Shown here: positions 1-64,000 of the stretch, piece after piece
How the letters are laid out: each line of letters starts with the position of its first letter
Position numbering within the stretch: position 1 is the first letter of the stretch
Assembly: GCA_023227695.1 (NCBI GenBank)
Contig: JALNVE010000002.1
Coordinates: 13,767-77,766, forward strand
Source: Paludibacteraceae bacterium
GTDB taxonomy: Bacteria > Bacteroidota > Bacteroidia > Bacteroidales > Paludibacteraceae
Length of the DNA stretch: 64,000 nt
Direction: 5' to 3'
Translations under genes and position numbers: made by a program
The notes under the pieces: model-generated
Seen by the model: only the letters and a program-made list of their open reading frames with translations
Told to the model about the DNA's origin: nothing
The model's database searches: none

Positions 1-436
1 CTTGAAGAATTTCAAGTATTGCCTTATCATCAAGGATTGAACCCTTGTTTTTCTTTCTGAGGATAGAAATTGCGGACTTCATCTCCGGAGATTTGCTCTT
101 TTTAAAGAGATTTACATAAGTCGGTTTTTCCTTCTCTTGAAGTTTAACTTCTTCTGTGGGTTTGACAGGATTAATAATCTTTTTTTCCTGTTTCATTTCT
201 GTAATGTTCCCTTCTCCGTCTGATTTAGACCAACCCTTATCTGTACGCCTATAACCGCTTCCTGGATTTTTCTTATGTTCCGGGTCCCAGATATAGTCCT
301 GATCATTAGACCAACTGGCATTTGTCCATCCCCAGTCTTTTCCTAATGGTTTATTTCCATGATTTGGATCATACTCATATTTTGTATCAGCTTGAATCAA
401 TTTGGCGATAAAAATAAGTTTTTGACAAATATTCAT
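1..436 (-). CDS. hypothetical protein, 3' end cut by window edge
   Basis: ATG at 436-434 (minus) opens a frame with no stop down to base 1 (MNICQKLIFIAKLIQADTKYEYDPNHGNKPLGKDWGWTNASWSNDQDYIWDPEHKK...). It is absent from the ORF track because it is incomplete. No family recognised. Confidence 0.4.
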   Translation of the reverse strand, partial: MNICQKLIFIAKLIQADTKYEYDPNHGNKPLGKDWGWTNASWSNDQDYIWDPEHKKNPGSGYRRTDKGWSKSDGEGNITEMKQEKKIINPVKPTEEVKLQEKEKPTYVNLFKKSKSPEMKSAISILRKKNKGSILDDKAILEILQ

Positions 437-449
437 TTCTTTTCCTTTT

Positions 450-1250
450 TTACTTAATGATAGGGTCATTCTCTCTCAGAAGCATATCTATCGTTTCCAA
501 ACCGCCACTAAGGGGAATATTCATAGTCTTCTGATAGAGGGTTGTTATACTGGATTCTTCTTCCATTTGTTCTTTCATGAACCATTGACAAAGTTCTATG
601 ACTGCCACGTTATTCCCAGTTTCAGCGGACTTTGAAATAATCTGCCAATTTTTTGTCGTTTCTGTTTCTTTCACTAATGTCTGTTTGATGATGGTTTTCA
701 AATCTGTGGCAATCTGCTGGTCATTTATGACAGGGAAAGCGACACGGACGCTTGCTTCAGAAAGGAATGTGTATATCTTCATCGCATGTTCAGCTTCTCC
801 GTCTCCCTGACGAAGGAAATATTTTTCGAAGCCGGGATAACCGTTATTACCGAACCAAGACGCACAGCAACGGTAAAACGCCGAATTGGAAAGTTCCGCT
901 GCAAATTGTTTGTTCAACAGGTCCGCTGTCACCGGGTCAATAAAATCCGTAGTAGAAACGTCACCGACCATTGAAGCCGTAATTTTCTTTATCTTAACGT
1001 CTGCCATCTTATTTTTAACTGATTTTTCCTGAAGCATCGTAATCTGTAGTTCTTCTGGATCATGCTGATGGATGTTTCCGCAACCGCCCCAGTCCACGTA
1101 GATTTTTCTTATCTTTGGGTCTAAATCTACAACTATCCCGATCACCTTATGTCCTGTCGGCGCGTAACTTACCAAATCATTGACTCCGAAACCCAGAGTA
1201 TCTGAAAATTTCTTTAGGAATCTATCAACGGAAGACCTTCTTTCTACCAT
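450..1250 (-). CDS. ferritin-like protein with about 100-aa N-terminal extension
   Basis: The C-terminal ~165 aa follow the bacterial non-heme ferritin four-helix pattern with ferroxidase-type ligands (FAAELSNSAFY, GDGEAEHAMKIY, LCQWFMKEQMEEE). The N-terminal ~100 aa are unrelated to ferritin. Confidence 0.7.
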   Translation of the reverse strand: MVERRSSVDRFLKKFSDTLGFGVNDLVSYAPTGHKVIGIVVDLDPKIRKIYVDWGGCGNIHQHDPEELQITMLQEKSVKNKMADVKIKKITASMVGDVSTTDFIDPVTADLLNKQFAAELSNSAFYRCCASWFGNNGYPGFEKYFLRQGDGEAEHAMKIYTFLSEASVRVAFPVINDQQIATDLKTIIKQTLVKETETTKNWQIISKSAETGNNVAVIELCQWFMKEQMEEESSITTLYQKTMNIPLSGGLETIDMLLRENDPIIK

Positions 1251-1295
1251 ATTACACCTCTTATTTCGACTATACTTTATCTAGATTATCAAAAA

Positions 1296-1748
1296 TTATC
1301 TGATAACCGTTTTTGTTTGTGAAATAAATCTTCCTATCTCTATCGGGAATTTAGGAGAGAATTTCTTTTCCGTAGGTTTTATTTCAGTTATATTAGAAAG
1401 AGAAAATGACTTTATTTTTTTTTCCTTCATATCCCATCCGAAGAGCATTTTTCTAATTCCAACTTTTAACCTTAAATAGCGATAGCTATACGGTTCAATA
1501 ATATACCTTTTTAGTTCCGCCGTTGTGATTTTCCTATATGTTATTTCCACTGCTTTTTTTGAGAGAGCGGCATCCCTGAGAGTAAGCCGAAGTTCAAGAG
1601 AAAACGGAATTTTCTTGCGTCCGTATGCTTGTTGAACAAATTTTTTCAACGGGAGTTTGTTCTTTGTTGTGGAATAAGCTCTTGAAAGACCAAGTTTTCT
1701 CATTTCCTGAAGGAATATATTGTCTTGATACGTTGCTGGCATTGTCAA
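1296..1748 (-). CDS. hypothetical protein (weak WYL/Sm-like resemblance)
   Basis: ORF track. The segment ITYRK...RYIIEPYSYRYL...MLFGWD...KIKSFSLSNITEI resembles the WYL-domain core (IEPY..., ...FRLDRI). This is an eye match only. Confidence 0.35.
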   Translation of the reverse strand: MTMPATYQDNIFLQEMRKLGLSRAYSTTKNKLPLKKFVQQAYGRKKIPFSLELRLTLRDAALSKKAVEITYRKITTAELKRYIIEPYSYRYLRLKVGIRKMLFGWDMKEKKIKSFSLSNITEIKPTEKKFSPKFPIEIGRFISQTKTVIR

Positions 1749-2212
1749 ATCTCCCTTATGGATACGTAAAAGTTTCCTTCACTGAATTTGATAACTTCTA
1801 CATTCTTCTTATTTCCTGCTAAACCTGAAATGAAAGGAGATTCTCCTTCCCAGGCAAGACTCGCTTCATTAATAAAAGATAAGTAAAACCTAGCGATCCA
1901 CTTACTACCTGAAGGTTTTACCAAAGAAAGATTTTCAGTGAGAGTCAAGATGTTTGGAATCGTAATGCTGACTTTATTATCAGATTCAACAGTCGGCACA
2001 TCAAGGATTTCTTCCAACGCGGATATGCGGTTGTCAGATTCTGCGCCTGCCGCCCTTCCAGCCAATGCGGAAATCAATACGAGATATTCTGATAGCGTCT
2101 GTGTTTCCCCTTCCTCTGAAATCACTTTTACGTTGTCAAGAGATCCAAGAGAAAATCCATCTTTGATCAACGGGCTAGTCCCGTCGGTAAGCATATGTTT
2201 GAATCTTCTCAT
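1745..2212 (-). CDS. hypothetical protein
   Basis: ORF track. It has 4-nt overlaps with both neighbours, which suggests operon coupling. No family recognised. Confidence 0.5.
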   Translation of the reverse strand: MRRFKHMLTDGTSPLIKDGFSLGSLDNVKVISEEGETQTLSEYLVLISALAGRAAGAESDNRISALEEILDVPTVESDNKVSITIPNILTLTENLSLVKPSGSKWIARFYLSFINEASLAWEGESPFISGLAGNKKNVEVIKFSEGNFYVSIREI

Positions 2213-2514
2213 ACCCTAGTTTCTCCGTTTTGAGTGGCTTCCTGTGCAATCCCATCCGTATTCATTTTCCAGTTTTGATAGATTTCGCCTTCTCCTTTTG
2301 GATCTCTTTTATCTTCCGGATTTTCGGAGTACGCGGTGCAACTGGTTCCGAAATCCTGTGTAATCGTTTCTATACCCTGAAATCTGACGAGATAATAAAA
2401 TTCAGTACAGTTCTTCCTTCTCATACAATTTAGACATCCTTTACCGCTTGATCGTTTTATCGTTCCTAGTTTTGGATAATAGGAAAGTTCAGGCATATAT
2501 CCGTTTACGTTCAT
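2209..2514 (-). CDS. hypothetical Cys-containing protein
   Basis: ORF track. It overlaps the downstream ORF by 4 nt. No family recognised. Confidence 0.45.
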   Translation of the reverse strand: MNVNGYMPELSYYPKLGTIKRSSGKGCLNCMRRKNCTEFYYLVRFQGIETITQDFGTSCTAYSENPEDKRDPKGEGEIYQNWKMNTDGIAQEATQNGETRV

Positions 2515-2525
2515 TCTTATTTTAC

Positions 2526-2783
2526 CTATGATAAGTTCGTTGTCAGTTCATAGAAATCATCTGTTTTCGTGTCATGAATTTCCAACACGCCGGATTCATT
2601 GTTGACTTGAAAGACATACTTCCCTATTTTTAATGCAGAAAGTTCTGTAATATCTTCTTCTTTTTGGGTTATAACACGATTCTCTCCGATATACGTTCTG
2701 ACTTCGGTCTCATAAACAGTATCTGCGTCCTTTTTTTCAAGGGCATGATATTGGGATTCCGAAAGATATATCTTTGTTTTCAT
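2526..2783 (-). CDS. hypothetical protein
   Basis: ORF track. It ends in TAG, with a back-up TAA two codons later. Confidence 0.45.
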   Translation of the reverse strand: MKTKIYLSESQYHALEKKDADTVYETEVRTYIGENRVITQKEEDITELSALKIGKYVFQVNNESGVLEIHDTKTDDFYELTTNLS

Positions 2784-3691
2784 TCTTTCATCCCCCTGCT
2801 AAAACCGTAGAAGGACCAATTTCCCGCTCCTGATGTAATGATCTGAACCTTATGTCCATATGTAACGATATCGATATCCCGATCAAGCATCTCCGTATCT
2901 ACTGCGTAAATTTCCTCTATAGGATTATTCCCTATTATTTTAGAACCCAATTCTTGGGTGTCCCTTACGCTGAAATATACCTTACCCGATTTAACCTTTC
3001 CGTTATGCCTGACACAATAGGTCCATTCATTTACCGTCAATTCCGTTGCTGACGTATATGCGTCATTCGTCACCGTCATGTTCACGGGTACTGTATTTGA
3101 CCATGAAAAATTAACCATAGTATTCCAATCAAGTCTGTAATTCCCAAGGATTACATTTTCTGCTTTCAGCGTTGAAATGCTTCCGTTCGTAAGACTTGAA
3201 AACATTACGGAATAATCATTGGTATCTATGTTCTGGTTCATTTCCACCCATAGAGTCCCGTTCACGGTGAGATTGGAAATAAATGCTTCTGGTTCGTATT
3301 GTCGGATAAAAGAAGTATCTCCCTGAAGAGTGACTTCTTTCATTCCGTTCGTTGTAACCATATAAGGTCTGGCATTGCTAACCACAAGGAATTCATAACT
3401 TCCATCTATGTTGATAAGCTTTTTAGATAATCCTTCAAATAAATATAAGAAGTTAGATGCGTTTATATATACATTACTGCCGTTATCTAGAAAAGAAATC
3501 GCTTTCAAATTCGTAACGACATTGTAATCCGCATCTAAATCATTTCTTAGTTTTCCGTTTTGAATGGGGAAGGATCTTGTCTGGGATTGACAAAAAAATG
3601 CCGTTAAAACAAAACAAAAAAACCCAAGAACAAGTTTACGGTTCTTCTTCAAAAGCCCATCCGCCTGCTGTTTTGGCAACATCATTGACAT
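2780..3691 (-). CDS. hypothetical protein with N-terminal hydrophobic signal/anchor
   Basis: The N-terminus KLVLGFFCFVLTAFFCQS is signal-like, and the remainder is Asn/Thr/Ser-rich and looks beta-rich. It could be a secreted or virion protein. No family recognised. Confidence 0.45.
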   Translation of the reverse strand: MSMMLPKQQADGLLKKNRKLVLGFFCFVLTAFFCQSQTRSFPIQNGKLRNDLDADYNVVTNLKAISFLDNGSNVYINASNFLYLFEGLSKKLINIDGSYEFLVVSNARPYMVTTNGMKEVTLQGDTSFIRQYEPEAFISNLTVNGTLWVEMNQNIDTNDYSVMFSSLTNGSISTLKAENVILGNYRLDWNTMVNFSWSNTVPVNMTVTNDAYTSATELTVNEWTYCVRHNGKVKSGKVYFSVRDTQELGSKIIGNNPIEEIYAVDTEMLDRDIDIVTYGHKVQIITSGAGNWSFYGFSRGMKE

Positions 3692-4019
3692 TGATTAATT
3701 CCGTTTCTTTAAGAACATGAGTTCCTTGTACCCCGGTTTCTACAATAGTGATAGTGGAAGTTTTCGTGATTACAGGTGCAGGAATGCTTTGGGCTGTTGA
3801 AACTCCTGTTCCATTGTCAATACAGACATGAATATTCCCATATCCGTTCCTTGACAACGTTTCTGCCACCGGGTTCGGACTAGGTATATGGAAATTTCTA
3901 TATATGTTTCCTTCTCTGATATCGGAATCTACATCCCTTTTACCAGGTTCCCAGTACAGACGACTAGGATTTGTAAGTTGACTATGATCTATTTCTCTGG
4001 TCTTGATTATTGTTTGCAT
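3636..4019 (-). CDS. hypothetical protein
   Basis: ORF track. Its 3' end overlaps the 2780-3691 ORF start region in another frame. Confidence 0.4.
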   Translation of the reverse strand: MQTIIKTREIDHSQLTNPSRLYWEPGKRDVDSDIREGNIYRNFHIPSPNPVAETLSRNGYGNIHVCIDNGTGVSTAQSIPAPVITKTSTITIVETGVQGTHVLKETELINVNDVAKTAGGWAFEEEP

Positions 4020-4066
4020 TCCAATATCCTCACTGTTTATCTAAAAACAGACAGGAATATCAAAAA

Positions 4067-4288
4067 CTATTCCGTCCCCTGTTCAAAAACACCAACACAT
4101 TGCGCATATTCTTCAAGGTATGGATACATCGCCTGTGTAAGAATTTCTATCATTCTGTCCTTTGCCGCCTGTTGAGGAACATTGACTGCATTGAAAACAT
4201 CTGCGTCTTTTAGCATTTCAGCGTATGTTTTCCATAAACTCGCGACATTTTCATCTGTTCTTTCAACCACTTCCATATTATCTTCCAT
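4067..4288 (-). CDS. hypothetical small acidic protein
   Basis: ORF track. It ends in TAG. Confidence 0.4.
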   Translation of the reverse strand: MEDNMEVVERTDENVASLWKTYAEMLKDADVFNAVNVPQQAAKDRMIEILTQAMYPYLEEYAQCVGVFEQGTE

Positions 4289-4290
4289 TT

Positions 4291-5001
4291 TTAAACTCCT
4301 TTGAACTTTTCTAAGATAAGATTCATCGCTGTTTCCTTATCAAGGACTTTACCTTTTTCAATCCATTCGTCTCCCTTCTCTTCAAGGAAAGACATTACTT
4401 CTTTGATTTTGGGTCCAGGTTTAATATCCAATATCTTCATAATTTCAAGTCCGTCTAAGATGGAATCGTTCTTCGTGACGGGTTTGATCGCTTTCACTTT
4501 TTCTATCTTTTCACGAATAGAAGGAATATTATTGCCTTTCGGTATCTTACCCTGTTCATCGGCGGCTGCCAAATCAACCACAGCATCTACAAGTTCTTCC
4601 CCTACTTCACGAATAAATTTACGTATTCCGGCTGTTCCTGCGTCATGCAGCGCGTGTGGGCGCATATGGTTTTCTACGATTTTTCTGACATTGCGAATAA
4701 CATCCGTATCAAATTTAAGTCTACGGCAAACGGCTTCTGCTATTTCTCCGCTTACCTTTTCATGGCCGTAACTGTGAATGGCACCGTCAATAAGTTCGGT
4801 TGTAGATGCTTTACCAGCATCGTGAAGAAGCGCAGCCAATTGGTTTTCAATACCAGGCTTTGAATTCTGCAAAACCATCATTGTGTGTTTTAAAGAATCG
4901 CCTTGTTTCAATACAACGACATCTGGATGACACTGTGAAGTATTAAACTTTCGACAATTTTTGCAATAACTATCTCTCAAACAATAATCTGATGGATTCA
5001 T
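4291..5001 (-). CDS. cca: CCA-adding enzyme (tRNA nucleotidyltransferase), detached C-terminal HD-domain piece
   Basis: HD-domain pattern HTMMVL...LAALLHDAGK...GHEKVSGEIA...ENHMRPH. It picks up the class II CCA enzyme sequence just after the point where the 6160-7971 ORF stops (G-x-x-Q...KF / ...HPD). Confidence 0.75.
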   Translation of the reverse strand: MNPSDYCLRDSYCKNCRKFNTSQCHPDVVVLKQGDSLKHTMMVLQNSKPGIENQLAALLHDAGKASTTELIDGAIHSYGHEKVSGEIAEAVCRRLKFDTDVIRNVRKIVENHMRPHALHDAGTAGIRKFIREVGEELVDAVVDLAAADEQGKIPKGNNIPSIREKIEKVKAIKPVTKNDSILDGLEIMKILDIKPGPKIKEVMSFLEEKGDEWIEKGKVLDKETAMNLILEKFKGV

Positions 5002-5004
5002 AAT

Positions 5005-6105
5005 CTATTCTCCAATAAATTCCAAACATCTTTTCAAAACGGTGTCTTTATCTTCCTTATAATCACTTTCCCATATAATCAAAAATTCGTATCCTTTTTC
5101 TTTGGCATTTTTTATTTTATTGCTATCGATGGTTTCGACTTCAGACGCTGTTCTGTTAGTATATACCTGTTTCCATTTCCGTTTCTGGTCTTCGGTTAAG
5201 TTTGGATTGACGTGAAATTTGTCTCCATTAAACTCGATCACCTTCTTTATATCTTCTATAACGAAATCAAAATTTCTATTAGTTCCACAAGAAAATTCAT
5301 GGTTAAGTTCTCCAAAATAAATTCTTTTATACTTGACTGATATGTTTTTATAAATTTCTTGAAAAAGAATTTGAGAAATCTTAGAATATGGAGATAAATT
5401 TCGGTTCAGCCAAATTTTTCTCTTATTTGTTTCTTTTCTGATTTTATCACAACGTTGTTGATATTTCCTTTCTCCGATTTCTTTTCCGTACTTTTTAACA
5501 AACCAATCAAGTTTGTATATTTTCGAGATATTGTTTCTCCAAGATTTATATCTTTCTAATCCCTTTTCTTGTCCTAAAATATATTGAAATCTTTCAAGTG
5601 GGGATAAACCTTTCATCTTCTGAGAAAAGATATAAGCTTTGCCTGAACTTCTATCTAAGTATTCTTTCTTTAAGATAATTTTCCCGAATTCTTTTTCATA
5701 GTCTTCTTTATTAAAGTCTTTATGTCTCCATCTTAAGTGTTGACAGAGATTAATATATGTTTTTCCACAAAGTTCACACCTAATTTTTTCGTGTTCATGA
5801 ACGTGGTGATCAATTGAAAAATTTTCCTTAATATAGTCGTCATACTTAATTTCCTTGTGACAGTTTTTGAGGTGTGTACCAAGTCCAGACATTGACTTCG
5901 TTTGTTTTCCACACAGTCTACATAAATGAAGGAATTCTTTCTTCTCTATATTCTTAATTATTATCCCATAGAATTTTAAGAAATAGTCACAATAATTGAG
6001 ATCATTTTTATGAACAGTTTTGATGTGAGTTCGTAGGACATTAAAAGAAGAATATGTTTTGCCACATAACTTACATTCAGTTGGAAAAGTTAATCCATAA
6101 TTCAT
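5005..6105 (-). CDS. free-standing homing-endonuclease-like protein (3x C2H2 zinc fingers + Vsr/DUF559-like PD-(D/E)XK domain)
   Basis: There are three C-x2-C-x12-H-x3-4-H fingers (CKLCGKTYSSFNVLRTHIKTVH and two more). The C-terminus FDFVIEDIKKVIEFNGDKFH...GYEFLIIWESDY has the Vsr-like nuclease pattern. I moved the start to ATG 6105, which follows the RBS AGAGGTGG; the track start at 6135 is a TTG. It sits between the two halves of the CCA enzyme. Confidence 0.65.
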   Translation of the reverse strand: MNYGLTFPTECKLCGKTYSSFNVLRTHIKTVHKNDLNYCDYFLKFYGIIIKNIEKKEFLHLCRLCGKQTKSMSGLGTHLKNCHKEIKYDDYIKENFSIDHHVHEHEKIRCELCGKTYINLCQHLRWRHKDFNKEDYEKEFGKIILKKEYLDRSSGKAYIFSQKMKGLSPLERFQYILGQEKGLERYKSWRNNISKIYKLDWFVKKYGKEIGERKYQQRCDKIRKETNKRKIWLNRNLSPYSKISQILFQEIYKNISVKYKRIYFGELNHEFSCGTNRNFDFVIEDIKKVIEFNGDKFHVNPNLTEDQKRKWKQVYTNRTASEVETIDSNKIKNAKEKGYEFLIIWESDYKEDKDTVLKRCLEFIGE

Positions 6106-6159
6106 AACCACCTCTGTTATGAACAGACATATCAAAAAGAATGTTAGTAGGCATCTTCC

Positions 6160-7971
6160 TCATTTAGGAACGAAATTCTTACAAACACAATTACATCCTT
6201 CCTGAAACTTTTCATTCTGTTTAACACCCTTCAAAGATTCAATCTCAGGGAAGATGTATTTTAAGAGTCCTGTTGAATCAAAGAATTTGATTGCCTTTTG
6301 AAGTTTTCCTAGCTTCATGATCTTAATAAGTTCATCTCTGATCCTTTCTTCTGAAATCGTCTGAATCCTAGAAGAATTGGCCTTGACCGCTTTCAAAACA
6401 GAAAGAGGTACAGTCCAATTGTATTTACAAATAAAGCGAACAAGACGAATCATACGAAGTGCATCTTGGTTAAGAATCTTGTTGAAATCAACGTCTGGAT
6501 GTCCTCTTAGAATCCCTTTTTGAATATCAGATTTGCTGACGCCTGTAAGGTCTATGAATTCTCCGTTACTCAAATCTTTCATCATCATATTCGTTGTGAA
6601 GTCGCGACGTTTTACATCTTCTCCCAAATCCGCAAATTCCGTACTTCTCTGTCTGCTGTTAGGATCAGGATAGCTTTCCTTCATAGTTTCGGCAAATTCA
6701 ATGACGGCACCTTTTGTCCTATATGTTTCGCCTTCGAAAATAATATCTTCCTTAAAGGTAATCTGCCAAATGGGATAATTTCCCATATTTATAGGGTTTG
6801 TCGTTTCCTTTGAAAACAAGGCATGAAGTTGTTTCGTCAGTTTTTCAGGGCCTCCTTTTATATCTATCACTATGTCTAGGTCTTTGGGAAGATTTTTAAG
6901 AATACTATCCCTAACATATCCTCCGACGGAAAAAGTATGATGCGAAAATTCAGTATAACGTAGAAAGTTTAAAAAGAATTTTTCAACCTCCTTTTCTGGC
7001 GATTTATGATTTTCGTTCATGAGTTCTTTCCCTTCGAAGCTCAGTTCCGTGACAGTTTTCAATTCTTTGCCGAGAAGAATGCGATAATAATATCCATTCT
7101 TCTTACAAAAGTCAATAGCTACTTTCGCTTTTGTTACAACTTCTTCAGACATCCATCCCTTTACTTCTTCAATAATTTTAACTTCATTCCTTATGATAAG
7201 GAAATCTGGAACATAATACGTTTTCAACCCAGAAGAATTAACATATGGGATTCTAATTCCGTGCTTCTTTGTCCACATTATTCCTTCTGATTCGTATTCT
7301 TTCATCTTATTTCTTTCATAAGACGAATCATACCATTCTCTCGTGCCATCTTTTTTGAAGAACCAACCAGTTTCCCAATTGTTTCGGTTGTGGTATTTCC
7401 CTTCTGAAAGATTGCGAGAATATGTTTCTATTCTTCTTTCTAGTCTTGTTTTGTCATCCCACATATGAAGATTAGACATAACTTCTGATCTTCTATGTTT
7501 TTCTTTTTCGGTATTACAAGCTAATTTTTGCTTGGTTCTAAATTCTTCATTTCTCATCGGATTGTTATCAGAAATTTTTTGGCGAACGTCTGGTCTTTTA
7601 GAAACATTATTATCTCCCGTTTGCATTTCTCTTTTTCGACCCTTCCAGAATAAAGAAATTTTTTCTTTGGACGTTTCTCTTTTCATAGGATTGTCAGAAA
7701 TCATTCTTTCCTTCATCCTCTTGATCTCTTCTTTCGATATTTTGTGATGACCAGAACAAAACCTTCTTCCATAAGATGTGATTTGACCACAACCACACTG
7801 ACAAACTTGATCCCATTCTTTGTTTAATCTTTTTCTTTCTTCTTCTTTGAACTTAAGATATTCTGATCGACAAATATTACAATTCTTTAGATGAGAGTTC
7901 CATCTTGAATGCCCGAATTCAATCCCACAAAAGGAAATCGATGGAAGATGGATTTTATAGACAGAAGCCAT
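6160..7971 (-). CDS. cca: in-frame fusion: PD-(D/E)XK (TnsA-like) endonuclease module + CCA-adding enzyme head/neck domain
   Basis: Residues ~1-320 have Cys/His clusters, NUMOD3-like basic repeats and YYVPDFLI...IIEEVKGW, a restriction-fold nuclease motif. Residues ~320-603 carry the Pol-beta nucleotidyltransferase head (FSVGGYVRDSIL...DLDIV) and neck (KRRDFTTNMMM). An internal ATG at 7020 with RBS GAAGGGAAAG could also produce the CCA head alone. Confidence 0.7.
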   Translation of the reverse strand: MASVYKIHLPSISFCGIEFGHSRWNSHLKNCNICRSEYLKFKEEERKRLNKEWDQVCQCGCGQITSYGRRFCSGHHKISKEEIKRMKERMISDNPMKRETSKEKISLFWKGRKREMQTGDNNVSKRPDVRQKISDNNPMRNEEFRTKQKLACNTEKEKHRRSEVMSNLHMWDDKTRLERRIETYSRNLSEGKYHNRNNWETGWFFKKDGTREWYDSSYERNKMKEYESEGIMWTKKHGIRIPYVNSSGLKTYYVPDFLIIRNEVKIIEEVKGWMSEEVVTKAKVAIDFCKKNGYYYRILLGKELKTVTELSFEGKELMNENHKSPEKEVEKFFLNFLRYTEFSHHTFSVGGYVRDSILKNLPKDLDIVIDIKGGPEKLTKQLHALFSKETTNPINMGNYPIWQITFKEDIIFEGETYRTKGAVIEFAETMKESYPDPNSRQRSTEFADLGEDVKRRDFTTNMMMKDLSNGEFIDLTGVSKSDIQKGILRGHPDVDFNKILNQDALRMIRLVRFICKYNWTVPLSVLKAVKANSSRIQTISEERIRDELIKIMKLGKLQKAIKFFDSTGLLKYIFPEIESLKGVKQNEKFQEGCNCVCKNFVPK

Positions 7972-7983
7972 ATTAATTCTCTG

Positions 7984-8009
7984 TTTTTGATAATTTAAAT
8001 ATTATCAAA
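7984..8009 (-). other. AT-rich 10-bp inverted repeat (hairpin)
   Basis: ttttgataat-ttaaat-attatcaaaa. It overlaps the end of the cca stub, just upstream of the 7971 start codon. Confidence 0.4.
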
Positions 8010-8147
8010 AGAAATAACATATCCTCCAACAGCCCATACATGACCATTAAATCTAGTCGATGGTAAAAACTCTTTTAGTAATCTTTCAACTTCCTGTTCG
8101 GCAGTAGAAGATATGATTTTTTTGGCTATTTTGTTTATATCAATCAC
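7995..8147 (-). pseudogene. remnant 5' end of the CCA-adding enzyme gene
   Basis: My translation of the minus strand gives (GTG)IDINKIAKKIISSTAEQEVERLLKEFLPSTRFNGHVWAVGGYVISFDNI*. This aligns with PEKEVEKFFLNFLRYTEFSHHTFSVGGYV in the 6160-7971 ORF, and the similarity stops exactly at GGYV. Confidence 0.6.
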
Positions 8148-9004
8148 AGAAAATACTCCAATCTTTTCTCTATTGTTTTTTTATCTATCGAATAAGCATA
8201 TTCCCTATAAATAAAGTTTGCTATTTTCCCAAAAGATTCTTTTAAAGATATTTTTAGCTTAATTGAACAAAAAACATTTTCAGGCATTTCGGCAAGTCTT
8301 TTTTCAAAAAGCTTGCGTCTTCTTTCTTCACATTGAATTTTAAACTCTATGGATCTTTTCTTCCCGATTAAAGTCTTTGTCCTTCTTTCAACAGCTTCTT
8401 TTGTTTGTTTTTTACCTTTAAGGGACTGGCTTATTTTTTTTCTAAATTCTTTCGTTTGAGTAAAAGCATAGTTCTTGTTGCTTTTAGATAAACCTAAAGA
8501 AATTTTTCTTTTAGTTTCTGTAGAAACAACTCTTCCTCTTTTTAGAGGGGCTATTTTTTGTTGGGCAACTTTCATCTTGGCTCTTGTGGATTCGCTCTTT
8601 TTTACCCCAGACATTGCCCTAGATATTTTCAGTTTAGTGTCTTCTGTCTGGTTAAATCTATGTCCCGAAATGCCTTCTCCTCCTTTAGTCATATTATATC
8701 CTTCGGGGAAAAATGTTTTCAACTCTGAAATATAGTTAATTTCTTTGTCCTGACCCTCTTTTTCAGTGTCAAAATGGTCAATTTCTTCAAATAGAAAATT
8801 TTCGAAACCATATTTCTTAATTGCTTTATGAAAAATACACCTAGAAGGATTTGTGAGATTTGATGCTCTTTTATGCGCGATCCATCTCTTCTCAATCGTT
8901 TTAGATGTTATTCCGACATATTTTTTCCCATTTACAAGATTGGTCGCTAAATAAACAAATCCACTTTTATTTTCGTTCTTCATAGCTATGCGCTCTATGT
9001 CCAT
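8144..9004 (-). CDS. GIY-YIG homing endonuclease with NUMOD3-type repeats
   Basis: GFVYLATNLVNGKKYVGIT...RWIAH...KYGFENF...GYNMTKGGEG is the GIY-YIG module. It is followed by repeated G-x-x-x-S-x-E-T-K-x-K-I-S basic motifs. Confidence 0.8.
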   Translation of the reverse strand: MDIERIAMKNENKSGFVYLATNLVNGKKYVGITSKTIEKRWIAHKRASNLTNPSRCIFHKAIKKYGFENFLFEEIDHFDTEKEGQDKEINYISELKTFFPEGYNMTKGGEGISGHRFNQTEDTKLKISRAMSGVKKSESTRAKMKVAQQKIAPLKRGRVVSTETKRKISLGLSKSNKNYAFTQTKEFRKKISQSLKGKKQTKEAVERRTKTLIGKKRSIEFKIQCEERRRKLFEKRLAEMPENVFCSIKLKISLKESFGKIANFIYREYAYSIDKKTIEKRLEYFL

Positions 9005-9456
9005 TATTGATTCTCTTCTTTCTTGTGTGGTAACGGGCTAATCTTTATTTCTGAAAGGAACAGGCATTCATAATCCCCATCCACATCACAATCTTTCTTA
9101 AGTTTTTTCAGCAAATTATTCACATCGTTCGGCCTTGCGTTCCAGTCCTGTTCTCCGTGTTCTGACTTCAACTTGATAATTCTAACAGGTGGCCTAGGCG
9201 GCATCTTCTTTTCTGTTCTCGCCGCTGGCGTTGCCGGAGGTGGAGGATATGGAATCAGAGTTTCACCGCCAGCCATATTAGCGGGAGCAGGCGGAATCTC
9301 TTTTCTGACAGGCGGCGGCACAAAACCGGCTTCATCACTGCCATCACCCTTAAATAAGTGTTGGCAAAACCCGCAGACATTCAGAAAAGTAACAAAGATA
9401 AAAATATTAAATATCCTGTTTGAGCACATTCTGCGTCTTATTTCTTTTATAGCCAT
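9004..9456 (-). CDS. membrane-anchored proline-rich protein
   Basis: It has an N-terminal hydrophobic segment (IFNIFIFVTFLNVCGF) followed by PPPVRKEIPPAPA...YPPPPATP...PPRPP. Confidence 0.45.
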   Translation of the reverse strand: MAIKEIRRRMCSNRIFNIFIFVTFLNVCGFCQHLFKGDGSDEAGFVPPPVRKEIPPAPANMAGGETLIPYPPPPATPAARTEKKMPPRPPVRIIKLKSEHGEQDWNARPNDVNNLLKKLKKDCDVDGDYECLFLSEIKISPLPHKKEENQ

Positions 9457-10427
9457 TTATGACCTTCCGGTAAGCAGTTAACGCGATAGGCAATACCGTT
9501 TTGTCTCATAGCTCTAGCCACAGGGCCTCCACGTCCCTTTTCCATATCTTCTGGACTTATCACTGTTTGAACAACCACTCCAGACCTACCAAGATCAAAT
9601 TTATCTCCGACTGTAGGCGGTTTTATACCTACTGGAATATCAAGACCATAATATTCTCCTCCTCGTCCTCCCAAGGAATCTGGAAGATATTTCATATATT
9701 GAGCCCAATAATTTAATTCCCCAGCCGCCGTTTTCAGGTCTGGGTCTGAATCGACATCACTGTCTCTATTTTCATCATTCTTCTTATATCTTACGGCATT
9801 CGGGTCTCTGTCATCTAGTCTTGGCGGACGAATTCCTTTTCCTTCACTATATTTGGGTTTGGTTATTCCATCAGCCATCAAATCCTTATCTTTCCTGTTT
9901 AGTTGTTGTCCCTGACTTGCGGTTTTGAATTTGTCCGGACTGAATTCATCTTGATTTAGAAGCCTTTCTGTTAGTTTTTCAATCATCGCTTCTGTCTTCT
10001 CATCTCTTAATTTTGTAACAAAAGGATCTTGACCCGTTGTAATCTCCGGTACTTGTTGCTGTTTGATAGACGCTTTTGTCTCCTGAACCGGCGGTTCTTC
10101 TTGTTTAATTTCTTCATTTGTTTTATCGGTATTCGGGATGTCAGTTGAATCTTCTTCTTTTTCGTCAAGCCCTAATTCTTTCAAGAGACTGTCAATGCTG
10201 TCTTCCGAAGTCGTATTTTCTTCTTCTTCTGAAGGTAATTCATCACTTTTGGTCTGCTCTATGGGTTCTGGTCCCGGCGTTTCTGTTAACGCCTGGTCTC
10301 CTGGTTTCGGCTGACCTTGTAGTTTTTCCTTAACGGAATGATAAAGACTAAGGATTTCTTCATCTGTAAGCTCCTTTGATTTCCTTACTATTGCCGCCAA
10401 AATTATCTTTCTAAAATTCTTTTTCAT
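9447..10427 (-). CDS. hypothetical acidic protein (scaffold-like by position)
   Basis: I moved the start to ATG 10427 (MKKNFRK), 2 nt after the putative portal stop. It has a long acidic low-complexity middle. The scaffold role is inferred only from its position after the portal. Confidence 0.4.
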   Translation of the reverse strand: MKKNFRKIILAAIVRKSKELTDEEILSLYHSVKEKLQGQPKPGDQALTETPGPEPIEQTKSDELPSEEEENTTSEDSIDSLLKELGLDEKEEDSTDIPNTDKTNEEIKQEEPPVQETKASIKQQQVPEITTGQDPFVTKLRDEKTEAMIEKLTERLLNQDEFSPDKFKTASQGQQLNRKDKDLMADGITKPKYSEGKGIRPPRLDDRDPNAVRYKKNDENRDSDVDSDPDLKTAAGELNYWAQYMKYLPDSLGGRGGEYYGLDIPVGIKPPTVGDKFDLGRSGVVVQTVISPEDMEKGRGGPVARAMRQNGIAYRVNCLPEGHKWL

Positions 10428-10431
10428 TTCC

Positions 10432-12588
10432 TTACAATCCTCCAGCTTTAATAATGATCTGTTCGAGAATCTGTTGTGGTGTTGCATCAGAAGGTAAATC
10501 ACGGATACAGTCATCAATAACGACTTCACGCTCGTATTTGGTTAAATCATCCCATTGCTTTTCTTTAGAAATCAGTTTTTGGATAATTTCTTCAGGAGAA
10601 GCATCTGAAGGTAATTCTTCCGCAACGGCATCAGATATGGAATTAATATCTAATTTTTCTTCTTCCGGTTCTTCCTTTGATGGTTCTTGGACCCCTGTTT
10701 CCGTTATGGATTCACCCAGTACAGGGGCTAAAGCCTGTTGAAGGAATTTATTGGACTCATCACTTGTCTGTGGTGCTTCCTGACCACCCGATTCCTGACC
10801 ACCCGCTTGTCCTCCCAAAAGAGAAGAGAAGTCTGGTATTCCACCTTCTCCATTTCCTTCTTGAGGCTGTCCTTGTATCTTAAGGTTAAGATATTTCGCG
10901 ACGATTTCAGAAAAGTTTGATTTTTCTCCGAGATTACTTGCGGCTTCACTAAGAAGATTACGAATAAGTTCATTGAAACTTGCATCCCGTACCGTGAACA
11001 AATCTTTATAAATTTTTTCTTCTATTTCAGAAACATCCAAGTTGAACAATTCATAAATGATTTCAATAGGAAGACTTCCTTTCTGATAGAGTTGAAACAA
11101 ATTTTGGAAAACTTCGTCATTATCTCGAATTGTAAGACGATTAAACCCGACTTTCGGACACCAGTATTTTTTGATCCCGTTTTCGCCGACAGTGTACCAT
11201 CCACGCGCTTCACAAATAGGAATAAACAGCTTATTTTCGAAGAAGTCCACTAGAGTTTCTCTCTCTTGAGTAAACATTGTGTTGAGAATATCCGTGGTTG
11301 TCTTGCTTCCTGCATAACTTCCTTCTCCTGTCAGCATTTCCTTTGTTATTCCCAAACCGACATATATTTCATTGTCAAGACGCTCTATTTCCGAACTGAT
11401 ATCAAGAAGTCTATCCCTGCTGTCTAGTTTTTCGATGGCATATTCATAGTTTCCTGCAATGGAATAATCCGGTTCATTATAGCTGATATCCCATTGCATA
11501 CGCAAATCTTCAAGTTCTTCTGGTGTCGCATTCGGCGCTTTTAAAAGATATTTTGGGGACATATTCCTACTTGCCAGCGCGAGTTGAGTAAACTTATAAA
11601 AATCTTTCAACTGAAGGGGAACAAGAATCCTGTCGATAATTGACGGACTCACATCCATATAAGGACTTTTGCGTCTGGAGATACATTCGCAAAAACTCCC
11701 GTTCATATGATTCCAATCTAAAGCGATATATCCGTCGCTAGTAATCGAATCTACAATTTCTTTCGGAACACTGGAAACTATTTCTTCTTCTAGACCGTTA
11801 TTATTATCACTTATGTTTCCCTGTAACATTTGGATGTAACGTCTAGGGCGGTATTCTATTCTCTTTTCTTCGCTAAAACCGATTTCAAAAACAAATACTT
11901 CTTCTGGTGGAAGCATTTGTATCCTTTTCCACAACCTTCTTTCCACATCCCATTCACAAAACAGATACGTCATTCCTATACAGTTACGTTCGTAAAGGAT
12001 GTCTCCGCTTTTCTGAAAAAGATTAAGAGTCCTTACCTGGTCTTCAAAAAGTTCCTTTACTTCGGACCTTCTTTCTTCCGGAACAAATTTGGGAATTGTC
12101 AAAGTAATTTTGGTTCTCGGCAAATCTGTCAACAGATCCAAGGCCCGCCCGACAAGGGCATCGCTCCTTGCATACCAGCGAAACCATGAAAATTTTTCCT
12201 GAAGACAGGAAGGCCATTGAATTATGCCTCCGTTCTTCGAATTCATCAATGTGATGAATGACGGGATATCATATACCCCTGATTTTATCCCCAAACCAGA
12301 CGCATAACTGTTTCTATAGCTTTCTAATACAAAGCCGGGGGTATAATTGCTAATCGTAGAAGAATACCCGTCTATCATCATTCCTGCGGTTCTTGATCTT
12401 CCTGCCAACACCGTTTTCTTGGAAAGACGATTCTCAATGTCGGAAACGTTTTGTTTTGCCTTTCTAATCATATTGTCTTCTATAATCATTTCTTCCCTTG
12501 GATGGAAATTAATAGAAGATTGGGCTTGTTTTAAACCCGCATTGATTTCAGCCATCATTTTTTTTCGAAGCCGGTTTTTCCTACTCAT
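10432..12588 (-). CDS. putative portal protein
   Basis: The 718-aa size and the gene order (TerL, small ORF, this ORF) fit a portal. I could not confirm any family motif by eye. The C-terminus is acidic and contains a tandem repeated motif. Confidence 0.55.
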   Translation of the reverse strand: MSRKNRLRKKMMAEINAGLKQAQSSINFHPREEMIIEDNMIRKAKQNVSDIENRLSKKTVLAGRSRTAGMMIDGYSSTISNYTPGFVLESYRNSYASGLGIKSGVYDIPSFITLMNSKNGGIIQWPSCLQEKFSWFRWYARSDALVGRALDLLTDLPRTKITLTIPKFVPEERRSEVKELFEDQVRTLNLFQKSGDILYERNCIGMTYLFCEWDVERRLWKRIQMLPPEEVFVFEIGFSEEKRIEYRPRRYIQMLQGNISDNNNGLEEEIVSSVPKEIVDSITSDGYIALDWNHMNGSFCECISRRKSPYMDVSPSIIDRILVPLQLKDFYKFTQLALASRNMSPKYLLKAPNATPEELEDLRMQWDISYNEPDYSIAGNYEYAIEKLDSRDRLLDISSEIERLDNEIYVGLGITKEMLTGEGSYAGSKTTTDILNTMFTQERETLVDFFENKLFIPICEARGWYTVGENGIKKYWCPKVGFNRLTIRDNDEVFQNLFQLYQKGSLPIEIIYELFNLDVSEIEEKIYKDLFTVRDASFNELIRNLLSEAASNLGEKSNFSEIVAKYLNLKIQGQPQEGNGEGGIPDFSSLLGGQAGGQESGGQEAPQTSDESNKFLQQALAPVLGESITETGVQEPSKEEPEEEKLDINSISDAVAEELPSDASPEEIIQKLISKEKQWDDLTKYEREVVIDDCIRDLPSDATPQQILEQIIIKAGGL

Positions 12589-12590
12589 CT

Positions 12591-13094
12591 TTATCTCCCC
12601 AACCTATTCAAAATTGATTTGTTGCTTTTAAGGTACGACCGTATTTTCATAAATTTGTTTCTGAACTCATAATCCGATTGCAAAATGTTTTTTTTATCTT
12701 CAAGGAAATACCAAAGTCTGTCGTTCATTTCTTCCATTTCTTTAAGCGTGTTATCAATATCATTGACAATATCGAGAATTTCTGCGTTCTGGGTTTTCTT
12801 TTCCCCATTATCTTCTCCATATCCTGTGTTTTCAAAATCTGAGACTTCTTCTGTTTCTCCTTTTTGTTTCTCCATATTTTTTTTATTCAGGTTCTTCTTA
12901 AAATTTTCAATATATGCAAATACCGGATGATGTTCTGGTATCGGCTGTCTGAAAGTATTAATATATGATGCCACCTGAGCGGCTAAAGGAATATCTTTAA
13001 TGTATGGACTAATCTTATTTAGTTGTTCTAGAGCGCTCTTTTCTTCTAGCTTTCGTTCAATTTCAGCAACGACCTGCAATGCTTTAATATCCAT
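12591..13094 (-). CDS. hypothetical protein
   Basis: ORF track. It is tightly packed between TerL and the putative portal. Confidence 0.45.
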   Translation of the reverse strand: MDIKALQVVAEIERKLEEKSALEQLNKISPYIKDIPLAAQVASYINTFRQPIPEHHPVFAYIENFKKNLNKKNMEKQKGETEEVSDFENTGYGEDNGEKKTQNAEILDIVNDIDNTLKEMEEMNDRLWYFLEDKKNILQSDYEFRNKFMKIRSYLKSNKSILNRLGR

Positions 13095-14878
13095 TAGAAA
13101 AATCTCCTGACATTTCCTGTCCTTACGTTTCTTCCGTTTCCTTCTTTAATCAGATTATATCGTATCGCTGTCGCCAATCTGTTTTTAGAGAAGGGATTTC
13201 TGACCGTAGGTTTCCTGATAGTCCTCTTTACGTCATTGTAACAGCAATAGACGCTTCGCGCCCATGCCTCACTGATATCATCATGACACCCCGGACGATC
13301 AGGCGCGCAGACATCATATCTTGATTTAGCCCCTTCTGAAAGTATGGCTTCCAACATGAGAACTTCTTTGATCAAGACAGGATCGTCGTACAGTCTTAAT
13401 AGTTTTTCTGTATAGAGACTTTTTACCACCTCATATATTTCCGCGTTAAATGAGAGACTTGTGGATACTGCTTCAAAGTAATTTATACCCTTTGACTGCA
13501 TGATTTCTGACATTCCATATGCTTCTTTGCTATCCATAATTCCTGCGGATATCGGGAATCTTTTATTCACATCTTCGATTTCTTTTGCGATATCTTCCAT
13601 AAGGAGACGACTTAGGTGTTTGTATTTATCGCATTTTTCATAGATGGATTGTTCAGCCTGCCAGACATCAGAACTTGCGCTGAACCACACGTTTGCATAA
13701 TCCAATGTAATAATGCCGTCTTCATCATGACTTACCGCCAATGCGGCTCCGTCATTTTTGAATCCGAGATCCAAACCTGCATAATACCGGACCTCTCCTT
13801 TCCCTCTCGACGGTTTTATATAGAACGGATCTATACAGGAACGAAATTCATCAGGATCATCAACCCATGCCGAAACACTATCACTAAATTCTGCCCCGAA
13901 TTCCGCAAGAAATCCGTTTCTGTTCCTTCTGCGTTCCGTTTTTAGATCTTCACTGGTAATAAGATCGGGATTCATCATCGCCGTGTACATTTGAACGCAA
14001 AGGATGGTGGATTCCTTTTCTTCCATACCCGTGATGAACTGTTTATAAAATTTCCCGTATTTGGCTTTCGGAGAACTTATGCAAATTACTTTTCCGTCCC
14101 CTTTAAATCCCTTCACGCTAGGGGTCAATCCCTTATAAACTTCTTCACCGCTATATTTTGACGCTTCATTGCTGATAAAAAAAGCCGTTTCATCCATACA
14201 TACGACTATTGCGTCATGACCTCGTAATCCGTTCGAACTGCAACCACCGGTGAGAAAAGAAAGACTGGCTTTATTTTTCCCATTGGCGATATCTTCATCC
14301 GTGTAAAGACTAAAATAAGTCTGTGTCCTGTTACAGACCCTGCTCTTCAGGATCGGGCAGTGATCAATTGCCGTGATCGCCACATCAAAAACAACCCCGG
14401 CCTGCTCATCAGTCGGAGCGACATTAAGAACTTTAATGGATGCCTGTGCCTGTTTACCATAATACTTCGCCGGGTCTCCTAAAAGGACAAGCTTATAAAG
14501 TTCGTATCCGATAATGCAAGCCGATATCATTGATTTACCACTACGCCTTCCGGCTACCAAAACAAGTTCTTTAATTTTTCTCTTCGGAGTGTCTTCATAG
14601 TTGCATCTCTTATTTGTGTGCAACCATTTTATGAATGTCTTTTCTGTAAACTTTCCGATGACCTTTTCTTTGACAATATCATAAATGGGAAATTCTTCAT
14701 TTTCATCAAGAGGAAGGCCGTATAGCATTTTAAGGATGACTCTTTGCGCCGGCCTAAGTTTAATTCCGAACCCCCAATTCGATTCAATGAAAGTAATAAT
14801 GTCAGCGCACTTGCTATTCGGATCTCCACCGACTATAAATTCATTTGCGAGTTCATTTATAAGATTATCTTTTGCCAT
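13094..14878 (-). CDS. terL: terminase large subunit
   Basis: Walker A-like VAGRRSGKS, Walker B VVCMDETAF, and RNase H-like nuclease motifs GLDLGFKNDGAAL and HDDISEA. I moved the start to ATG 14878 (MAKDNL). Confidence 0.85.
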   Translation of the reverse strand: MAKDNLINELANEFIVGGDPNSKCADIITFIESNWGFGIKLRPAQRVILKMLYGLPLDENEEFPIYDIVKEKVIGKFTEKTFIKWLHTNKRCNYEDTPKRKIKELVLVAGRRSGKSMISACIIGYELYKLVLLGDPAKYYGKQAQASIKVLNVAPTDEQAGVVFDVAITAIDHCPILKSRVCNRTQTYFSLYTDEDIANGKNKASLSFLTGGCSSNGLRGHDAIVVCMDETAFFISNEASKYSGEEVYKGLTPSVKGFKGDGKVICISSPKAKYGKFYKQFITGMEEKESTILCVQMYTAMMNPDLITSEDLKTERRRNRNGFLAEFGAEFSDSVSAWVDDPDEFRSCIDPFYIKPSRGKGEVRYYAGLDLGFKNDGAALAVSHDEDGIITLDYANVWFSASSDVWQAEQSIYEKCDKYKHLSRLLMEDIAKEIEDVNKRFPISAGIMDSKEAYGMSEIMQSKGINYFEAVSTSLSFNAEIYEVVKSLYTEKLLRLYDDPVLIKEVLMLEAILSEGAKSRYDVCAPDRPGCHDDISEAWARSVYCCYNDVKRTIRKPTVRNPFSKNRLATAIRYNLIKEGNGRNVRTGNVRRFF

Positions 14879-14880
14879 TT

Positions 14881-15732
14881 TTACACACAAAAGTCCTCGA
14901 TGAAATTCTTAAAATTATTTTGAATCATGTGTTTTACATCATTTCCAGAAAGACTTCTCGGGTTCATTAACGTAGTCTCTGATCTAAAGATAAACCTTGG
15001 ATTGCAAAAGCTCGTCATCGGATTTCCTAAATTTTTCCTTGATGAAAAGGTAAAATTAAGATTGTCCGAATACCGAAGCAATGATGGGCATATCAATTGA
15101 AAGACCTTTTTAAAATCAAAACAGGATTCAATTTCATCCATCACCACCATATAGTAGTTTTTACCCCGAACAGAAGCGGGTCCGAAAGAATTGGAATCAA
15201 CGACAACCGTTCCTTTTCGTCCCTTTTCAATATCTTCTTCGGTTAAGAAGACAACACTGTCAAACGTCTTCGACCCTATTCTCGACTCTAAGAACGGATT
15301 TAGTCTCACGAGATTTAAAAATGTATCCAATATGAAACAAGAAGAATTGAGGTTAGGACCAAAGAAACTGAAAAAGAATTTTGAACCAGATACAAAGTGA
15401 TATTCTTTGCAGGGATCTTTACTTTTCCTTAAGAAACTTTCCAATTCGTATGCCATGACAAGAGATCCTAGTAGTGTCTTCCCGGAACGCCTACCGCAAA
15501 CAGCAGAAACTAATCTACTGTTTTTTTCACCGAACAAGATGTTGTTTTCAGACAAATGTTTAAACAGTTGTTTTTCCGTCATCTGACGGGGTTCATAGAC
15601 TTTTAAAGGGTCTTCTACCTCATATAAAACACTGTCGTCAAATTCCATGCCGTAAGCAAGCTTAAGGAACATGCGCTGTCCTATGCCAAGTTCTATTCCA
15701 AGACTTTTCGTGAATTCGATGATATCCGTCAT
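14881..15732 (-). CDS. terminase large-subunit ATPase-domain paralog (no nuclease domain)
   Basis: It aligns by eye over its whole length with the first ~300 aa of the adjacent TerL: IIEFTKSLGIELGIGQRMFLKLAYG vs IITFIESNWGFGIKLRPAQRVILKMLYG, CGRRSGKT vs AGRRSGKS, and MVVMDEIES vs VVCMDETAF. Confidence 0.7.
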   Translation of the reverse strand: MTDIIEFTKSLGIELGIGQRMFLKLAYGMEFDDSVLYEVEDPLKVYEPRQMTEKQLFKHLSENNILFGEKNSRLVSAVCGRRSGKTLLGSLVMAYELESFLRKSKDPCKEYHFVSGSKFFFSFFGPNLNSSCFILDTFLNLVRLNPFLESRIGSKTFDSVVFLTEEDIEKGRKGTVVVDSNSFGPASVRGKNYYMVVMDEIESCFDFKKVFQLICPSLLRYSDNLNFTFSSRKNLGNPMTSFCNPRFIFRSETTLMNPRSLSGNDVKHMIQNNFKNFIEDFCV

Positions 15733-15739
15733 ACATACC

Positions 15740-16267
15740 TCATGTTTTTATTTCGGCTATCTGCCGTTTTAGTTCCTTTCTCCAATCCCCCATGACTTCG
15801 GTTAGATTTTGAAAGAAAATGTTTGAGATTTCGATGCTAAAACCAGACTTGGCAAAGCTTTCCTGACATTTCATCATGAAAAACCTCCAAATTATTTTCA
15901 TTGAAGGAGAATTCACATCGATGCTCGATTGGGCGTCAAATTCTTTCCTTGCCATGAAAGCTTTAAGCATCTTATCTACTATTTCTGCTCTTTTCGTAGA
16001 AATGACTGAAGAACTTTCTATATTCCCAATTTCATCAGCCATCGCAATGTTACCAGCAAGGTTGTCAATTTCCCTTACATATTCAGAAACAAGTGAATCA
16101 AGGATATCTTCAAGAGTCATATCTTTTGATGCAAGTTTTTCTGTAAGAGTCTGCCCGTTGTAAAATTCTCTAATTTTCTTATTTTTATAGGAAAGTTTGT
16201 CTTTTGTCGTTGCGGGTAATTCTGAATTTAAGACCGTGATTTCTTGACGGTCTATATTTTCATCCAT
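15740..16267 (-). CDS. hypothetical protein (upstream of terminase genes)
   Basis: ORF track. The position would suit a small terminase subunit, but I recognised no motif. Confidence 0.4.
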   Translation of the reverse strand: MDENIDRQEITVLNSELPATTKDKLSYKNKKIREFYNGQTLTEKLASKDMTLEDILDSLVSEYVREIDNLAGNIAMADEIGNIESSSVISTKRAEIVDKMLKAFMARKEFDAQSSIDVNSPSMKIIWRFFMMKCQESFAKSGFSIEISNIFFQNLTEVMGDWRKELKRQIAEIKT

Positions 16268-16278
16268 ATTTTTTGTCC

Positions 16279-17493
16279 TTAAAACTGTATTTCAAAATCT
16301 TCTTCTTCTGGAATTTTAATATCTTCAGAAAATCCTTCAGAAAATCCTACTTGGAGGTTTCCTTCCGATTCCGGAATATTTATTTCATCCGGACTAGAAA
16401 ATCCCATGTCAACATCAACATTTCCGATTCCTTCTAGACTAGAATTTTCTTCTGAAACATCGATTTCAATTGAAGTGGCGGCTCCTTCAGAAACAGGAAT
16501 ATTTTCAGCGTCTTCAAATAATTTTATACCCATCTGATTATTTTCCATATCTTCTAATTCCACGGTTTCTAAATCATCACGAAGGCTGATATTGTCTGAC
16601 CTGACAGGAATTTCTATTTCAGGTGTTTTAACTTCAATTTCAGGTATTTCAACATCTTGTGATGTAGTGGTAAATATGTCTTCTGGGTTTGCCTCAAACT
16701 TTTCTTCTACGTTGATTCCGTTTTCAAAAGCCAGGAAGAACTTCTTAAGCCTGTCATAAGGTTTATCACAACTTGCCGTAATTTTCTTTATAACATCTTC
16801 GTTCCCGTCTTTATTGTCAAAACCAGCATTCATGACATCAATCATGGTGTCTCCAGCCCATTTTTCATCAATATCCCCTGCACCGGCAATAAGAACCAAA
16901 GATGTCGGAATACAGGCGAAATATTCTTTCTTCACGTAATCATCATTTAAACAGGAAGCAACCATATCCATAGGACCTTCTTTAATTTTGAAATCTAAGT
17001 TCTCCGTTTTAGGCATTCTGTTTATTTTTGCGTGTTCTTTGCAAGAGCACCCCAATACGTATCCGAAATGCTTACGATATGGATTTTTTACCGCCGATTC
17101 AAATGCTTCTTTGCAAGAATTGTAACCTCTGGCATCTAGTATGAAACGACCTACAGATCCATAAAGTTTTAATTGTTTTTCGATATCCGGTTTAAAAAGC
17201 GCGACAATTTCTTTCTTGTTATTTTGGGAAATCCTTGACTTAATAACGTCGATTTTACATCCTGCATTCATCATGTTTCTTACGGACTGAATGATTTTCT
17301 GTTTAGCATTTCTCATCATTTTCATAGATCCTTCTGGTTCAGAAGAAGGTATAAAATCACCATTCCACTGTTTCTCAAGTTCATCTTTACAGTCAAAAGG
17401 GTTCCTTTCATTCTTTTTTACATCATAGGAATCATTTTCTTCCATCCATGAAAAATCGGGTTTAAGTTCGTTAATCTTCTGTATGAAATTCAT
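16279..17493 (-). CDS. hypothetical protein with acidic repetitive C-terminus
   Basis: ORF track. The C-terminal ~130 aa are rich in E/I/P with short repeats such as EIPEIEVKTPEIEIP. Confidence 0.45.
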   Translation of the reverse strand: MNFIQKINELKPDFSWMEENDSYDVKKNERNPFDCKDELEKQWNGDFIPSSEPEGSMKMMRNAKQKIIQSVRNMMNAGCKIDVIKSRISQNNKKEIVALFKPDIEKQLKLYGSVGRFILDARGYNSCKEAFESAVKNPYRKHFGYVLGCSCKEHAKINRMPKTENLDFKIKEGPMDMVASCLNDDYVKKEYFACIPTSLVLIAGAGDIDEKWAGDTMIDVMNAGFDNKDGNEDVIKKITASCDKPYDRLKKFFLAFENGINVEEKFEANPEDIFTTTSQDVEIPEIEVKTPEIEIPVRSDNISLRDDLETVELEDMENNQMGIKLFEDAENIPVSEGAATSIEIDVSEENSSLEGIGNVDVDMGFSSPDEINIPESEGNLQVGFSEGFSEDIKIPEEEDFEIQF

Positions 17494-17495
17494 GA

Positions 17496-17867
17496 TTATG
17501 CCTCGGTTTCAATTGTTGTAATGTCGTCTTCTAAATCTTGAAGGGTTAATATGTCCGACGCGTGAACCGGCCTGATAAAGGAATTATCGTCACTCATTTC
17601 CCATAGGCAATGACGAAGTTTATGGACCAAAACACTCCCTCCGTCTCTCCTTTTACCAGCAGCGACAAACATTCTTTTTACATATTCCGAATCCTTCGGA
17701 AGTTCTTTGACGAGCCTCTTATTGTTTCCAAGTATACAATCAATTCCGAGACTTGAATGCCAGCGGAAATTTTCACACAATGAATCGTCTTCCGAAACGG
17801 AATTACTGACGCTGACGCTAGCTATGCGCTTCTTGATTTCTGCCAATTCTTTAGAAAGTTTAGACAT
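17496..17867 (-). CDS. hypothetical protein
   Basis: ORF track. Confidence 0.4.
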   Translation of the reverse strand: MSKLSKELAEIKKRIASVSVSNSVSEDDSLCENFRWHSSLGIDCILGNNKRLVKELPKDSEYVKRMFVAAGKRRDGGSVLVHKLRHCLWEMSDDNSFIRPVHASDILTLQDLEDDITTIETEA

Positions 17868-17920
17868 ATTTGACCTCTTCTTTACCTATATCCTTGTTTT
17901 AATATCAAAAAAACTGTCTT

Positions 17921-18496
17921 TTAATCCATGATAGCATCCAAGATTAAACCGTTCCTTCGATAAGTCCTTTTGATTATATTCAAGTTTTTCCCTATCGTGT
18001 AAAAGATTTCATATATCGGCCAAATCTTTTTTTTCAGAAGTCGTTCAAGACATTTTTCAAAAGTTGAAGAGACTTTAACTTGAGACATTTTGAGAACTTC
18101 TGCCGTACAGATGTATGATGTAGAAAAGAATAACATCGTAAGAATCGCCTTTTCCTGTTCATTGAAGTATTTCGAAGCATCCTTTTCCAAAAATTCAACA
18201 AAGATATCAGAAACGGATTTAAGGTATGAAATACATTTCAATCTTTTCCTTATCTGTTTTATATCATAACACAGGCTTGATTGTCCCCTTTCCAAAATAT
18301 CCTGGACTTCGGTTTGTTTTTTTCGAGATAGGAATATCAGGTAAAGTATATCCCTGTCTTTCGGATTCAAAAAAGAAAAAAGAGTCCTAAAGTATTTGAC
18401 ATTTTCAACGGTTAAAAACTGTTCGGCTTCCCCTTCTACGGAAATATCCTTATAGTTTTCAACATCTCCACCGACATAGCTGACCTGAATTGACAT
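17921..18496 (-). CDS. protein with two sigma-70 region-4-like HTH segments (possible transcription regulator)
   Basis: DRDILYLIFLSRKKQTEVQDILERGQSSLCYDIKQIRKRLK and QEKAILTMLFFSTSYICTAEVLKMSQVKVSSTFEKCLERLLK both resemble region 4/LuxR-type HTH. Eye match only. Confidence 0.4.
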   Translation of the reverse strand: MSIQVSYVGGDVENYKDISVEGEAEQFLTVENVKYFRTLFSFLNPKDRDILYLIFLSRKKQTEVQDILERGQSSLCYDIKQIRKRLKCISYLKSVSDIFVEFLEKDASKYFNEQEKAILTMLFFSTSYICTAEVLKMSQVKVSSTFEKCLERLLKKKIWPIYEIFYTIGKNLNIIKRTYRRNGLILDAIMD

Positions 18497-18513
18497 CGTT
18501 TATACCCCCAGAA

Positions 18514-19062
18514 TTACAGAAAACGTTTAAACCATTCCTGATTAGTCATGTTGCATGGCATCTCTTTGAAAATAGATTTTTCAAATCTTAATTCTTTCGG
18601 AGAAAATTCTCTAATGAATGACCTGATATAGAACTTGAAAAGCACCTTTATTTTAGATCCTTCACGGTTTTTGCCGACAACCAATCCATATAGATTTTTA
18701 AGATATCCTTCCCGTACATTTATAACGTCTCCCTTTTTAAACTTAGCATCAGAACCGTTTTTTTCTATAGACTTGGTGAATTTACGGACTTCCGATTCTT
18801 GGAAACGATATGATCTCCCGTTATTCTCGACAATTCTCAAAACAGCAGAAAGTCTAAGAATCTTGTCTTTTAAAGAATTGAAATCCGGAGAACAAATAAA
18901 AACCATGTATTCTCCCGTTTTTTTTATTTCTTTGTCTTCGATGACAATGATTTCAGGTTTCGATTTCGATTTTGAAAAGATTCCTTCAAGTTCTTCCACG
19001 ACGACACCTGATTTTCCGTAATGACTCGTAGAACTAATAATCAGACAATACCAATCTTCCAT
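18514..19062 (-). CDS. NusG-like protein (NGN + KOW)
   Basis: It has a C-terminal KOW-type motif FKKGDVINVREGYLKNLYGLVVGKN...KIKVLF and an N-terminal WYCLII...GEYMVFIC segment that is NGN-like. Confidence 0.55.
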   Translation of the reverse strand: MEDWYCLIISSTSHYGKSGVVVEELEGIFSKSKSKPEIIVIEDKEIKKTGEYMVFICSPDFNSLKDKILRLSAVLRIVENNGRSYRFQESEVRKFTKSIEKNGSDAKFKKGDVINVREGYLKNLYGLVVGKNREGSKIKVLFKFYIRSFIREFSPKELRFEKSIFKEMPCNMTNQEWFKRFL

Positions 19063-19064
19063 TT

Positions 19065-19469
19065 TTATCCCCTAAATAGATTCAAAAATTTACGCAAGAA
19101 GCTGACTTTTTCCAGTCCGCCGTCAATGACCCATTTAAGCATTGCGATCTTAGGATATTCCTTTCCGCAAAGGCTTGGATTTCCTAAGATCGTTTCCAAA
19201 TCATCTTCAATCGATTCTTTCGTGTTCCGGCACTTAAAGTGCTGACATTGTTCACAGATTTCATTACTGTCACAGATAAAAATGTGATCAAATGATGATA
19301 CCATTGTTTGATTTTCACAAATACCTATCTGACCATTATCATGAATCCTTTTTCTTATGTTGTAAACGCAATTCGCTGGAGAACGACGTAAACATTCTTT
19401 TCGTCTCTCTTTCAATGCCTTCTCTATCATCTTCAAAAGTCTGTAGTTTATTTCCTCTTTGGATTTCAT
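19065..19469 (-). CDS. hypothetical Cys-rich protein
   Basis: I moved the start to ATG 19469 behind a strong RBS (GGAGGAGGG). It contains several CxxC-like pairs (CDSNEICEQCQHFKC). Confidence 0.45.
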   Translation of the reverse strand: MKSKEEINYRLLKMIEKALKERRKECLRRSPANCVYNIRKRIHDNGQIGICENQTMVSSFDHIFICDSNEICEQCQHFKCRNTKESIEDDLETILGNPSLCGKEYPKIAMLKWVIDGGLEKVSFLRKFLNLFRG

Positions 19470-20070
19470 AACCCTCCTCCAATAATTTAACACGTTTGTT
19501 AATTTCGCTTATCAACACGAACTTACTAAGCAATAAAACGGTATTTATACCCGCATCTCGGTAATCTTCAATCCTTGGACATCTTTTTATCGCTAGTTTT
19601 ACTTCCAAACACCGCATAAGTTGATTTTTTATATTGAAGTGCTCTGCGGCTTTTAAAAGATTTCCGAAATTCTTAAACAGACGAATCGCCGAACCAATTG
19701 AAGGGAAGATATCGGGCATTTCTTTATGCTTCTTAAGATATTCATTCTGGTTCTTAATTCTGCTTTCGATGATAAGATTGATGAAATAAACTTCATCATA
19801 TCGCGAATCTTTCACTTGTTTTCCGTAAATCATTTCAACTGCGTTGTTGAAGCTTCCGAACCGCTTCCAAAACAGGGTCGTTGAAGGGTCTCCTTCTTTT
19901 TTATCCTTCTTATACTTTGTTTCGCTTATTGGATGACCGTCCCCAACCCTCCTAAGAACATTCAGGAGTTCTAAATCAGAGAAAGGATGATTAAGTTTTA
20001 CGACACGCTTTTTCTTAGCCTTGTCTATTCTTTTTTTTACAAATTTCTTGACTTCTGTTAGTTCTTGCAT
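19339..20070 (-). CDS. hypothetical protein
   Basis: ORF track. Its last ~44 codons overlap the next gene in another frame. Confidence 0.45.
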   Translation of the reverse strand: MQELTEVKKFVKKRIDKAKKKRVVKLNHPFSDLELLNVLRRVGDGHPISETKYKKDKKEGDPSTTLFWKRFGSFNNAVEMIYGKQVKDSRYDEVYFINLIIESRIKNQNEYLKKHKEMPDIFPSIGSAIRLFKNFGNLLKAAEHFNIKNQLMRCLEVKLAIKRCPRIEDYRDAGINTVLLLSKFVLISEINKRVKLLEEGYEIQRGNKLQTFEDDREGIERETKRMFTSFSSELRLQHKKKDS

Positions 20071-20100
20071 CTTTGAGCCTAATATTTATTCCTATATAGA

Positions 20101-20132
20101 AAATAGGTGGACTAAATTTAGTCCACCTATTT
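20101..20132 (-). terminator. rho-independent terminator candidate (32-nt perfect palindrome)
   Basis: aaataggtggactaaa/tttagtccacctattt. On the minus strand it is followed by TTTTCT, and it lies between the stop at 20155 and the start at 20070. Confidence 0.6.
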
Positions 20133-20154
20133 TAGATTTATACGTTTACTATTT

Positions 20155-20589
20155 TCAGTTTTCTCCCCTGAGAGGATCTGCGAAACTTGTATCATGAAGC
20201 CAGTTTGGAACATTTCCTGAAATATCTAAAAGTTCCATATATGAAACGATATCCGGTTTGATGATTTTCCCATATGACTTTCCGTTTTCTAAAAACCCAT
20301 CTTTATGAAGGGAACATAGAGCCTGCGCAACCGCAATATTCTTTTGCTTAGGTTCTAAGGTGTTCCAACAGTCTTCCATCACAATAAAAATGTATACGTT
20401 ATCATTCCACACTGAATGAGGAAATTTAACAGCGGAAATTTTTATAGGCAAATCTGCCTGTTTTCTGAGATGTCTTAGAAAACCAATTTTGTCGATATTG
20501 ATATGCCCGAACTTATCGGGATATTTTTCTATAAGTTTTTTCGTCAGTTCTTTTGCTTCTACTTCAACTTCCCAGTTTATTTTTGACAT
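20155..20589 (-). CDS. hypothetical protein
   Basis: ORF track. It loosely resembles small phage metallopeptidase-like proteins, but there is no HExxH. Confidence 0.4.
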   Translation of the reverse strand: MSKINWEVEVEAKELTKKLIEKYPDKFGHINIDKIGFLRHLRKQADLPIKISAVKFPHSVWNDNVYIFIVMEDCWNTLEPKQKNIAVAQALCSLHKDGFLENGKSYGKIIKPDIVSYMELLDISGNVPNWLHDTSFADPLRGEN

Positions 20590-20592
20590 TTT

Positions 20593-20880
20593 TTATCCTT
20601 CCGTTTGTTTAAAGTCTAAAATCAGATTTATTCCTTCTCCCTCAAGACACAATACAAGGTCTTTAAAAAAATCCAAATAAATCATATTCGATACATCAAC
20701 GAGAATATAGATTTCAGTGTCTACTTCTTTCCAGATGCTTCTTATCATACCCGTAAAAAGATAACGATATTCTTTCAATATTTTGGTGTTGGCAGTCACC
20801 AATACTTCTTTAACATCATCCCATTCTTCTCCTTCGTGGTGATCATAGAGGTCTTCGTCATAGACAAGAATCCTAAACAT
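20593..20880 (-). CDS. hypothetical acidic protein
   Basis: ORF track. Confidence 0.4.
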   Translation of the reverse strand: MFRILVYDEDLYDHHEGEEWDDVKEVLVTANTKILKEYRYLFTGMIRSIWKEVDTEIYILVDVSNMIYLDFFKDLVLCLEGEGINLILDFKQTEG

Positions 20881-22021
20881 CTAATTTCTCCAATATAATA
20901 ATTCTACCTTTTTCACAAGGGAATCTTTTACTATCAATTTTTTGGGTCAAAACCCAAAGGATAGGAGTCCTAAATTTTTCAACAACCTTTCCGGCAACGA
21001 AATCAGTGAAATAAATATGTGCATCAAACCTGTTATCTTCTACGAATCTGATCGCAGGGTTAAAATTTGTACCGCCTCTTCCGTGGATTTTACCAGAGAA
21101 TTTGCCTTTATACGAATAATGATTTCTAACTTCAGTATCTGCTTCTATTATTGTAATATCGGCACCATTTTTGTAGACACAATCTATTTCCTTTATGAAT
21201 CTTAGAATTTGGTCATCACAGATGCTTGATGATATGTCTATCGTGCAGGCAAGATTTAACCGACTTCTGTTAATCAAACCTGGACGTGTTCCGTATCTTT
21301 TAGAAACCCTATTCTTTGTCGTTTCTATATCCGTTTCTGTACTGTTAGCGACGAAATTTCTTAAGAGAAATTTCCACTTGTTCTTGTTGATAGGTTTCTT
21401 AAAGAAACCTTTAAGTTCAGAAATAACTTCGAATCCGATGTTTCCATATCCACCGCCTGATTCTGATTCTTTTATAGCATCCTTCACAATCGTTCTTAAA
21501 ATTTCTTCGGATATTGACAAGTCATCTGTCTTTTTATTTTCCCAAAGGGAATGTTCTGTTTTTTCTTTCCCTTTATCATCTTTGCTTTTAGGAAGATGAT
21601 CGTAATACCATTTCCAAGTTCTTTCTGATGGAAAACCGTAACACTGAATATCATACCAGTTTGTCGGATGATTATGTATATACTGATTACATGAAATATC
21701 CATCGCTATATTGATTTTTTCATTGTCATAGCCTGTAATGTCTACAAAAACATGTTTAAAAATAATGTGAAGAATTTCATGTTCCACTGACTTAGAAACG
21801 ACATCTTCTTTCCCTTCTTTTATCAAGCCGTTAATATAATATTCATTGACATAAAACACAATACGGTTTCCGCTTTCATTCAGGCCAACCGCCATTTTAT
21901 TTATTTTGTGACCTTTTCCCACATACACCTTTTCCATTCTTTGAAAAATGTGCGCATATAGTGGTTTTTCTTTTAGCAAGGAAATGCTTGCCTTGATAAT
22001 TTCTTTTTCTGCCATGTTCAT
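20873..22021 (-). CDS. putative metallopeptidase + vWA-like domain protein (DUF2201-type architecture)
   Basis: It has an HExxH motif (VEHEILHIIFKH) in the N-terminal half and a C-terminal MIDAS-like TIDISSS followed by ITIIEADT. Proteins with this architecture usually partner with MoxR-type AAA+ ATPases. It ends in TAG. Confidence 0.6.
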   Translation of the reverse strand: MNMAEKEIIKASISLLKEKPLYAHIFQRMEKVYVGKGHKINKMAVGLNESGNRIVFYVNEYYINGLIKEGKEDVVSKSVEHEILHIIFKHVFVDITGYDNEKINIAMDISCNQYIHNHPTNWYDIQCYGFPSERTWKWYYDHLPKSKDDKGKEKTEHSLWENKKTDDLSISEEILRTIVKDAIKESESGGGYGNIGFEVISELKGFFKKPINKNKWKFLLRNFVANSTETDIETTKNRVSKRYGTRPGLINRSRLNLACTIDISSSICDDQILRFIKEIDCVYKNGADITIIEADTEVRNHYSYKGKFSGKIHGRGGTNFNPAIRFVEDNRFDAHIYFTDFVAGKVVEKFRTPILWVLTQKIDSKRFPCEKGRIIILEKLDV

Positions 22022-22053
22022 AAAATATGAATAGGCATTTGAAACAGTGATTT

Positions 22054-22722
22054 TTAATCAAACATGAAAGAAAGCTTCTCTGTGCTTTCACAAATAATCT
22101 TAACGATTTTTTCTTCTTCCTTTAAACTGTCTCTCTTGTCTGAAAATTCAACAAGCAACAATCCGAAAATTTTACCTTTCGTGCTGTTTAGTGTGGCCAT
22201 ATAAGCCGTTTCCGTTCCCCTCTTTTGAAGAAACATTTTTGAATATCCTGTCATGTCAGAAACTTTGAATTTAACGGTTCTCGCACTTCTTTCCAAACAA
22301 AGTTTCCTTATGCATTTTTTACATGATTCAGGAATCGACACTCCGTCATAATCGGTTTCTCCAGTGATGACGGGATCTATTATCGCCGGGATTCTTGAAA
22401 CCAAAACATCCTGTATGTCTTCATAGCTAACACCGTCAGCTTTCATTTGGCTACCTGATGTTATTTTCCAAATAGGATTATTCGGAAGGAATTCACTACC
22501 GTTATGAAATCTTATTACCGTTACTCTGTCCGCTCCTGTAAGAACTCTTGTTTCATTTACGACCAAATCAGAACGCTTGTTCGCTACCATCTGTTTCGGT
22601 AGATTGAAATCATGTTTTTGACTTACAATCTTGATCATTTTCTTGAACAAAATGTATGGTGAAACCATTGCGATTGCTATGAGAATAAAGATTGATATCA
22701 GATATACAGATTCTGTTTCCAT
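22054..22722 (-). CDS. membrane-anchored hypothetical protein
   Basis: I moved the start to ATG 22722 (METESVYLISIFILIAIAMVSPYILF), directly after the stop of the previous gene. It has a single N-terminal TM segment. Confidence 0.45.
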   Translation of the reverse strand: METESVYLISIFILIAIAMVSPYILFKKMIKIVSQKHDFNLPKQMVANKRSDLVVNETRVLTGADRVTVIRFHNGSEFLPNNPIWKITSGSQMKADGVSYEDIQDVLVSRIPAIIDPVITGETDYDGVSIPESCKKCIRKLCLERSARTVKFKVSDMTGYSKMFLQKRGTETAYMATLNSTKGKIFGLLLVEFSDKRDSLKEEEKIVKIICESTEKLSFMFD

Positions 22723-22723
22723 T

Positions 22724-23212
22724 TTATTCCTTAACTTCTTTGCTTGAATTTTCTTCCGCAACCAACTTGTTAACTCCGAGGACTCCCAGCATCGCGACAT
22801 CGTCAATCAAGTACCACTGTTTGGCAGGTTTCTTTAATTCAGGGATTGTTAACACATCTCCTGGATTTGGTTTTAGAATTCTTTCACCAATTACAACGTA
22901 CGTCTGGGTTTTACATCCCTGCATCAAAAACACAGTTAATGCAATCACAACAACAAGACCGGCTTTCTTTTGGAGCTTCTTAAGATTCTTTCTGAGCTCA
23001 TTAAGCTTTATTCTTAGATTAGGAACATCCGTAATGCTTGATTCCATCGCGGTCGTTATTTTGATTTCAATATCTTTTATTGAAGCTTCACAATCTTTTA
23101 TGTTTTGCGCTTCTAACTGTTTTTTCACATCAGAATTCTTTTCTGACCGATATTTATAGAACGCGACGATTATAGTCGCGACACTTCCAATAATAGCCGC
23201 TATCCATTCCAT
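22724..23212 (-). CDS. TM + coiled-coil + internal lipobox-like protein (spanin-like candidate)
   Basis: It has an N-terminal TM (WIAAIIGSVATIIVAFY), a ~60-aa heptad-like stretch, and a second hydrophobic stretch ending LMQGC (lipobox-like). Confidence 0.4.
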   Translation of the reverse strand: MEWIAAIIGSVATIIVAFYKYRSEKNSDVKKQLEAQNIKDCEASIKDIEIKITTAMESSITDVPNLRIKLNELRKNLKKLQKKAGLVVVIALTVFLMQGCKTQTYVVIGERILKPNPGDVLTIPELKKPAKQWYLIDDVAMLGVLGVNKLVAEENSSKEVKE

Positions 23213-23224
23213 GACATTCCCTCC

Positions 23225-23650
23225 TTATTTCTTTTCCGAAACCGTCACATCTGCACCAGGCTTTCTCCACAGGAGTTTATAACCGAAGACCCCCGAGATC
23301 ACAGCCAACGCAGCCTGAGACATAGTAACGATATCTGCGTTTGAAATTATGCCATCCTGCCAGACTCCCGTTTCTATCAAAGAATAAAGGATGCCGATTA
23401 TGACTGTCAGAATCTGGGACTTTATCCCATTAATTTCAACGCTAAATTTTTCCATCACTTTTTTTATGATCTGTACAGCCGCTACAAATACGGTAGACAT
23501 AACGAATGTTCCTGAAATGAACTTGTCTACCGTTCCTCCAATCAAATCTGTAACGGCTTCTGGAATTTCAACCTGAATCTGTTCCGCGAAAACGACGAAC
23601 GGAAGTAAAACCATACAAGAGAATATCCAGCCAATTATGTTCTTTTTCAT
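23225..23650 (-). CDS. multi-pass membrane protein (holin-like candidate)
   Basis: Four hydrophobic segments are visible in 141 aa. It lies in a cluster of small membrane proteins near the cell-wall hydrolase. Confidence 0.4.
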   Translation of the reverse strand: MKKNIIGWIFSCMVLLPFVVFAEQIQVEIPEAVTDLIGGTVDKFISGTFVMSTVFVAAVQIIKKVMEKFSVEINGIKSQILTVIIGILYSLIETGVWQDGIISNADIVTMSQAALAVISGVFGYKLLWRKPGADVTVSEKK

Positions 23651-23657
23651 TTTAACC

Positions 23658-23912
23658 TCACTTTTTACAGAACTTCATTTTGAAAAAAATAACTATCCCA
23701 TCTAAATAGAATCCGATTCTAGTAAAGAATCCAGCAGTCTCTGATATAAACCGTTCATATTTTTTAATAGAACATTCTATTTCGATCAATCGTCCTTCAA
23801 CCATCCTTTCAAGGTTGTTGAGGTGGTCTTCTATCCCTTTGTTTTGTTCAAGTTTACGGTTTATGGAATCCATAAATGTAAGACTTTTTTCCTTATATTC
23901 TTTTTCATCCAT
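23658..23912 (-). CDS. small coiled-coil protein with C-terminal TM segment
   Basis: ORF track. The C-terminus FFTRIGFYLDGIVIFF is hydrophobic. Confidence 0.4.
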   Translation of the reverse strand: MDEKEYKEKSLTFMDSINRKLEQNKGIEDHLNNLERMVEGRLIEIECSIKKYERFISETAGFFTRIGFYLDGIVIFFKMKFCKK

Positions 23913-23934
23913 TTGTTAAACCCCTTAAAATAGA

Positions 23935-23962
23935 AAACCCACTCCTTATCAAGAGTGGGTTT
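23935..23962 (-). terminator. rho-independent terminator candidate
   Basis: aaacccactc-cttatcaa-gagtgggttt. The minus-strand reading is followed by TTTTCTATTTT, and it lies after the stop at 23991. Confidence 0.55.
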
Positions 23963-23990
23963 ATCAAAAAATGTCACATGCTGATATCTT

Positions 23991-24791
23991 TTAGTCTAGA
24001 AAATCCCTTATTTTCCCAAAAACCTGTTTCCAGCGGATATGCATTGAAACCGGGCTCAATGGTTTTTTCCCTTCCGCAATCATCAACTGTCTGACAGCAG
24101 GATAAACTTCTGAAGACATTTTGACGATGACAGAAAAATCCTTTTTATCCTCTTTTTTTGAAAACCACACCCGGAAAATCTCTTTCGCTATATTATCCAA
24201 GTCTGTTTGATTAATCACATAATTGTACATTTCATAAATAAGACTATCATAACCTGTCATGTTCTCTAGTTTTAATTCTGTTTCTCTGTCATCTCGAACA
24301 GATTCCACATAAGAAACATCATCATTTCTATCATTTTTCGTTACAAAATCATTGGTTTCATGTTTTTTCCTAGACTCAAATGTTTTTGCTGACGTTTGAA
24401 TGGCACGAAAACAAACATTTAAAAAGGATGTAGAAAAGGATGAACTGTCTGGATTTAAATCAAAGCGCGATTTCCAAAACCCGTGCGTCGATTTCTTAAC
24501 CTTACGATATTCATTTGTCGTATCCTGAATCGTTGCCGAAACTATGTCTGACATCATATCGTCTAGAATGTGTTGAGAATATCCGCAAAACGTTTTGTAG
24601 ATAAATCCACAAGTTTTCGCAGAAATTGAATCAAGAAGTTCTTGATTCAATAGTAAACGACTATAGTATTCCAGAGATTTTTCCTTGTAAACTTCTGTTT
24701 CTGGAAGATTTTGAATTCTCGGGATTAGGATTTCTCTTATAATGTGATGTTCTAGCTCTGAGACAACCGTTGTAACATTTTTTATCGACAT
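23991..24791 (-). CDS. hypothetical protein
   Basis: ORF track. No family recognised. Confidence 0.4.
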   Translation of the reverse strand: MSIKNVTTVVSELEHHIIREILIPRIQNLPETEVYKEKSLEYYSRLLLNQELLDSISAKTCGFIYKTFCGYSQHILDDMMSDIVSATIQDTTNEYRKVKKSTHGFWKSRFDLNPDSSSFSTSFLNVCFRAIQTSAKTFESRKKHETNDFVTKNDRNDDVSYVESVRDDRETELKLENMTGYDSLIYEMYNYVINQTDLDNIAKEIFRVWFSKKEDKKDFSVIVKMSSEVYPAVRQLMIAEGKKPLSPVSMHIRWKQVFGKIRDFLD

Positions 24792-24836
24792 AGTTTCACC
24801 TTCCTTTTCTTGTTTCCTTGTTTAAACCACAAAAAT

Positions 24837-25658
24837 CTACTTGACAGTTTCATACTCAAACCGCATATCTGTTATAATTCCGTCTATGCGAGGAAAATAA
24901 TATTGAGAACCTAAACAGTAGACATTAAGATTTTCATTATGCCATTCGGATCTCGAATGTGTGTGACCGCACAACCAAAGAAATTCATTTCGGGGATTGT
25001 TTTTGGAAAAGTCGGCGATAAATAGACCTGCTTCATGCCAGATATAAAATGGACTAGCATCTGAACCCTTAACAACTTCCATACAGCCGAAAGGTAATGG
25101 ATGACTCGTAATAATGATGTTTTTATATTTCTTCACCGCTTCTGAAAGAATTTCTTTGAGATCTTTCAACGCGTCTGATGCTCTCTTTTGAAAGGATTTA
25201 ATAACTTCCTGACGTGATTTTTTAATCAGGCTCAGATTTTCGATATATCGAAAATCATTCATTAACATGTTTAAATATGTCCCTTCCGGGATGATTTTCG
25301 CGTCATACCAGCTATCCACACCGATTAGACACGTTTCTTCATCAAGACGTATTGGACTAGATTCTGACAAATAAACAAGATTAGGAAAGTTCTTAACAGA
25401 CAGATGAATTATTTCATCTGTCCTTTCAAAACTACTATGATAATAATCATGATTGCCTGTGATGAAATAAACAGGAAACCCATTACAAGCTTCAGAAAGA
25501 TCTTTTAGATTTGATTCTAAACTTCGTCCATCTCCGATATCACCCGTAATAATGATCGGACACTTTGCCTTTCGTATGGAATTAAAAAATTTTCTCCTGA
25601 CCCCATTATTTATGTCGAAATTCAAGTGGATGTCAGACATAGCTAAAATTTTAAACAT
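24837..25658 (-). CDS. calcineurin-like metallophosphoesterase
   Basis: Motifs appear in the canonical order: MSDIHL, ITGDIGD, ITGNHDYY, ITSHP, CGHTHS. I moved the start to ATG 25658 behind RBS GAGGT. It ends in TAG. Confidence 0.75.
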   Translation of the reverse strand: MFKILAMSDIHLNFDINNGVRRKFFNSIRKAKCPIIITGDIGDGRSLESNLKDLSEACNGFPVYFITGNHDYYHSSFERTDEIIHLSVKNFPNLVYLSESSPIRLDEETCLIGVDSWYDAKIIPEGTYLNMLMNDFRYIENLSLIKKSRQEVIKSFQKRASDALKDLKEILSEAVKKYKNIIITSHPLPFGCMEVVKGSDASPFYIWHEAGLFIADFSKNNPRNEFLWLCGHTHSRSEWHNENLNVYCLGSQYYFPRIDGIITDMRFEYETVK

Positions 25659-25818
25659 ATTTACCTCATTTAAAGCGTAGAAAACATTTACATTTAGGGA
25701 CAGAATTTCCATCCCTAAAACGTTCATCCGAATTTCGGCATTAGGAATCAATATTTATCAAGGAATCTGATAATCAGTATAGATAATGAATTGTTTTTTT
25801 TAAAAACAAGATTAATCT

Positions 25819-26241
25819 TTACGGATTTAGAAACGCATGGTTTCCGATAATCATCTTTTTTCTTCCATTTGACCATCTCGGTTTGCATTTTTTGAATGCA
25901 TAGTAGTGGGTATATCCATGTGTTTTATTAAAGCATCCTTCTGACATTTCTTTCGCGACTTTCATACAGATTTCCCATGACTTCCCTTTACCAGTCTTTA
26001 AATCTTTTTTCCCGTTCCAACAACTGAACTGAAATTTTTGTTTAACTACACTTGAAAGAGCATCTGGCGTAATTTTCCCTTTTTGCTCAGCCCTATTGAT
26101 AATAATACTTGCAACGGCACGAATGCCGATTTCTCCCTCTCCACATGCTTCATGGTATAAGGTTTTCGCTAAATCATCAACCGGAGCAGAACAAGCGTTC
26201 GAAAAAGACAAAAGAAGAGCAAACATGATTTTCTTCAACAT
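25819..26241 (-). CDS. SleB/Hydrolase_2-type cell-wall hydrolase with signal peptide (endolysin candidate)
   Basis: LAKTLYHEACGEGEIGIRAVASIIINRA...QFSCWNG matches the SleB-type lytic transglycosylase pattern. I moved the start to ATG 26241, which gives MLKKIMFALLLSFSNACSAP. Confidence 0.7.
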   Translation of the reverse strand: MLKKIMFALLLSFSNACSAPVDDLAKTLYHEACGEGEIGIRAVASIIINRAEQKGKITPDALSSVVKQKFQFSCWNGKKDLKTGKGKSWEICMKVAKEMSEGCFNKTHGYTHYYAFKKCKPRWSNGRKKMIIGNHAFLNP

Positions 26242-26323
26242 GACAAAATCCTTTTTTTCTTTAGTTATGTTGAATACTTTATCATTATTCTTATTCTTTG
26301 TCAACAGAACATCTGTTTTTCTT

Positions 26324-27601
26324 TTAAATTTTAGACTGATAATATTCTGAGAACATCGACGTAATCCTTTCATCTTTTAACCAAGAAAAACAGGTTAAAA
26401 GGTTATTGCTCTTGTTCATTTCCAAAAGTATGGACATAACAATATCTATTGGAATCCCGTAATCAAAAAGAAAAGAATAAAAATTATCCGCCCGTTCTTG
26501 TGTAAATTTAATTTTTTCAGAAATTATAGCAGATAACAATCTGTATGAAATAATACTGATGATATCCAAACGAAGAACTTCTTTAGATATCAGTTTCTTT
26601 ATCTTTTCCTTTGAAAATTCAGGGGCTGTAAGAATATCTTCAGGACTAAGGAAAACGCGTTCCCCTGAAAGCATATATGTCGCGAAAGAATCAGTAAATT
26701 CATTGTCCAAGAGCATATTCATTATGTTTTTGATATTTTTGATGTTTTCTCTCGATTCCATCATAACATTCAGATCAATCCCGCTTGATTGAATCATTCG
26801 GAAAGCTTCTGTGATTGTTCTTGGATTCGTTAGAAGCTTTCCGAACATCATTTCCGGATAATATGCGCAAAATCCCAATACGTTTTTATCCAACCCTTCC
26901 TCATCCGCCCAATTTATCCATTCCTTGATATCAAAACCGAATGTCACATGCCGCATTCTTGTAAGAATGGCAGGATCTAATTCCGTAACCTGATAGTCCT
27001 GTTGTCCTGGATTCGCTGTAAGAACGATATGACAGCCTTTTGGAAGTTTCCATCCTATCGTAGAATAGGTTTGGAAGAGAGGCATGCATGCTTTTAAAAC
27101 GCGTAGATTGGCCCTATTGAAATCATCGACAAGAATAATCGTCGGCTGGCAATATCCTTTTTCATCTGGTTCAGGCACCCATTCCGGTACCGCAGTAAAC
27201 TGTTTTACTCCCCGATCTTGACAAACTGAATATCCGAGTTTTTCCGTATAAAGTCCGATACAGGATTCCGGCACCCACTTTTCTTCTTTTCCTTTCCTAA
27301 CACAGAGATGCCTATCTGGCATGCCGATAATATCACCCACTTCTTCTATATCCGCAAGAGGAATATATATGATTTTAAATCCGGAATAATCTTTTCCCCG
27401 ATACTTTATTCTTTCTGTTTCCAAACATCTGACAAGACTTGTTTTACCGATTCCAGCACGACCCCAAATGACTGTGGAAAATCTTTCTCCAGGTCTTTTT
27501 TCTTCCGCTTCCGTATCTGAAACAAAAGCCTGTAATAGTTTTTCCGTGATTCCCTTAAGAGACAAAACCGGCCCGTAACACCCTTCATAATTTTCTTCCA
27601 T
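26324..27601 (-). CDS. AAA+ ATPase (MoxR/AAA_5-like)
   Basis: Walker A WGRAGIGKTS, Walker B TIILVDDFNRA, then VLTANPG...LDPAILTRM. Confidence 0.7.
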   Translation of the reverse strand: MEENYEGCYGPVLSLKGITEKLLQAFVSDTEAEEKRPGERFSTVIWGRAGIGKTSLVRCLETERIKYRGKDYSGFKIIYIPLADIEEVGDIIGMPDRHLCVRKGKEEKWVPESCIGLYTEKLGYSVCQDRGVKQFTAVPEWVPEPDEKGYCQPTIILVDDFNRANLRVLKACMPLFQTYSTIGWKLPKGCHIVLTANPGQQDYQVTELDPAILTRMRHVTFGFDIKEWINWADEEGLDKNVLGFCAYYPEMMFGKLLTNPRTITEAFRMIQSSGIDLNVMMESRENIKNIKNIMNMLLDNEFTDSFATYMLSGERVFLSPEDILTAPEFSKEKIKKLISKEVLRLDIISIISYRLLSAIISEKIKFTQERADNFYSFLFDYGIPIDIVMSILLEMNKSNNLLTCFSWLKDERITSMFSEYYQSKI

Positions 27602-27614
27602 ATTTCATCCTTTC

Positions 27615-28223
27615 CTATTTCAAATAGACTTTCCCGTTCCTGTTTTCTAGAAAAAATCCTCTTTCCGCCTGCTGTAAAATGCTTTCGTTATGACTAAGCA
27701 TAATAATCTGCATTTCCATTTTTTCACAAAGACCGCGTAAAAACATTCCCACATTCTCCGCAATTTCGGAATCCACATGTTTATAGGCTTCGTCAAGAAA
27801 CAGAATATCCCCGATATCCTGACTTCCTTTTAAAATAAGAGCCCGAAGAGGAATACATATACTGTCCGAAATCCCCCCTCCGTGACCGCTGATATCTCTT
27901 TTTACTTCATAATCCCCGTATGTCTTTTTGACTTCTATCTCTAAACAAGAACGATTATTCTTTTCTCCGTAATTTATCAGAAAAGAATACTGGGTTCCGT
28001 ATAGCGTTCGGAGAACTTCCGTTATAACAGCTTCTATCTTTTCTTTATAGATATGACGCTTTTTTAGACTTAATTCTTCTATAGTATGGAAAAGAGTCTT
28101 CACTACATTCAGCTTTTCGGCATTCTTCGAAATGAGTTCTTCTTTTTCTTTTATCTCTTTTTGATAGATTTTGTTTGATCTTCTTCTTTCTTCAATACTT
28201 TCCACAAGTTCTTCTTTTGTCAT
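27615..28223 (-). CDS. SMC/ABC-ATPase C-terminal-half-like protein lacking a P-loop
   Basis: It has a coiled-coil N-terminus, a signature-like SGHGGGISD, Walker B ILFLDEAYKHVD and IIMLSHN. There is no GxxxxGK[ST] anywhere in the 202 aa. It ends in TAG. Confidence 0.5.
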   Translation of the reverse strand: MTKEELVESIEERRRSNKIYQKEIKEKEELISKNAEKLNVVKTLFHTIEELSLKKRHIYKEKIEAVITEVLRTLYGTQYSFLINYGEKNNRSCLEIEVKKTYGDYEVKRDISGHGGGISDSICIPLRALILKGSQDIGDILFLDEAYKHVDSEIAENVGMFLRGLCEKMEMQIIMLSHNESILQQAERGFFLENRNGKVYLK

Positions 28224-29167
28224 ATTTCACCTTTATTCAAAATTCTATAATGTTTATAGAAAACGGGTTTCCCTTTTCTAATGAAAAGGCTTTAAATACC
28301 ATTACCTAAAAAATATTTTTTATCCTTAAACAGAAACCGTGAATACCCGGCTTTCTGATCCTGATCATTCAAGTTCACTTCGTTTTCTTTCATGAATCAG
28401 GATTCTTTTTATTATTTAAAAACGATTTTGATTAAATCACACAGGGGATCAGGGACCATCAAATCGTACGAAGTACATTTGGGGAAATCCCCGTATGTGT
28501 GATATCGGTCGGTGAGTTTGAGGGAATGAAAGAACAGATTTTCCCCCTTTACAAGGAAGAATAAGTATTATCTGTTTCATTCATTCATTCTATTTACAGG
28601 ATTCTATATTCACAGTGTTAAGTAAATATAGAATCCTGATGTGCTAATCGTATAGGTTGAGAATCGGTATACGCTTTCGCAGACTGAGAATGGAATCTAA
28701 CCATATCTCTGTATGCCCCTCGTGCAGCGGGTGTCCCCCACAAACCTACACTAGTCTATTAGGCAGACTAGGCATACCTTCTCCATATCCACACAGATTT
28801 TGTTAATCACTGTCGCTGGTCAGAATACCGTTACGGGTAAAAGTCCTATAAATTCACGGGTTTGTGTTCCACCATAAATCCATAGATTATAGAGTTCATT
28901 AAGCCAACCGGGTTATCCCTTTTGGCTCCGCTCCTTCACGCGAAGGCCGTGTTCCAAGTATCTTCACCTTATTATAGGGTCTTGTCCGTGTCTTACATCT
29001 TTCTGTTTTCAACAGTGTAGATACGGTCTTGAATTATGATACGGAAATTCTTTAATGCTTCCTTGGCGTTACGCCCCCGAAACTTATTATCAAGGCTGTC
29101 GGGAATCCTTTTCATCACTTTATTTTAAGACCACTTTATTTTACAAGGTTTTATCCGTTACAGAATA
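28224..29167. ncRNA. ORF-free, GC-enriched, hairpin-dense region: candidate large structured RNA (class and strand unassigned)
   Basis: The track shows no ORF of 60 aa or more on either strand across 944 nt, and stops are frequent in all frames I translated. My hand GC counts are 32/60 (28681-28740) and 30/60 (28921-28980), against 22/60 and 24/60 in nearby coding lines. There are many stable hairpins, including a 13-bp perfect stem at 28597-28638 and a nested 11+10-bp hairpin at 28438-28501. Confidence 0.35.
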
Positions 29168-32014
29168 TCACTTGATTGTTTTCCAATAGAAATCGTGTTC
29201 TGTTTTTTTATAGTCATCTGTCAAAAAGCGTATTTTTATCTTTGAGACTAAAGAATCTGAAAGGGAAGGGAAATATGCGAAGAAGACTTTGGTTTTCACG
29301 TTTTCTTCAAGAGAAGTCTTTTCCGAATACAAAATCATTCCTTTCGGAAGTCTGTTTATATCGGTAATAGAAAAGGAAGACATTGTCAAAGGAACAGAAT
29401 CTGATGTCAGGGAAAAAGTAAAAGGTCTTAACATCCTTGTGGAAATGAAATCACCGAGTTTTAATCCGGAAATATTCGTATAGCTGTGAAAGAAAAAGAT
29501 GTTTGTTCCTGAAACCGCTGTAAAAACATATCCGTTGGTAGAAGAAAGACCGGAAATGTCGGTAGTCAATTCAGAATCTTTCTTTATATAGATATTTGAA
29601 ATTGAACAAGACGTAAAAACGTTTGAATTTTCTGAAAACCCCGAAAAGAAATAAGGAGGTTTCATATCTTCTTCCAAATCATATCTTATGGAAAGAGAAG
29701 CATTGGAATTTCCTCTGTTCGAAATCACGATATTGTCGATACCGAAACTTTCAGGAGATTGCATGAAAAGTCTTTTCCCTCCAGAAGAAAATGTCTCTGA
29801 ATATGAATTATAAACCCTGGTTGTAGGAGAAGATTTGTTTCCCGACTTAAAAAAGTAGGAAAAGTTTAGACACGGAGGAATATTCGTAATGACGGCTTCA
29901 TTTTCCGCACTCCAGTGTATGTCATTCAATTTGTGTTCCGTATACATATTCAAATTAGATTCACAGATGAATAAACTAATATCAGACTGTTGGGAAAAGG
30001 GTTCACGATAGAGATAAAGATTATAAGGGGGAGGATGATGCATGTTTGTTCTGCAAAAGGTATAAACATTATCATTGGTTGTGTTGATAACCCATCCATA
30101 AAAATCAGTAGAAACCCCACTGGGGGAGGTCAGCCTTCCTCTATAATGATAATTCCCATTGGTATCAGATGAAGAATATCGATTAGAATCTTTTTCCAAT
30201 TGAATGATGCTTGATTCTTTGAATTTGAATGCTTCTGCTGTTTTGACCAAACCGAGAGGATATGATTTAAAGGAAAGTCCGTTTGAAACACTAATTTCAT
30301 CTGGATAAGGATGAAGGGTTGATTGACCAGGAAACAGAACAGAAGCAGGATCTCCGAAAAGGGCATTGGAATAGAATATAAAATGAAGATATCCAAGTTG
30401 AAGAGAAAAATATCCAACCATCCTCTCTTTTGAATCAGTATATACGTCTCCCAGGAGATGGCTGGTTTCTCTTAGCATATCATCAAAAAACAGGCGCATA
30501 AGGAAAACGCTATAATACGGATTGTTGTTGCTATACCACCCGTCCCTTTGGTTGACGACGGCGGCCCATATTCCGTTGCTAGAAGAAAGCATCGCTTCTG
30601 TCCAGCATTTTAATCCGGTCGTTTCAGCCTTGTCAAAACCACCTATAGAACAGGCAACGCTATAAAAAAGAAAAGTAACGGAATTTGTGATTTCTTCCGG
30701 AATGAAATTATAATTATCTATACCATAACAGGATCTATCAGCACCGTGTCCGATATGAGTTATGAGAGAATATCCTGAATTAAAATGTTTTTTGCCGGTA
30801 TTTTGATCAACGATATTGGTAAAAAATGTGTCATAACTTATTTTATTCCCGAACCTATTGGTAACACCCATCGAATTGAAAGTTAATGTCTGATTAGGAA
30901 ACAGGAAAAGAATATTGTTAGAGCTGCTTATTCCCTTTTGAATTTCTTCCCCGCAAAACATAAATTTCTCATCTTTTAGGCTTTCTTCCCTTTGAATTGT
31001 TTTTCTTATCATATTCTCAGCGTCTTGTTTTTCCCATGCGGGGAGTCTCCCGATTTTAATTTCAGAGTAACAATCTATAAAATTGCCGTTTTCTCCGTCA
31101 TTCTCTTCTCCGTAAATCCCGTTTTGGTTATTGTCAAAATCTCCATCTAGGTTTCCGTAATATCCTTGGTCTTGAGGCATATAAAGCGTTCCTATAAAAC
31201 CGGAATAGAGAAACATCCTGACTGGCACTTGTTTTGTTCCTCCGAGGATAAGAAGATACCGAGTTCCCCAATTTAAATAAGCGTCTTTGCAGAATTCTCG
31301 GATTTTCATTTGACCGTCAGTCCCAATATAATTATTATATATCCAGTCCACAGTAACGAGGTTTGTGGAAAACCCTTTTGAATGGCGATATTCTAATAAA
31401 GATTGAGGGCTGTATTCTGAATCGGCATATACCAGGCTTGATGTCGTTAGGATAACGTATTCATGGTTACCTCTTTCAAGCATCGAAACAGGAGGAGAAA
31501 TTGACTTTGAAACAGGACTAGAAAACGTTTTTATCGTAAACCTAACTGAATCGAAATGAATATATTCAAGTTTTGAACGAGAATAAGAACACGGGGAAAA
31601 CTTAAAAAGGAGATAATTAGTACCGTTTTTCCTTTGTTCTGTCCAGAAAACGGGTTTTTGAACAGGATATTCTGCATCAAAGATACCGTTAGTAAAAGAA
31701 GACGTTCCTGTCCTGAAATCATTATACGGGATTTCAGCCGTTTCTATCAAACCAGAGAGTTTGTATTTATGACTGGTTAAAACTTCAAAATCTATAGAGT
31801 CAACCATTTCTTCTGATTTCAACACCTCTCGGAAAACGATAGTCGGCAAAATCGGCAATCCAGGTTCAGGGATATTGATACAGTTTTTGACATTGACTGA
31901 AACCGTATCCCCGAATGTTTTAAAATCCGGCGGTTGAAATTTTTCTTCCCAATTTTTTTCTAAAGCAGAAGAAAAAAGAGGCAAAAAAAACAGAAGACTA
32001 ATAAGAATATTCAA
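29168..32014 (-). CDS. secreted protein with peptidase C25 (gingipain)-like domain
   Basis: It has a signal peptide (MNILISLLFFLPLFSSA). The C25-like pattern is YVILTTSSL...RYLLILGGTKQVPV...LITHIGHGADRS (candidate catalytic His)...FLFYSVACSIGGFD (candidate catalytic Cys). The ~400-aa C-terminal region is unassigned. Confidence 0.6.
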   Translation of the reverse strand: MNILISLLFFLPLFSSALEKNWEEKFQPPDFKTFGDTVSVNVKNCINIPEPGLPILPTIVFREVLKSEEMVDSIDFEVLTSHKYKLSGLIETAEIPYNDFRTGTSSFTNGIFDAEYPVQKPVFWTEQRKNGTNYLLFKFSPCSYSRSKLEYIHFDSVRFTIKTFSSPVSKSISPPVSMLERGNHEYVILTTSSLVYADSEYSPQSLLEYRHSKGFSTNLVTVDWIYNNYIGTDGQMKIREFCKDAYLNWGTRYLLILGGTKQVPVRMFLYSGFIGTLYMPQDQGYYGNLDGDFDNNQNGIYGEENDGENGNFIDCYSEIKIGRLPAWEKQDAENMIRKTIQREESLKDEKFMFCGEEIQKGISSSNNILFLFPNQTLTFNSMGVTNRFGNKISYDTFFTNIVDQNTGKKHFNSGYSLITHIGHGADRSCYGIDNYNFIPEEITNSVTFLFYSVACSIGGFDKAETTGLKCWTEAMLSSSNGIWAAVVNQRDGWYSNNNPYYSVFLMRLFFDDMLRETSHLLGDVYTDSKERMVGYFSLQLGYLHFIFYSNALFGDPASVLFPGQSTLHPYPDEISVSNGLSFKSYPLGLVKTAEAFKFKESSIIQLEKDSNRYSSSDTNGNYHYRGRLTSPSGVSTDFYGWVINTTNDNVYTFCRTNMHHPPPYNLYLYREPFSQQSDISLFICESNLNMYTEHKLNDIHWSAENEAVITNIPPCLNFSYFFKSGNKSSPTTRVYNSYSETFSSGGKRLFMQSPESFGIDNIVISNRGNSNASLSIRYDLEEDMKPPYFFSGFSENSNVFTSCSISNIYIKKDSELTTDISGLSSTNGYVFTAVSGTNIFFFHSYTNISGLKLGDFISTRMLRPFTFSLTSDSVPLTMSSFSITDINRLPKGMILYSEKTSLEENVKTKVFFAYFPSLSDSLVSKIKIRFLTDDYKKTEHDFYWKTIK

Positions 32015-32765
32015 GCCAACCTCTCCAGTTTTGTCCGTCTAAAGATTCGAATCCCAGAACATAGGTAGTTCCTTGACTGTCTAATTCTGGGATTTCACCA
32101 TATACCCAAGTGATATTCGGAAAAAAGGTGACGGTTCCGCTTCCTTTTATCAGATGGAGATGGAAACTTGAAAATTTCCCTTCAACGGTTTCGGGGATTT
32201 CAAATGAAACATTATGATTCATATTTGAGACGCAATAGACAGCATTGGAAGAAAGGATAATTTTATTCGTGTATAAGACGTTCGGCAAAACATATTGATA
32301 GCTGTTGGTCGTAGAAACGGCTCCGATCAATTCTGAAGTGACGAAATGAGCATTCGTTTCAGAAACGTGACGGGAAAAAGAAGAATTGATTTCAGAAACC
32401 GCTTGTTCAAAAGTTTGATCGTCGATGAATTTACAGATGATGTTCGTCTGTACAATCGGGATTCCTTCTATTATAACCGTTTCTGTTCCGAAAAGAGTCA
32501 AATTGGTTGTAGAAAATCTCGTGTCTATCCTTAAAAAGAGATTAGTCAGATTGTCTGTAAGAACCTGTGAATAACCTCTATCCATATAAGAAACGAACCC
32601 TCCGTTAAGCATTTCTTGTAGGTTTGATCTGCTTTCCAAGCTTAATATTCTAGAATTGAAACTATTAATAGCCAAGACGACATCTAATGTTTCTGATTTT
32701 GAATGGAACGGGGAAAAGGAAAGGATTACGAAAAAGATAAGTGATTTTAGCGTGGATTGATTCAT
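31998..32765 (-). CDS. secreted hypothetical protein
   Basis: I moved the start to ATG 32765 (RBS GAGGT), which gives MNQSTLKSLIFFVILSFSPFHS, a signal-like N-terminus. It ends in TAG and overlaps the start of the C25-like gene. Confidence 0.5.
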   Translation of the reverse strand: MNQSTLKSLIFFVILSFSPFHSKSETLDVVLAINSFNSRILSLESRSNLQEMLNGGFVSYMDRGYSQVLTDNLTNLFLRIDTRFSTTNLTLFGTETVIIEGIPIVQTNIICKFIDDQTFEQAVSEINSSFSRHVSETNAHFVTSELIGAVSTTNSYQYVLPNVLYTNKIILSSNAVYCVSNMNHNVSFEIPETVEGKFSSFHLHLIKGSGTVTFFPNITWVYGEIPELDSQGTTYVLGFESLDGQNWRGWLEYSY

Positions 32766-32817
32766 TTTTTTTACCTCAGATATGTAGATTCTATCAAAAA
32801 AAGACAACTTTACTATA

Positions 32818-32846
32818 TTGACAAATGTGACAAGAAAAGGTATATT
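32818..32846 (+). promoter_or_regulatory. sigma-70-type promoter (TTGACA-17-TATATT)
   Basis: The -35 is at 32818-32823 and the -10 at 32841-32846, with a 17-nt spacer. It lies 31 nt before ATG 32877, at the strand switch. Confidence 0.6.
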
Positions 32847-32876
32847 GTTTATTGATTATTTTGAAAGGGGAAAAAG

Positions 32877-33932
32877 ATGACTTATTATGATGCTCTACTA
32901 AACTGTTTTTTCAAGGGGATTACCGGAAGCCGGGCTTATGGCACGAATTTACCGACCAGTGATACGGACTACCGTGGAGTGTTTATCCTTCCGACATCTG
33001 AGAGGATCGGATTGTTTGATCTCCCGAATGAAACCGTAAATCCAGAAGAGAAAGATGACAAACTGTATGAGTTGAAAAAGTTTTTCGATCTTGCGATTAA
33101 AGCAACTCCGAATATCATCGAACTTCTGTGGTTGCCTCCTGATTGTATTATCAAGACCTCTAATGAATGGGAGAACATCCTAGCCAATCGCAACATGTTT
33201 ATTACAAAGAAGGCGGTGTTCACCCATAGCTGTTATGCCATTTCCCAATTGAAAAAGGCAAGAGGTCAGAATAAACTTATCAACAACCCGATGCCTGTAG
33301 AGAAGCCGTCCCGTTTGGATTTCTGCTGGGTTTCCGTCAAAGAAGGCAGCAAGACAGTTACAATTCCGATTTCTGAAACAGACATTGATCTTTCAACGTG
33401 TAGGGCGACGGCGATTCCACATCTTACTAACTGCTACAACATCTTTCCAAACGGGAAAGGAGTCTTCAAAGGGGATATGTTGGTTTTTGAGAGCGTTCCC
33501 AAGAAAGAAGAGGACACCTGTTTGGGAATGTTGACCTATCAGGAAGACGGGTTTAAGTCAGCTTTGACCAAGTGGAAGGAATATTGGGATTGGATGAAGA
33601 ACAGAAATCCTGATAGGTGGAAAAATCAAGAAAAAGGTCTTGATTTTGACGAAAAGAATATTTTACATTTGATCAGAATCCTGATGTCTGCAAAGAACAT
33701 CGTGGATAACCGTGAACCGATTGTCAGATTTCAAGGCAAGGATTTGGAATTCCTTCGAAAGATAAGAGAGGGATATTTCACTTATGAAGAATTGATGGAT
33801 GTCGCGAATCCTCTTTCTGATTATATCGAAGGGAAGATGAACGGTGTAATTGACCTTCCGGATTCATGCAATATGAAGAAGGTAAACCGTCTTTTCATGG
33901 ACACAATCACTTCGTGGGAAAGGAACAAGTAA
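32877..33932 (+). CDS. Pol-beta-superfamily nucleotidyltransferase, RlaP (RNA-repair-associated) type
   Basis: GSRAYGTNLPTSDTDYRGVFILP...DDKLYELKKFFDLAIKATPNIIELLW matches the PF10127/RlaP-like N-terminal pattern. Confidence 0.65.
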   Translation: MTYYDALLNCFFKGITGSRAYGTNLPTSDTDYRGVFILPTSERIGLFDLPNETVNPEEKDDKLYELKKFFDLAIKATPNIIELLWLPPDCIIKTSNEWENILANRNMFITKKAVFTHSCYAISQLKKARGQNKLINNPMPVEKPSRLDFCWVSVKEGSKTVTIPISETDIDLSTCRATAIPHLTNCYNIFPNGKGVFKGDMLVFESVPKKEEDTCLGMLTYQEDGFKSALTKWKEYWDWMKNRNPDRWKNQEKGLDFDEKNILHLIRILMSAKNIVDNREPIVRFQGKDLEFLRKIREGYFTYEELMDVANPLSDYIEGKMNGVIDLPDSCNMKKVNRLFMDTITSWERNK

Positions 33933-33933
33933 A

Positions 33934-35328
33934 ATGAGCATCGGATTAACAACGGCGATGGCTACGGGAGGCATTGGTGCCGCCTTAGCGACTGCCTTTT
34001 CACAAGTAAGAAATGTCATTAATTCCTTTCGGTCTGTTTTCATATGTGTGACCACCTATGAAGATTTAAGCGATATGGCGTTTTTTGAATGGATCAAAAG
34101 CAAAAGGGTTTACTGTTTCGGAGACAGCACATATTTCTTAGAAGAAAGGCATGAAACATCCAAAATCAGATTCGGCTTGCTAAAATCCCGGTTTAGGAAC
34201 AAAATCTGTATCGGTTTTTTCCCGTTTCCGGTTATCATAAAATATGATAACACATCACGGCAAGCACAGATGATTTATGTCAGGTTCACCCTAAATGCTG
34301 TGGAAATAGGAAAAGAACTTTTTGATATAGACATAAGATGTAATTTGGGACAAATAGAAGAAAATAGAAAAGCAAAAGAAAACATACATAGGAAAGAATA
34401 TTCGAACATCGTTTTTGTCAACGGTTCACTTGGAAATTCTTCATCTAAAAACGAAGGGACTGTAGATCGGCCTAGGACAGATCCATCATCAGATTCTCCT
34501 TCTGGTGAAGGAAAGATTGCAAATGGTGGAAAAGGCGGCGTAAACTTCACGAAGCATACAGACCGTAAGTATTCAGAAACACTCAAAGGCTTTGAATATC
34601 AACTGAAGCAGAAGACTCCTTTTGATATGTTCTATTATGGCGAAGACTTTCTTCCCGTCATTAAAGAAGTTGAAACTTGGATGAATATGCGGAGTTGGTA
34701 TAAGGGTATGGATATCCCTTGGAAAAGGGGAATGTGCCTTTATGGACCCCCAGGCACGGGGAAAACAAGTCTTATCCGTAATATAGCGAAGACGCTCGGA
34801 ATGGACATTTATGTCTTTAACCTTGCTTCTTTTAGGGATTCTGAGTTTTTGGATTCCGTTTTGCGCTATGGGAGAAGCGGAGGAGTGTCTGACTATAATC
34901 CTTCCTTTTTTCTGTTTGAAGATATTGATGTCGTTTTTAACGGACGGGAAACAACAAGTAAAAACACGATGCAGAACCCTTTAACCTTTTCTACTTTCAT
35001 CAACGCGATTGACGGTATCTGTGAAATTAACGGAGTCTTTTTTGCTGTAACGACGAACAACCTTTCCAAAATAGATCCTGCTCTTTTAAGGCCGGGGAGG
35101 ATAGACGGATGTTATGAAGTGAAGCCTTTTGGAAGGGAAGGGCAGACAGTTCTCGCGGAAAAAATCCTTTCCGAATGGCCGGAAGAAATCATAAATGTCG
35201 TTACGGATTCCTTTGTAACGGGGGCTGAATTTAAAAACAAGTGTTTAAAAATCGCCCTAATGAAAAAGTGGAAAACGGAAAACCAGAAGCTATTGAATCA
35301 TAAAAAATCGGTGGATTTGACAACATAA
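33934..35328 (+). CDS. AAA+ ATPase, Bcs1-like
   Basis: WKRGMCLYGPPGTGKTS (Walker A), FFLFEDIDVVF (Walker B) and TTNNLSKIDPALLRPGRID (sensor/Arg finger region). The long N-terminal domain resembles Bcs1-type ATPases. Confidence 0.75.
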   Translation: MSIGLTTAMATGGIGAALATAFSQVRNVINSFRSVFICVTTYEDLSDMAFFEWIKSKRVYCFGDSTYFLEERHETSKIRFGLLKSRFRNKICIGFFPFPVIIKYDNTSRQAQMIYVRFTLNAVEIGKELFDIDIRCNLGQIEENRKAKENIHRKEYSNIVFVNGSLGNSSSKNEGTVDRPRTDPSSDSPSGEGKIANGGKGGVNFTKHTDRKYSETLKGFEYQLKQKTPFDMFYYGEDFLPVIKEVETWMNMRSWYKGMDIPWKRGMCLYGPPGTGKTSLIRNIAKTLGMDIYVFNLASFRDSEFLDSVLRYGRSGGVSDYNPSFFLFEDIDVVFNGRETTSKNTMQNPLTFSTFINAIDGICEINGVFFAVTTNNLSKIDPALLRPGRIDGCYEVKPFGREGQTVLAEKILSEWPEEIINVVTDSFVTGAEFKNKCLKIALMKKWKTENQKLLNHKKSVDLTT

Positions 35329-35345
35329 CATTAATATGGTATCTT
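35317..35345 (+). promoter_or_regulatory. sigma-70-type promoter (TTGACA-17-TATCTT)
   Basis: The -35 is at 35317-35322 and the -10 at 35340-35345. It overlaps the 3' end of the AAA+ gene and lies 32 nt before ATG 35377. Confidence 0.55.
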
Positions 35346-35376
35346 GTCTTTGTCTTTCAGAGAAAAGGAGATAAAG

Positions 35377-36978
35377 ATGAAATCCACATTTTTTAATCAA
35401 ACGATGGAAACGATTGTAAAATCGTTGTTCCTGAACAACCAAATATTTGTTTTTTGGGAAAAAGAAGGTACTGTTCCTTATGCTAATATAGGGAAAAAGG
35501 AAATTCACATTCCTGTCATTTGTTGTTCGGAGGATTTAGATGAAAGTACAAAAGAAGATATTCGGGCCAATTTCTTCCATGAATTGGGTCACATCCTTTA
35601 CAGTTCTGATATAAAGGAAAAAAGTTTTATTTTCAAGATTTGGAATGCAATTGAAGACCTGTGGATTGAAGACAAAATCAGCAAAAAATATATCGGAATC
35701 GGAATCAGTATAAATAATTCAAACAGGAATATCTTCTGTCAAATTTCTGAAAAGAAAAAAGGAAAAGAAAACAGCGGATTTGTTGAAGCTCTTTTATACC
35801 TAATGTTTTCTGAAATCAAATTTGTTCCAAAATGGGATATTGATGAAAATACGATTGATATGATTGAATCCGCCTATCCCATTTTTTCAAAATGGAAAGA
35901 ATCTCTATCTTCCGAAGACAATTTATATCTTGCCAAACAGATTTTTGAACTCTGGAAAGATAAAATCAAAGAAGAAGACGCCAAATCCGGAAATAAAATT
36001 GCTAATGAAGGATTTTCATTCGCATTAACAGAGGATGGAAAGGAAGAAGAATCCCCTATCGGTAAGGAACGAAATTCAAATATTTCAACCAAGATTGCTG
36101 AATTTGCTTCTTCTGGAACAATCTATACTTCTTATAAGACGGAAGATTCTTTCATCAAAATGAAATGTCTGGATTCTTACAAAAGCAAATTTAAAGAATA
36201 CAAGGAAAAACTAGGAAGACCTTTGCTGTCATTGATATGTTCTATCCAAGAAAAGATGGAAGCATTTATTCTTAATGATAGCATTGACGGAATGGAAGAA
36301 GGAAAAATCAACCGTAAAATGCTCCCTCAGATTGCTTTCGGACTCCGTAAAGATGTTTTCACTGTAGATGCCGAAGGAATCGATTTAAATACTGCCGTTT
36401 CTATTTGCGTAGATCAAAGCTATTCAATGAACAGAATTGACACACAGGTAAAGAATACTCTCATCGTTTTGGGAGAAACCCTTAACAAGATTGAAATCCC
36501 GTTTGAAATATTTTCTTCTTCAACGAAGTCTCCGAAGAATAAAAACGATGCCTTTACAAGATGGAGAAGCATGGTGTTCTGTATTTACAAGGATTTTGAT
36601 GATAATTGGAATTCTGTTTGCCATTCTGTCATGGGTTTTAAGGGCCTTGAAAATCATATTGATGGAGAATCGATTTCTTATTCCGTTTCTAATTTGAGGA
36701 AACGCAAAGAAAAACGCAAAATCATCTTTATCATTACCGATGGAGAATCCTTTAGCGGTCAAGACCAAAATTCAAACGCAGAAATAACGAAAAATCTTTC
36801 TACCGTCATTATGAACGCAAGAAAAGAAGGAATTGAAGTCTATGCCATTGCGATTGACTGCGGGGATACTCTGTCAAACCATTATGGAAAAGAGAATGTT
36901 TCAATAATCGATTCCAAAAATTCTCTGAATTTTTCAAAGACTATTCTTACGGATATCTGTAAAATCATAACAAAGTGA
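35377..36978 (+). CDS. vWA-domain protein with N-terminal HExxH motif (CobT-like)
   Basis: FFHELGHILYS is followed by a C-terminal MIDAS motif ICVDQSYSM and IIFIITDGES. I moved the start to ATG 35377 behind RBS AAAAGGAG; the track start is a TTG inside the promoter -10. Confidence 0.65.
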   Translation: MKSTFFNQTMETIVKSLFLNNQIFVFWEKEGTVPYANIGKKEIHIPVICCSEDLDESTKEDIRANFFHELGHILYSSDIKEKSFIFKIWNAIEDLWIEDKISKKYIGIGISINNSNRNIFCQISEKKKGKENSGFVEALLYLMFSEIKFVPKWDIDENTIDMIESAYPIFSKWKESLSSEDNLYLAKQIFELWKDKIKEEDAKSGNKIANEGFSFALTEDGKEEESPIGKERNSNISTKIAEFASSGTIYTSYKTEDSFIKMKCLDSYKSKFKEYKEKLGRPLLSLICSIQEKMEAFILNDSIDGMEEGKINRKMLPQIAFGLRKDVFTVDAEGIDLNTAVSICVDQSYSMNRIDTQVKNTLIVLGETLNKIEIPFEIFSSSTKSPKNKNDAFTRWRSMVFCIYKDFDDNWNSVCHSVMGFKGLENHIDGESISYSVSNLRKRKEKRKIIFIITDGESFSGQDQNSNAEITKNLSTVIMNARKEGIEVYAIAIDCGDTLSNHYGKENVSIIDSKNSLNFSKTILTDICKIITK

Positions 36979-36998
36979 AAAGAACTTTCCCTTCATCG

Positions 36999-37027
36999 TT
37001 GACATTCCAGAAGGTTCGTGATATTCT
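36999..37027 (+). promoter_or_regulatory. sigma-70-type promoter (TTGACA-17-TATTCT)
   Basis: The -35 is at 36999-37004 and the -10 at 37022-37027. It lies 27 nt before ATG 37054. Confidence 0.55.
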
Positions 37028-37053
37028 TACAAAAGAAAAAAGAAAAGGAGTTT

Positions 37054-38268
37054 ATGAAAAAACTTACGAAAATAGACTATGATAGTCTTGAACATTTCTG
37101 GGAAACCTGTGGAAATAAAGAAACTTTAATTCTCCCGTTTGATTCTGCTTCAGCAGAATTTAAAACGATAAAGATTAGCGCCTTTAAAAACGGATATCTT
37201 CTTTCCGTGAAATCTTTATATGAAGTTGAAGCCACTAAAATTTCTCAATATTCTTCCCATAAGGAATCTTCTCGGAAAACTGTTCCTGAATCAGAAGACC
37301 AAAAAGATGAAGTTTTTGAAACAATCCAAGGATTTGAAAAATATCATTCACCTTTATGTATGAAGGAAATCCTTGCTCTTATGTCTTCTGACCGTGCAGT
37401 TAACATATGGTTCAGCGGACCTTCCGGATGCGGGAAAACCACAGCCGCGAGGTACATCGCTGCCACTCTTGAACGGAAACTCTATAAGATTAATGGTGAC
37501 GGTGGAACGACTGCGAATAGTTTTTTCGGTGCGAATACCGTGGTGATCGATAAGGAGACAAAAGAAAATAAGATTGTTTTTTCTGACGGAATCGCCGTTA
37601 AGGCGATGCAAGAAGGTCTTGATGAAAATGGGAATATCTGTGGATCTCCAGGGATTCTTTTTGTTGATGAAGCCGCAAGTCTGTCTCCTGGTGTCGGAAT
37701 CGCTCTTAATTCTATTCTCGAAACGCGTTCACCGGTTCGCGAGATCACCCTTTCAGAAGACAACGGAAGAATTGTCAAAAGTCATCCCGGTTTTGTTATT
37801 ATCCTAGCGGGAAACACGAACGGACTAGGAGCTTCATCTTCTAGTCAGCAACAGTATTCCGCTCAGCGTCGGGCTCTTGACGTTTCCATGATTCAGCGGA
37901 TTACAGCGACCTTTCGCTTTGGATATGATAAAAAGGCAGAAAGTGAAATCATAAACAGCAATATTCTTGACTTTGAAACGGCTTCTAAATTTATGGAATT
38001 CAAAGATTGCATAAGAAAAGCGATGAAGGATGGAGAAATTCTTACGCCGTTTTCCACAACGAAGGTAATTGACATTTGTGATTCATTTAAGATGTTTTGT
38101 TTACAAAATGACAATTTTACGGCATTGGCCAATGCCGTAACGTGTTGCTACCTTGAATCAATCCTTCCAGATGAAGCATCGGTGGCGGATGAACTTTTCC
38201 GCGTCTTCTTCGGTTCAAAAGCGACAGATCTTGTAAAAAAAGATTATGAAAACTATGATTATATTTAA
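37054..38268 (+). CDS. AAA+ ATPase (CobS/MoxR-like)
   Basis: Walker A GPSGCGKTT and Walker B ILFVDEAASL. It is adjacent to the vWA protein, the usual CobS/CobT-like pairing in phages. I moved the start to ATG 37054. Confidence 0.7.
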   Translation: MKKLTKIDYDSLEHFWETCGNKETLILPFDSASAEFKTIKISAFKNGYLLSVKSLYEVEATKISQYSSHKESSRKTVPESEDQKDEVFETIQGFEKYHSPLCMKEILALMSSDRAVNIWFSGPSGCGKTTAARYIAATLERKLYKINGDGGTTANSFFGANTVVIDKETKENKIVFSDGIAVKAMQEGLDENGNICGSPGILFVDEAASLSPGVGIALNSILETRSPVREITLSEDNGRIVKSHPGFVIILAGNTNGLGASSSSQQQYSAQRRALDVSMIQRITATFRFGYDKKAESEIINSNILDFETASKFMEFKDCIRKAMKDGEILTPFSTTKVIDICDSFKMFCLQNDNFTALANAVTCCYLESILPDEASVADELFRVFFGSKATDLVKKDYENYDYI

Positions 38269-38285
38269 GAAGGGGGATATCCTGA

Positions 38286-38636
38286 ATGGAAGACAATAAC
38301 AGATTTTCAATTTATGAAATGATAGGGAAGAAGATTAATTTTACCCGACACGGCAAAACAGTTGGAGGGTTATGTCAACACGTCATCCGCTGGCCGCTAG
38401 ATAACAGCATCCTGATTATAATTAATGGTTTAACGTATCCTTTTCCAGAACCGACCAAGATAAATTCGGAAGAAGGGAAAATTTCTTTTCTCTATGGTTC
38501 TGGATCTTTTGATAATGAAAACGATCTTCTCGAATTTTGCGGTGAAGCTTTAAATATTGAATGGGGAGAAGATATAAGGAAATCAATCGGGAGGGAAAAA
38601 AAATGCTTTGTGATTGATTTTATTATCGAACAATAA
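38286..38636 (+). CDS. hypothetical protein
   Basis: ORF track. Confidence 0.45.
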   Translation: MEDNNRFSIYEMIGKKINFTRHGKTVGGLCQHVIRWPLDNSILIIINGLTYPFPEPTKINSEEGKISFLYGSGSFDNENDLLEFCGEALNIEWGEDIRKSIGREKKCFVIDFIIEQ

Positions 38637-38643
38637 TCCTGAA

Positions 38644-38988
38644 ATGGATAAAGACATGGCTAGCTTGAAAATAACAAACGATCTTCGCAAAGACATTATT
38701 AATCTTATAAATGACAATATTTTATTAATAAACGATATCCGTTTTGAACTGTTCGTTTCTCTTAAAGAAATCAGAAAATCATTAGAAACGGAAGACGAGA
38801 AAGAATCTCTTTTAACTTCTGCGGAAGGACATGAAGAAAGACTATCTAATTTATATTGTTTAACGCAGAATCTATCATACCATAAATATTTCTTGGAAAA
38901 CAGGAAAGAAACTGATGCGGAAGCAGAAAGCGTATTAAAATGGTATGATAGAGTAAAGTCTATATTGAAGGAAGGACAATCCCCATGA
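38644..38988 (+). CDS. hypothetical protein
   Basis: ORF track, with the start moved to the first ATG after the upstream stop. It overlaps the RNA ligase start by 4 nt. Confidence 0.4.
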   Translation: MDKDMASLKITNDLRKDIINLINDNILLINDIRFELFVSLKEIRKSLETEDEKESLLTSAEGHEERLSNLYCLTQNLSYHKYFLENRKETDAEAESVLKWYDRVKSILKEGQSP

Positions 38989-40145
38989 GAAATCTAGCAA
39001 GCATACAAAAGATATCTAGACTCGAAGAAATTCCAGAAGCAAAAAACGTTATCAAGGCTTTTGTTTTGGGATGGGAAATCGTTGTTAAAAAGAATGAATT
39101 TAAGCCTGGTGATTTATGTGTGTTCTTCGAAACAGACTCCTTGTTGCCAAAAGACAATACCGTATTCTCTTTTATGGAAAGTCGCAAGTTCCGGGTGAAA
39201 ACAGTAAAGTTAGCAGGACAAATAAGTCAGGGACTTGCATTGCCGATTTCCATGTTTCCGGAAATCGCTGATTCTGAAATAAAGGAAGGATTGGATCTTA
39301 CAGAAAGACTTAAGATTGAAAAATATGAAAAGGAAGAAGAAACTTTTGTTGAACCTAAAATAAATATCAATTCTCATATACTTAAGTTCGTATTGAAATA
39401 CAAGGTTATGAGGAAATTGATTCTCCCTTTTATTTCTAAATCGAAAAGGACTTTCCCGTCAAGGATTATTTCAGAGTCAGATGAAACCCGCATTCAATGT
39501 ATGCCTGGAATTCTTGAAAAAGAGAAGGATTCCATTTTCATTGCAACTGAAAAGCTAGAAGGTTGTAGCGCAACTTTTACGATCAACAGAACCTGTTTGT
39601 TCTGGACTTCGGTTAGTGTTTGTAGTCGGAAAAGAAACCTGCCAAGAAGTCAAAACATATGGTGGAATATGTATGATGACTATTGCATTCAATCCTATCT
39701 GAAATGGATTATAGCGCTTCTCGGTATGAACGTTAAGTCTGTCGGGATTCAGGGAGAAATCATCGGACCTAAGATTTGTAAAAATATCTATTCCCTAAAG
39801 GGACATGATTTGTATATTTATCGTCTGAAGATCAATTATAGAAACGGGAATGTCAAGTTCCTTAACCATTATGAAATGCAAGACTTGTTTGAATCGATTC
39901 GAAAGGAATTCGGAATCTACGCAAAACTTAAAGTAGTTCCTGTCCTTTGGGAAGGAATTCTTAAAGGATTCAAGGACGTTAATGCCATTTTGGAATTCGC
40001 TAACGGATTTTCGAAACTAAAACAGGATCAGTTGCGTGAGGGACTGGTTTTCTCCAAACTGAGAGACCCGAGCGTAAGTTTTAAAGCTGTAAGCCGAGAA
40101 TATCTTATTTGGAAGAATAAGAAAGAAGATGAATTCAACATCTGA
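38985..40145 (+). CDS. RNA ligase, DRB0094 (Rnl5)-like
   Basis: The N-terminal module is ASIQKISRLEEIPEAKNVIKAFVLGWEIVVKKNEFKPGDLCVFFETDSLLP...VKLAGQISQGLALP. The nucleotidyltransferase motifs are TEKLEGCS (motif I Lys), GIQGEIIGPKICKN, and EGLVFS...SFKAVSREY. Confidence 0.75.
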   Translation: MRNLASIQKISRLEEIPEAKNVIKAFVLGWEIVVKKNEFKPGDLCVFFETDSLLPKDNTVFSFMESRKFRVKTVKLAGQISQGLALPISMFPEIADSEIKEGLDLTERLKIEKYEKEEETFVEPKININSHILKFVLKYKVMRKLILPFISKSKRTFPSRIISESDETRIQCMPGILEKEKDSIFIATEKLEGCSATFTINRTCLFWTSVSVCSRKRNLPRSQNIWWNMYDDYCIQSYLKWIIALLGMNVKSVGIQGEIIGPKICKNIYSLKGHDLYIYRLKINYRNGNVKFLNHYEMQDLFESIRKEFGIYAKLKVVPVLWEGILKGFKDVNAILEFANGFSKLKQDQLREGLVFSKLRDPSVSFKAVSREYLIWKNKKEDEFNI

Positions 40146-40422
40146 CATTGATAAAATCCTTAAAAGGTACAAAATAGTTTTGACGGAAGGGATCGTCAAA
40201 GAAATACCCATAAATGATAAATATTTTCATTTAGACGACACCGGAGGTTTTATATTCTGCCGATGGAGTGACAATATATATATTATCTCACATCCTTCAA
40301 AGGGAAGAGGGTGGTATCCCAAATCGGACTTTGAACACCTCCTTTTAAGTTCTATATGCGATGGATTGATTGAAAAAACAAAAGGAATTTTCGCCTTCGG
40401 GACATATGCGAATTTTATTTAA
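40129..40422 (+). CDS. hypothetical protein
   Basis: ORF track. Confidence 0.4.
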   Translation: MNSTSDIDKILKRYKIVLTEGIVKEIPINDKYFHLDDTGGFIFCRWSDNIYIISHPSKGRGWYPKSDFEHLLLSSICDGLIEKTKGIFAFGTYANFI

Positions 40423-40443
40423 TTCAGATTACCAAATACAAAC

Positions 40444-41322
40444 ATGAAGATTAATATTTATACATCATTGAATGGGGTTGGCCTTGAGAAAGATGCAAGT
40501 TTATTAATCAAGTTATTGTCTGGTTGCGGGTATGAAATCCACGTCTTTGATCGGAAAAGGAGTCAAAGAGGGAATAGGGCTGATATACAGATTCATCTTG
40601 AAATTCCAAGATATGACTGTATTCAGTTGTCTAAAAGGAATATTTTAATCCCAAACCCAGAATGGTTCTATCCTAATTGGAAAGATGGTTTACTGAAGTT
40701 TAAGGAAATCTGGTGCAAGACGCTGGATTCTTTCAAAATCTTTCAGAAACTTCACCAATCTTGTGTTCTAACCGGTTTCATAAGCCAAGACTTTTACTTG
40801 CCTGAAATCAGAAAAGAAAAGAAGCTGATTCATATTTCAGGATATTCAAAAACCAAGGGCACTCTTGAAATAATTAAAGCATACCGGCGCGACAAAAATC
40901 TCCCGAAGTGTCTTTTTGTCGGTACGAGTGAATGGGATGTCTCTGGGTGTAATATAGAACAGTTGGGAAGAGTGTCAGAATCTGATTTAAAACGCTTGAT
41001 GAATGAGAATTTAATACACCTATGTCCTAGCTATTATGAAGGATGGGGACATTATTTACATGAAGCCGCGAGCACAGGTGCTATTGTAATCACAACGGAC
41101 GCGCCGCCGATGTCAGAATTCTTCAAGACGCATCTGGTAAGGGTTTCTCACACGTCGAAAATGAATTCAGCGATAATGTCTTATCCTGATTCAGAATCGA
41201 TTGCATTACTAATACGTGAAGTAATGCAATCAGATTTCCTATTAGAAACAGGAATGTACAACAGGAATCAATTTTTAGAAAGAAACACGGCAAGCGAATC
41301 GGCGATATTATTAGGAATTTGA
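40444..41322 (+). CDS. glycosyltransferase, GT-B (family 1/4-like)
   Basis: The C-terminal pattern PSYYEGWGHYLHEAASTGAIVITTDAPPMSEF is the typical E-x-x-G...EA...G-x-P-V-I signature. Confidence 0.6.
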   Translation: MKINIYTSLNGVGLEKDASLLIKLLSGCGYEIHVFDRKRSQRGNRADIQIHLEIPRYDCIQLSKRNILIPNPEWFYPNWKDGLLKFKEIWCKTLDSFKIFQKLHQSCVLTGFISQDFYLPEIRKEKKLIHISGYSKTKGTLEIIKAYRRDKNLPKCLFVGTSEWDVSGCNIEQLGRVSESDLKRLMNENLIHLCPSYYEGWGHYLHEAASTGAIVITTDAPPMSEFFKTHLVRVSHTSKMNSAIMSYPDSESIALLIREVMQSDFLLETGMYNRNQFLERNTASESAILLGI

Positions 41323-41326
41323 ACAC

Positions 41327-42622
41327 ATGAAAATAATTATTCTATGGGCGACTTGTAGACCAGATATTTTTAAATCGACACATCAGCACTGGATCGAAAA
41401 TTCTTCTGGTTTTTATGAAATCGAGACACGTGTCGCTGTTGATACGCAAGAACAAAAAGAAAAAATTTCCGGATTTGATGTCATTGTAGTTAAAGGGGAA
41501 CAGAAAGGAGTCTGTTTCCCGTCTTATTGTCTTTCCAAAAACCTTGAAGCAGAAGATTCTGATATTGTTATCCTCGCCAGTGATGATTTCTTTCCACCGA
41601 ATAATTGGGATAAAACCATTATCAACCTTATCGGGAAAGACAAGGATTGTGTTCTGTTGGTAAATGATGGAATACAAAAATATCCGGCTAGGGTAATTAC
41701 CTTTCCGATAATGACTTTTTCCGCACTGAAGAAGATGAAGAAGATTATATATAACCCCGTTTACAGTCACATGTCAAGTGATTGTGAACTCTATGTAATC
41801 GCTGAAAGAATGTGTATATTAAAAGACGTAAGAAAATCCTGCAAAGAAATTTTTGAGCACAGGCATTATTGTAATGGGAAAAGAGAAAGAGACGAAGTCG
41901 ATAAGGCTCTAGATTATTCTTATTCTTCAGGAACAGAACTATTCCGTTCCAGAATGAAGAAAAACGTTTGTCGGCTTCTCCAAGTAGATCCTTCTATAGA
42001 AGATAAGGCTTCTCATTATTCTTTGTCTTATAGTAAACAGGGTAAAAACAACGTTCCCGACATTCGACTTTCTATATTGATATGTTCTGTTAAACAAAGA
42101 CAGGACTTACTTAAACGATTATTGGAATCCCTTCAGAAGCAAAAGACACCAGAAATAGAAATTTTGACAGAAGTTGATGACGGTAATATTAAAATCGGGA
42201 AGAAGAGAAATATGCTTCTTGAAAAAGCGAAGGGAGACTATCTCTGCTTCATAGATGATGATGATTTAGTGAGTGAAGATTATGTTAAGAAAATATTGTC
42301 TGCAATTCATAATAATCCTGATTGTTGCTCCTTAGAGGGGATTTACACCGTTGATGGTAAAAACCCGACTAGATTTATTCATTCCGTTGATTATAACAAA
42401 TGGGAAACTGTAACTGAAAACGGTGAAACGGTCTACCTAAGATGTCCAAATCACTTAAACGCAGTAAAAAGGGAACTGGCAGTCATTGTCGGATTTAAAG
42501 ATGAACTTTCACAAGGAGAAGATAGGGATTATTCAGAACGACTTCTTCCTTTATTAAAAACTGAATCTAAAATCAACGGTTCAATATATAAATATTTATT
42601 CATATCAAAAAACAGGAGATAA
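41327..42622 (+). CDS. two-domain protein, C-terminal family 2 glycosyltransferase
   Basis: LSILICSVKQRQDLLKRLLESL...GKKRNMLLEKAKGDYLCFIDDDDLV is the GT2 DxD region. The N-terminal ~230 aa are unassigned. Confidence 0.6.
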   Translation: MKIIILWATCRPDIFKSTHQHWIENSSGFYEIETRVAVDTQEQKEKISGFDVIVVKGEQKGVCFPSYCLSKNLEAEDSDIVILASDDFFPPNNWDKTIINLIGKDKDCVLLVNDGIQKYPARVITFPIMTFSALKKMKKIIYNPVYSHMSSDCELYVIAERMCILKDVRKSCKEIFEHRHYCNGKRERDEVDKALDYSYSSGTELFRSRMKKNVCRLLQVDPSIEDKASHYSLSYSKQGKNNVPDIRLSILICSVKQRQDLLKRLLESLQKQKTPEIEILTEVDDGNIKIGKKRNMLLEKAKGDYLCFIDDDDLVSEDYVKKILSAIHNNPDCCSLEGIYTVDGKNPTRFIHSVDYNKWETVTENGETVYLRCPNHLNAVKRELAVIVGFKDELSQGEDRDYSERLLPLLKTESKINGSIYKYLFISKNRR

Positions 42623-42623
42623 A

Positions 42624-43217
42624 ATGTATTCACAAAACAATGAAGAACAGATAATTCTAAAATGCCTTGAAGATGCAGGTTCTTCAAAATTTATAGAGAT
42701 AGGCGCTTATGATCCCTTTAAATTTTCGAACACAAGGCGGCTGGTTGAACTTGGATGGGAAGGTGTTTATGTTGAACCTTCTACTCCTTGTTACGCAAAA
42801 TTTCAAAAGGAATACCAGAATAATCCTAAAATTATGCTCTATCCGTTTGCTGTCGGGAAAGAAAAGGGGAACGTGTTGTTTTACGAATCTGCGGATGCCA
42901 TAAGTACAACTTCTAAACCCTGGAAAGAATTATGGGAAAATGGTTCTAAAAGTCAGTTTATTGAAAAAAGGGTAGATGTGATAACAGGAGAAGACCTTTA
43001 TTCTCTTTGCGGTCAAGGGTCTGTCTTTTTAAATATAGATACGGAAGACACGAACATAGATGTCCTAAATTCATTCAGGGAAGAAACGATTTCTAAATTT
43101 AGGTTGATATGTATAGAACATCAGGGAAAACTTCGATATTTAAGAACCTATTTCAAAAAGATCGGATTTAGAGAAGTTCTTTTAAATAATGAGAATTTCA
43201 TTTTTCAAAAGGTATAA
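42624..43217 (+). CDS. FkbM-family methyltransferase
   Basis: FIEIGAYDPFKFSNTRRL...GVYVEPSTPCYAKF...LYPFAVGKEKGNVLFY follows the FkbM pattern. Confidence 0.6.
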   Translation: MYSQNNEEQIILKCLEDAGSSKFIEIGAYDPFKFSNTRRLVELGWEGVYVEPSTPCYAKFQKEYQNNPKIMLYPFAVGKEKGNVLFYESADAISTTSKPWKELWENGSKSQFIEKRVDVITGEDLYSLCGQGSVFLNIDTEDTNIDVLNSFREETISKFRLICIEHQGKLRYLRTYFKKIGFREVLLNNENFIFQKV

Positions 43218-43964
43218 ATGGAATATATTTTTGCAAATTGGTGTCTTTCTAGCAATGTCGGAGACCAGCTTACCCCTTATCTTGTGGAAAAAATTTCTGG
43301 TAAGAAATGTGTTTTCTGTGATCAAAACAGCCGGGTTTTGAAATATGTCGTCGTTGGAAGTATTCTAAATTGGGAAATCAAAAACGCTGTTTTTTGGGGT
43401 ACAGGGATTGCAGATTCAAAAGACAACATCGGAATAAAAGACATCCGTTCTGTGCGCGGATATATATCAAAAACAGCCGCAATGAATTTCGGAAATGACT
43501 GTTATACCGCAAGTGTAGGAGATCCTGCTTTAATCCTTCCGAAGATATATTCATCAGATGTCAAGAAAACTAATTCTTTGGCGATTGTCCCTCATTATAT
43601 AGATTTGGAATATTTTGTTTCCAAGTTCGGAAGCCGTATAAGGATAATAAATCCTCTACAGTCTGTTGAAAACTTTATCGATGAAATTTGTTCATGCGAG
43701 TCAATCCTTTCTTCGTCTCTTCATGGTTTGATAATCGCGGAAGCCTATGGCGTAAAAACAAGGTGGGTGAAATTCGGGAATCGTATCGGCGGCGACGGAA
43801 CGAAATTTAGAGACCACTATTCATCGATAAACACAGTACAAGAATGTCTTGATCTATCTGAATTCAACGGGAAATTTGAAGAAATAGAATCGACTAGGAA
43901 GAAGATACCTGATGATTTGGTGTCACGAATGTTGGAAACTTGTCCTTTCAGGGGAAAAATATGA
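43218..43964 (+). CDS. polysaccharide pyruvyl transferase-like protein
   Basis: GDQLTPYLVEKISG...VVGSIL...VRG...GDPALILPKIY...SSSLHGLIIAEAYGV follows the PS_pyruv_trans pattern. Confidence 0.55.
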   Translation: MEYIFANWCLSSNVGDQLTPYLVEKISGKKCVFCDQNSRVLKYVVVGSILNWEIKNAVFWGTGIADSKDNIGIKDIRSVRGYISKTAAMNFGNDCYTASVGDPALILPKIYSSDVKKTNSLAIVPHYIDLEYFVSKFGSRIRIINPLQSVENFIDEICSCESILSSSLHGLIIAEAYGVKTRWVKFGNRIGGDGTKFRDHYSSINTVQECLDLSEFNGKFEEIESTRKKIPDDLVSRMLETCPFRGKI

Positions 43965-44827
43965 ATACTGTTGTAATACCGTGTTTCAATCGTTCGGAAT
44001 ATCTTGAACTCTGCCTTGAATTTATAATGAAAGCTGACGGATGGAATGAATTAAAATATATCTTCGCTACCGACATCGGAGTTACAAGTCAAGTACTTGG
44101 GGTAATAAACAGATTCAAAGGAAGCTGTTACCTTGTTTCCCCGGATTCACATAATTTTAAAATAGGGAAACAGTCAAAGAATGTCATTACAGGTTTGCTT
44201 TCAGAACATTGTAAAGAAGCGGATCACGTTTTTTACATAGAGGATGATGTTTTCATCGGAAAAGACTTTTTCACTTTTGGTGAAGCTATCATCAAGAAAA
44301 CAAATTCCTTCGCCGTTATCCTTTCTAAAAACGCAAACGGAAAAGATTCAGTTTGTGAAGACATCAATTCCTATTATTGTAAGACGGACAATCAGTATCA
44401 GGGAATCGGCGTTTGTTTTAATAACGTATTTTTAAAGAAATACCTATCACCTCATAATGAAGCAAAATATTTTGCAAATCCATTGAAATACATTTTAGGG
44501 GTTTTCCCTAAAAGCAAACTAAACGCGTCTTTCTGTGAACAGGACGGTTTGATACGCCGGATAATTGAAGAAAACAAACTAAAGGTCGCTTTTGCACACG
44601 TTCCTAGATGTTTTCATGCTGGGTTTTACGGATATCATAGAAACCCCAAAGGGATAGATGTTTATAAGATGACATCAGAACAAAGGAAAGCAACCATCTT
44701 GAAAAACGCATTTGACATTGATTCTCTTAGAGAAATAGTAAAGGAAGAAGGGATGATTAATGACAGTCTTCCTGTCGATTTGGAAACAAGTCACAATGAT
44801 TGCTATGAAGTCAGTATTGAACATTAA
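43961..44827 (+). CDS. putative glycosyltransferase (GT-A-like)
   Basis: The N-terminus MNTVVIPCFNRSEYLELCLEFI is GT2-like, with FYIEDDVF as a candidate DxD. I moved the start to ATG 43961, which forms an ATGA overlap with the upstream stop. Confidence 0.45.
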   Translation: MNTVVIPCFNRSEYLELCLEFIMKADGWNELKYIFATDIGVTSQVLGVINRFKGSCYLVSPDSHNFKIGKQSKNVITGLLSEHCKEADHVFYIEDDVFIGKDFFTFGEAIIKKTNSFAVILSKNANGKDSVCEDINSYYCKTDNQYQGIGVCFNNVFLKKYLSPHNEAKYFANPLKYILGVFPKSKLNASFCEQDGLIRRIIEENKLKVAFAHVPRCFHAGFYGYHRNPKGIDVYKMTSEQRKATILKNAFDIDSLREIVKEEGMINDSLPVDLETSHNDCYEVSIEH

Positions 44828-44836
44828 GACAAAGAC

Positions 44837-45376
44837 ATGAGTTGTATACAGCAAATAATGGCAGAACAGGCAATTGAAGAAATTGGATTAAAAAAAGAAG
44901 TAAGGATTAGCCATGCTGAAGATGTAAGGACGTGGATAGGGGAAAAAGAATATAGACTTGTATTTCCTAGACGTTTACTTAATTATGACTGTTCTAAGAA
45001 AGATATCGATATTCTTTTCGTAGGACTGATAACGGATAAGAGAAAAGCCTTCCTTTCTCCTTTCAAAGGGAAAGCGGTGATTAAAGAATCCTTTAATGGA
45101 AGGAATGACAAGGTTAAGGGAAATGACAACGGATATTTTGAACTCATGGCAAGATCAAAATTCGTCCTATGTCCAGACGGAGATTTTACTTGGACATATC
45201 GTTTTTTTGAAGCTGTAATATTTAAGGCAATTCCGATAATTCAAAACGATTCTTGTTTGTACTCTGGTTATCACTTCTTTAAATCAAGTGACAAACTTGA
45301 ATATGACTTGATGAAAACAGAAAGGAATTTAAATAAAATCATTTCTCAGATGTTTCTTCCGGAAATTGATAAATAA
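44837..45376 (+). CDS. exostosin (GT47)-like C-terminal domain protein
   Basis: YFELMARSKFVLCPDGDFTWTYRFFEAVIFKAIPII matches the exostosin C-terminal motif pattern. Confidence 0.5.
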   Translation: MSCIQQIMAEQAIEEIGLKKEVRISHAEDVRTWIGEKEYRLVFPRRLLNYDCSKKDIDILFVGLITDKRKAFLSPFKGKAVIKESFNGRNDKVKGNDNGYFELMARSKFVLCPDGDFTWTYRFFEAVIFKAIPIIQNDSCLYSGYHFFKSSDKLEYDLMKTERNLNKIISQMFLPEIDK

Positions 45377-45929
45377 CCTTAAAGTCCAGACTTTCAAGGA
45401 AAGATTCTGCCAAAAAGGCGGGTTTCCCTTTTAAAATTCCGAATAACAGTTTCGGAATTTTTTTGTCTATATTAAGACCATAGTAACATCTAGCTCCGAA
45501 TTCATGACAATACATTTTATTGTTCCATGTTTCGAAATTGAAGTCATAGGGTGTTCCCAAATACTTGTAAGCGCGTTCTATTGCCTGTTCCTGCCTTCCG
45601 GAAGGCCGAAGGATACAGAATATGTCACAACGCAGGAAGTCTATCACATCGATTTCTGACACCCCTTCCGCGACAGCATGTATCATCTTCCCGTCTCCGA
45701 CGTACAATCCCGTATGGCTATATTTTCCTGGGATGAAAAGAGAGTCAAGATAGTCAGAATATCCTCTTAAAATTATGTCGCCTGGTTCCAGAACGCCTAT
45801 GGCTTCCCTTGTTTGTTTCCCCTTTGCTTTATAAGTCACAGGGCAATAAACCATAAACGGTGGGTATTTATAAACCTTGATATCTCCGAAAATCGTAAGG
45901 AATTTGGCTTTCAAATCGTAAAAATTCAT
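45339..45929 (-). CDS. permuted papain-like amidase (YiiX/C92, NlpC/P60 superfamily)
   Basis: PGDIILRG...YSHTGLYVGDGKMIHAVAEGV...GTPYDFNF...MYCHEFGARC. I moved the start to ATG 45929 behind RBS GGAGG. It is the only convincing minus-strand gene inside the plus-strand arm. Confidence 0.65.
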   Translation of the reverse strand: MNFYDLKAKFLTIFGDIKVYKYPPFMVYCPVTYKAKGKQTREAIGVLEPGDIILRGYSDYLDSLFIPGKYSHTGLYVGDGKMIHAVAEGVSEIDVIDFLRCDIFCILRPSGRQEQAIERAYKYLGTPYDFNFETWNNKMYCHEFGARCYYGLNIDKKIPKLLFGILKGKPAFLAESFLESLDFKVIYQFPEETSEK

Positions 45930-45982
45930 ATCTTGTCCTCCTATGTATTTATATTTTATCAAGAAAAGGTGTCGCCATAGAC

Positions 45983-46011
45983 TTGACAATATTCGTGAAG
46001 CAGGATATAGT
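45983..46011 (+). promoter_or_regulatory. sigma-70-type promoter (TTGACA-17-TATAGT)
   Basis: The -35 is at 45983-45988 and the -10 at 46006-46011. The next ATG (46019) is only 7 nt downstream of the -10. Confidence 0.55.
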
Positions 46012-46018
46012 ATATGGC

Positions 46019-46150
46019 ATGAAAACAAAGACACAAAAGGGTTCTCCCGTAAAACACATTCGGAAGAAATGGGTTGTGAACCCTCGCACCCGCGTAAAGG
46101 AATCTGAAAAGAAGTATAAGAGGGAAAAGAAAGTCGAGGTATATGAGTGA
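46019..46150 (+). CDS. small basic protein (43 aa), possibly leaderless
   Basis: My translation is MKTKTQKGSPVKHIRKKWVVNPRTRVKESEKKYKREKKVEVYE*. Its stop overlaps the GTG start of the next ORF (GTGA). It is below the ORF-track size cut-off. Confidence 0.3.
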   Translation: MKTKTQKGSPVKHIRKKWVVNPRTRVKESEKKYKREKKVEVYE

Positions 46151-46632
46151 AAGAAGTCTATGTTCTTTCTAGAAAAGATTTCGTAGAACACTGTAAAAGG
46201 GTCGGTAAAGAGGCCTTTTCTTACAACGATAATGTTGCTGTAATCAGTATCGAAAATATGGGTGAAGGATGGAAACACGTATTGGGAAACAGTCCTCGTG
46301 TTCTAAATGTCGAATTTGATGACGTTCTTTTCGATGACGGTGGATTCAAGGCTGTTACTCCGGAAACGGCAAAGGAAATTTGGAATTTCCTTTTTAGGAT
46401 CAATAAAGAAGCGGATGAAAAAAGCAAAGACCTTACTCTGATTGTTCATTGTGGGGCAGGAATCAGCAGGAGTGGCGGTGTGGGACTTTTTGCGTCAGAA
46501 CTTTTTGAAATCCCGTATTCCGAATTTAAAAGGCTTAATCCAAAGGTCCAGCACAATGGAACGGTTTATTCAGAGTTGTTAAAGGCTTGTGGACTGCACT
46601 ATTCTAGTCTTGAAACGAATCAACAGGAGTGA
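46147..46632 (+). CDS. Cys-based protein phosphatase (dual-specificity/PTP-like)
   Basis: The active-site loop is VHCGAGISRSG, matching HCxxGxxR[ST]. Confidence 0.65.
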   Translation: MKEVYVLSRKDFVEHCKRVGKEAFSYNDNVAVISIENMGEGWKHVLGNSPRVLNVEFDDVLFDDGGFKAVTPETAKEIWNFLFRINKEADEKSKDLTLIVHCGAGISRSGGVGLFASELFEIPYSEFKRLNPKVQHNGTVYSELLKACGLHYSSLETNQQE

Positions 46633-46638
46633 ACAAAA

Positions 46639-46782
46639 ATGAATGAGTTCTGGAAAACATTAATCGGATTCTTCACAGAAGTCGAAAAAGCGAAAGCTAC
46701 TTTAAAAACCATGAAGAGAAAACAGACATGGGCGAAGCGTTGTTTCGTAATCCCTTCTTCTATTAGGCATCCGGTCGTATGA
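46639..46782 (+). CDS. small hypothetical protein (47 aa)
   Basis: My translation is MNEFWKTLIGFFTEVEKAKATLKTMKRKQTWAKRCFVIPSSIRHPVV*. Its stop overlaps ATG 46779 (ATGA). Confidence 0.25.
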   Translation: MNEFWKTLIGFFTEVEKAKATLKTMKRKQTWAKRCFVIPSSIRHPVV

Positions 46783-47351
46783 AATTCATCAAAGTTAAGA
46801 ATAATAAGACGGGGATATCTTATCCTTGGATGGCAGATGTCACGAACACAGAAACACTTCTTGTTCTTGAAAAATGGTTTTCGTCTCGCAATGCAGGAAT
46901 GATTATGGAGTTTGTATCGTCCAAGGATTTTTCTTGCGAAGGGGAAGATCATTATAAGCCGAGCAATTACATCGCGCCTTTGTTGAAAGCACTGGCAAGT
47001 AATCTTAAAAAGGGCGATATCCCGGCAATAGTCTTCTCCCAAACAATGGATAGGATAGCCGGGATAAGAGAAACTTTTTTAATCAAATATGGAAGAATCC
47101 TGATAAGCGAAAACGGCGGTTATTTTCAGTGGACAAATGATCTTGAAACGATAGAAGAAAAAGAAGCGAATTATTTCCCCCAAAAAATCAATGATATTAA
47201 AGTTTCCCGTTGGCCGGACTGTAAACACTTCTATGTCGTCAAAGGATATGGGACACTTGTTCTCGAAGGTAGGGAAAAATGGAATACGGAAAAAGAAGCT
47301 TGGGAAGCAGTTGAACGTTTTAAAAATGGAGAAAAATGCTTAGGGTATTAA
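46779..47351 (+). CDS. hypothetical protein
   Basis: ORF track. Confidence 0.45.
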   Translation: MKFIKVKNNKTGISYPWMADVTNTETLLVLEKWFSSRNAGMIMEFVSSKDFSCEGEDHYKPSNYIAPLLKALASNLKKGDIPAIVFSQTMDRIAGIRETFLIKYGRILISENGGYFQWTNDLETIEEKEANYFPQKINDIKVSRWPDCKHFYVVKGYGTLVLEGREKWNTEKEAWEAVERFKNGEKCLGY

Positions 47352-47746
47352 AAGAGGTTCTTTGTGTAAAAACAGAAAAGGTTTTTGAAGTTCTTGTAAC
47401 TTTTCAAGGTAAGCTTGGGTACTGTGACAATACCCTTTGTGACGGCATCCTAAAAAGGGTATTCAGTAAACAGATTTGTTTTAGTTATGAAATCTTAGAC
47501 TTTGAAAAGATCGACGGCGCAATCTTGATTGGTTTCCGTTTCGTCTGTTGGAATTTAGAAGGACAAATCCAGAGGTATAAGACCTTCAAGAACATGGATC
47601 AATCGAAGCTTATTGAAAACGTAGACAGGCATAGCAATAAGACGGTTGAAAATTTTGTGGGTGAATTCTTCAAAAGGTTGAAGCGTGGAAACTATACAGT
47701 AGTGATTAACGGCGGCGAAGCCAAGATAGAAGAGGTAAAAGAATGA
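47336..47746 (+). CDS. hypothetical protein
   Basis: ORF track. Confidence 0.45.
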   Translation: MLRVLKEVLCVKTEKVFEVLVTFQGKLGYCDNTLCDGILKRVFSKQICFSYEILDFEKIDGAILIGFRFVCWNLEGQIQRYKTFKNMDQSKLIENVDRHSNKTVENFVGEFFKRLKRGNYTVVINGGEAKIEEVKE

Positions 47747-48051
47747 AGATTAAACCGTTTAAGTATAGCGATTGGGAATCTCCTGAAGGTTATGTCTGTT
47801 CAAAGTGTGGGAAACAGCACGTTAGACTGTATAGGCAATACCAAACCTGTGCTGATGCCGTTGAACTCTTGTGTCGATCATGTGCTCTTAAAGACCAGAA
47901 ACAGAAAGTTCCTGACCACGAAGGCGAACATTCGATTGGTTGGCTGGTTGCGGCTGTCCCGACAAAAGATGGGGAAACGTATTGGGGCTTTACAAGCGTT
48001 CCGCAAGACGGAGTGGATTGGTGGAATAATTTGGCAAAGGAAGGAAAATAG
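47743..48051 (+). CDS. zinc-ribbon-containing hypothetical protein
   Basis: It has CSKCGK...CRSC pairs. It ends in TAG, followed one codon later by TGA. Confidence 0.45.
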   Translation: MKIKPFKYSDWESPEGYVCSKCGKQHVRLYRQYQTCADAVELLCRSCALKDQKQKVPDHEGEHSIGWLVAAVPTKDGETYWGFTSVPQDGVDWWNNLAKEGK

Positions 48052-48087
48052 AAATGACAGGGAATTTAATGGAGAAATGGAAATAAC

Positions 48088-48525
48088 ATGGACGCTATTA
48101 CAAAAATTAAAGGAGTCGTCCTCGAAGGCCTGTGTGAAAAGGCTTTATTGGGCATCCTTGTTGAAAGAAGAAAAGAAGAACTGGAAAAAGTTCTTGAATG
48201 TCAAACAGAATTCAAGGAAGAAATTCAAAGATGGAATCAAAGCATCTGGGTTAGGCTATTCAAAAGAGAAACCAAGAGAGATGTGTATGACATCATGGAT
48301 AACGTCCGTGCCGAAATGGATAGGCGTTTTCAGAATGAAAAGACAGATGAAGACAGATTCATAAGTATAAGATATAGAAAAGAAAGTTATTATGGGGTGT
48401 CTTCGGGATTGGAAAATAGAATAAAACGCTATGTGGCTATGGGGAAAGAGTTGCCAGACACCGAAATTGAAATTGAAACAGATGTGCTTGGCAGCATTTG
48501 CGCAGAAGCGCAGAAAGGTCAGTGA
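48088..48525 (+). CDS. hypothetical protein
   Basis: ORF track. Confidence 0.45.
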   Translation: MDAITKIKGVVLEGLCEKALLGILVERRKEELEKVLECQTEFKEEIQRWNQSIWVRLFKRETKRDVYDIMDNVRAEMDRRFQNEKTDEDRFISIRYRKESYYGVSSGLENRIKRYVAMGKELPDTEIEIETDVLGSICAEAQKGQ

Positions 48526-48575
48526 TGATGAAGGTATTGATTACAAGCGGTGGAACACGAATAGCGATTGATTAA
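48525..48575 (+). pseudogene. 16-codon remnant of the 5' end of coaB
   Basis: ATGATGAAGGTATTGATTACAAGCGGTGGAACACGAATAGCGATTGATTAA encodes MMKVLITSGGTRIAID*. This matches the first 15 aa of the intact gene at 50134 (MRVLISSGGTKIGLD) and overlaps the upstream stop codon. Confidence 0.55.
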
Positions 48576-48601
48576 TGTAAATTAATTTTGATAATGATTT
48601 C

Positions 48602-50026
48602 ATGAGTGGAGGTCTCATGAAGCTTATCATAAAAAAACAGACAATTAATGTTGAAAATTTTCAGATTTTCTTTGAATTGGTTAAAGGACATAAAATAATC
48701 CCCGATCTAAAGATGCCAACAAAGGAGCTTGAATCATTCTGGGAAAACCATCTAAAAGATATTAGAATCACGAAGACTAAGCTCAGAAGATGTCTATGTG
48801 TAAATGTTTATTTTATTAGATCTCACTTGGTGGTTAAGTATTGGATAAATAAAGGATGGACAGAAGAAGAAGCAAAAGAGAAGATATCCCAATTACAAAG
48901 AAACAATTCGGAAGCATCTATTGATCATTGGGTAAAATTAGGACTAAACCGCCAAGATGCGGAAGAAAAGGTTAAGCAATCCCAATCCATAAGGGGTCTC
49001 TTTTTATCAAAAAAATTAAAAGAAAATCATCAGTTTAGAAGAGAGTTTTCTCCATCGAATATTGAATTTTGGCTAAAAAGGGGACAGGGCGAAAATGAAT
49101 CCTGCTTATCGGTGGAAGAGTTTAACAAAAGTAAGTTCAAAAATAACAAGGAAAGCTATATACGGTTATATGGAGAAGAAAAGGGTATGGCTGTTTGGGA
49201 TCGTTTTGTCAATGGCAAGTCAAATGAAAACTTAATCCGAAGGTTCGGGCCTGAAATTGGTGAGCAGAAGATAAAGAGCAGAAATAGCAGGTTGGCCGAT
49301 CATAGGGGGAGAGAAGGTTTTGTTAGACGCTATGGAGAAGAAATAGGAGAGCAGAAATATGAAGAGCTTTTAGAAAAACAAAAGAAAATGGGGGATAAGG
49401 ACTGGTACTTGAAGAAATTCGGGGATGTGGAAGGGTTGAGGTTATATACCGATAAATGTAAGTCTATAAAAGAATCACACTCTCTCGAATATATTAAGAT
49501 GAAATATGGAGAAGAAGATGGGATCAAGCGATTCTATAAATGGAGAGAGGATATGGTCGTAAAGAGGGGGAGGGCGTCTAAAGCCTCTCTTCTCTATTTT
49601 TTAAAGCTATATAAAATTTTGAGAAAGGGATACAAAATAGCCAGAAAAGATATTTTCCTAGGAATATCCGGCTCACATGAATGGTTTATTCTCAGTGATG
49701 GAAGATTCTATTTATTCGATTTTGTTATTCGTAGCAAGAAGATAATAATTGAATTCAACGGAGCACATGTTCATCCCAAGGAGGATAGGAAAGAGGAAAA
49801 TGGGTATTGGGAGAACTGGAGACACCCTTGGTCTAAAGAGGGGGCGGAAGAAGTGTTGATGAAAGAAAAACGTAAAACTAAATTAGCTAAGGATTTAGGA
49901 TACTCTATCTATACCCTGTGGAGCGATCTATCTTTCGAGGAAAATTGGGAAATTATAAACAAAATGATTCTTGAAAATTTTATCCTAAATTTACCCAACC
50001 CTATTGACAATAATCTAATCCTATGA
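48602..50026 (+). CDS. free-standing homing-endonuclease-like protein (Vsr/DUF559-like PD-(D/E)XK), paralog of 5005-6105
   Basis: The C-terminus FDFVIRSKKIIIEFNGAHVH...GYSIYTLWSD parallels FDFVIEDIKKVIEFNGDKFH...GYEFLIIWESD in the other copy. Both share internal YG-E-E-x-G-x-x-K/Y repeats. Confidence 0.6.
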   Translation: MSGGLMKLIIKKQTINVENFQIFFELVKGHKIIPDLKMPTKELESFWENHLKDIRITKTKLRRCLCVNVYFIRSHLVVKYWINKGWTEEEAKEKISQLQRNNSEASIDHWVKLGLNRQDAEEKVKQSQSIRGLFLSKKLKENHQFRREFSPSNIEFWLKRGQGENESCLSVEEFNKSKFKNNKESYIRLYGEEKGMAVWDRFVNGKSNENLIRRFGPEIGEQKIKSRNSRLADHRGREGFVRRYGEEIGEQKYEELLEKQKKMGDKDWYLKKFGDVEGLRLYTDKCKSIKESHSLEYIKMKYGEEDGIKRFYKWREDMVVKRGRASKASLLYFLKLYKILRKGYKIARKDIFLGISGSHEWFILSDGRFYLFDFVIRSKKIIIEFNGAHVHPKEDRKEENGYWENWRHPWSKEGAEEVLMKEKRKTKLAKDLGYSIYTLWSDLSFEENWEIINKMILENFILNLPNPIDNNLIL

Positions 50027-50032
50027 TATCTT
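50004..50032 (+). promoter_or_regulatory. sigma-70-type promoter (TTGACA-17-TATCTT)
   Basis: The -35 is at 50004-50009 and the -10 at 50027-50032. It spans the stop of the endonuclease ORF and lies upstream of coaB. Confidence 0.5.
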
Positions 50033-50133
50033 TTTCGCCAAACAAAGAAGTGAAATGGTTATTACTTCGATAAGGAGTTTTATACAAAGACGGATTCAAG
50101 TTTCGACAATTCATAAGAAAGGTGGTTTCATTT

Positions 50134-50853
50134 ATGAGGGTTTTAATAAGTAGCGGGGGCACGAAGATTGGGTTGGATTTGGTCAGACATATCGGCAACA
50201 TGAGCAATGGAACCCTTGGAAGCCGTCTAGGAAGAGACTTCTTAAAGATTGCCGATGAGGTTATTTTCTTCAGGGCAGAAAAATCAAAGTCTCCGATGAT
50301 CGCTGAAGTGAATTTCGCTAATTCCAACCTTGAAGCCAATACCAAGAATTTTGAACAGGCGAAAGCCAACTGGGAACAAACTGGCTATAAATATCACGAA
50401 CATACTTACAAGTCTTTTGAAGACTATCAGAGTGGTTTGGAAAATCTGATCACGCTCTATAAGCCCGATATCATTATTCTTGCCGCCGCTGTCAGTGATT
50501 ATGCACCTGAAACCGTTGTGCAGGGGAAGATTAGGTCAAAAGGAAATTTGGACATTCATCTGGTACCTCTGCCAAAGGTCATTTCAAAAGTCAGGGATTG
50601 GGCAGGAGATAAAGCTACAATTGTCGGCTTTAAGCTCCTTGTAGATGTTGATAAACAAGAACTGATTGATAGCGCCAAGAAAAGTTTGGTTGAAAATAAA
50701 CTCGATTTGGTATGTGCCAACGACTTGCGGAGCATCCTTAATGGAAACCATCTGATTCATCTTGTCGATTCTTCAGACATTGTTAAGGATATTGATGCCC
50801 ATTCTCTTGCTAGAATAATTGAATCTCATATTTCAACAAAAGGGAAACAATGA
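50134..50853 (+). CDS. coaB: phosphopantothenate-cysteine ligase (CoaB)-like protein
   Basis: VLISSGGTKIGLDLVRHIGNMSNGTLGSRLG matches the CoaB/DFP C-terminal-domain start (ITAGGT-x-E-x-ID-x-VR-x-I-x-N-x-SSG). AAAVSDY and GFKLL follow later. I moved the start to ATG 50134 behind RBS AAAGGTGG. Confidence 0.65.
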   Translation: MRVLISSGGTKIGLDLVRHIGNMSNGTLGSRLGRDFLKIADEVIFFRAEKSKSPMIAEVNFANSNLEANTKNFEQAKANWEQTGYKYHEHTYKSFEDYQSGLENLITLYKPDIIILAAAVSDYAPETVVQGKIRSKGNLDIHLVPLPKVISKVRDWAGDKATIVGFKLLVDVDKQELIDSAKKSLVENKLDLVCANDLRSILNGNHLIHLVDSSDIVKDIDAHSLARIIESHISTKGKQ

Positions 50854-51947
50854 ATAAGAACAAACTTTGTGTTGTTTTTACTGGAACTGTAGCTTCAACG
50901 CTGGCACCTAAAATATGTGAAGCATTCCAAAATGATTTTGAAGTAACAACGGTCTTTACAAAAAAGGCTCTATACTTTTACAACCCATTTAGATCTATGA
51001 ATTCAGAAACTCCTTTTTGTGATTCTTACTTGGATGATGAAACTGAATGGAAAGGTTTGCCAGTAGGCGGGTATGTGAAGCAACAGGAAATTCCCCATGT
51101 TGACCTAGCGACACAGAACGATGTCTTATTGATTATCGCTAGTGCTGATTTTCTTGCTAAGATGACAAACGGAATCTGTGATGACTTGGCATCCAGCCTG
51201 TATCGGGCTTGGAGACGGCATAGACCAGTTATTGTTGCACCGGCGATGAATTCCTATATGTGGAATCATCCCGTTACACAGGAGCATCTGAATACACTTA
51301 AAAGTTGGAATGTAAATATTGTTTATCCTCAAGAAAAAATGCTTGCTTGTGGAGAGGTGGGAATGGGTGCCCTAGCGGAAATCCAGTTCATCAAAGAAAT
51401 TGTAGATAAATCAATAAAACCTATTTTCCCTCTTGATATTAATGATTGCAGTGGAATTCCGGTCGGAAAAGATCATCCCGGTTCATTCCTTGGTAAAAGG
51501 AAGTTTGCTCCACATACAGGAGTTGATTTGTATTGCAATAATTCGACTCCTGTTTTCTGCATGGCTCCTGGTGTCGTTGTCAGTGTCGAAGACTTTACAG
51601 GAACAGGAGATAATTCAACATGGTGGGAAGACACAAAATGCGTCTTGATTCGACATAGTTTCGGGACGGTTTGTTATGGAGAAATAGAACCGGCATTTGG
51701 GATTAAAGAGGGATTAGAAGTTTCTTGTGGTTCTATTATCGGAAATGTTAAGAGAGTTTTGAAACCCGGAAAAGAACGTCCAGATATTCCAGGTCACAAA
51801 ACCTCGATGCTTCACATCGAACTGTATCCTGTGGAACAAAAGACGGCTAGTAAGAGCTATGAACAGGACAAAGAAGTTCTAAGAAATCCGACAGATATGC
51901 TTATTAAGGCATGGGGAGAAAATCCTGTAATCTTAACTAAGGAGTAA
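50850..51947 (+). CDS. coaC: fusion: phosphopantothenoylcysteine decarboxylase-type flavoprotein (CoaC/HFCD) + M23 (LytM) peptidase-like domain
   Basis: The N-terminal ~185 aa read LCVVFTGTVAS...IIASADFLAKMTNGICDDLASS...VIVAPAMNSYMWNHPVTQEHL...CGEVGMGAL, the flavoprotein pattern. The C-terminal ~170 aa read HTGVDLYCNNSTPVFCMAPGVVVSV...LIRHSFGTVCYGEI...VSCGSIIGNV...SMLHIELY, the M23 HxxxD...HxH-like pattern. Confidence 0.65.
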   Translation: MNKNKLCVVFTGTVASTLAPKICEAFQNDFEVTTVFTKKALYFYNPFRSMNSETPFCDSYLDDETEWKGLPVGGYVKQQEIPHVDLATQNDVLLIIASADFLAKMTNGICDDLASSLYRAWRRHRPVIVAPAMNSYMWNHPVTQEHLNTLKSWNVNIVYPQEKMLACGEVGMGALAEIQFIKEIVDKSIKPIFPLDINDCSGIPVGKDHPGSFLGKRKFAPHTGVDLYCNNSTPVFCMAPGVVVSVEDFTGTGDNSTWWEDTKCVLIRHSFGTVCYGEIEPAFGIKEGLEVSCGSIIGNVKRVLKPGKERPDIPGHKTSMLHIELYPVEQKTASKSYEQDKEVLRNPTDMLIKAWGENPVILTKE

Positions 51948-51948
51948 A

Positions 51949-52527
51949 ATGGAAATTCTATACAAGTTAATCAGGCATAAATATGGATGGTTGGTTTGTG
52001 CTGCCGATGGTCAGGATGGTGTACCACCCTCCTCGCTACAAGAATGTTTGCCGTTGTTTGGTAAAAAGTCTGTATTAGATGCAGGGATTGTACATCATTA
52101 CAACGTCTGTGATAACAGCTTTGGACATGTGGTGTTTGCTATTACTTCTGATTCAAAGGCTTGGCGAAAAGAAATTGAAGACAGTCTCAGTGCCTTGCAT
52201 CCCACCACAAGATGGTGGTATGGTACGGATGTCGGTAAAAGTTCTGCCGTTATATTTTCAGTCTTGTCTTTGAAAACCGGTTATTCCGGACAGGCAGAAG
52301 TTGCTAAGGAATTCGGGGAAGGCTGTGTCCCCTTAGATTCAGATGACCTTGGGCGTTGTTTGCGCCTTTTGGAGAGGTTCCCGGATTGGAAAAAAGACCT
52401 GTATAAAGTTTCTGAAGCCTATCCGAATACGGCTTGGCCGAAGATTGTTGAACGCTGGCAGGAGCTAAAAACGGCGGATAGCAATCGTCAAAATGAAATT
52501 CTAATCGAAATCAACGAAAGCAGGTAA
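51949..52527 (+). CDS. hypothetical protein
   Basis: ORF track. Confidence 0.45.
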   Translation: MEILYKLIRHKYGWLVCAADGQDGVPPSSLQECLPLFGKKSVLDAGIVHHYNVCDNSFGHVVFAITSDSKAWRKEIEDSLSALHPTTRWWYGTDVGKSSAVIFSVLSLKTGYSGQAEVAKEFGEGCVPLDSDDLGRCLRLLERFPDWKKDLYKVSEAYPNTAWPKIVERWQELKTADSNRQNEILIEINESR

Positions 52528-52530
52528 GTT

Positions 52531-52779
52531 ATGAATATTTTTGATTGGTTTAAGAATCTGAACAAACCGGAAGAAGTTAAGATTTGTGCAAAATGCAATT
52601 GGTATCGTCTTCAGGGTACCCGACTAAATTGCGGTAATCCCGAATATCTTGAAAGGAATATCATTACCGGGGAGCTTCGCGAAGCTCCTTCTTGTAGTGA
52701 AATGAGGGCTACGGCCCGGCGTTGTGGATATACAGGAAAAGGATTTAGCCCTATTGACAAGACCGAAGAAAAGGAGTAA
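52531..52779 (+). CDS. hypothetical Cys-rich protein
   Basis: ORF track. It has CAKCNWY...CGNPEY...CSEM...CGY cysteines. Confidence 0.45.
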   Translation: MNIFDWFKNLNKPEEVKICAKCNWYRLQGTRLNCGNPEYLERNIITGELREAPSCSEMRATARRCGYTGKGFSPIDKTEEKE

Positions 52780-52782
52780 TAT
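52754..52782 (+). promoter_or_regulatory. sigma-70-type promoter (TTGACA-17-TAATAT)
   Basis: The -35 is at 52754-52759 and the -10 at 52777-52782. It lies 31 nt before ATG 52813. Confidence 0.5.
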
Positions 52783-52812
52783 ACAGACATCAAACAAAGG
52801 AAAGATCTATCT

Positions 52813-52950
52813 ATGAAATGCGAAAGAAGTAGAAAGAGGAATCTTCTGAAAATCTGGGGAATGAAAGCCTTGGGAAACGGAAAATCTTTTGAAGAAGTGG
52901 CAAAGACTATTGGTAAGATGATGAAAAAGACCTTGAAGCCCTTGGACTAA
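52813..52950 (+). CDS. small HTH-like protein (45 aa in the zero frame; possible -1 frameshift extension to 53054)
   Basis: My translation is MKCERSRKRNLLKIWGMKALGNGKSFEEVAKTIGKMMKKTLKPLD*. The -1 frame is open from 52917 to 53054 with no start codon of its own until a late ATG. Confidence 0.35.
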   Translation: MKCERSRKRNLLKIWGMKALGNGKSFEEVAKTIGKMMKKTLKPLD

Positions 52951-53050
52951 GTCTGGCTTCTCCGACAGAATTGTTAGACAAAGAGCTCTTAGACGCTGTC
53001 AATAGTGAAGATATGTCAAAAGCAATAGAAGACTATATTAAAAACCCGAA

Positions 53051-53079
53051 TTGACAGATTTCGATAAAAGTGCTATTAT
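53051..53079 (+). promoter_or_regulatory. sigma-70-type promoter (TTGACA-17-TATTAT)
   Basis: The -35 is at 53051-53056 and the -10 at 53074-53079. It lies 25 nt before ATG 53104. Confidence 0.6.
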
Positions 53080-53103
53080 TGATTGAATAAAAGGAGGAAA
53101 GAC

Positions 53104-53253
53104 ATGAATGGTATGAATAAGATTCAGAAGCAGTTGGAATACGCAGGTTATGACAATGCAGTTGCAATCGCTACCAATGCGGAAATCGCAGCGGGTGCGG
53201 CTTGCGGTCAGCTTGCTATTATCAACAACCGTACAGATGAACGTGGTGCGTAA
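53104..53253 (+). CDS. small protein (49 aa)
   Basis: It has a consensus-like promoter and the RBS AAAGGAGGAAA. My translation is MNGMNKIQKQLEYAGYDNAVAIATNAEIAAGAACGQLAIINNRTDERGA*. It is below the ORF-track size cut-off. Confidence 0.4.
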   Translation: MNGMNKIQKQLEYAGYDNAVAIATNAEIAAGAACGQLAIINNRTDERGA

Positions 53254-53378
53254 GAAACCAAATAAAACGTAAAGGAAAGTGAAGCTATGAAGTAGGTACT
53301 CAAACCGCCTTAAAGTCTCTTTGTTGATGTTGCGATAACGGTAGTCAAAAAACTTAACAACTAAACAAGGAGATTATC

Positions 53379-53678
53379 ATGAAGATTATCACGAGGAAAA
53401 TTGACGAACTGAAACAAAGAAGGAATGAATTGGCTTGTGAAATCAAGTCAATGCGGGCTGGACGTAAAGAATCCCTAAAAAAAGTATCTGGTTTTCAATG
53501 TAAACTAGCTTACAAGAGTATGGAAAGTAGGTTGCTACATATAGCCTATTGTGAGCTAATGGGCCGCACAAGAGACGAGATTGAAAAGCCAAGGCTTGGA
53601 AATGCTCCAAACGAAGCGATGATTGAACAGATTAAGGAGCAGTATGCTTGGGAAACCCAACAGGGGGTTCAGCAATGA
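53379..53678 (+). CDS. hypothetical protein
   Basis: ORF track, with RBS AAGGAG. Its stop overlaps the ATG of the PTH2-like gene (ATGA). Confidence 0.5.
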   Translation: MKIITRKIDELKQRRNELACEIKSMRAGRKESLKKVSGFQCKLAYKSMESRLLHIAYCELMGRTRDEIEKPRLGNAPNEAMIEQIKEQYAWETQQGVQQ

Positions 53679-53971
53679 AAAAACTGTATGTCTTGGTGAG
53701 GAAAGACCTAACGCCGTCATATCAGGCGGTTCAAGCTGGACATACTGTTGCAGAATGGTTGCTTCGGCATTAGGGCCAAACGGAATGGGAAAACGGAACC
53801 CTAATTTATCTTGGTGTCGGAAACCTTGATGAACTTGAAAATTGGGTTAAGAAACTAGACTTCAAGGGAATGGAATGTACTGAATTCATAGAACCGGACA
53901 TCGGGAATCAAAGAACAGCCATTGCCTGTCTAAGTGACGGAAAGGTCTTTTCAAATCTGAAGTTGCTCTAA
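53675..53971 (+). CDS. peptidyl-tRNA hydrolase PTH2-like protein containing one in-frame TAG (53771-53773)
   Basis: My translation is MKKLYVLVRKDLTPSYQAVQAGHTVAEWLLRH-TAG-GQTEWENGTLIYLGVGNLDELENWVKKLDFKGMECTEFIEPDIGNQRTAIACLSDGKVFSNLKLL*. Both sides of the TAG are in one frame ((53771-53675)=96), and together they fit the PTH2 fold pattern. Confidence 0.65.
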
Positions 53972-53998
53972 AACAAGCCCCTGTAAAAAGGGGCGATT

Positions 53999-54075
53999 GC
54001 CTCGGTAGCTTAACGGTCAGAGCGGCGATCCCTAAAATCGCGTCAGTAGGAGTTCGAATCTCCTACGAGGCACCA
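53999..54075 (+). tRNA. tRNA with anticodon CUA (amber suppressor candidate), CCA encoded
   Basis: Hand fold: acceptor GCCUCGG/ACGAGGC (G7-A66 mismatch), U8, D arm GCUU-AACGGUCA-GAGC, anticodon arm GCGAU-CCCUAAA-AUCGC, variable GUCAGU, T arm AGGAG-UUCGAAU-CUCCU, discriminator A, CCA. Oddities are C at position 33 and a 6-nt variable region. A hairpin (gcccct-gtaaaa-aggggc, 53977-53994) immediately precedes it. Confidence 0.7.
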
Positions 54076-54139
54076 GAATAAGATTTCCGATAATCTTGCT
54101 GACTTCGAAAAGTATTTTGAAAAATTCTAAGTCTACCCA

Positions 54140-54168
54140 TTGACAAATCCTAAGAAATTGTGTATAGT
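54140..54168 (+). promoter_or_regulatory. sigma-70-type promoter (TTGACA-17-TATAGT)
   Basis: The -35 is at 54140-54145 and the -10 at 54163-54168. The TTG that the ORF track uses as a start codon is the -35 element. Confidence 0.6.
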
Positions 54169-54217
54169 ACCGGTATCAAAAGAACCAATGGGGTTCTTAA
54201 GAAAGGTCGGTGAGAAT

Positions 54218-54742
54218 ATGGCTAAGAAAATGAAGGTTGTTGAAGTCGTCGTTACGGGCAAGTATGCCAATGCCGTTACTCAGGGCTGTGAAATCAACCG
54301 TAAGCTTGTGAAGCTCACCGAGGAGCAGAAGGAAATGCGCGATACCCTCCTTGACAAGACCGTCAAGATTCCCGAAACCGCCCAGAGCGCCCGCCTTACC
54401 GTTAAGGGTACGGAAGACAGTGTCCTTCTTAGCCTTCGTCGTAAGGTTGCTGTTGAAGTGACGGATGATCTGAAGGCACGGGTTCTCGGCGGCAATTACA
54501 TCGGTCTCTTGGATGTCAAGCGGAATATCGGACTTGAAAATCCTAACGATATCGCCAAGGCGATTGCGGTTCTGACGGCGTCAGGTATCATCTGTAAGGA
54601 AAACTGGGAAGTCAAGACCACCTCTGACAAGCTGGAGAAGTTCCGTGACAACAACGGCGCAGATGAAGTTCTTGATGCCGCAATCAAGATTGAAGAGGAA
54701 GAGGTCGTCAAGTTTGAGGCTGAAGCCGGTACTAAAGCCTAA
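54218..54742 (+). CDS. hypothetical protein, GC-richer than surroundings
   Basis: I moved the start to ATG 54218 (MAKKMKVVEVVV...). It is flanked by a strong promoter and a clean terminator, forming a single-gene unit. No family recognised. Confidence 0.55.
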   Translation: MAKKMKVVEVVVTGKYANAVTQGCEINRKLVKLTEEQKEMRDTLLDKTVKIPETAQSARLTVKGTEDSVLLSLRRKVAVEVTDDLKARVLGGNYIGLLDVKRNIGLENPNDIAKAIAVLTASGIICKENWEVKTTSDKLEKFRDNNGADEVLDAAIKIEEEEVVKFEAEAGTKA

Positions 54743-54780
54743 GTATCAGGGAAAGACGAAAACATCGCAAACAAAGACGA

Positions 54781-54814
54781 GAAAGCGGTCGTGATGTCCG
54801 CTTTCTTCTCTTTT
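54781..54814 (+). terminator. rho-independent terminator
   Basis: The stem gaaagcgg/ccgctttc (loop tcgtgatgt) is followed by TTCTCTTTT. Confidence 0.65.
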
Positions 54815-54843
54815 ATGCACTAAAATATAAATGTGGAGATAGA

Positions 54844-55041
54844 ATGCTGACATTATCAGGCAAGCGTATTATCAATTTAAGGACAGTTGAAGGAGAAACC
54901 GTATATCCATATCGCGGACAGGTTGTTATTAAGGAAGTCCCTAAAATCAGAATTAAAAATCTGATGTGGGATATCAACGGCAGATCTTTCTATAAGATGT
55001 CAAATAATTTGGATTTGTGTCTAGACGATATTGACAAATAG
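54844..55041 (+). CDS. hypothetical small protein
   Basis: ORF track. It ends in TAG inside the next promoter. Confidence 0.35.
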   Translation: MLTLSGKRIINLRTVEGETVYPYRGQVVIKEVPKIRIKNLMWDINGRSFYKMSNNLDLCLDDIDK

Positions 55042-55059
55042 GTAAAAAACATATAAGAT
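55031..55059 (+). promoter_or_regulatory. sigma-70-type promoter (TTGACA-17-TAAGAT)
   Basis: The -35 is at 55031-55036 and the -10 at 55054-55059. It lies 30 nt before the rtcB ATG. Confidence 0.55.
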
Positions 55060-55088
55060 GTCCTGTGTAAATTAAAGGATAAACAGAC

Positions 55089-56516
55089 ATGAAAATAAAT
55101 GGTGGCTTTTTAGTTGAATTGGGCCTGAAACCCTGTAAGACGTTTGGGGAACTTTTGAAACTATTCAATACTAGTGGAGATTATACCGAACAGGGAATCC
55201 GTCACGTTGTAGAAGGATTCATTAATCTTAAACTTCCCAAGAACATCAATACGATTCACGGGGATTCCCCGGCTTGTTTGAATCTGTTGAAAATCTATTT
55301 TGACTACGAAACGGAACACAAGAAGGCCGATATCAAATTGCGAAACGAAAACCTTCCCTTTAACATCTTCGGTGCTGAAAACATTGAACAGGGAGCAGTT
55401 GATCAGATGATTACCGCTATGCGGCTCCCTATCGCCGTTGCGGGGGTTCTAGTTCCTGATTCACATCAGGGTTACAATTTGCCGATTGGAGGAATCTTGG
55501 CGACAGAGAATCAAGTTATTCCTAATGCCGTAGGAGTGGATATTTCCTGTAGTATGAAAATGTCAGTGTTCGAAGAAGTAAGCTTCCCAGAGAAGAACAA
55601 TGCTTTTAGAATGGAACTGAAAGAATCTTTGGTAAAACAGACGTGTTTCGGTGTCGGTCTAAATGAAAAGAAAGGTCTGATCCATTGCGGGTTCGAAAGC
55701 ATCGTGCTTGAAAATAATCTATGGAATGATATCCCGATGTTGAAGAAATACAACATTCGGAAACTTGCAGAGAATCAAATCGGAACATCTGGGAGCGGTA
55801 ATCACTTCGTTTTCTTTGGGAATCTAGATTTCAAAGACGGAACACCAGCAAGACTAGCCTTGCTTAGTCATAGCGGTAGCCGTGGTGTCGGATATAAGAT
55901 CGCCAAACTTTACCATGACCTTGCTTGTAAGAACTTTGACAACAAAGGCTTTCAGGGTTGGGCATGGCTTGATTTGGATACCGACAACGGAAAAGAATAT
56001 TGGGCGGCGATGAATCTCTGTGCTGATTTTGCCCGTATCAGTCACGATATGATTCATTATCGTATCAATAAGTTCTTGGGATTGGAACCTAGCTTTACGG
56101 CCTTTACTAACCACAATATTGCCTATCGCGAAACGCACATTATTAATGGTAAGGAAATGGATTTGGTTGTCCATCGCAAAGGCGCTGTTCGTGCTTTCAA
56201 GGATGAAATCGGAATCATAGCGGGAGACATGGTTCATGATAGTTTTATCGTAAAAGGAAAAGGGAACGAATCTAGTCTTTGTTCTTGTTCTCATGGGGCT
56301 GGAAGAGTTATGAGTCGTCAATCTGCGAAAGAAAAATTTACTCATAAACAAATGGAAAACATATTAAACGAATTCGGTGTGGAATTGTTAGGTGGGGGAA
56401 TTGATGAATCACCAATGGCATACAAAGATGTTTACGGTGTAATAGATAGTCAAAAAGATTTAGTTGAAATTATCGGAACCTTTTCACCTAAAATTGTAAA
56501 AATGGCAGAACAATAA
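55089..56516 (+). CDS. rtcB: RNA 3'-phosphate/2',3'-cyclic phosphate-5'-OH ligase RtcB
   Basis: RtcB motifs appear in order: PDSHQGYNLPIGG, GVDISCSM, TSGSGNHF, HSGSRGVG, CSCSHGAGR, and the C-terminal MAYKDV...P. Confidence 0.9.
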   Translation: MKINGGFLVELGLKPCKTFGELLKLFNTSGDYTEQGIRHVVEGFINLKLPKNINTIHGDSPACLNLLKIYFDYETEHKKADIKLRNENLPFNIFGAENIEQGAVDQMITAMRLPIAVAGVLVPDSHQGYNLPIGGILATENQVIPNAVGVDISCSMKMSVFEEVSFPEKNNAFRMELKESLVKQTCFGVGLNEKKGLIHCGFESIVLENNLWNDIPMLKKYNIRKLAENQIGTSGSGNHFVFFGNLDFKDGTPARLALLSHSGSRGVGYKIAKLYHDLACKNFDNKGFQGWAWLDLDTDNGKEYWAAMNLCADFARISHDMIHYRINKFLGLEPSFTAFTNHNIAYRETHIINGKEMDLVVHRKGAVRAFKDEIGIIAGDMVHDSFIVKGKGNESSLCSCSHGAGRVMSRQSAKEKFTHKQMENILNEFGVELLGGGIDESPMAYKDVYGVIDSQKDLVEIIGTFSPKIVKMAEQ

Positions 56517-56584
56517 CGAATCGTGTTCTTGGGTAAGGTATTTTTTATTAGATATTCCTTTTATAAGATAACAAGAGGTTACTT

Positions 56585-57547
56585 ATGAAATGGATTGTTT
56601 ATGTCGCAACAAACAAAATAAATGGAAAGAAATACGTTGGTCAAACAAAAGTCGGAATTGAAAAAAGGAAAGCCAGTCATCTTGCTGGTTCTCTATATGG
56701 TGATCCCTATGCTTTTGCAAATGCTATAAGAAAATACGGAATAAATTCATTCTTTTGGGAGATTTTAGTTGAAGATATAGGAACTCAAGAAGAACTAGAT
56801 AGAATAGAAATTGAAAAAATAAAAGAATTAAAAACATTAGTCCCTTTTGGTTACAATATATCAATGGGAGGTGGAGGGGGCGATACTTTTGAAAATAATC
56901 CAAGGAAAGAAGAGATAAGAGAGCATCTCCGTATTATTAATACAGGAAAGAAACTTTCACAAGAAACGAAACTTAAAATGAGTATTTCAAGAAAAGGAAA
57001 TAAAAATTCACTAGGAACAAAGCGTTCTGAAGAAACTAAGAGAAAGACATCTGAAACGATGAAGAAAAGATGGGAAGAGGGTTTGCCATCTCTACATGGG
57101 CACCCAATGTCGGAGACTACGAGAAAAAAGTTATCTGATCATTTTAAGGGAAGAATCGTTTCGGATGAAACGAGAAAAAAAATGTCTCTTTCTCAAAAAG
57201 GCAAGAAAGTTTCGGATGAGACAAGAGAGAAAATAAGAAATTCTAAAATTGGGAAAAAGCATTCTAAAGAATTTTGTAAAGCAACATCTGAGAGAACGAA
57301 AGGTGCTAAAAACCCATTTTGGGGAAAGAAACATACACTTGAATCTAAACAAAGGAAATTAACAGTAGAGATGGTTAAGAAGATTAAACACTCATTAATT
57401 AAAAAACCAGATGGAATGACTCTTAAATGGCTGTGTAAAACCCTATCTGAAGAATATGGGGTTGGAACGAGTGCTATTATGAAAATTAAAACGGGGGAAA
57501 CTTGGTCGGACGTTTATATAGAAGAGGAAAATTATGAAAACAAATAA
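56585..57547 (+). CDS. GIY-YIG homing endonuclease with NUMOD3-type repeats
   Basis: WIVYVATNKINGKKYVGQT...KRKASH...KYGINSFFWEIL...GYNISMGGGG is followed by repeated G-K-K-x-S-x-E-T-K/R-x-K-M-S motifs. Confidence 0.8.
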   Translation: MKWIVYVATNKINGKKYVGQTKVGIEKRKASHLAGSLYGDPYAFANAIRKYGINSFFWEILVEDIGTQEELDRIEIEKIKELKTLVPFGYNISMGGGGGDTFENNPRKEEIREHLRIINTGKKLSQETKLKMSISRKGNKNSLGTKRSEETKRKTSETMKKRWEEGLPSLHGHPMSETTRKKLSDHFKGRIVSDETRKKMSLSQKGKKVSDETREKIRNSKIGKKHSKEFCKATSERTKGAKNPFWGKKHTLESKQRKLTVEMVKKIKHSLIKKPDGMTLKWLCKTLSEEYGVGTSAIMKIKTGETWSDVYIEEENYENK

Positions 57548-57854
57548 AAGAAGCATGGCTACGCCTTCCTACTATGTTGGCGGAAAAGGAAACGAAGACA
57601 GCCTTTGTAGTTGCAGTCACGGAAGCGGACGCAAAATGTCAAGAAAACAGGCGAAGGAAACTTTTTCTAAGAAGGAGATGCATGATTTCCTTGAAGCCGC
57701 AGGTGTTGAACTCCTTGCCGGTGGGATAGATGAATGCCCTATGGCCTATAAAGATGTTGCCGGGGTTATGGAAGCACAAAAAGATTTGGTTGGAATTTGT
57801 GGCACTTTTCGTCCTAAAATCGTAATGATGTGTGATGAACCCGATAACGATTGA
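57534..57854 (+). pseudogene. diverged duplicate of the rtcB 3' end (last ~90 codons)
   Basis: YYVGGKGNEDSLCSCSHGSGRKMSRKQAKETF...GVELLAGGIDECPMAYKDVAGVMEAQKDLVGICGTFRPKIV parallels FIVKGKGNESSLCSCSHGAGRVMSRQSAKEKF...GVELLGGGIDESPMAYKDVYGVIDSQKDLVEIIGTFSPKIV at 56244-56513. It is in the same reading frame as rtcB ((57534-55089)=2445). Confidence 0.7.
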
Positions 57855-57881
57855 ATTTAAAACCAAGGAGTATAACTAAAA

Positions 57882-58106
57882 ATGAAATTCAGCAATCTTC
57901 TAAAGTCCCTATCCGATACCGAATATCGTGGAACCTTTGCAATGTCGGTGGCGAATCCCGGATTTGATCAAATGACGGAACCTAATATTCGACAAGTGTG
58001 TGAAACGGTGGATATTTGTATGACAGATTATGCGTGTTTCGGGGATTCTAAAGTTATGGATTTTGAAGGGAAAACAAGTTTCGTCGTAGTCGTAGCCAAG
58101 GCGTAA
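57882..58106 (+). CDS. hypothetical protein
   Basis: ORF track, with RBS AAGGAG. Confidence 0.45.
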   Translation: MKFSNLLKSLSDTEYRGTFAMSVANPGFDQMTEPNIRQVCETVDICMTDYACFGDSKVMDFEGKTSFVVVVAKA

Positions 58107-58138
58107 AAGAATAAAAAAGAAATTAAAGACAAAGACCA

Positions 58139-58167
58139 TCGACATTGTAATTATTTTATGTTAATCT
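58139..58167 (+). promoter_or_regulatory. sigma-70-type promoter, weaker (TCGACA-17-TAATCT)
   Basis: The -35 is at 58139-58144 and the -10 at 58162-58167, upstream of ATG 58216. Confidence 0.4.
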
Positions 58168-58215
58168 GATTTCAATCAAGCGGGGTTAGAAGAAACCACC
58201 AAAAGGAAATAAGAG

Positions 58216-58944
58216 ATGAAAACATTCGTGACGAAAAACGGGACGGAAATTACGATTGACGGAGAAATTGTACGGACTCCTAAAACTTCTTGTCATATCA
58301 GCCACTTCTATCCCTTTGAAGAATCACCTGACAAACTCTCTTGGGAAGCTACTTTCCGTCGCGGTAAAAGAAATATCTCGGAAATCGGATTGGTGGCTAT
58401 GAGAGAAATCTGCATCCCTAAAGACGGGAATACGGAAATCGTTGCTGAAATATCCAAACTGGCAGATGAATTTCGTAAATCCGCCGTTCAGGCAAAACTG
58501 TCTGATGAGAAGGCGAAAGCCGATGAACGTGAAAAAATTCTGGCTTCATGTCCAGAAGGTTATGAAGTCGCAAGGAATAGCGGATGGCTTGATGGAATAT
58601 GTACCTTTAAAGCGTTTGACGGGGCGACCTGCAACGCGTGGGATGACGCCTATTCTGATAAAGGACAGGGTTTGTATTATATCCCTGTTGATCGTTTTGA
58701 CAGTAGCCGTAAACTGATGGCCGACAAGAAAACAAAATTCGAAAAAGAAACTTCCGAAAATGACGCAAAGGAAAAAGCGGCTTTTAAGGAAGCGAAGGAA
58801 ACGGGGAAACCCATAGTTCTACGGAAATGGATTACTGATCGCTGCATGAACGGAAATGAAAAAAATGAATGTTCCTTCGACAGCGCGATCGAATCGGCCA
58901 TGCCTGACGGGTCAAAGAAGACTAAATATGTCTGTTGTTTTTAA
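58216..58944 (+). CDS. hypothetical protein
   Basis: ORF track. Confidence 0.45.
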   Translation: MKTFVTKNGTEITIDGEIVRTPKTSCHISHFYPFEESPDKLSWEATFRRGKRNISEIGLVAMREICIPKDGNTEIVAEISKLADEFRKSAVQAKLSDEKAKADEREKILASCPEGYEVARNSGWLDGICTFKAFDGATCNAWDDAYSDKGQGLYYIPVDRFDSSRKLMADKKTKFEKETSENDAKEKAAFKEAKETGKPIVLRKWITDRCMNGNEKNECSFDSAIESAMPDGSKKTKYVCCF

Positions 58945-58964
58945 ATTTGAAAGGGATTTGACAG

Positions 58965-59852
58965 ATGAAAATTCAAAGTTTAAGCATTTGCGTACCTCTT
59001 CCAGAAGGGGTCAATCGTTGTACTAACGCCTGTAGATTCTGCGTGTCGAAGATGCATCGAGAAGAATATCCCAGCCTTCATTCCGGAACACCTTTTCAAG
59101 ATGAGAAATATAAAGATGAATTCCGCAAGCGCCTTGAATTTTCTAGGGATAACGGTTGTAATACGGTTATGATTACGGGTGAAAATGAACCACAGCAGAA
59201 CATGCCGTTCATCGATATGTTTTCACAAATCAACAAGAAATTACCTTCCAGTTTTAAATGGATTGAGATGCAAACGACAGGCGCGGGATTAGACAGAAAT
59301 CATCTTTTGTTTTTGCAAGATTATGGTGTTGTGACGATTTCTCTTTCCCTTTCGAATCTTTATTCTGAACAGAATGCCGAAATCAATTGTACACCGAAAC
59401 ACTTGAAAGTAAATATTGAAGATTTGATTTCTGAAATCAGGTCTTTGAATTTCAATCTTCGTCTTAGTCTGAATATGAATCAAACCATTCTTAAGGACTT
59501 TCAAGAAGACCACCAAATCATGTTTGAGAGAATCAATTTCTTACAACCGGATCAGGTAACTTTCAGAAAACTCTACGCTCGTCCTGGAACACAGCAAGCA
59601 AAATGGGTAGAAAAAGAAGCGACAAAAGAATCTGAGTTGAAAAGGCTTGAAGATTTTATCAAGGGAAGTGGACGGCTTATTAATATTTTGGAGTATGGAC
59701 AACTTCAATATAGTTTGGACGGAATCAGTTACGTTGTTGATAATGATTGCATGGCGAAAGATCAAAAGTCCGGCGTCTATAAATATTTGATTCTTCGTCC
59801 TAATATGAAACTCTACTCACAATGGGATATACCTTCAAGTCTGGTTTTTTAA
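58965..59852 (+). CDS. radical SAM enzyme
   Basis: It has an N-terminal CTNACRFC (CxxxCxxC) cluster motif followed by TVMITGENEPQQ. The subfamily is not assignable by eye. Confidence 0.6.
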   Translation: MKIQSLSICVPLPEGVNRCTNACRFCVSKMHREEYPSLHSGTPFQDEKYKDEFRKRLEFSRDNGCNTVMITGENEPQQNMPFIDMFSQINKKLPSSFKWIEMQTTGAGLDRNHLLFLQDYGVVTISLSLSNLYSEQNAEINCTPKHLKVNIEDLISEIRSLNFNLRLSLNMNQTILKDFQEDHQIMFERINFLQPDQVTFRKLYARPGTQQAKWVEKEATKESELKRLEDFIKGSGRLINILEYGQLQYSLDGISYVVDNDCMAKDQKSGVYKYLILRPNMKLYSQWDIPSSLVF

Positions 59853-59864
59853 CGGGAACAATTT

Positions 59865-60581
59865 ATGAATGCACATACACAAAAACTAAAAACTATCGAA
59901 GCCTTGGAATTTTTGAAAGAACACCCGGCTTTCGCTTTTGAAAGCGATAATCCCATTTGTTGTGGATTCTGGTTCGGGATGCATGATGTCTGTAAGAGGG
60001 GATATTCTAAATCTGCAATTAACGGGATTACCGTTTTCCCTAGTCAAAAGAAAAATTGGGAAAAGTTCAAACACCTTCTTCCTGAAGATGAAAAGGACGA
60101 TCCTTGTCCAAGTGTGGAAGTCAAGTATGCGGATCTTTTCGGAGAACCTTGGGAAAGCCACCATGTAGAATTCTGGTGGGAAATATCTTTCTTCATTTGG
60201 CAAGGTCCAAAGATTTCTTGCGATAATCATCTTAAAATTTATGATCGGATTAATTGGCAGATGTGTTCGGGTCCAGAAGGTGGAAGCCGAAGTTTTGAAG
60301 ATGCCATTATCAAGGCCGCAGAAACCGTAAAAAAGATTTATGGAGACTTCTGCAATGAAGACTTTCTAACACCAGAAGAAAGATTTAATCACGAAACTGA
60401 AAATCTGTTTCTGTCAGAAAACTTTACTTTAGAACACAATCCTAAATATATACAAATCACGAATGATGTTTTTAATCTTCGCTGGTTGAAGTGGTTTATG
60501 ACTACAGAATACGCAAAAAAGAATTGGGATTTTGATTTTGAGGAATGGAAGAATCTTCTAAAAAGGAATGATATCAAGTGA
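59865..60581 (+). CDS. hypothetical protein
   Basis: ORF track. Confidence 0.45.
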   Translation: MNAHTQKLKTIEALEFLKEHPAFAFESDNPICCGFWFGMHDVCKRGYSKSAINGITVFPSQKKNWEKFKHLLPEDEKDDPCPSVEVKYADLFGEPWESHHVEFWWEISFFIWQGPKISCDNHLKIYDRINWQMCSGPEGGSRSFEDAIIKAAETVKKIYGDFCNEDFLTPEERFNHETENLFLSENFTLEHNPKYIQITNDVFNLRWLKWFMTTEYAKKNWDFDFEEWKNLLKRNDIK

Positions 60582-60627
60582 AATGAATCCGCGTTACTAA
60601 TAATTTTGAGTGGAAAACGGAGGGCAA

Positions 60628-60975
60628 ATGCGCAGAACAATCAAAGAGTGGTGGGACAATCCTGAATACCACAGTATGACCGTGGACGACAAGATCGCCG
60701 CATGGGCAGAACACTGCAAGGAAGTCGAACGTCAGTTACAGGCAACACGGGACGCCTTGTGTGAGGCGAAGCCGGACTTTCTGCCAACGCCGGAGGTCGG
60801 CGCGGTTTCCATGTCTCCGTCTACCTCTTTGTTGGCCGATCTACGAGGGCTCGTTGAGACGTGGCGCACAGAGCGCGACTTCCTTTCTACAGGGGAGGGA
60901 GCAGACAGAACGGCGGCGAACGTCTACGATGAATGCGCCTGGCAAGCAATGGAACTCATTAAGACCAACACCTGA
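60628..60975 (+). CDS. hypothetical protein in GC-rich island
   Basis: I moved the start to ATG 60628 behind RBS ACGGAGGG. My hand count of 60721-60780 gives 34/60 G+C. Long alternative-frame ORFs here are consistent with high GC. Confidence 0.45.
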   Translation: MRRTIKEWWDNPEYHSMTVDDKIAAWAEHCKEVERQLQATRDALCEAKPDFLPTPEVGAVSMSPSTSLLADLRGLVETWRTERDFLSTGEGADRTAANVYDECAWQAMELIKTNT

Positions 60976-61039
60976 CGGACAAGAACTCCGCAACTAGAAA
61001 AGGTAACGAACGAACAATCAGCATGAACAGGACACGGCG

Positions 61040-61246
61040 ATGGATGTCAACGAGAAAATTAAGTGCCTGTGCATTGAGTGGGCAGAAGATCACTCGCACC
61101 TTCAAAAACTATGCCTTGAAGCTGGGTATGATGCGGGTGAAGTCTATGGAGATACATTTGGGGTTCCCGGAATACAAGATTTGGCCGACATGCTGTTTAA
61201 GCGTATTCCGCCGAACATCCATATTGACGGTACGTTGTCAATATGA
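61040..61246 (+). CDS. hypothetical protein in GC-rich island
   Basis: ORF track. A competing frame (61023-61274) looks less protein-like because it is rich in R, C and S. Confidence 0.4.
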   Translation: MDVNEKIKCLCIEWAEDHSHLQKLCLEAGYDAGEVYGDTFGVPGIQDLADMLFKRIPPNIHIDGTLSI

Positions 61247-61277
61247 TATCTTTATGTTGAAAAAAAGGATATAAAAT

Positions 61278-62030
61278 ATGAAATTGATTTCTAAGTTCAA
61301 AGACAGATATGATATCTATGCAAGAAATCCGAATTTCAGCGATCAAAGTTGGAACAGGATTTGGCGTCGTGAAAAACAGAAGATGAACAATCCTTGGGCC
61401 TATCCGCAGAATCAGAATATTGGTTTCTTAAAAACTGTTCTTGAGGTCGAAAGAATTTATACGGTTACGATTTTCTTCTGCGGGAAGGAAATCCCAGTAA
61501 TTGTGCTTGAAAACTATGTTTATCCTTCAAAAAACGATGTCGGAAATTACCAAAGACAATTCTTTTACAATTTTGAAGACTTTGCTCAAACTGACCTTTT
61601 CACATCTAGAAATTTGAAAGAAGACCGAGGAATCAGAGAGTACTTTGACGTACAAAACCGCATTTGGACGAGGACGGGAGACAATGGGAAATCTTTGGTG
61701 CGTTTGTCTCCGAAAGAAATTAATCTTTTCTTCAAAACTCCGGTTGTTGTATTCGGCGGTCTTCCCTATACTCTGTCAGAAGAATTTGATTGGATTGAAA
61801 AGGAACCTGACTGTTTTGGTTCCGTAGCGTACTTGAACCCGTGTCTTAACGACTTCCAATTCTTTTCTAAACATATGGATGCGTTTGCGGCCTTTAAAGA
61901 AATTGAAAGGTTTATTTCCAACGATTTGGTAGTACCCGACATGAAAGATGTAAAGATTAGTGATGTTCTAAAGGCAGAAACTCATGGATTTAATAAATAT
62001 AGTTTCAGAAAAGACAAGTCGTTGACTTGA
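61278..62030 (+). CDS. hypothetical protein
   Basis: ORF track. Confidence 0.45.
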   Translation: MKLISKFKDRYDIYARNPNFSDQSWNRIWRREKQKMNNPWAYPQNQNIGFLKTVLEVERIYTVTIFFCGKEIPVIVLENYVYPSKNDVGNYQRQFFYNFEDFAQTDLFTSRNLKEDRGIREYFDVQNRIWTRTGDNGKSLVRLSPKEINLFFKTPVVVFGGLPYTLSEEFDWIEKEPDCFGSVAYLNPCLNDFQFFSKHMDAFAAFKEIERFISNDLVVPDMKDVKISDVLKAETHGFNKYSFRKDKSLT

Positions 62031-62055
62031 CAAGATGGTGTGTTTGTGATAACCT
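62027..62055 (+). promoter_or_regulatory. sigma-70-type promoter (TTGACA-17-TAACCT)
   Basis: The -35 is at 62027-62032 and the -10 at 62050-62055. It lies 27 nt before ATG 62082. Confidence 0.45.
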
Positions 62056-62081
62056 GTCTTCAAAACAAAGGAGAATAGGTT

Positions 62082-62324
62082 ATGTTTGAAACATCAGCAC
62101 AAAATTTTGTAATAAGAAATCAGAACGCACGTCAGCGCTTCTTAGACTTGGTTCAAGAACAGTTTCATTTCAGTGATGATGAAGCCGTTGTTATTTTTGA
62201 CTACTATCTTCAAAAGAAGATTATCCGTCTGGATAATATCAACGGGACTTTCATTCTGAAACACGGTATTTTCTGGGATCGCCGTTGTATGAATTCTGCT
62301 CTTCAAATTCCAAAAGGATTCTAA
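62082..62324 (+). CDS. hypothetical protein
   Basis: ORF track, with RBS AAAGGAG. Confidence 0.45.
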   Translation: MFETSAQNFVIRNQNARQRFLDLVQEQFHFSDDEAVVIFDYYLQKKIIRLDNINGTFILKHGIFWDRRCMNSALQIPKGF

Positions 62325-62325
62325 T

Positions 62326-62739
62326 ATGTCTGTCAAAAAACTTACACGGGATTGGGGTTGCGGATCTTGTATCAGTGGTGATGAAATCCTGAAAGATCGG
62401 TTTCTTCGTGAAGCAAAGGGATATCTGAAGGATGTAGCTTCACGTCTGATAATTCTCGGTTGGGAAGCCAATTTAAAGTCCAGTGTCTACACCAACAGGG
62501 GAGGAATTGCAGTCAGCGGAGAAGCTACACTTGTGATGAAAAAGGACGGAAGTAATCTGTTTGTACAAATCAGTAGTTCCTGTATCGGCATGGTTAGCGG
62601 AAAACAGCATCCCAACAATGTCTATATCCTGCATCGTAAAAGCACGGCTGAAAAGGATATCTATGCCTGTAGAGGCGATAATAGGTATGCTGATACTCGA
62701 CTTGACAGCAAGGTCTTTGCAGAATTGATTGGGGAATAA
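62326..62739 (+). CDS. hypothetical protein
   Basis: ORF track. Confidence 0.45.
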   Translation: MSVKKLTRDWGCGSCISGDEILKDRFLREAKGYLKDVASRLIILGWEANLKSSVYTNRGGIAVSGEATLVMKKDGSNLFVQISSSCIGMVSGKQHPNNVYILHRKSTAEKDIYACRGDNRYADTRLDSKVFAELIGE

Positions 62740-62776
62740 CGGAAACCCTCTCTAAAAACACAGAAATTATTGAAGT

Positions 62777-62953
62777 ATGAAATACTTTTGGAGTACAGTT
62801 ATAGGAAGCGGATTCTTCGATTTTTGGGAAGCAATAAATGAAGACGATGTGAAGAAAAAGATCGTAAAGAAATATTGCGGCAAGGTTTTTGACTTCGGTG
62901 AAACGACAGAAAGTTCATACCGCCGATTTACAAAGGAAGAAAGAAATGATTAA
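62777..62953 (+). CDS. small hypothetical protein (58 aa)
   Basis: My translation is MKYFWSTVIGSGFFDFWEAINEDDVKKKIVKKYCGKVFDFGETTESSYRRFTKEERND*. It overlaps the next ATG and has a weak RBS. Confidence 0.3.
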   Translation: MKYFWSTVIGSGFFDFWEAINEDDVKKKIVKKYCGKVFDFGETTESSYRRFTKEERND

Positions 62954-63137
62954 GATTTTCGTGTGTATCCCTTTTCTTTTGGTTTTGACGGCAATTATCT
63001 TTTTAAAAGTCTTATCTAAGAGATATGGTTCCGAAAGATGTTCGAAAGAAGTAGAAATCCTATCTATGACTTTCTTACCTCTATCTGTTATGTTCGCCGT
63101 TATATTTTATATAATCATGAAGGAACAGGGACTGTAG
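62946..63137 (+). CDS. small two-TM membrane protein
   Basis: MIKIFVCIPFLLVLTAIIFLKVL...LSMTFLPLSVMFAVIFYIIM. I moved the start to ATG 62946. It ends in TAG. Confidence 0.4.
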   Translation: MIKIFVCIPFLLVLTAIIFLKVLSKRYGSERCSKEVEILSMTFLPLSVMFAVIFYIIMKEQGL

Positions 63138-63144
63138 AAAGGAA

Positions 63145-64000
63145 TTAGTACCCTATCGTCGTGAAACCATTCCAAGGATTTGTCCATCCTGTGGTTCCTA
63201 AACGATAATACAAAGTCGGTGTTGCCGTTCCAAAAACATCCGCAGTTCCTATCGTTGGAGCGTTTCCTTCAAAGAAACAGGCGGTAGGGAATGACAGATA
63301 ACAAGTTGCATCAGGGATATGAGATATTCCGCTTGAGAATCTTATGTTTTTCAATGTGTCTTCTCCCGTGAAGCAAGCTGTTCCGATGGAAGTTATGGAA
63401 TCAGGAATATAAACAGAAACGATATCATCTGTGTTCCCAAAGACATTTTCAGCAATTGCGATGACAGGTTTACTGTTAATAGTCGAAGGAATGATAACGA
63501 ATTCTTTTCCTAAACTATAATTAAATCCCGTAATGGTAATGTCGCTTCCGTTATCTGTATATACGAAATCTGTTGACGGATTGGGATTATCAAGATATCC
63601 CCAATAATATTCATTAGTAACTGTTCCGCCCAAATCATTATCTGCCTGAAGCCAAAAACATTGCGCTGTAGTACAAGTTCCTGTATTTTGAGGATACGTC
63701 CAAGATCCTGATCCTCCACCCGGGTAAAAACTTGCGATATCGCAGGTTCCGGTATTTGAAGAAGTCTCTTGAAAAATTCCGTGGTGACAGGTGCCGGAAT
63801 CCGCGTTTTGTGAAGAATAGTAAAATCTCGCTGTCGCTGAAACTGTACTGTAGTTTATTCCGTTATAGAATGAAGCGTTTTCGCAAGTCGCTGTTTGATC
63901 TTCTGTAATCCCGTTAAATGTTCCGTCATTAAAGACAGCAGAGACACAGGTTCCGAAATTGTAGGACTGTGCGGCATCTGACTGAAAAATCGCGGTTGTA
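63145..64000 (-). CDS. BspA-type leucine-rich-repeat surface-protein-like protein, 5' end beyond window
   Basis: The frame is open from the stop at 63145 to the window edge; the track start at 63633 is an internal TTG. The C-terminal part, IPSTINSKPVIAIAENVFGN...VYIPDSITSIGTACFTGEDTLKNIRFSSGISHIPDATC, is LRR_5/BspA-like. It ends FEGNAPTIG...TLYYRLGTTGWTNPWNGF. The upstream part has ~20-aa repeats built around GTC. Confidence 0.6.
   Translation of the reverse strand, partial: TTAIFQSDAAQSYNFGTCVSAVFNDGTFNGITEDQTATCENASFYNGINYSTVSATARFYYSSQNADSGTCHHGIFQETSSNTGTCDIASFYPGGGSGSWTYPQNTGTCTTAQCFWLQADNDLGGTVTNEYYWGYLDNPNPSTDFVYTDNGSDITITGFNYSLGKEFVIIPSTINSKPVIAIAENVFGNTDDIVSVYIPDSITSIGTACFTGEDTLKNIRFSSGISHIPDATCYLSFPTACFFEGNAPTIGTADVFGTATPTLYYRLGTTGWTNPWNGFTTIGY

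What the first reader, a model, noticed from the sequence alone, without database searches (positions are those of the whole stretch)
4291..9004. CCA-adding enzyme locus broken up by up to four homing-endonuclease-like units, leaving a 5' stub and a split gene
In minus-strand order, the locus starts with a GIY-YIG HEG at 8144-9004. Next comes a 51-codon stub at 7995-8147, which encodes the original N-terminus of the CCA enzyme. The stub aligns with the functional copy up to the catalytic GGYV and then breaks off (AEQEVERLLKEFLPSTRFNGHVWAVGGYV vs PEKEVEKFFLNFLRYTEFSHHTFSVGGYV). Then follows a PD-(D/E)XK (TnsA-like) endonuclease module fused in frame to a fresh copy of the CCA head/neck (6160-7971). 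After it sits a zinc-finger/Vsr-like HEG (5005-6105), and last the detached HD domain (4291-5001). The enzyme is therefore encoded as at least two polypeptides, broken inside the conserved G-x-x-Q...K-F/W-H-P-E/D segment. Gene splitting by intron-less HEGs has precedent in T-even-type phages, for example split nrdA and split topoisomerase genes. Three insertion events in one tRNA-repair gene, one of them an in-frame endonuclease-enzyme fusion, is unusual.
Basis: partly seen in the sequence, partly recalled or inferred. Interest (0 to 1): 0.75.

Follow-up and report, generated by a model that had tools for sequence, protein, structure and literature searches.

The report
Phage tRNA-repair gene invaded by endonucleases
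In a large phage, the gene for the enzyme that rebuilds the CCA ends of tRNAs has been invaded by three different selfish DNA-cutting genes; these left a dead 5' fragment and cut the enzyme into two proteins whose new, matching cysteine-bearing tails probably hold the halves together.

Summary
On the minus strand of 4291-9456 lie a GIY-YIG endonuclease gene, a 50-codon cca stub, a 603-codon ORF (PD-(D/E)XK endonuclease run in frame into the CCA head/neck), a zinc-finger/Vsr-like endonuclease gene, and a separate HD-domain ORF. Syntenic relatives (L001, L003, L004, L005) carry one uninterrupted 485-494-aa cca, so the interruptions are insertions.

1. "Stub + PD-(D/E)XK endonuclease + full cca" recurs in other phage lineages, always after the GGYV codons. 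This endonuclease family therefore travels with its own replacement 5' end of cca. The in-frame fusion is peculiar to this phage.

2. The closest Vsr-like relatives all sit between a cca head ORF and an HD ORF, at the same HPEG|D site. The new tails are conserved: one Cys in the head tail (5 of 5) and C-x2-C-x7-C in the HD leader (5 of 5), with pN/pS 0.24. I infer a tail-mediated, possibly zinc-bridged, reassembly of a two-piece enzyme.

No intron or intein is present. This is a new variant of known "genes-in-pieces" arrangements. No function has been tested.

The parts
9004..9456 (-). 150-aa ORF of unknown function (hydrophobic N-terminus, Pro-rich). It is part of the ~1.3-kb block inserted between the upstream gene's stop and the cca start. 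It is not endonuclease-like.
   Evidence: ORF. No Pfam or PHROG hit. Absent from L001, L003 and L018, where the upstream gene abuts cca. GC 0.44, against about 0.30 for the endonuclease genes.
8144..9004 (-). Free-standing GIY-YIG + NUMOD3 homing endonuclease gene, inserted immediately upstream of cca.
   Evidence: GIY-YIG 8.8e-10, NUMOD3 2.1e-6, phrog_314 2.4e-39. Absent at this position in L001/L003/L018. Low GC.
7995..8147 (-). Stub: the native cca codons 1-44 (8016-8147) ending in GGYV, followed by 6 foreign codons and a stop. The original ATG is now ATT, and the only start is a GTG overlapping the GIY-YIG stop.
   Evidence: Alignments with intact alleles. DNA match to L003 (71%, E=2e-11). 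dN/dS 0.14-0.31, against 0.06-0.11 for the rest of the gene.
7970..8020 (-). Hairpin at the 5' end of the second cassette. It spans the stub's stop codon and part of the endonuclease start codon.
   Evidence: strand folding -13 kcal/mol, z=-2.8. The homologous position in L009 has a -20.3 kcal/mol hairpin (z=-3.9) with the SD in the loop and the AUG in the stem.
7021..7971 (-). PD-(D/E)XK ('TnsA-like fold') homing endonuclease module: N-terminal Cys/His cluster, NUMOD3-like NPM repeats, C-terminal nuclease domain. These are aa 1-317 of the 603-aa ORF.
   Evidence: phrog_15427 1.7e-10. 20 homologues are free-standing proteins of 253-320 aa that end exactly here. PD...ExK is invariant. AF2 plus Foldseek give Bax1, Hjc and TnsA.
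6913..7020 (-). Cassette-borne replacement 5' end of cca (Met318 to GGYV, 36 codons). It is preceded by the SD-like GAAGGGAAAG inside the endonuclease coding sequence.
   Evidence: Second, diverged copy of the stub sequence. The same layout occurs in L009, L015 and L172. DNA homology to L001 resumes only at 6887.
6196..6912 (-). cca head and neck (nucleotidyltransferase core and RNA-binding region) up to ...GVKQNEKFQEG.
   Evidence: PolyA_pol 8.7e-18, PolyA_pol_RNAbd 1.3e-13. 82% DNA and 87% aa identity to L001, dN/dS 0.06.
6160..6195 (-). Head 'tail': CNCVCKNFVPK plus stop, encoded by the 5' end of the Vsr-type cassette. It is absent from intact cca.
   Evidence: Conserved as x4-C-[KE]-N-F in L018, L019, L101/P0169 and P0217.
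6093..6128 (-). Hairpin GUUCAUAAC-AGAGGUG-GUUAUGAAU, which places the SD in the loop and the AUG of the Vsr-like gene in the stem.
   Evidence: The local stem is perfect, but the 81-nt window is not significant (z=-0.8). An analogous hairpin is present in L018. Such hairpins are reported for this class of inserts in PMC2677866.
5005..6105 (-). Homing endonuclease with three C2H2-type zinc fingers and a C-terminal Vsr-like nuclease. The start is the ATG at 6105; the mechanical ORF extends to a TTG at 6135.
   Evidence: Zinc-finger Pfam hits. phrog_22677 5.7e-16. The Vsr structure hits at E=0.0035 cover the segment holding D280, E291, H298, D327 and the W-E motif. 128 homologues, some carrying PF18741/PF04480.
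4903..5001 (-). HD 'leader': MNPSDYCLRDSYCKNCRKFNTSQCHPDVVVLKQ, encoded by the 3' end of the Vsr-type cassette. It supplies an SD (GGAG), a start codon and a C-x2-C-x7-C motif.
   Evidence: The motif and its 9-residue spacing to G[DS] are conserved in 5 of 5 split alleles. Tail plus leader give pN 0.20 against pS 0.85 versus L018.
4291..4902 (-). cca HD/body/tail part, from GDSLKHT to the C-terminus.
   Evidence: HD 1.4e-7, tRNA_NucTran2_2 1.9e-6. 82% aa identity to L001, dN/dS 0.088. The AF2 body has pLDDT above 85.

Best explanation
The locus is a phage class-II CCA-adding enzyme gene (cca: head, neck and HD-containing body) that three different free-standing homing endonuclease genes have colonised independently.

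(1) A GIY-YIG gene, together with an unrelated 150-aa ORF, was inserted at the junction between the upstream gene and the cca start codon.

(2) A PD-(D/E)XK endonuclease cassette was inserted directly after the GGYV codons (codon 44). The cassette carries a stop, a regulatory hairpin, the endonuclease gene, and its own diverged copy of cca codons 1-44 with a ribosome-binding site. The host's original 5' end is left as a dead stub, and the gene is rebuilt from the cassette's copy. In this phage the endonuclease's stop codon is missing, so it reads in frame into cca. The head may be made both as a 603-aa fusion and from the internal Met318 (inferred).

(3) A zinc-finger/Vsr-like endonuclease cassette was inserted in the codons for HPEG|D, at the boundary to the HD domain. 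It supplies an 11-residue tail and a stop for the upstream half, and an SD, a start and a 33-residue leader for the downstream half. The enzyme is therefore made as two polypeptides.

I infer that the two halves reassemble non-covalently through the cassette-encoded tail and leader. Their four invariant cysteines (1 + 3) are best explained as an intermolecular Zn(Cys)4 site.

Shown: the anatomy, the insertion points, the uninterrupted alleles, the recurrence of both cassettes at the same sites in other lineages, and purifying selection on the halves and the tails.

Inferred: homing activity, expression of the pieces, reassembly, and zinc binding.
For: Uninterrupted syntenic alleles:
- L001 494 aa, L003 485 aa, L005 492 aa, and L004.
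- DNA breakpoints against L001 are at window 9451, 6887/6210 and 4904.

Nuclease domains.

Cassette 2:
- Homologues are stand-alone proteins of 253-320 aa.
- P0004 and P0006 sit immediately upstream of a full cca and are preceded by 51-59-aa stubs ending AVGGYV. L172 has the same layout.
- 10 of the 12 closest viral loci have cca directly downstream, and the other 2 have it directly adjacent in divergent orientation.
- The stub resembles endonuclease-free alleles, whereas the downstream copy is diverged.

Cassette 3:
- The three closest homologues (58, 51 and 42% identity) all lie between a head ORF of 298-303 aa and an HD ORF of 232-238 aa.
- Further split alleles are L101, P0148, P0217, L026, L033 and L102.
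- Tails: x4-C-[KE]-N-F in 5 of 5. Leaders: C-x2-C-x7-C-x9-G[DS] in 5 of 5. pN/pS is 0.24 with synonymous sites saturated.

Evidence that the halves are functional:
- Both are intact, with dN/dS 0.06 and 0.088 against L001.
- GGYVRD/DLD, RRDFT and LLHDAGK are retained, as read directly from the sequence.

Patchy distribution of both cassettes on the cca tree.

The same arrangement is found in independent assemblies.

Precedent that insertion-derived tails are essential for a split phage enzyme: Aeh1 NrdA-a/NrdA-b (PMC3045599). An intein-less gene fractured by a Vsr-like ORF, with extra residues at the break, is reported in PMC2677866.
Against: - No experiment has been done. Expression, cleavage specificity, reassembly and CCA addition are all untested.
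- In this phage the rebuilt head lacks about 12 N-terminal residues present in relatives. It has F in place of the His of the (Y/H)H(Q/P)EG motif that the other split alleles keep. It is also fused to an endonuclease. Any of these could impair it.
- AF2 gives the leader alone pLDDT 36-55.
- A second set of split alleles (L026, L033, L102) has tails without cysteines, so zinc cannot be a general requirement.
- Pfam matches of the tails to zinc-finger families are all below threshold.
- Low dN/dS against L001 integrates time before the insertions, so it does not by itself show selection since the split.
Confidence: 0.78

Rival explanations
1. The gene is being destroyed. The endonuclease insertions inactivated cca, and the head and HD ORFs are non-functional remnants that have not yet decayed.
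For: A dead stub is present. The rebuilt head is N-terminally shortened, fused to an endonuclease, and has lost the His of the HPEG motif. Closely related phages differ in which inserts they carry, so the events may be recent.
Against: Neither half has a frameshift or internal stop. dN/dS is 0.06-0.09. The split arrangement persists in at least six diverged lineages in which the endonuclease is only 42-58% identical, and the tails are under purifying selection. Catalytic motifs are retained. Ribosome-binding sites and tight gene spacing are preserved.
Confidence: 0.12
2. The two halves work without any tail-mediated clasp. Either the head/neck alone adds CCA and the HD protein acts separately as a phosphohydrolase, or the halves re-associate through the native domain interface. 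On this view the tail and leader are only by-products that supply stop and start signals.
For: The split lies at a domain boundary. Type-2 split alleles have unrelated, Cys-free tails. The leader is predicted to be disordered on its own. No significant match to a known zinc-binding family was found.
Against: Within type-1 alleles, four cysteines and their spacing are invariant across sequences whose other tail and leader positions vary. The tails show pN/pS 0.24. In the one system that has been tested, comparable tails were essential (PMC3045599).
Confidence: 0.3
3. The pieces are rejoined by splicing: a group I or II intron at the RNA level, or a split intein at the protein level. Split inteins accompany the same Vsr-like endonuclease family in fractured DNA polymerase genes.
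For: Family relatives in Aeromonas phage Aes517 and Tenacibaculum phage PTm1 sit between split-intein halves of DNA polymerase. The head tail begins with Cys directly after the conserved EG.
Against: A permissive Rfam scan of 3500-10000 found nothing. The extensions are only 11 and 33 residues, with no intein blocks and no HN. The residue after the leader is G/D, not C/S/T. Stop codons and separate starts are present.
Confidence: 0.02
4. The two-piece gene and the stub are ancestral features or assembly artefacts unrelated to the endonuclease ORFs.
For: None found.
Against: Four syntenic relatives have a one-piece gene. Wherever the flanking DNA or gene calls could be read, the split co-occurs with the Vsr-like ORF and the stub with the PD-(D/E)XK ORF. 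Two independent assemblies reproduce the locus at 99.95-99.96% identity.
Confidence: 0.02

Closest known systems
Aeromonas phage Aeh1 nrdA split by the mobE endonuclease gene, with insertion-derived tails (Crona et al. 2011, PMC3045599; the original Friedrich et al. 2007 report is cited from memory)
   Same: A free-standing homing endonuclease gene sits inside a conserved enzyme gene. Two polypeptides result. The C- and N-terminal tails created by the insertion are absent from intact homologues, and in that system they were needed for function.
   Different: The enzyme (CCA-adding, not RNR) and the endonuclease family (Vsr-like, not HNH) both differ. Here the tails carry an invariant 1+3 Cys pattern and are conserved across several lineages, and nothing has been tested. 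The same gene also carries a second cassette of another kind.
'Fractured genes' with Vsr-like homing endonucleases (Dassa et al. 2009, PMC2677866); Aes517 and PTm1 DNA polymerase loci
   Same: The same endonuclease family sits between two halves of a phage gene. ORFs are tightly packed or overlapping, and there is a hairpin upstream of the endonuclease start. That paper also describes one intein-less case (SbcD-like) with extra residues at the fracture.
   Different: No split intein is present, so the halves are not religated. The DNA-binding part here is three C2H2-type fingers. The target, the cca HPEG|D site, was not reported there.
Allomyces macrogynus mitochondrial atp6 hybrid gene (Paquin et al. 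1994, as described in PMC4019555)
   Same: An endonuclease-bearing insert brings a foreign copy of one end of the host gene. That copy is fused in frame and takes over, displacing the native end.
   Different: There the 3' end is replaced, in a mitochondrion. Here the 5' end is replaced, in a phage, with its own start signals. The displaced native piece remains as an upstream stub, and the arrangement recurs in at least four lineages.
T4 mobA / gene 60 cassette splitting the topoisomerase gene (from memory; related preprint 10.1101/2022.08.31.505936 listed)
   Same: A homing endonuclease travels as a cassette with extra sequence that neutralises the damage of inserting into an essential gene.
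   Different: The T4 solution is a 50-nt translational bypass. Here the solutions are a duplicate 5' coding segment and interaction tails.
Intermolecular zinc sites such as the CD4/CD8-Lck zinc clasp and the Rad50 zinc hook (from memory)
   Same: Two chains each contribute cysteines (here 1 + 3) to one tetrahedral site that holds them together.
   Different: The resemblance is purely one of motif. No homology, structure or metal analysis is available here.

Membership tests
GIY-YIG free-standing homing endonucleases (8144-9004) | GIY-YIG catalytic domain plus a NUMOD-type DNA-binding region | tested here: met
   GIY-YIG 39.2 bits (cut-off 22.6), NUMOD3 28.0 bits (cut-off 20.4), phrog_314 2.4e-39
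GIY-YIG free-standing homing endonucleases (8144-9004) | Presence/absence polymorphism next to a conserved gene | tested here: met
   Absent in L001, L003 and L018, where the upstream gene abuts cca
GIY-YIG free-standing homing endonucleases (8144-9004) | Site-specific cleavage of the endonuclease-free allele | not testable with these tools
   Needs a cleavage assay
Vsr-like homing endonuclease family of fractured genes (5005-6105) | Vsr-type catalytic core (Asp, His, Asp, plus the family's extra Glu) | tested here: met
   The profile hits 1odg/1vsr/1cw0 at E=0.0035 over DFV...G..H...D...WE. D280, E291, H298 and D327 are invariant. Homologues carry PF18741/PF04480.
Vsr-like homing endonuclease family of fractured genes (5005-6105) | Lies between the two halves of a gene that is continuous elsewhere | tested here: met
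Vsr-like homing endonuclease family of fractured genes (5005-6105) | Flanked by split-intein halves (the usual but not universal arrangement) | tested here: not met
   Extensions of 11 and 33 aa, with no intein motifs. This corresponds to the intein-less variant noted in PMC2677866.
PD-(D/E)XK nucleases / TnsA N-terminal domain (7021-7971) | PD...(D/E)xK motif in a restriction-endonuclease-like fold | tested here: met
   P255-D256 and E269-x-K271 are invariant in 20 sequences. AF2 pLDDT exceeds 90 in this domain. Foldseek top hits are Bax1, Hjc and TnsA, with prob about 1.0.
PD-(D/E)XK nucleases / TnsA N-terminal domain (7021-7971) | Membership of Pfam Tn7_TnsA-like_N at the curated threshold, and a Tn7-type context | tested here: not met
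   24.2 bits, below the 26.5 cut-off. No transposase partners are present. It shares the fold but is not a TnsA.
Class II CCA-adding enzyme with HD domain | Head (PolyA_pol), RNA-binding neck/body, HD and tRNA_NucTran2_2 regions with their catalytic motifs | tested here: met
   All four Pfam families score above their cut-offs across the two ORFs. 83% identity to the intact L001 protein.
Class II CCA-adding enzyme with HD domain | A single polypeptide | tested here: not met
   Stop at 6160-6162 and a new start at 5001
Class II CCA-adding enzyme with HD domain | CCA-adding (and HD phosphohydrolase) activity | not testable with these tools
   Needs an enzyme assay of the co-expressed halves
Split enzyme reassembled by insertion-derived tails (Aeh1 NrdA type) | Tails at the break that are absent from intact homologues | tested here: met
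   None of about 20 intact relatives carries them.
Split enzyme reassembled by insertion-derived tails (Aeh1 NrdA type) | Tails conserved under selection | tested here: met
   5 of 5 tails and 5 of 5 leaders keep the motif. pN 0.20 against pS 0.85.
Split enzyme reassembled by insertion-derived tails (Aeh1 NrdA type) | Tails required for assembly or activity | not testable with these tools
The leader alone is low-confidence.
Group I / group II intron | Match to the intron covariance models | tested here: not met
   No Rfam match up to E=1 in 3500-10000

The most novel reading that the evidence does not exclude
The Vsr-type cassette carries, at its two ends, the coding sequence for a split Cys4 zinc-binding module: one Cys in the tail it adds to the upstream half, and C-x2-C-x7-C in the leader it adds to the downstream half. 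A selfish endonuclease would then bring its own metal-bridged 'staple' that re-joins the protein it cuts, a non-covalent counterpart of the split inteins used by its relatives. In parallel, a PD-(D/E)XK endonuclease family has specialised on cca by travelling with a spare 5' end of the gene.
Probability: 0.35. Interest if true: 0.7.

Novelty: new variant of a known kind. Interest (0 to 1): 0.55.

Why it matters
This one gene shows two different ways in which selfish endonuclease genes can sit inside a coding sequence, with neither an intron nor an intein, and still leave the host gene usable. One is to carry a spare copy of the gene's 5' end. The other is to carry tails that let the two halves find each other.

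Both solutions recur at the same sites in several uncultivated phage lineages, so they are evolved strategies rather than accidents.

If the 1+3 cysteine tails do bind zinc, they would be a small, portable, naturally evolved tag pair for reassembling split proteins. They would also be a second, independent example of the 'tails' principle, which has so far been shown for only one enzyme.

The locus also marks phage tRNA-repair genes as targets of homing endonucleases: cca here, and RtcB elsewhere in the window with an endonuclease gene beside it. I found no paper describing this.

Tried and rejected
- **Group I/II intron:** the permissive Rfam scan was empty.
- **Split intein:** the extensions are too short and lack the motifs.
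- **Assembly artefact:** rejected, because there are two near-identical independent assemblies.
- **Close DNA relatives in GenBank phages:** none. The best protein hits are about 37% identical, in huge phages.
- **AF2 of the HD ORF alone:** the leader is low-confidence, so the result is uninformative.
- **Sequence-profile search of the PD-(D/E)XK family against PDB:** not significant. The fold was settled by AF2 plus Foldseek instead.
- **Pfam scan of the concatenated tails:** only sub-threshold zinc-finger hits.
- **Relatives of the GIY-YIG protein in viral contigs:** none. Weak relatives among the fetched loci show no link to cca.
- **Promoter/terminator scan of the locus:** chance level, and no minus-strand terminator.
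- **Co-conversion tract next to cassette 2:** considered as the explanation for the diverged segment between the cassette-borne GGYV (6913) and the point where DNA homology to L001 resumes (6887). The N-terminal region is poorly conserved among all alleles, so this cannot be decided.
- **L076/L142:** the 59% Vsr-like hit is a remnant next to an unrelated HD-CCA gene on the other strand, not a split allele.
- **P0217's contig:** it ends before the partner ORFs.

Full report
**What is in the sequence**

On the minus strand, read 5' to 3', the ORFs are as follows:
- a 360-aa ORF (9447-10529);
- a 150-aa ORF (9004-9456);
- a 286-aa ORF (8144-9004);
- a 50-aa ORF (7995-8147, with a GTG start overlapping the preceding stop);
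- a 603-aa ORF (6160-7971);
- a 366-aa ORF from the ATG at 6105 (5005-6105; the mechanical ORF extends to a TTG at 6135);
- a 236-aa ORF (4291-5001).

Pfam and PHROG searches give:
- GIY-YIG plus NUMOD3 for the 286-aa ORF.
- PolyA_pol head plus PolyA_pol_RNAbd in residues 347-579 of the 603-aa ORF. Its N-terminal half has a sub-threshold Tn7_TnsA-like_N match and a PHROG 'endonuclease' match.
- C2H2-type zinc fingers in the 366-aa ORF.
- HD plus tRNA_NucTran2_2 in the 236-aa ORF.

The three endonuclease genes have GC of about 0.28-0.34, against 0.38-0.44 around them. A permissive Rfam scan found no intron or other RNA family.

**The uninterrupted state**

GenBank phages hold no close DNA relative. 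The best protein matches are about 37% identical, in huge phages.

IMG/VR holds syntenic relatives. L001 (a 304-kb contig), L003, L004 and L005 all encode a single cca of 485-494 aa between the same neighbours.

DNA alignment to L001 is collinear except for three blocks that are present only in the window.
- Block 1 (about 9450-8148) starts right after the upstream gene's last codons (...HKWL) and ends at the cca start. It holds the 150-aa ORF and the GIY-YIG gene. The original ATG now reads ATT.
- Block 2 starts after GGATATGTT|A, the GGYV codons.
- Block 3 (4903-6195, 1,293 nt) replaces nothing. It sits in GAAGG|TGAT, the codons for E-G|D of ...HHSEGDTFKHT, and the pentamer GAAGG/CAAGG is present on both sides.

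The alignment shows instead that 'HPDV' belongs to the inserted leader.

**The nuclease domains**

For the 366-aa ORF:
- tblastn finds genes annotated 'VSR endonuclease' in Aeromonas phages Aes508/Aes517 and Tenacibaculum phage PTm1. There they lie between split-intein-bearing halves of DNA polymerase.
- A profile of eight family members hits the Vsr crystal structures at E=0.0035, over the segment that holds the catalytic Asp, His and Asp and the W-E motif.
- 128 homologues were found. Some carry PF18741/PF04480, and some are named Vsr endonuclease by their source.

For the N-terminal 317 residues of the 603-aa ORF:
- Twenty homologues share an invariant P-D-F ... E-x-K-G-W.
- An AF2 model (mean pLDDT 85, above 90 in the C-terminal domain) has as its best PDB matches the Bax1 nuclease, archaeal Hjc resolvases and TnsA.

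So it is a PD-(D/E)XK nuclease with a TnsA-like fold. It is not a TnsA, because the Pfam score is below the cut-off and there is no transposon context.

**Cassette 2 is a recurrent 'endonuclease plus spare 5' end' unit**

All homologues of the PD-(D/E)XK module are stand-alone proteins of 253-320 aa that end at ...ELS[FY]xG, which is exactly where Met318 of the 603-aa ORF follows. Only the identical protein from an NCBI MAG record has the cca fusion.

The homologues P0004 (six contigs) and P0006 (three contigs) sit immediately upstream of a complete 493-495-aa cca and overlap its start by 16 nt in another frame. Each is preceded by a 51-59-aa ORF that is the cca N-terminus up to AVGGYV, followed by a few foreign codons and a stop. 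L172 has the same three parts, and L173, L175 and L177 have what look like decayed stubs.

Among the 12 closest viral loci, 10 have cca directly downstream and 2 have it directly adjacent in divergent orientation.

In L009 and L015 the stub resembles the endonuclease-free allele L005 much more than the downstream copy does.

The simplest reading is as follows. The element inserts after codon 44, inside the codons for the conserved GGxVRD motif. It carries a stop, a hairpin that covers its ribosome-binding site and start (L009: -20.3 kcal/mol, z=-3.9; window: z=-2.8), the endonuclease gene, and a diverged duplicate of codons 1-44 with a Shine-Dalgarno sequence embedded in the end of the endonuclease gene. 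The host's own 5' end becomes the stub and provides the left-hand homology for the next homing event. That last step is my inference.

In the window the stop of the endonuclease gene is missing, and the rebuilt cca starts about 12 codons later than in L009. This gives one 603-codon frame. The SD-like GAAGGGAAAG, 8 nt before Met318, is still there, so initiation at Met318 is plausible.

**Cassette 3 splits the enzyme, and the split is conserved**

The three closest homologues of the zinc-finger/Vsr-like protein (58, 51 and 42% identity) each lie between a cca head ORF (298-303 aa) and an HD ORF (232-238 aa), with overlapping or abutting reading frames.

More split alleles turned up in the metagenome scan and the protein searches: L101/P0169, P0148, P0217, L026, L033 and L102. 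All are broken after ...H(P/Q/A)EG.

None of about 20 intact relatives has extra residues at this point.

In 'type 1' alleles:
- The upstream ORF gains x4-C-[KE]-N-F-[EV]-[PN]-x(1-2)-stop: window CNCVCKNFVPK, L018 CDCRCKNFEPI, L019 AIITCENFEPK, L101 SSWTCKNFEPR, P0217 SIYNCKNFENKI.
- The downstream ORF gains a leader with C-x2-C-[KR]-[KW]-[FY]-x-T-x2-C, followed by exactly nine residues before G[DS]..HT. This holds for the window, L018/P0143, P0144, P0148 and L019.
- Between the window and L018, the tail plus leader have pN 0.20 against pS 0.85. The peptides themselves are therefore under selection.

A 'type 2' group (L026, L033, L102) has A-x-V-R-K-I tails without cysteine.

**Are the halves functional?**

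Both ORFs are intact. They keep GGYVRD...DLD, RRDFT and LLHDAGK, and they show dN/dS 0.06 (head) and 0.088 (HD) against L001. The stub is more relaxed, at 0.14-0.31.

The AF2 model of the HD ORF is confident for the body (pLDDT above 85) and not for the leader (36-55). A complex could not be modelled.

On a cca tree both cassettes are patchy. The window's nearest relative L001 has none. L018 (Vsr type only) groups with L003 (none). L009 and L015 (PD-(D/E)XK type only) group with L005 (none). This fits repeated gain, or loss through recombination with empty alleles.

The whole arrangement is reproduced with 4 and 2 mismatches in ENA and Logan assemblies.

**Comparison with what is known**

Homing endonuclease genes that split phage genes are established. 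Examples are nrdA of Aeh1, the gp43 polymerase in Aeromonas phages, and the 'fractured genes' of Dassa et al. That paper defines the Vsr-like family, notes hairpins before the endonuclease start, and reports one intein-less SbcD-like case with extra residues at the fracture (PMC2677866).

Crona et al. showed for Aeh1 NrdA that tails created by the insertion are essential for activity (PMC3045599).

An endonuclease insert that brings a foreign gene end is known from Allomyces atp6.

I found no paper linking homing endonucleases to CCA-adding enzymes, and no phage report of the stub-plus-spare-5'-end layout. The library is limited to open-access papers, so absence there is weak evidence.

**Verdict**

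- there are three units, not four;
- one unit is upstream of the gene rather than inside it;
- the break is at HPEG|D.

The added value lies in two points. Both intragenic inserts are site-specific cassettes that recur in other lineages and carry their own repair kit. And the type-1 kit has an invariant 1+3 cysteine pattern that suggests a zinc-bridged reassembly.

This is a new variant of a known kind, of moderate interest, and it is readily testable.

Noticed in passing
window 9004-9456 (-): 150-aa ORF with a hydrophobic N-terminus and a Pro-rich middle, and no family match. It is absent from L001, L003 and L018. It sits with the GIY-YIG gene in the block inserted before cca, but its GC is higher (0.44).
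   Followed up: partly
window 55089-57547 (+): An RtcB tRNA ligase gene (2.7e-69) is followed directly by a second GIY-YIG + NUMOD3 endonuclease gene (56585-57547), 35% identical to the one at 8144-9004. This is another tRNA-repair gene with an endonuclease neighbour.
   Followed up: partly
window 48602-51947 (+): A second Vsr-like domain (49244-49975) lies inside a 474-aa ORF. It is followed by separate DFP (CoaB-like) and Flavoprotein + Peptidase_M23 ORFs, the reverse of the usual CoaC-CoaB order.
   Followed up: no
L024, L031, L109, L110, L112, L114, L115, L117-L120, L123, L129: Many members of the same Vsr-like clade sit immediately upstream of small stand-alone HD-domain genes whose WHPEG motif is intact. 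This suggests that the clade targets this motif in several gene families.
   Followed up: partly
P0171, P0177, P0179, P0170, P0180: Close cca relatives are fused to other modules: an AAA_33 kinase-like C-terminus, a C-terminal HNH_3 endonuclease, an N-terminal Topoisom_I domain, or an extra N-terminal HD domain.
   Followed up: no
L001 7697-7938: In L001 the gene upstream of cca stops after 245 aa, but DNA homologous to the C-terminal ~100 residues of the window's 360-aa ORF continues to just before cca. This may be a frameshift, a pseudogene or a sequencing error.
   Followed up: partly
window 5800-6105 (-): The DNA-binding part of the Vsr-like endonuclease is three C-x2-C-x12-H-x3-4-H (C2H2-type) fingers. 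More distant family members have one finger or NUMOD3 repeats instead.
   Followed up: partly
L076 / L142, 817-3030 (-): A 737-aa protein with the HD domain N-terminal to the CCA head (reverse domain order) lies next to a remnant of a Vsr-like gene.
   Followed up: no
P0001, P0022, P0142 source names: Identical proteins are filed in NCBI under MAGs named 'Candidatus Omnitrophica bacterium' and 'Paludibacteraceae bacterium'. The locus is clearly phage (portal- and terminase-like neighbours, with a 304-kb viral relative), so these bins probably contain phage contigs.
   Followed up: no

Follow-up and report, generated by a model that had tools for sequence, protein, structure and literature searches.

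A large structured RNA from a huge-phage clade that looks like a new RNA family

We describe a highly structured and probably stand-alone non-coding RNA gene whose core lies at positions 28436-29110, on the minus strand, of a 64,000-nt stretch of DNA (the window) of phage origin, as indicated by its portal, its terminase and a relative in IMG/VR. The core is about 675 nt long with about 180 modelled base pairs, and we are highly confident that the minus strand carries a functional gene for a structured RNA here. Judged from its sequence, the RNA looks like a new large phage RNA family that matches no known RNA family, and a literature search found no prior description of it. The gene has been passed on by vertical descent within a single clade of huge phages, and the phages concerned are binned with Bacteroidota (a Paludibacteraceae MAG).

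The RNA gene, its relatives and its neighbours

The region had been singled out in a sequence-only reading as a GC-enriched, hairpin-dense gap of 944 nt devoid of ORFs and possibly encoding a large structured RNA. The gap, 28224-29167, is indeed the largest stretch of the window free of ORFs of at least 60 aa (the runner-up has 585 nt); its longest ORF has 49 aa, and stops of all three kinds are present in all six frames. Because the window encodes an amber-suppressor tRNA (53999-54075, the sole tRNA found there by ARAGORN, 25 kb from the RNA), stop reassignment mattered for this gap, yet taking TAG, TGA or both as sense opened no long ORF at 28224-29167, and no convincing TAG read-through gene was found in the window. 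The proposed GC enrichment applies to the 675-nt core, where it is modest (0.423, top 7% among equal-sized windows), but not to the whole gap (0.380, close to the window mean of 0.376). The proposed extent also has to be reduced: about 675 nt form the RNA core, whereas the last ~210 nt (28224-28435) consist of tail hairpins and the region upstream of an ATPase gene. The folding energy of the gap is better than that of dinucleotide shuffles, at z -4.35 for the minus and -5.34 for the plus strand, with 0 of 20 shuffles as good. The surroundings of the RNA are as follows.

27615-28223, minus strand: downstream neighbour, small ATPase, 202 aa in length; of a split SbcC/SMC-like ATPase it is the Walker-B/signature half
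28436-29110, minus strand: RNA core
29168-32014, minus strand: upstream neighbour, C25-peptidase-like gene (Pfam Peptidase_C25, 1.2e-38)
31998-32807: gene X

Four other phage contigs (L001, L020, L027 and L042) carry a homolog at the corresponding locus, between gene X and the split ATPase. The closest relative, the 304-kb phage L001, is 86-97% identical over the RNA core, as against 69-72% in the adjacent coding sequences, and reaches 100% identity over 28701-28750 and 28901-28950. More divergent copies were recognised with three covariance models covering the core, R1 (29115-28775), R2 (28782-28637) and R3 (28586-28432), built from the window and L001 alone. R1 scores 75.5 bits on L020 (E 4e-23) and 65 bits on L027 (E 1e-19), and R2 scores 40 bits on each of them (E about 5e-10). 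R3 matches L027 at 1140-1287 (36 bits, E 2e-7) and gives no significant match on L020, where the 3' domain has been lost or has diverged. With filters off over 801 nt of L042, R1 and R2 reach 21 and 16 bits, respectively. The copy in L027 extends over ~670 nt and that in L020 over at least 470 nt. The sub-domain at 28937-29026 and the 3' domain are each dispensable in some homologs, so that L042, which lacks the former, and L020, which lacks the latter, together outline a minimal core of ~350 nt. Searches with R1 and R2 indicate that the RNA is single-copy and not mobile.

The RNA runs in the same direction as its flanking genes, on the minus strand, and the strand signal agrees with this orientation (28 G-U cells vs 8 A-C cells). 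The sense strand folds with z-scores of -3.7 to -5.4 in all five homologs, and antisense folding is clearly weaker in three of them and about equal in two. Insertions and deletions are located in loops and arm tips.

The downstream ATPase matches phrog_15167 ATPase and an SbcC-like C-terminus; its relatives carry PF02463 SMC_N and are annotated in their sources as 'SbcCD ATPase subunit'. In four of the five homologs it directly follows the RNA, L020 having two uncalled small ORFs in between; the spacing between the last conserved helix and the start of the ATPase gene is short in L042 and exceeds 400 nt in L020. Such strict linkage to an SbcC-like ATPase suits a cis or operon-specific role equally well. 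On the upstream side, the C25-peptidase-like gene has, as sequence comparison shows, been inserted between gene X and the RNA in a lineage-specific manner: remnants of it are found in L001, it is absent in L020 and L027, and in these two the gene X homolog abuts the RNA. The C-terminus of gene X and the N-terminus of the ATPase are conserved in the window, L001, L020 and L027; in L042, a 208-aa gene occupies the position of gene X. More distant relatives keep the ATPase pair without room for the RNA, and of those inspected, L016-19 and L028-30 either have tightly packed genes at this place or are not matched by the models; the models did not match L036-41 either. The ORF-free length upstream of the ATPase was dropped as a measure, being confounded by spurious ORFs.

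Wider searches returned few relatives. Exact-motif scans of IMG/VR recovered the 304-kb relative and otherwise chance matches only (L021-26, L034; checked by eye or with R1), the JGI metagenome scan recovered the same relative only, and scans of GTDB genomes gave 0 matches and then three, all due to chance. These scans under-sample the RNA family, because the motif CCCURUAAUAAGGUGAA is absent from the L042 homolog. A blastn search ('distant' mode) of the gap against 50,697 GenBank phages gave no match. Scans for sigma-70-type promoter and terminator consensus sequences stayed at chance level, and no Bacteroidota-type TAnnTTTG motif was seen upstream in the window.

With respect to known families, cmscan of the whole window with all 4227 Rfam 15 families gave no match to the RNA at the gathering threshold. 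A permissive run (E<=10, both strands) was made on 1.2-kb slices of two divergent copies, window 28100-29300 and L020 800-2000. Neither GOLLD, ROOL, OLE, raiA, HEARO/omega RNA, RNase P nor tmRNA was credible there, and the Intron_gpI, Intron_gpII and group-II-D1D4 models gave no match. This run returned chance matches alone (symR, AfaR, tp2, miRNAs, U6atac and others), every one far short of the gathering score and none of them common to both copies; ARAGORN found no tmRNA. The region had been proposed to be GOLLD, ROOL or something new, and of these options 'new' is the better one, as no credible Rfam match was obtained at E<=10.

Fold of the RNA and compensatory changes

In the model, the fold proceeds from a 5' H-type pseudoknot through a string of hairpins, two three-way-junction domains and length-variable arms to a 3' domain of long hairpins. 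Its parts are listed from 5' to 3', with the hairpins that follow the core.

29076-29110, minus strand: 5' H-type pseudoknot, S1 AAGG (29110-29107)/CCUU (29095-29092), S2 CCCGA (29103-29099)/UCGGG (29080-29076), A-rich loop 3 GAUAAYA
29043-29075, minus strand: two small hairpins, GGCG-UAA-CGCC (29065-29075) and GGAAG/UUUCC (29043-29062), helices 2 and 3
28986-29026, minus strand: stepped hairpin CCGU.UCU.ACA.CUGUU-GAA-AACAG...ACGG, helices 4-7
28963-28979, minus strand: invariant motif CCCURUAAUAAGGUGAA
28901-28951, minus strand: hairpins CACG/CGUG (28937-28951) and GAGCCAA..GGG-AUAA-CCC..UUGGCUU (28901-28928), helices 9 and 10
28781-28894, minus strand: first three-way-junction domain, with closing helix CUCUAUA/UAUGGAG, a long variable hairpin (28845-28886), a hairpin at 28826-28839 and the hairpin ACAG/CUGU with a UAACA loop (28793-28813)
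28711-28777, minus strand: second three-way-junction domain, GUAUGCC/GGCAUAC around UAGUCU/AGACUA (28752-28770), with the G-run hairpin GGU(uu)GU-GGGGG-ACACC (28730-28746); helices 1-3 (numbering restarts here)
28686-28709, minus strand: hairpin GAGA.AUGG/CCAU.UCUC, helix 4
28642-28681, minus strand: helix UGCGA/UAGCA around CGUAUA/UAUACG, helices 5 and 6
28597-28638, minus strand: 13-bp perfect hairpin, a length-variable arm
28436-28586, minus strand: 3' domain, in which GAUGAA.../...UUCAUUC encloses UUCUUCCUU-GUA-AAGGGGGAA (28524-28586), then linker CAAACUC..ACCGAUA and long hairpin AUCACACA...UGUGUGAU (28436-28503)
28359-28402 and 28331-28357, minus strand: two tail hairpins
28272-28289, minus strand: small hairpin CCUUUUC-N4-GAAAAGG, ~45 nt before the ATPase start codon

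Every hairpin that had been listed from the sequence alone was found where it had been placed, and most of them (28438-28501, 28597-28638, 28649-28673, 28751-28771, 28933-28946, 28986-29026 and 29065-29075) turn out to be conserved, covarying helices of one RNA. The suggestion of a large structured RNA is supported by the existence of homologs, by conservation above that of the neighbouring genes and by covariation of the helices; nothing points to a decayed gene.

In the 5' domain, 90.5% of cells are paired and 35 of 76 pairs have changed on both sides, while controls with partners slid by 1-3 columns give 35-45% and 3-10 double changes. The corresponding values for the central domain are 96.4% and 16 of 37 pairs, against 25-55% and 0-5 double changes in the slid controls; in neither domain do any of 500 shuffles reach the observed values. 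The alignments used for these counts were fitted to the model structure, so that the percentages paired are inflated, and that structure was drawn with all sequences already in view; the homolog set comprises five lineages, two of them close, too few for R-scape-grade statistics. For the 3' domain, comparing L027 with the window leaves 20 pairs the same, 4 changed on one side, 18 changed on both sides and 2 broken, and none of the 215 RNAalifold pairs is broken between the window and L001. Since MAFFT misaligned the variable arms when given all four sequences, resulting in a poor RNAalifold prediction, a covariance-model-guided alignment was used; in the pseudoknot region the MAFFT alignment was one column out of register, and the pairs were checked directly.

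Both stems of the pseudoknot are fully complementary in five of five homologs despite differing sequences: S1 occurs as AAGG/CCUU, CAGGG/CCCUG, AAGGA/UCCUU or GCGG/CCGC, and S2, in which 4 of 5 pairs have changed on both sides, as CCCGA/UCGGG, CAUAC/GUAUG, CCGG/CCGG or GGAUC/GAUaCC. The two small hairpins that follow are weaker than the other helices (81-90% paired). A recurrent CGUAACG motif had also been pointed out from the sequence alone. Its copy at 29065-29075 (GGCGUAACGCC) is conserved as GYGUAAC in all five homologs, but the second, at 28826-28839, belongs to a hairpin that L001, L020 and L027 lack, and L042, the fourth relative, has GCC-GUAA-GGC there. The stepped hairpin has 7 pairs changed on both sides (for instance, GACA/UGUC in L001 vs UACA/UGUA in the window) and is absent from L042, as is the motif CCCURUAAUAAGGUGAA, which is identical except at R in the window, L001, L020 and L027 and, never varying, carries no covariation signal. 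RNAalifold proposed a long-range helix GGUGA/UCACC between 28967-28963 and about 28516-28512, which was excluded, L027 being compatible with it (UUACC) and L020 not. Instead of GAGCCAA/UUGGCUU, L020 and L027 have GAGCAAG/CUUGCUU, and L042 has GAGCGAG/CUCGCUU.

The three-way-junction domains combine covarying helices with junction and loop sequences that are near-invariant (GCGAC, GUGGGGAU, the G-run loop and ACGAUU). In the first domain, pairing in helix 11 is 100%, and both partners have changed in 6 of its 7 pairs, as they have in 12 of the 15 pairs of helix 12. In the second domain the helices are 92-100% paired and include 7 such double changes; its whole stretch (28711-28777) is 100% identical to L001, and its G-run loop is conserved as GGGG (GGGU in L042). 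Pairing is likewise 100% in the hairpin at 28686-28709 (helix 4), where 5 of 8 pairs show double changes; helix 5 shows them in 4 of 5 pairs, and ACGAUU is conserved within 28642-28709. Towards the 3' end the RNA is more variable: the arm at 28597-28638 is 18 nt shorter in L001 with its base kept, and, as read from the sequences, its counterparts in L020, L027 and L042 are long hairpins of unrelated sequence. The tail hairpins are conserved with loop indels in L001, L004 carries a hairpin of this form (CAGAA...UUCUG), and none was found in L020 or L027. They possibly represent the 3' end, terminator or processing signals; no U-tract follows them. The small hairpin at 28272-28289 is conserved in the window, L001, L004 and L005, absent in L020, L027 and L042, and probably belongs to the ATPase upstream region and not to the RNA.

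What the RNA might do

Overall, the explanation that we find the most convincing, without regarding the matter as settled, is a stand-alone structured non-coding RNA, a gene of the phage clade, forming a trans-acting particle. The transcript would act in trans during infection as a compact folded particle, which could take the form of an RNA scaffold, of an RNP or RNA-only assembly, or of a catalytic RNA. These roles rest on analogy with ROOL and GOLLD (PMC12286853), and a specific scaffold or self-assembly role is put forward tentatively. We see a similarly modest chance that the RNA is the founding member of a new class of large ornate RNAs, specific to the huge-phage clade and with a new biochemical job. 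Its fold of a 5' pseudoknot and two invariant three-way junctions would then do this job, which might consist in building higher-order structures from RNA alone, as in the ROOL and GOLLD cages, or in acting on nucleic-acid ends as a ribozyme or RNP in concert with the neighbouring split SbcC/SbcD-like nuclease.

The alternative that deserves most attention is that the SbcC/SbcD-like recombination-nuclease operon has in this RNA a giant leader acting in cis, as a 5' UTR or intercistronic element, which would control termination, processing, stability or translation of the ATPase genes and possibly sense a ligand or protein via the pseudoknot. Pseudoknots of the H type whose loop 3 is rich in A often serve as sensors of ligands or ribosomes; moreover, in all five homologs the small ATPase gene follows the RNA on the same strand (in L020 with the two small ORFs between), hairpins stand between its core and the start codon, and consensus scans found no independent promoter or terminator. 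We nevertheless do not think that the RNA is a leader of the ATPase mRNA, and consider this reading rather unlikely. Action in trans appears somewhat more probable to us than action in cis because the distance from the helices to the ATPase start varies widely, with possible small ORFs between in L020, because a whole gene was inserted upstream in the window lineage without loss of the RNA, and because distant relatives keep the ATPase pair without room for it. In addition, the hairpins close to the start codon are lineage-specific, the best-conserved parts are distant from it, and 470-675 nt of conserved structure exceeds known bacterial leaders by far, as we know of none near this size. A new large ribozyme, either self-processing or acting on nucleic-acid ends with the conserved junctions as active site, seems less probable still. 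Large size, a multi-domain fold and near-invariant nucleotides are the usual hints of catalysis, and the RNA has all of them, its junctions and loops including the segments fully identical to L001; the phage also encodes enzymes that process RNA ends (RtcB, a CCA-adding enzyme and RlaP). Against this stand the lack of a match to any Rfam ribozyme family, the single-copy, non-mobile nature of the RNA and its surroundings, which show neither exon-like flanks nor a split gene, the neighbours being complete in the homologs compared.

The remaining explanations carry little weight. The phage niche, the similar size and the ornate multi-helix character with pseudoknots would fit a very divergent GOLLD or ROOL member unrecognised by the Rfam models (PMC12286853), but neither family was listed by the permissive cmscan run on two divergent copies, tRNA genes are not nearby and phages binned with Bacteroidota are not the usual hosts, making such membership very improbable. 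Still more remote is an element acting as DNA through its inverted repeats (a replication origin, packaging site or recombination hotspot), even if the region is non-coding, hairpin-rich, highly conserved and beside recombination-nuclease genes, and, in the window, shuffles fold less well than either strand. Compensatory changes maintain the pairing with frequent G-U pairs, which would read as A-C mismatches from the opposite strand, in the ratio already given, three of the five homologs fold clearly less well in antisense, the conserved part contains no iterons, tandem repeats or AT-rich unwinding core, and nested multi-helix junctions with a pseudoknot are atypical of DNA sites. The cumulative GC skew turns within the region (minimum near 29000-29200), and the skew profile is therefore no argument against an origin. 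As for a decayed or recoded protein gene, the amber-suppressor tRNA and the decay of the neighbouring C25 peptidase gene in a relative could evoke one, but it is effectively refuted, and its probability negligible, given all three stops in six frames, no ORF under either recoding, conservation above that of the functional genes alongside and substitutions that compensate one another in pairs.

Significance and comparison with known large RNAs

To our knowledge, few large bacterial or phage RNAs have complex conserved folds, namely rRNA, RNase P, tmRNA, group I and II introns, OLE, GOLLD, ROOL and raiA. Every new large RNA so far began a line of work, as did ROOL and GOLLD with their nanocages. 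The RNA presented here adds a distinct fold from huge phages of anaerobic-digester metagenomes, and offers a clear syntenic anchor by a Rad50/Mre11-like nuclease together with natural deletion variants (L042 and L020). It is short enough for in vitro transcription, making tests of oligomerisation, catalysis and protein partners feasible. Surveys that need several matches per single database miss motif-poor, low-copy RNA families of this kind.

Group I and II introns, RNase P RNA and tmRNA are of comparable length and likewise have several domains. Unlike the introns, the RNA interrupts no host gene, and in the window a whole extra gene stands between gene X and the RNA. The resemblance of the GAGC-start hairpin at 28901-28928 to group II domain V is superficial, since it has a symmetric internal loop, no catalytic-triad G-U and 28-29 nt instead of 34; the RNase P motifs CR-I and CR-V are absent. 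OLE and raiA motif RNAs belong to the same size class and share strongly conserved junction nucleotides between covarying helices. They are, however, chromosomal RNAs of Bacillota and Actinomycetota, OLE having known protein partners, whereas the RNA is phage-encoded and matches neither model.

ROOL is often found beside tRNA islands, and many members of GOLLD (RF01998) exceed 800 nt and have a universally conserved 3' region. The RNA differs from both in not being next to tRNA genes. ROOL (RF03087) is an ornate multi-helix RNA of ~0.6 kb with pseudoknots, found in phages and prophages and with no known protein partner or function (PMC12286853, PMC5737381); ROOL and GOLLD form RNA-only homo-oligomeric nanocages (PMC12286853). 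Our RNA is similarly large, ornate, multi-helix, pseudoknotted and phage-encoded, but has no RF03087 match at E<=10, and its helix order, conserved motifs, phage clade and SbcC-like ATPase context differ from those of ROOL. With GOLLD it shares the character of a large phage-borne RNA with one well-conserved and one variable part, but it has no RF01998 match at E<=10, tRNAs occur neither beside it nor within a linker, and its conserved part is central where that of GOLLD is 3', the 3' domain being lost or diverged in L020. While not a member of any such family, the RNA has its closest known kind in the large ornate phage RNAs.

Locus, coding content and neighbouring genes

The window comes from a huge phage and carries portal, large terminase, RtcB ligase and CCA-adding enzyme genes; its nearest relative, L001, is an IMG/VR contig of 304 kb. 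Between two minus-strand genes lies a gap at 28224-29167 that a sequence-only reading had proposed as an ORF-free, GC-enriched and hairpin-dense candidate structured RNA. Indeed, no longer stretch of the window is free of ORFs of at least 60 aa (the longest ORF in the gap has 49 aa), every hairpin listed in that reading is present, and folding exceeds that of dinucleotide shuffles on both strands (z -4.35 and -5.34). The GC enrichment is true of the core (GC 0.423, the mean of the window being 0.376), but not of the whole gap (0.380). Since the window encodes a tRNA with a CUA anticodon, stop recoding of the gap was also tested, and reading TAG, TGA or both as sense yielded no long ORF.

Genes discussed in the text
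6160-7971, minus: CCA-adding enzyme
24837-25751: Metallophos (SbcD/Mre11-like) gene, after the split ATPase genes
26324-27601, minus: SbcC/SMC-like ATPase, Walker-A half, 425 aa
27615-28223, minus: SbcC/SMC-like ATPase, Walker-B/signature half, 202 aa, starting at 28223 on the downstream side of the gap
29168-32014, minus: intact C25-peptidase-like gene, ending at 29168 on the upstream side of the gap
32877-33932, plus: RlaP nucleotidyltransferase
53999-54075, plus: tRNA, anticodon CUA, the only tRNA of the window
55089-56516, plus: RtcB-type RNA ligase

The gene order is kept as gene X (a conserved upstream gene), the RNA, small ATPase, large ATPase, cell-wall hydrolase and Metallophos gene, with extra ORFs between the last two in some contigs. 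The ATPase is split such that the Walker-B/signature half comes first, and the order of the two halves and the Metallophos gene is the same in all relatives examined. Among the loci compared, the C25 peptidase gene is reduced in L001 to 157-aa and 86-aa remnants (N- and C-terminal pieces, L001 4363-5100) and is missing from L020 and L027, two short Logan contigs; it seems to have entered the site between gene X and the RNA recently, in the window's lineage, and to be decaying already in one lineage.

The tRNA, an amber suppressor labelled 'Pyl' by ARAGORN, lies 1 kb upstream of the RtcB gene, and RtcB, the CCA-adding enzyme and RlaP together make an RNA-repair toolkit. TAG terminates 7 of the 59 long ORFs of the window, in which no convincing TAG read-through gene was seen. 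Two adjacent same-frame ORFs (4291-5001 and 5005-6135, minus) are separated by a single TAG, and their 614-aa fusion with TAG as sense may be either chance or a suppressor-dependent read-through product. Just upstream of the tRNA, about 1.5 kb (52528-53998) holds no ORF of at least 100 aa and no Rfam match at gathering score. In L042, a further contig with the RNA, the RlaP gene (1566-3638, minus, 690 aa) shows a faint LAGLIDADG match and possibly carries an intein or homing-endonuclease insertion.

Homologs and anatomy of the RNA

Because a nucleotide search of GenBank phages with the gap gave no match, homologs were reached by anchoring the search on the flanking ATPase genes. The gap is present at the same locus in L001; much more divergent copies occur in L020 and L027 (large-ATPase homologs 39-40% identical to the window protein), and a shorter copy in L042, the fifth contig including the window. 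Copies from the window's own lineage in other samples are 100% identical. Between the window and L001, identity is 86%, 97% and 91% in the 5', central and 3' domains of the RNA, against 69-72% in the coding sequences of both ATPase genes and 70% in the C25 C-terminus; two 50-nt RNA blocks are 100% identical, and indels are confined to loops and arm tips, the 13-bp stem at 28597-28638 being 18 nt shorter in L001 with its base retained. Where the ATPase pair is more distantly related, the element has no space and the covariance models no match. Since about a dozen further members of the small-ATPase clade that co-occurs with the RNA lie on short contigs (P0026-P0036), the family is probably larger than the five copies found here.

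Elements of the RNA and, in the last two lines, of the segment beyond its core (minus strand)
29110-29076: H-type pseudoknot
29075-29043: two small hairpins
29026-28986: stepped hairpin
28979-28963: invariant CCCURUAAUAAGGUGAA
28951-28901: hairpins
28894-28781: three-way junction
28777-28711: three-way junction with conserved G-run loop
28709-28642: hairpins
28638-28597: variable long arm
28586-28436: 3' domain
28289-28272: small hairpin CCUUUUC-N4-GAAAAGG, lying some 45 nt ahead of the start codon of the ATPase gene
28224-28435: two tail hairpins and ATPase upstream region, including the small hairpin at 28289-28272

The stems of the 5' pseudoknot (S1 AAGG/CCUU, S2 CCCGA/UCGGG, loop 3 GAUAAYA) are perfectly complementary in all five homologs despite differing stem sequences. 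Natural variants outline the core: L042 has 29 nt in place of 107 model positions (stepped hairpin, invariant motif, CACG hairpin), and the 3' domain was not detected in L020 by the model of that domain. The recurrence of CGUAACG noted from sequence is real in the window, where a second such hairpin (UACC-CGUAAC-GGUA, 28826-28839, minus) is present, but it does not extend to L001, L020 or L027, and at the equivalent site L042 carries GCC-GUAA-GGC, a hairpin with a GNRA cap; this peripheral arm thus appears optional. The hairpin at 28272-28289 is kept in the window, L001 and two other relatives (L004, L005), not in L020, L027 or L042, and may act as a lineage-specific signal in the regulation or processing of the ATPase gene.

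At the 3' end of the L042 gap, just ahead of the ATPase start, a hairpin CCUGUUUGAAAAACAGG (4940-4960, plus) resembles the stepped-hairpin tip missing from its usual place there. Between the RNA and the ATPase gene, L020 has two small uncalled ORFs rich in Cys (1518-1759 and 1753-1977, plus), which may encode zinc ribbons, and between its two ATPase genes 500 nt without a called gene (2577-3075).

Covariation, strand and rejected identities

From the window and L001, RNAalifold predicted 215 pairs: none is broken, 4 differ on both sides and some 19 on one. Helices were derived by sequence comparison and encoded on window/L001 alignments as covariance models of the 5' (R1, 76 bp), central (R2, 37 bp) and 3' (R3, 50 bp) domains. 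Although built from these two close sequences only, R1 recovered L020 (75.5 bits, E 4e-23) and L027 (65.1 bits, E 1e-19), R2 both (40 bits each, E ~5e-10) and R3 L027 (36 bits, E 2e-7); with filters off and 801 nt searched, L042 was matched by R1 (21 bits, E 1.4e-7) and R2 (16 bits, E 3e-5).

In model-guided alignments, that is, fitted to the model structure, 90.5% of cells are paired in the 5' domain (35-45% with slid partners) and 96.4% in the central domain (25-55%). Changes on both sides affect 35/76 and 16/37 pairs, respectively, against 3-10 and 0-5 in slid controls, and 0/500 shuffles reach either value, the shuffle control ignoring phylogeny and the structure having been drawn with all sequences in view. 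In L027, set against the window, 20 pairs of the 3' domain are identical, 4 differ on one side, 18 differ on both and 2 are broken. The homolog search and covariation check suggested by the sequence-only reading thus both came out in its favour, in a sample of five lineages, only four of them well separated. The stronger arguments are the slid-partner controls and the recovery of divergent copies, with pairing intact, by models lacking them.

The evidence that the RNA is read on the minus strand, co-directionally with its neighbours, is suggestive, not decisive: one-sided changes between the window and L001 are of the GC-to-GU and AU-to-GU kinds, G-U cells outnumber A-C cells (28 vs 8), and the five homologs all fold well on the sense strand (z-scores between -3.7 and -5.4), whereas on the antisense strand three of them fold clearly less well and two about equally well.

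A decayed or recoded gene is ruled out by the lack of an ORF under stop reassignment and by identity exceeding that of the flanking coding sequences, a mobile element by synteny and single copy (the models found no second one in the window), an intron by the completeness of both neighbouring genes, and a DNA site by pairing kept with wobble pairs and by nested junctions and a pseudoknot, which are RNA features. Rfam 15 holds no matching family, and no prior description was found in the literature searched. A large survey of structured phage RNAs in IMG/VR demanded three distinct IMG/VR regions per family; our motif scans of IMG/VR found the RNA in only one contig.

Possible roles of the RNA

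What is conserved at this fixed locus is a covarying, multi-domain RNA structure. It would be transcribed within, or together with, the block of genes read leftward. We consider a cis-acting leader of the SbcCD-like operon rather unlikely and favour action in trans, as a folded RNA particle, because the RNA lies at widely varying distances from the ATPase start (with two possible small ORFs in between in L020), because the RNA survived the upstream gene insertion, and because its best-kept parts are internal junctions and not the start-codon end. The same multi-domain fold might serve a ribozyme, which seems to us less probable still. Among known kinds, the RNA falls with the large ornate phage RNAs, a group of unknown function, but in none of its families. 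For a particle acting in trans, a scaffold or assembly role is our leading, if tentative, guess, drawn by analogy with ROOL and GOLLD: both are carried by phages and build cages by self-assembly, and neither has a known protein partner (PMC12286853).

What the first reader, a model, noticed from the sequence alone, without database searches (positions are those of the whole stretch)
32877..40145. RNA-repair supercluster: RlaP nucleotidyltransferase, Bcs1-like AAA+, vWA/HExxH, CobS-like AAA+, and DRB0094-type RNA ligase
A single promoter-led plus-strand block carries five recognisable genes. They are an RlaP-type Pol-beta nucleotidyltransferase, a Bcs1-like AAA+ ATPase, a vWA protein with an HExxH motif, a CobS/MoxR-like AAA+ ATPase and an Rnl5-type RNA ligase; two small unknown ORFs sit before the ligase. 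Elsewhere the window also holds RtcB, a two-piece CCA-adding enzyme, a PTH2-like hydrolase and a tRNA. Comparative-genomics work on RNA-repair operons (Burroughs and Aravind) links RtcB, RlaP and vWA/MoxR modules. This concentration suggests a multi-route system for mending tRNAs cut by host anticodon nucleases. The roles of the AAA+/vWA components are unknown.
Basis: partly seen in the sequence, partly recalled or inferred. Interest (0 to 1): 0.65.

Follow-up and report, generated by a model that had tools for sequence, protein, structure and literature searches.

The report
RNA-repair genes flanking a chaperone cassette
In a giant-phage genome, two RNA-mending enzymes sit either side of a widespread viral ATPase/adaptor gene set that shows no link to RNA repair in other virus families, so the proposed "RNA-repair supercluster" is most likely two known modules that happen to lie side by side.

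Summary
All seven ORFs exist at the stated coordinates, and every family call holds: RlaP nucleotidyltransferase, Bcs1-like AAA, vWA protein with an invariant HExxH motif, CobS-like AAA_5 ATPase, and a DRB0094/Rnl5-type RNA ligase. RtcB, a two-piece CCA-adding enzyme and one tRNA are also in the window. PTH2 was not found.

The functional reading is only partly supported. RlaP and the ligase are a sensible repair pair, because RlaP leaves the 3'-OH end that a 5'-phosphate ligase needs. The vWA/CobS pair is the known viral cobST-like (MoxR-vWA-metallopeptidase) cassette. Across about 150 independent viral and metagenomic loci it keeps its ATPase partner, and often orf116, but never has RlaP, the ligase or RtcB within 10 kb. 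Conversely, 56 RlaP loci and 79 ligase loci never carry vWA or CobS.

The order RlaP...vWA-CobS-orf116...ligase recurs only in this phage family (33-60% identity), where the flanking genes are syntenic too. AAA1 and the downstream glycosyltransferase cluster come and go as indels. The tightly packed plus-strand array runs on through five glycan-modification genes.

Verdict: new members of known kinds. The juxtaposition is family-specific, and a functional link is not excluded but is unsupported.

The parts
32818..32846 (+). sigma70-like promoter candidate (TTGACA-17-TATATT) in the divergent intergenic gap upstream of RlaP
   Evidence: It matches 11 of 12 consensus positions, and the sequence was read directly. 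The host's promoter type is unknown. Promoter-like sites overall are not enriched over shuffles (51 found against 41.5 +/- 6.7 expected).
32877..33932 (+). RlaP-family Pol-beta nucleotidyltransferase (351 aa). The catalytic motifs GS (residues 17-18) and DxD (29-31) are intact.
   Evidence: PF10127 4.1e-15 and phrog_388 1.6e-44. The motifs are invariant against phage homologs. The gene has 215 phage records with homologs.
33934..35328 (+). Bcs1-like classic AAA+ ATPase (AAA1, 464 aa). It has an N-terminal hydrophobic helix, a beta-rich middle domain, a disordered linker and an AAA core with Walker A at 34744-34767, Walker B at 34915-34929 and RPGRID at 35089-35106.
   Evidence: PF00004 4.6e-20. 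By sequence its PDB matches are AFG2, VAT and BCS1. In the AlphaFold model (pLDDT 66) the top 11 Foldseek hits are full-length Bcs1 at E 6e-22 to 6e-17, followed by YjoB. The gene is absent from family members L233 and L319.
35344..36978 (+). CobT-like vWA adaptor with an N-terminal zincin-like HExxH domain. The likely true start is ATG 35377. HELGH lies at 35578-35592, NAIEDxWIE at 35644-35670 and the MIDAS motif DxSxS at 36412-36426.
   Evidence: CobT_C 5.8e-11 and VWA 2.9e-6. The profile matches solved CobT 9uka_G at 7.6e-40 over the C-terminal two-thirds only. The motifs are invariant. The N-domain model has pLDDT 85, and its top fold hits are all zincins (selecase, jannalysin, ArdC, archaemetzincin, Wss1), but with E >= 0.05. 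TIGR01651 CobT scores 30 bits against a cutoff of 759.
37018..38268 (+). CobS-like MoxR-type AAA+ (AAA_5) motor. The likely true start is ATG 37054. Walker A GPSGCGKT lies at 37417-37440 and Walker B ILFVDE at 37654-37671.
   Evidence: AAA_5 3.5e-12 and phrog_249 1.5e-37. PDB matches are midasin at 4e-10 and CobS at 3e-6. TIGR01650 scores 36.8 bits against a cutoff of 558.55. The gene is adjacent to vWA in about 72 of 78 viral loci. Its homolog in L233 and L319 carries an intein.
38286..38636 (+). orf116, a small conserved protein of unknown fold that recurs directly downstream of the CobS-like gene
   Evidence: Homologs follow CobS in L003, L005, L018, L025 and L047 and in 18 of 80 metagenome loci. 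It has no Pfam, NCBIfam or PDB match.
38614..38988 (+). orf124, a small poorly conserved ORF. The position is kept in relatives but the sequence is not.
   Evidence: It is 39% identical to its counterpart in L001. It has no detectable similarity to the ORF at the same position in L233 and no family hit.
38985..40145 (+). Rnl5 / DRB0094-type ATP-dependent RNA ligase (386 aa) with an N-terminal OB domain and a nucleotidyltransferase domain. Motif I KLEG lies at 39552-39563, motif III QGE at 39750-39758, motif IV EGLVF at 40038-40052 and motif V FKAV at 40080-40091.
   Evidence: PF21189 4.1e-28 and PF09414 5.7e-17. phrog_968 2e-59. It aligns to Naegleria NgrRnl across both domains at 7e-33. TIGR02306 scores 128.9 bits, below the 151.15 cutoff.

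Best explanation
The block is a real, tightly packed gene string in a roughly 300-kb jumbo phage. It is most likely a mosaic of two modules of known kinds that are not functionally integrated.

Module 1 is the two end genes, RlaP and the Rnl5/DRB0094-type ligase. Inferred from family biochemistry: RlaP adds one or two nucleotides to the 3'-OH of a trimmed RNA, and the ATP-dependent ligase then seals the 3'-OH/5'-phosphate break. RtcB, which joins 3'-phosphate or cyclic-phosphate ends to 5'-OH ends, and the CCA-adding enzyme elsewhere in the window provide parallel routes.

Module 2 is the middle: the viral cobST-like cassette. A CobS-like MoxR-type AAA+ ring is the motor. A CobT-like vWA/MIDAS protein, whose usual N-terminal domain is replaced by a zincin-like HExxH domain, is the adaptor and probably a protease. 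orf116 is a recurrent third partner. In part of this phage family a Bcs1-like AAA+ is added. By analogy with the solved CobS-CobT, NorQ-NorD and CbbQ-CbbO machines, the motor would use ATP to drive the adaptor, whose MIDAS site holds a protein client that is remodelled and possibly cleaved. That client is a protein of the phage or host and is unknown; nothing found here suggests it is RNA.

The position of the cassette between RlaP and the ligase reflects conserved gene order in this phage family.
For: Shown:
- Family assignments and intact catalytic motifs.
- vWA and CobS stay adjacent in about 72 of 78 viral loci. None of these loci, and none of the 79 independent metagenome loci, has RlaP, Rnl or RtcB within 10 kb.
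- None of 56 independent RlaP loci has AAA1, vWA or CobS. None of 79 Rnl loci has vWA or CobS, while 8 have RtcB and 4 have RlaP.
- In annotated phages RlaP sits near a CCA-adding enzyme or tRNA genes, without AAA or vWA genes.
- The recurrent neighbours of the cassette across 154 loci are integrase, terminase, a LuxR-type regulator, a WGR protein, primase-helicase, AAA+DUF7025 and PolIII alpha. None is an RNA-repair gene.
- Family members L233, L319, L315 and L320 keep the block, but they also keep the flanking backbone. AAA1, the C25 peptidase and the 5-kb glycosyltransferase cluster behave as indels.
- L317 has RlaP at 53% identity and lacks the cassette.
- Tight packing continues through the glycan-modification genes.

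Literature:
- RlaP adds 1-2 NMP and leaves a 3'-OH suited to 5'-phosphate ligases (PMC12776372).
- cobST is a widespread viral two-gene cluster (PMC8651126).
- The MoxR-vWA-metallopeptidase pair and BCS1 are described as jumbo-phage chaperones (PMC7824862).
- The CobS ring / CobT adaptor mechanism is described in bioRxiv 10.64898/2026.07.21.739949.
Against: - The order RlaP...vWA-CobS-orf116...Rnl survives several independent indels at 33-60% protein identity (window, L001, L233/L319, L315, L320). That is also what selection for linkage would produce.
- RlaP and AAA1 are separated by a single base.
- A more distant phage, L321, places a Bcs1-like AAA two genes from RlaP and an Rnl5-like ligase, with RtcB and PTH2 a few kb away.
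- Phages D6 and RVTF4 have a Bcs1-like AAA 7-8 kb from their Rnl5 ligase.
- No 5'-kinase or 3'-phosphatase end-healing enzyme was identified for the ligase route.
- The client of the cassette is unknown, so 'the client is not RNA' is an inference.
- phmmer with single queries could miss very divergent repair enzymes in the surveyed loci.
Confidence: 0.6

Rival explanations
1. Integrated RNA-repair or RNP-remodelling system. The CobS-like motor, the vWA adaptor, orf116 and the Bcs1-like AAA would extract or remodel damaged tRNA-protein or ribosome complexes so that RlaP and the ligase can reach the broken ends.
For: - Co-linearity persists across the phage family through several indels.
- RlaP and AAA1 are 1 nt apart, and orf124 overlaps the ligase gene.
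- L321 has a Bcs1-like AAA next to RlaP and an Rnl5-like ligase, with RtcB and PTH2 nearby.
- The best PDB sequence match of the CobS-like protein is midasin, an AAA+/MIDAS remodeller of pre-ribosomes.
Against: - None of about 150 cassette loci outside the family has a repair gene nearby, and none of 135 RlaP or ligase loci has the cassette.
- The flanks are syntenic as well, so co-linearity is not specific to the block.
- L317 lacks the cassette.
- AAA1 is dispensable within the family, as shown by L233 and L319.
- No RNA-binding domain was detected in any of the four proteins.
- No partner ncRNA is present.
- The same tight packing extends to the glycosyltransferases.
Confidence: 0.15
2. The cassette, with or without the Bcs1-like AAA, is a virion-assembly or maturation chaperone-protease set, as proposed for jumbo phages by Iyer et al. 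2021. This is a specific version of Module 2 and is compatible with the best explanation.
For: - The literature proposes this role for the MoxR-vWA-metallopeptidase pair and for BCS1 (PMC7824862).
- The HExxH and MIDAS motifs are invariant.
- The AAA1-vWA-CobS trio is conserved in L005, L015, L315 and L320.
- Terminase is a recurrent neighbour, in 26 loci.
Against: - In the window the cassette sits in an array of auxiliary genes (RNA repair, glycan modification), not among recognisable structural genes.
- Most recurrent neighbours elsewhere are replication, integration or regulatory genes.
- No experiment on any phage homolog was found.
Confidence: 0.2
3. Auxiliary metabolic genes. The viral CobS/CobT pair would hijack the host's CobN to raise cobalamin synthesis (Liu et al. 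2021).
For: - There is true homology to solved CobT (7.6e-40) and CobS (3e-6).
- The hypothesis is stated in the literature (PMC8651126).
Against: - Scores fall far below the cobaltochelatase equivalog cutoffs: 30 against 759 bits for CobT and 37 against 559 bits for CobS.
- In the solved holoenzyme the CobT N-domain contacts the CobS small subdomain and CobN. That domain is not detectable here, and a zincin-like HExxH domain stands in its place.
- No CobN-sized ORF exists in the window.
- No B12-related gene appears among the recurrent neighbours.
- GvpN scores almost as well as CobS.
Confidence: 0.05

Closest known systems
Viral cobST-like cluster, also described as the MoxR AAA+ / vWA-metallopeptidase pair of jumbo phages (Liu et al. 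2021, PMC8651126; Iyer et al. 2021, PMC7824862)
   Same: It has an adjacent AAA_5 motor and a CobT_C/vWA adaptor with a MIDAS site and an N-terminal HExxH domain. It occurs widely in tailed viruses.
   Different: Here a conserved small third gene (orf116) follows the pair and a Bcs1-like AAA precedes it. The WGR protein that separates vWA from CobS in the nearest subfamily is missing. The cassette lies between two RNA-repair genes.
Aerobic cobaltochelatase CobS-CobT (CobSTN holoenzyme; PDB 9uka and related entries)
   Same: The AAA+ motor and the vWA C-terminal domain are homologous, and the motor-adaptor logic is the same.
   Different: Scores are far below the equivalog cutoffs. The CobT N-domain is replaced by a zincin-like domain. 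No CobN is present.
Rnl5 nick-sealing RNA ligases (Deinococcus DraRnl/DRB0094, Naegleria NgrRnl)
   Same: It has the N-terminal OB domain and the nucleotidyltransferase domain with motifs I, III, IV and V, and no C-terminal domain.
   Different: Motif I reads KLEG where KxDG is usual. About 40 residues are inserted between the two domains. It scores slightly below the TIGR02306 trusted cutoff.
RlaP nucleotidyltransferases of RtcB and RNA-ligase operons (Burroughs and Aravind 2016; Carruthers et al. 2025 preprint)
   Same: It is a PF10127 member with an intact Pol-beta active site, encoded in the same array as an RNA ligase.
   Different: It belongs to a phage clade. The ligase lies 5 kb away with an unrelated cassette in between, and RtcB lies 21 kb away.
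Mitochondrial Bcs1 / bacterial YjoB / jumbo-phage BCS1 orthologs
   Same: It has a single classic AAA domain preceded by a Bcs1-type N-domain according to the fold search, plus an N-terminal hydrophobic helix.
   Different: The Pfam BCS1_N model does not match. A 60-residue disordered linker is present. Heptamer formation and membrane association are untested.

Membership tests
RlaP (PF10127) | Profile match above the curated cutoff | tested here: met
   It scores 56.6 bits against a cutoff of 23, and phrog_388 gives 1.6e-44.
RlaP (PF10127) | Pol-beta catalytic signature (G-S and DxD) | tested here: met
   G17-S18 and D29-x-D31 are invariant in the alignment with phage homologs.
RlaP (PF10127) | Addition of 1-2 nucleotides to the RNA 3'-OH | not testable with these tools
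   This activity is known only from the Pseudomonas enzymes (PMC12776372).
Rnl5 / DRB0094 RNA ligase | N-terminal OB domain, adenylyltransferase domain and no C-terminal domain | tested here: met
   PF21189 covers residues 4-88 and PF09414 covers 185-368. NgrRnl aligns over both domains.
Rnl5 / DRB0094 RNA ligase | Motif I lysine and motifs III, IV and V | tested here: met
   K190 (in KLEG), E258, E352-G353 and K367 are conserved against NgrRnl and phage homologs.
Rnl5 / DRB0094 RNA ligase | NCBIfam equivalog score | tested here: inconclusive
   TIGR02306 scores 128.9 bits against a cutoff of 151.15. It is the only hit, at E 1.9e-37.
Bcs1-like AAA+ | Single classic-clade AAA domain with Walker A, Walker B, sensor-1 and arginine fingers | tested here: met
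Bcs1-like AAA+ | Bcs1-specific N-terminal domain | tested here: inconclusive
   Pfam BCS1_N gives no hit. In the fold search the top 11 hits are full-length Bcs1 aligned over 420-470 columns. The N-domain has pLDDT of only 45-77, and TM-scores are 0.36-0.50.
Bcs1-like AAA+ | Heptameric membrane-anchored translocase | not testable with these tools
   Only a predicted hydrophobic N-terminal helix (residues 4-36) is available.
Cobaltochelatase CobS/CobT | Equivalog-level similarity to CobS and CobT | tested here: not met
   CobS scores 36.8 bits against a cutoff of 558.55, and CobT scores 30 against 759.05.
Cobaltochelatase CobS/CobT | CobT N-domain, which binds CobS and CobN, and a CobN partner | tested here: not met
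   The CobT match covers only the C-terminal part. The N-domain has no PDB sequence match and gives zincin-type fold hits. No ORF in the window is large enough to be CobN.
Viral cobST-like / MoxR-vWA-metallopeptidase cassette | Adjacent AAA_5 motor and vWA/MIDAS adaptor | tested here: met
   The two are adjacent in the window and in about 72 of 78 viral loci. The MIDAS motif is invariant.
Viral cobST-like / MoxR-vWA-metallopeptidase cassette | N-terminal zincin metallopeptidase domain on the adaptor | tested here: inconclusive
   HExxH and a downstream NxxED...E are invariant. The confident model shows a sheet followed by two helices. All top fold hits are zincins, but with E >= 0.05.
RNA-repair operon | Ligase plus nucleotidyltransferase | tested here: met
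   RlaP and Rnl5 lie in the same array. Elsewhere Rnl5 co-locates with RtcB and RlaP.
RNA-repair operon | End-modifying kinase or phosphatase, or a scaffold protein, within the unit | tested here: not met
   None is present in 32877-40145. A Metallophos gene lies 7 kb away on the other strand.
RNA-repair operon | Co-conservation of the AAA and vWA genes with the repair genes beyond close relatives | tested here: not met
   None of about 150 cassette loci and none of 135 RlaP or Rnl loci shows it.

The most novel reading that the evidence does not exclude
In this jumbo-phage family the juxtaposition is functional: a counter-defence island that both removes the weapon and repairs the wound. The CobS-like motor, with its vWA-zincin adaptor, orf116 and in some members a Bcs1-like AAA, would seize and cleave or dismantle a host ribotoxin complex (of the PrrC/RloC type) or a stalled ribosome-tRNA complex. 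RlaP would then refill lost nucleotides and the Rnl5 ligase would reseal the tRNA. If so, it would give the widespread viral cobST-like cassette its first defined client.
Probability: 0.1. Interest if true: 0.7.

Novelty: new member of a known kind. Interest (0 to 1): 0.3.

Why it matters
The result shows that a plausible-looking "supercluster" in a jumbo phage can be family-level synteny between two independent modules, which warns against guilt-by-association in long co-directional phage gene arrays. It also sharpens an open question. The viral cobST-like cassette is very widespread, strongly constrained (invariant HExxH and MIDAS motifs, and an intein lodged in the motor gene of one relative) and has no known client. 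The survey adds two leads: a recurrent small third partner (orf116) and repeated recruitment of a second, classic AAA+ ATPase (Bcs1-like here, AAA+DUF7025 in other lineages). The RlaP plus Rnl5 pairing also fits the recent biochemical finding that RlaP products suit 5'-phosphate ligases better than RtcB.

Tried and rejected
- Nucleotide search of the block against 50,697 phage records found nothing. tblastn with the vWA protein also found nothing.
- A single-protein scan of viral contigs with CobS found no relative.
- orf116 and orf124 have no Pfam, PHROG, NCBIfam or PDB sequence match.
- The vWA N-domain has no PDB sequence match even at E = 10.
- PTH2 was not found by a motif grep, by NCBIfam on three small ORFs or by a phage PTH2 probe.
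- I rejected the idea that the Bcs1-like AAA is generally linked to RlaP or Rnl. Only 1 weak case appeared in 135 loci, despite L321 and D6.
- I rejected 'true cobaltochelatase'.
- I considered TAG recoding because of the suppressor tRNA. TAG is rare but is used as a stop in 6 of 70 ORFs, and none of the seven block genes depends on it.
- No partner ncRNA reaches an Rfam gathering threshold.

Full report
**Observation.** Profile searches confirm each family.
- 32877-33932 is an RlaP nucleotidyltransferase (PF10127, 56.6 bits against a cutoff of 23; phrog_388 1.6e-44). The Pol-beta GS...DxD signature is intact.
- 33934-35328 is a classic-clade AAA+ ATPase (PF00004).
- 35344-36978 combines CobT_C and vWA with the motif HELGH at residues 79-83.
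- 37018-38268 is an AAA_5 ATPase in the PHROG family annotated as CobS/porphyrin biosynthesis.
- 38985-40145 has the PHA02142 OB fold and an RNA_ligase domain. It aligns over both domains to Naegleria NgrRnl (7e-33), and its only NCBIfam hit is the DRB0094 family (128.9 bits, slightly under the 151-bit cutoff).
- The two small ORFs, 38286-38636 and 38614-38988, have no family.

A strong sigma70-like site lies in the 69-bp divergent gap before RlaP. ATG 35377 and ATG 37054, each behind an AAAGGAG ribosome-binding site, are better start codons for the vWA and CobS-like genes.

**Context.** The window is part of a jumbo phage.
- A 304-kb IMG/VR contig is syntenic across all seven genes at 39-92% identity.
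- RtcB lies at 55089-56516.
- A CCA-adding enzyme is encoded in two pieces at 6160-7971(-) and 4291-5001(-).
- A single tRNA with anticodon CTA lies at 53999-54075.
- A PTH2 hydrolase was not found, although some small ORFs were never scanned.
- The genes right after the ligase are GT1 and GT2 glycosyltransferases, an FkbM methyltransferase, a pyruvyl transferase and a GT47-like protein.
- All 14 genes from 32877 to 45376 are packed with gaps of 39 nt or less, and the first convincing terminator follows 45376.

Operon-like packing therefore does not single out the five "repair" genes.

**What the middle genes are.** The vWA profile matches the solved cobaltochelatase adaptor CobT at 7.6e-40, but only over its C-terminal two-thirds. 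The ATPase matches midasin and CobS. Neither comes near the cobaltochelatase equivalog cutoffs (30 against 759 bits, and 37 against 559 bits).

In eight diverse homologs the HExxH motif, a downstream NxxED...E motif and the MIDAS motif DxSxS are all invariant. A confident model of the N-domain (pLDDT 85, pTM 0.82) shows a three-stranded sheet, a helix carrying HExxH and a helix carrying the conserved Glu/Asp residues. Its best fold matches are all zincins (selecase, jannalysin, ArdC, archaemetzincin, Wss1), though only at E >= 0.05.

This matches two descriptions in the literature. Iyer et al. describe a jumbo-phage MoxR-vWA pair whose vWA protein carries an N-terminal metallopeptidase domain (PMC7824862). 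[quoted passage not shown]

The AAA1 model (pLDDT 66) retrieves full-length Bcs1 as its top 11 structural matches, followed by YjoB. This supports "Bcs1-like", although Pfam BCS1_N does not match. [quoted passage not shown]

**Co-conservation test, forward.** Using an alignment of vWA homologs I fetched 78 independent viral loci and 79 independent metagenome loci, each with flanks of up to 10 kb. I searched all their ORFs with the seven window proteins and RtcB.
- The CobS-like gene is adjacent in about 72 of the 78 viral loci.
- orf116 homologs follow it in the closer subfamily, including 18 of the 80 metagenome loci.
- Outside the window's own family, no locus has RlaP, the ligase or RtcB.

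A census of recurrent neighbours across 154 loci gave integrase, terminase, a LuxR-type regulator, a WGR protein, primase-helicase, an AAA+DUF7025 ATPase, PolIII alpha, gp30.3 and a Tad6-like protein. None is an RNA-repair or B12-related gene.

**Co-conservation test, reverse.** Of 56 independent viral loci fetched with RlaP, none has AAA1, vWA, CobS or the ligase nearby. Of 79 loci fetched with the ligase, 8 have RtcB, 4 have RlaP and none has vWA or CobS. In annotated phages RlaP lies near a CCA-adding enzyme (PVP-SE1) or among tRNA genes (a Vibrio jumbo phage), without AAA or vWA genes. The ligase does keep RNA-repair company elsewhere. The AAA and vWA genes do not.

**Within the family.** Relatives at 33-60% identity keep the order RlaP...vWA-CobS-orf116...ligase: L233/L319, L315 and L320. 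They also keep the flanking backbone, namely homologs of w24837, w26324, w27615 and w31998 upstream and the C92 peptidase downstream.

Several elements behave as indels:
- AAA1 is absent in L233 and L319, where three small ORFs take its place.
- The C25 peptidase is specific to the window.
- The 5-kb glycosyltransferase cluster is absent in L233.
- An IS605 element is inserted in L315.

The AAA1-vWA-CobS trio holds down to 35-39% identity (L015, L315, L320). L317, with RlaP at 53% identity, lacks the cassette. L321, with RlaP at 44%, has a genuine BCS1_N AAA, then dCMP deaminase, RlaP, a 172-aa ORF and an Rnl5-like ligase, with RtcB and PTH2 upstream and no vWA or CobS. That is a hint of a loose Bcs1-repair association, but it appears in only 1 weak case among 135 surveyed loci.

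**Interpretation.** The most economical reading is two modules.
- RlaP and the Rnl5 ligase form a biochemically coherent pair. RlaP products carry a 3'-OH, which suits 5'-phosphate ligases and does not suit RtcB (PMC12776372).
- The cobST-like cassette is a self-contained motor-adaptor machine, as in CobST, NorQD and CbbQO. It probably acts on a protein client and may cleave it through its zincin-like domain.

Its position between the repair genes is family synteny. I cannot exclude a functional link within this family, because the arrangement has survived several indels. I put that at about 0.15. The cobalamin hypothesis is weak here because the CobN-binding N-domain is not present.

**Verdict.** Each component is a new member of a known kind, and overall interest is modest.

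Noticed in passing
window 55089-57854: RtcB (55089-56516) is full length. A GIY-YIG/NUMOD3 homing endonuclease follows (56585-57547). After that comes a 106-aa ORF (57534-57854) that is a diverged duplicate of RtcB's last 95 residues, at 64% amino-acid and about 72% nucleotide identity. It looks like a duplication or replacement of the gene's 3' end tied to the homing endonuclease.
   Followed up: partly
window 4291-7971 (-) and 53999-54075 (+): The CCA-adding enzyme is in two pieces. The head piece (6160-7971) carries an extra N-terminal TnsA-like endonuclease hit. A zf-C2H2/BED ORF (5005-6135) lies between the pieces. That ORF ends in TAG and is in frame with the HD/tRNA_NucTran2_2 tail (4291-5001). 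The window's own amber-suppressor tRNA (anticodon CTA) could therefore fuse the two by read-through.
   Followed up: partly
whole window: TAG is a rare stop codon: TAA 40, TGA 24 and TAG 6 across 70 ORFs. The only tRNA in the window reads TAG. This may hint at stage-specific stop-codon suppression, as reported for some large gut phages.
   Followed up: partly
L233 7266-9284 and L319 11944-13962: The CobS-like gene of a family relative carries an intein with an HNH homing endonuclease inserted at the start of the AAA domain. This suggests the ATPase is under strong functional constraint.
   Followed up: no
window 33934-35328 (protein P0009): The identical AAA1 protein is deposited in NCBI as 'MAG: AAA family ATPase [Candidatus Methanomethylophilaceae archaeon]' on a 40-kb contig. 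The phage contig was probably mis-binned into an archaeal MAG, though it could be a clue to the host.
   Followed up: no
window 20873-22021 (-): This is a second vWA-like protein (DUF2201, 2.8e-13), encoded on the other strand. A DUF2201 protein also follows the CobT-like gene in the distant locus L004.
   Followed up: no
window 40444-45376: A glycan-modification cluster (GT1, GT2, FkbM methyltransferase, polysaccharide pyruvyl transferase, GT47-like) follows the ligase directly. It is absent from relative L233, where the C92 peptidase homolog abuts the ligase.
   Followed up: partly
window 50122-51947: Two coenzyme-A pathway genes sit in a phage: a DFP/PPCS-like protein (50122-50853) and a PPCDC-type flavoprotein fused to an M23 peptidase domain (50850-51947).
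   Followed up: no
window 29168-32014 (-): This 948-aa protein has a signal-peptide-like N-terminus and a gingipain-type Peptidase_C25 domain (1.2e-38). It is missing from the same position in relatives L315, L319 and L320, so it is a window-specific insertion.
   Followed up: partly
loci L017-L094 and L232-L310: In other viral lineages the vWA-CobS cassette repeatedly sits near a different classic AAA+ ATPase carrying DUF7025 (13 loci). In the nearest subfamily a WGR-domain protein lies between vWA and CobS (22 loci). A second ATPase may therefore be a recurring accessory of the cassette.
   Followed up: partly
L321 1166-12951: A more distant phage contig has RtcB, PTH2, a sigma-70 region-4 protein, TnpB, a BCS1_N-containing AAA, dCMP deaminase, RlaP, a 172-aa ORF and an Rnl5-like ligase on one strand. 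It is a denser translation-rescue island than the one in the window.
   Followed up: partly
L315 6997-8624 and L321 6882-8117, 20336-21052: IS605-family elements (Y1 transposase with TnpB/OrfB, or TnpB alone) are inserted near RlaP in related phage contigs.
   Followed up: no
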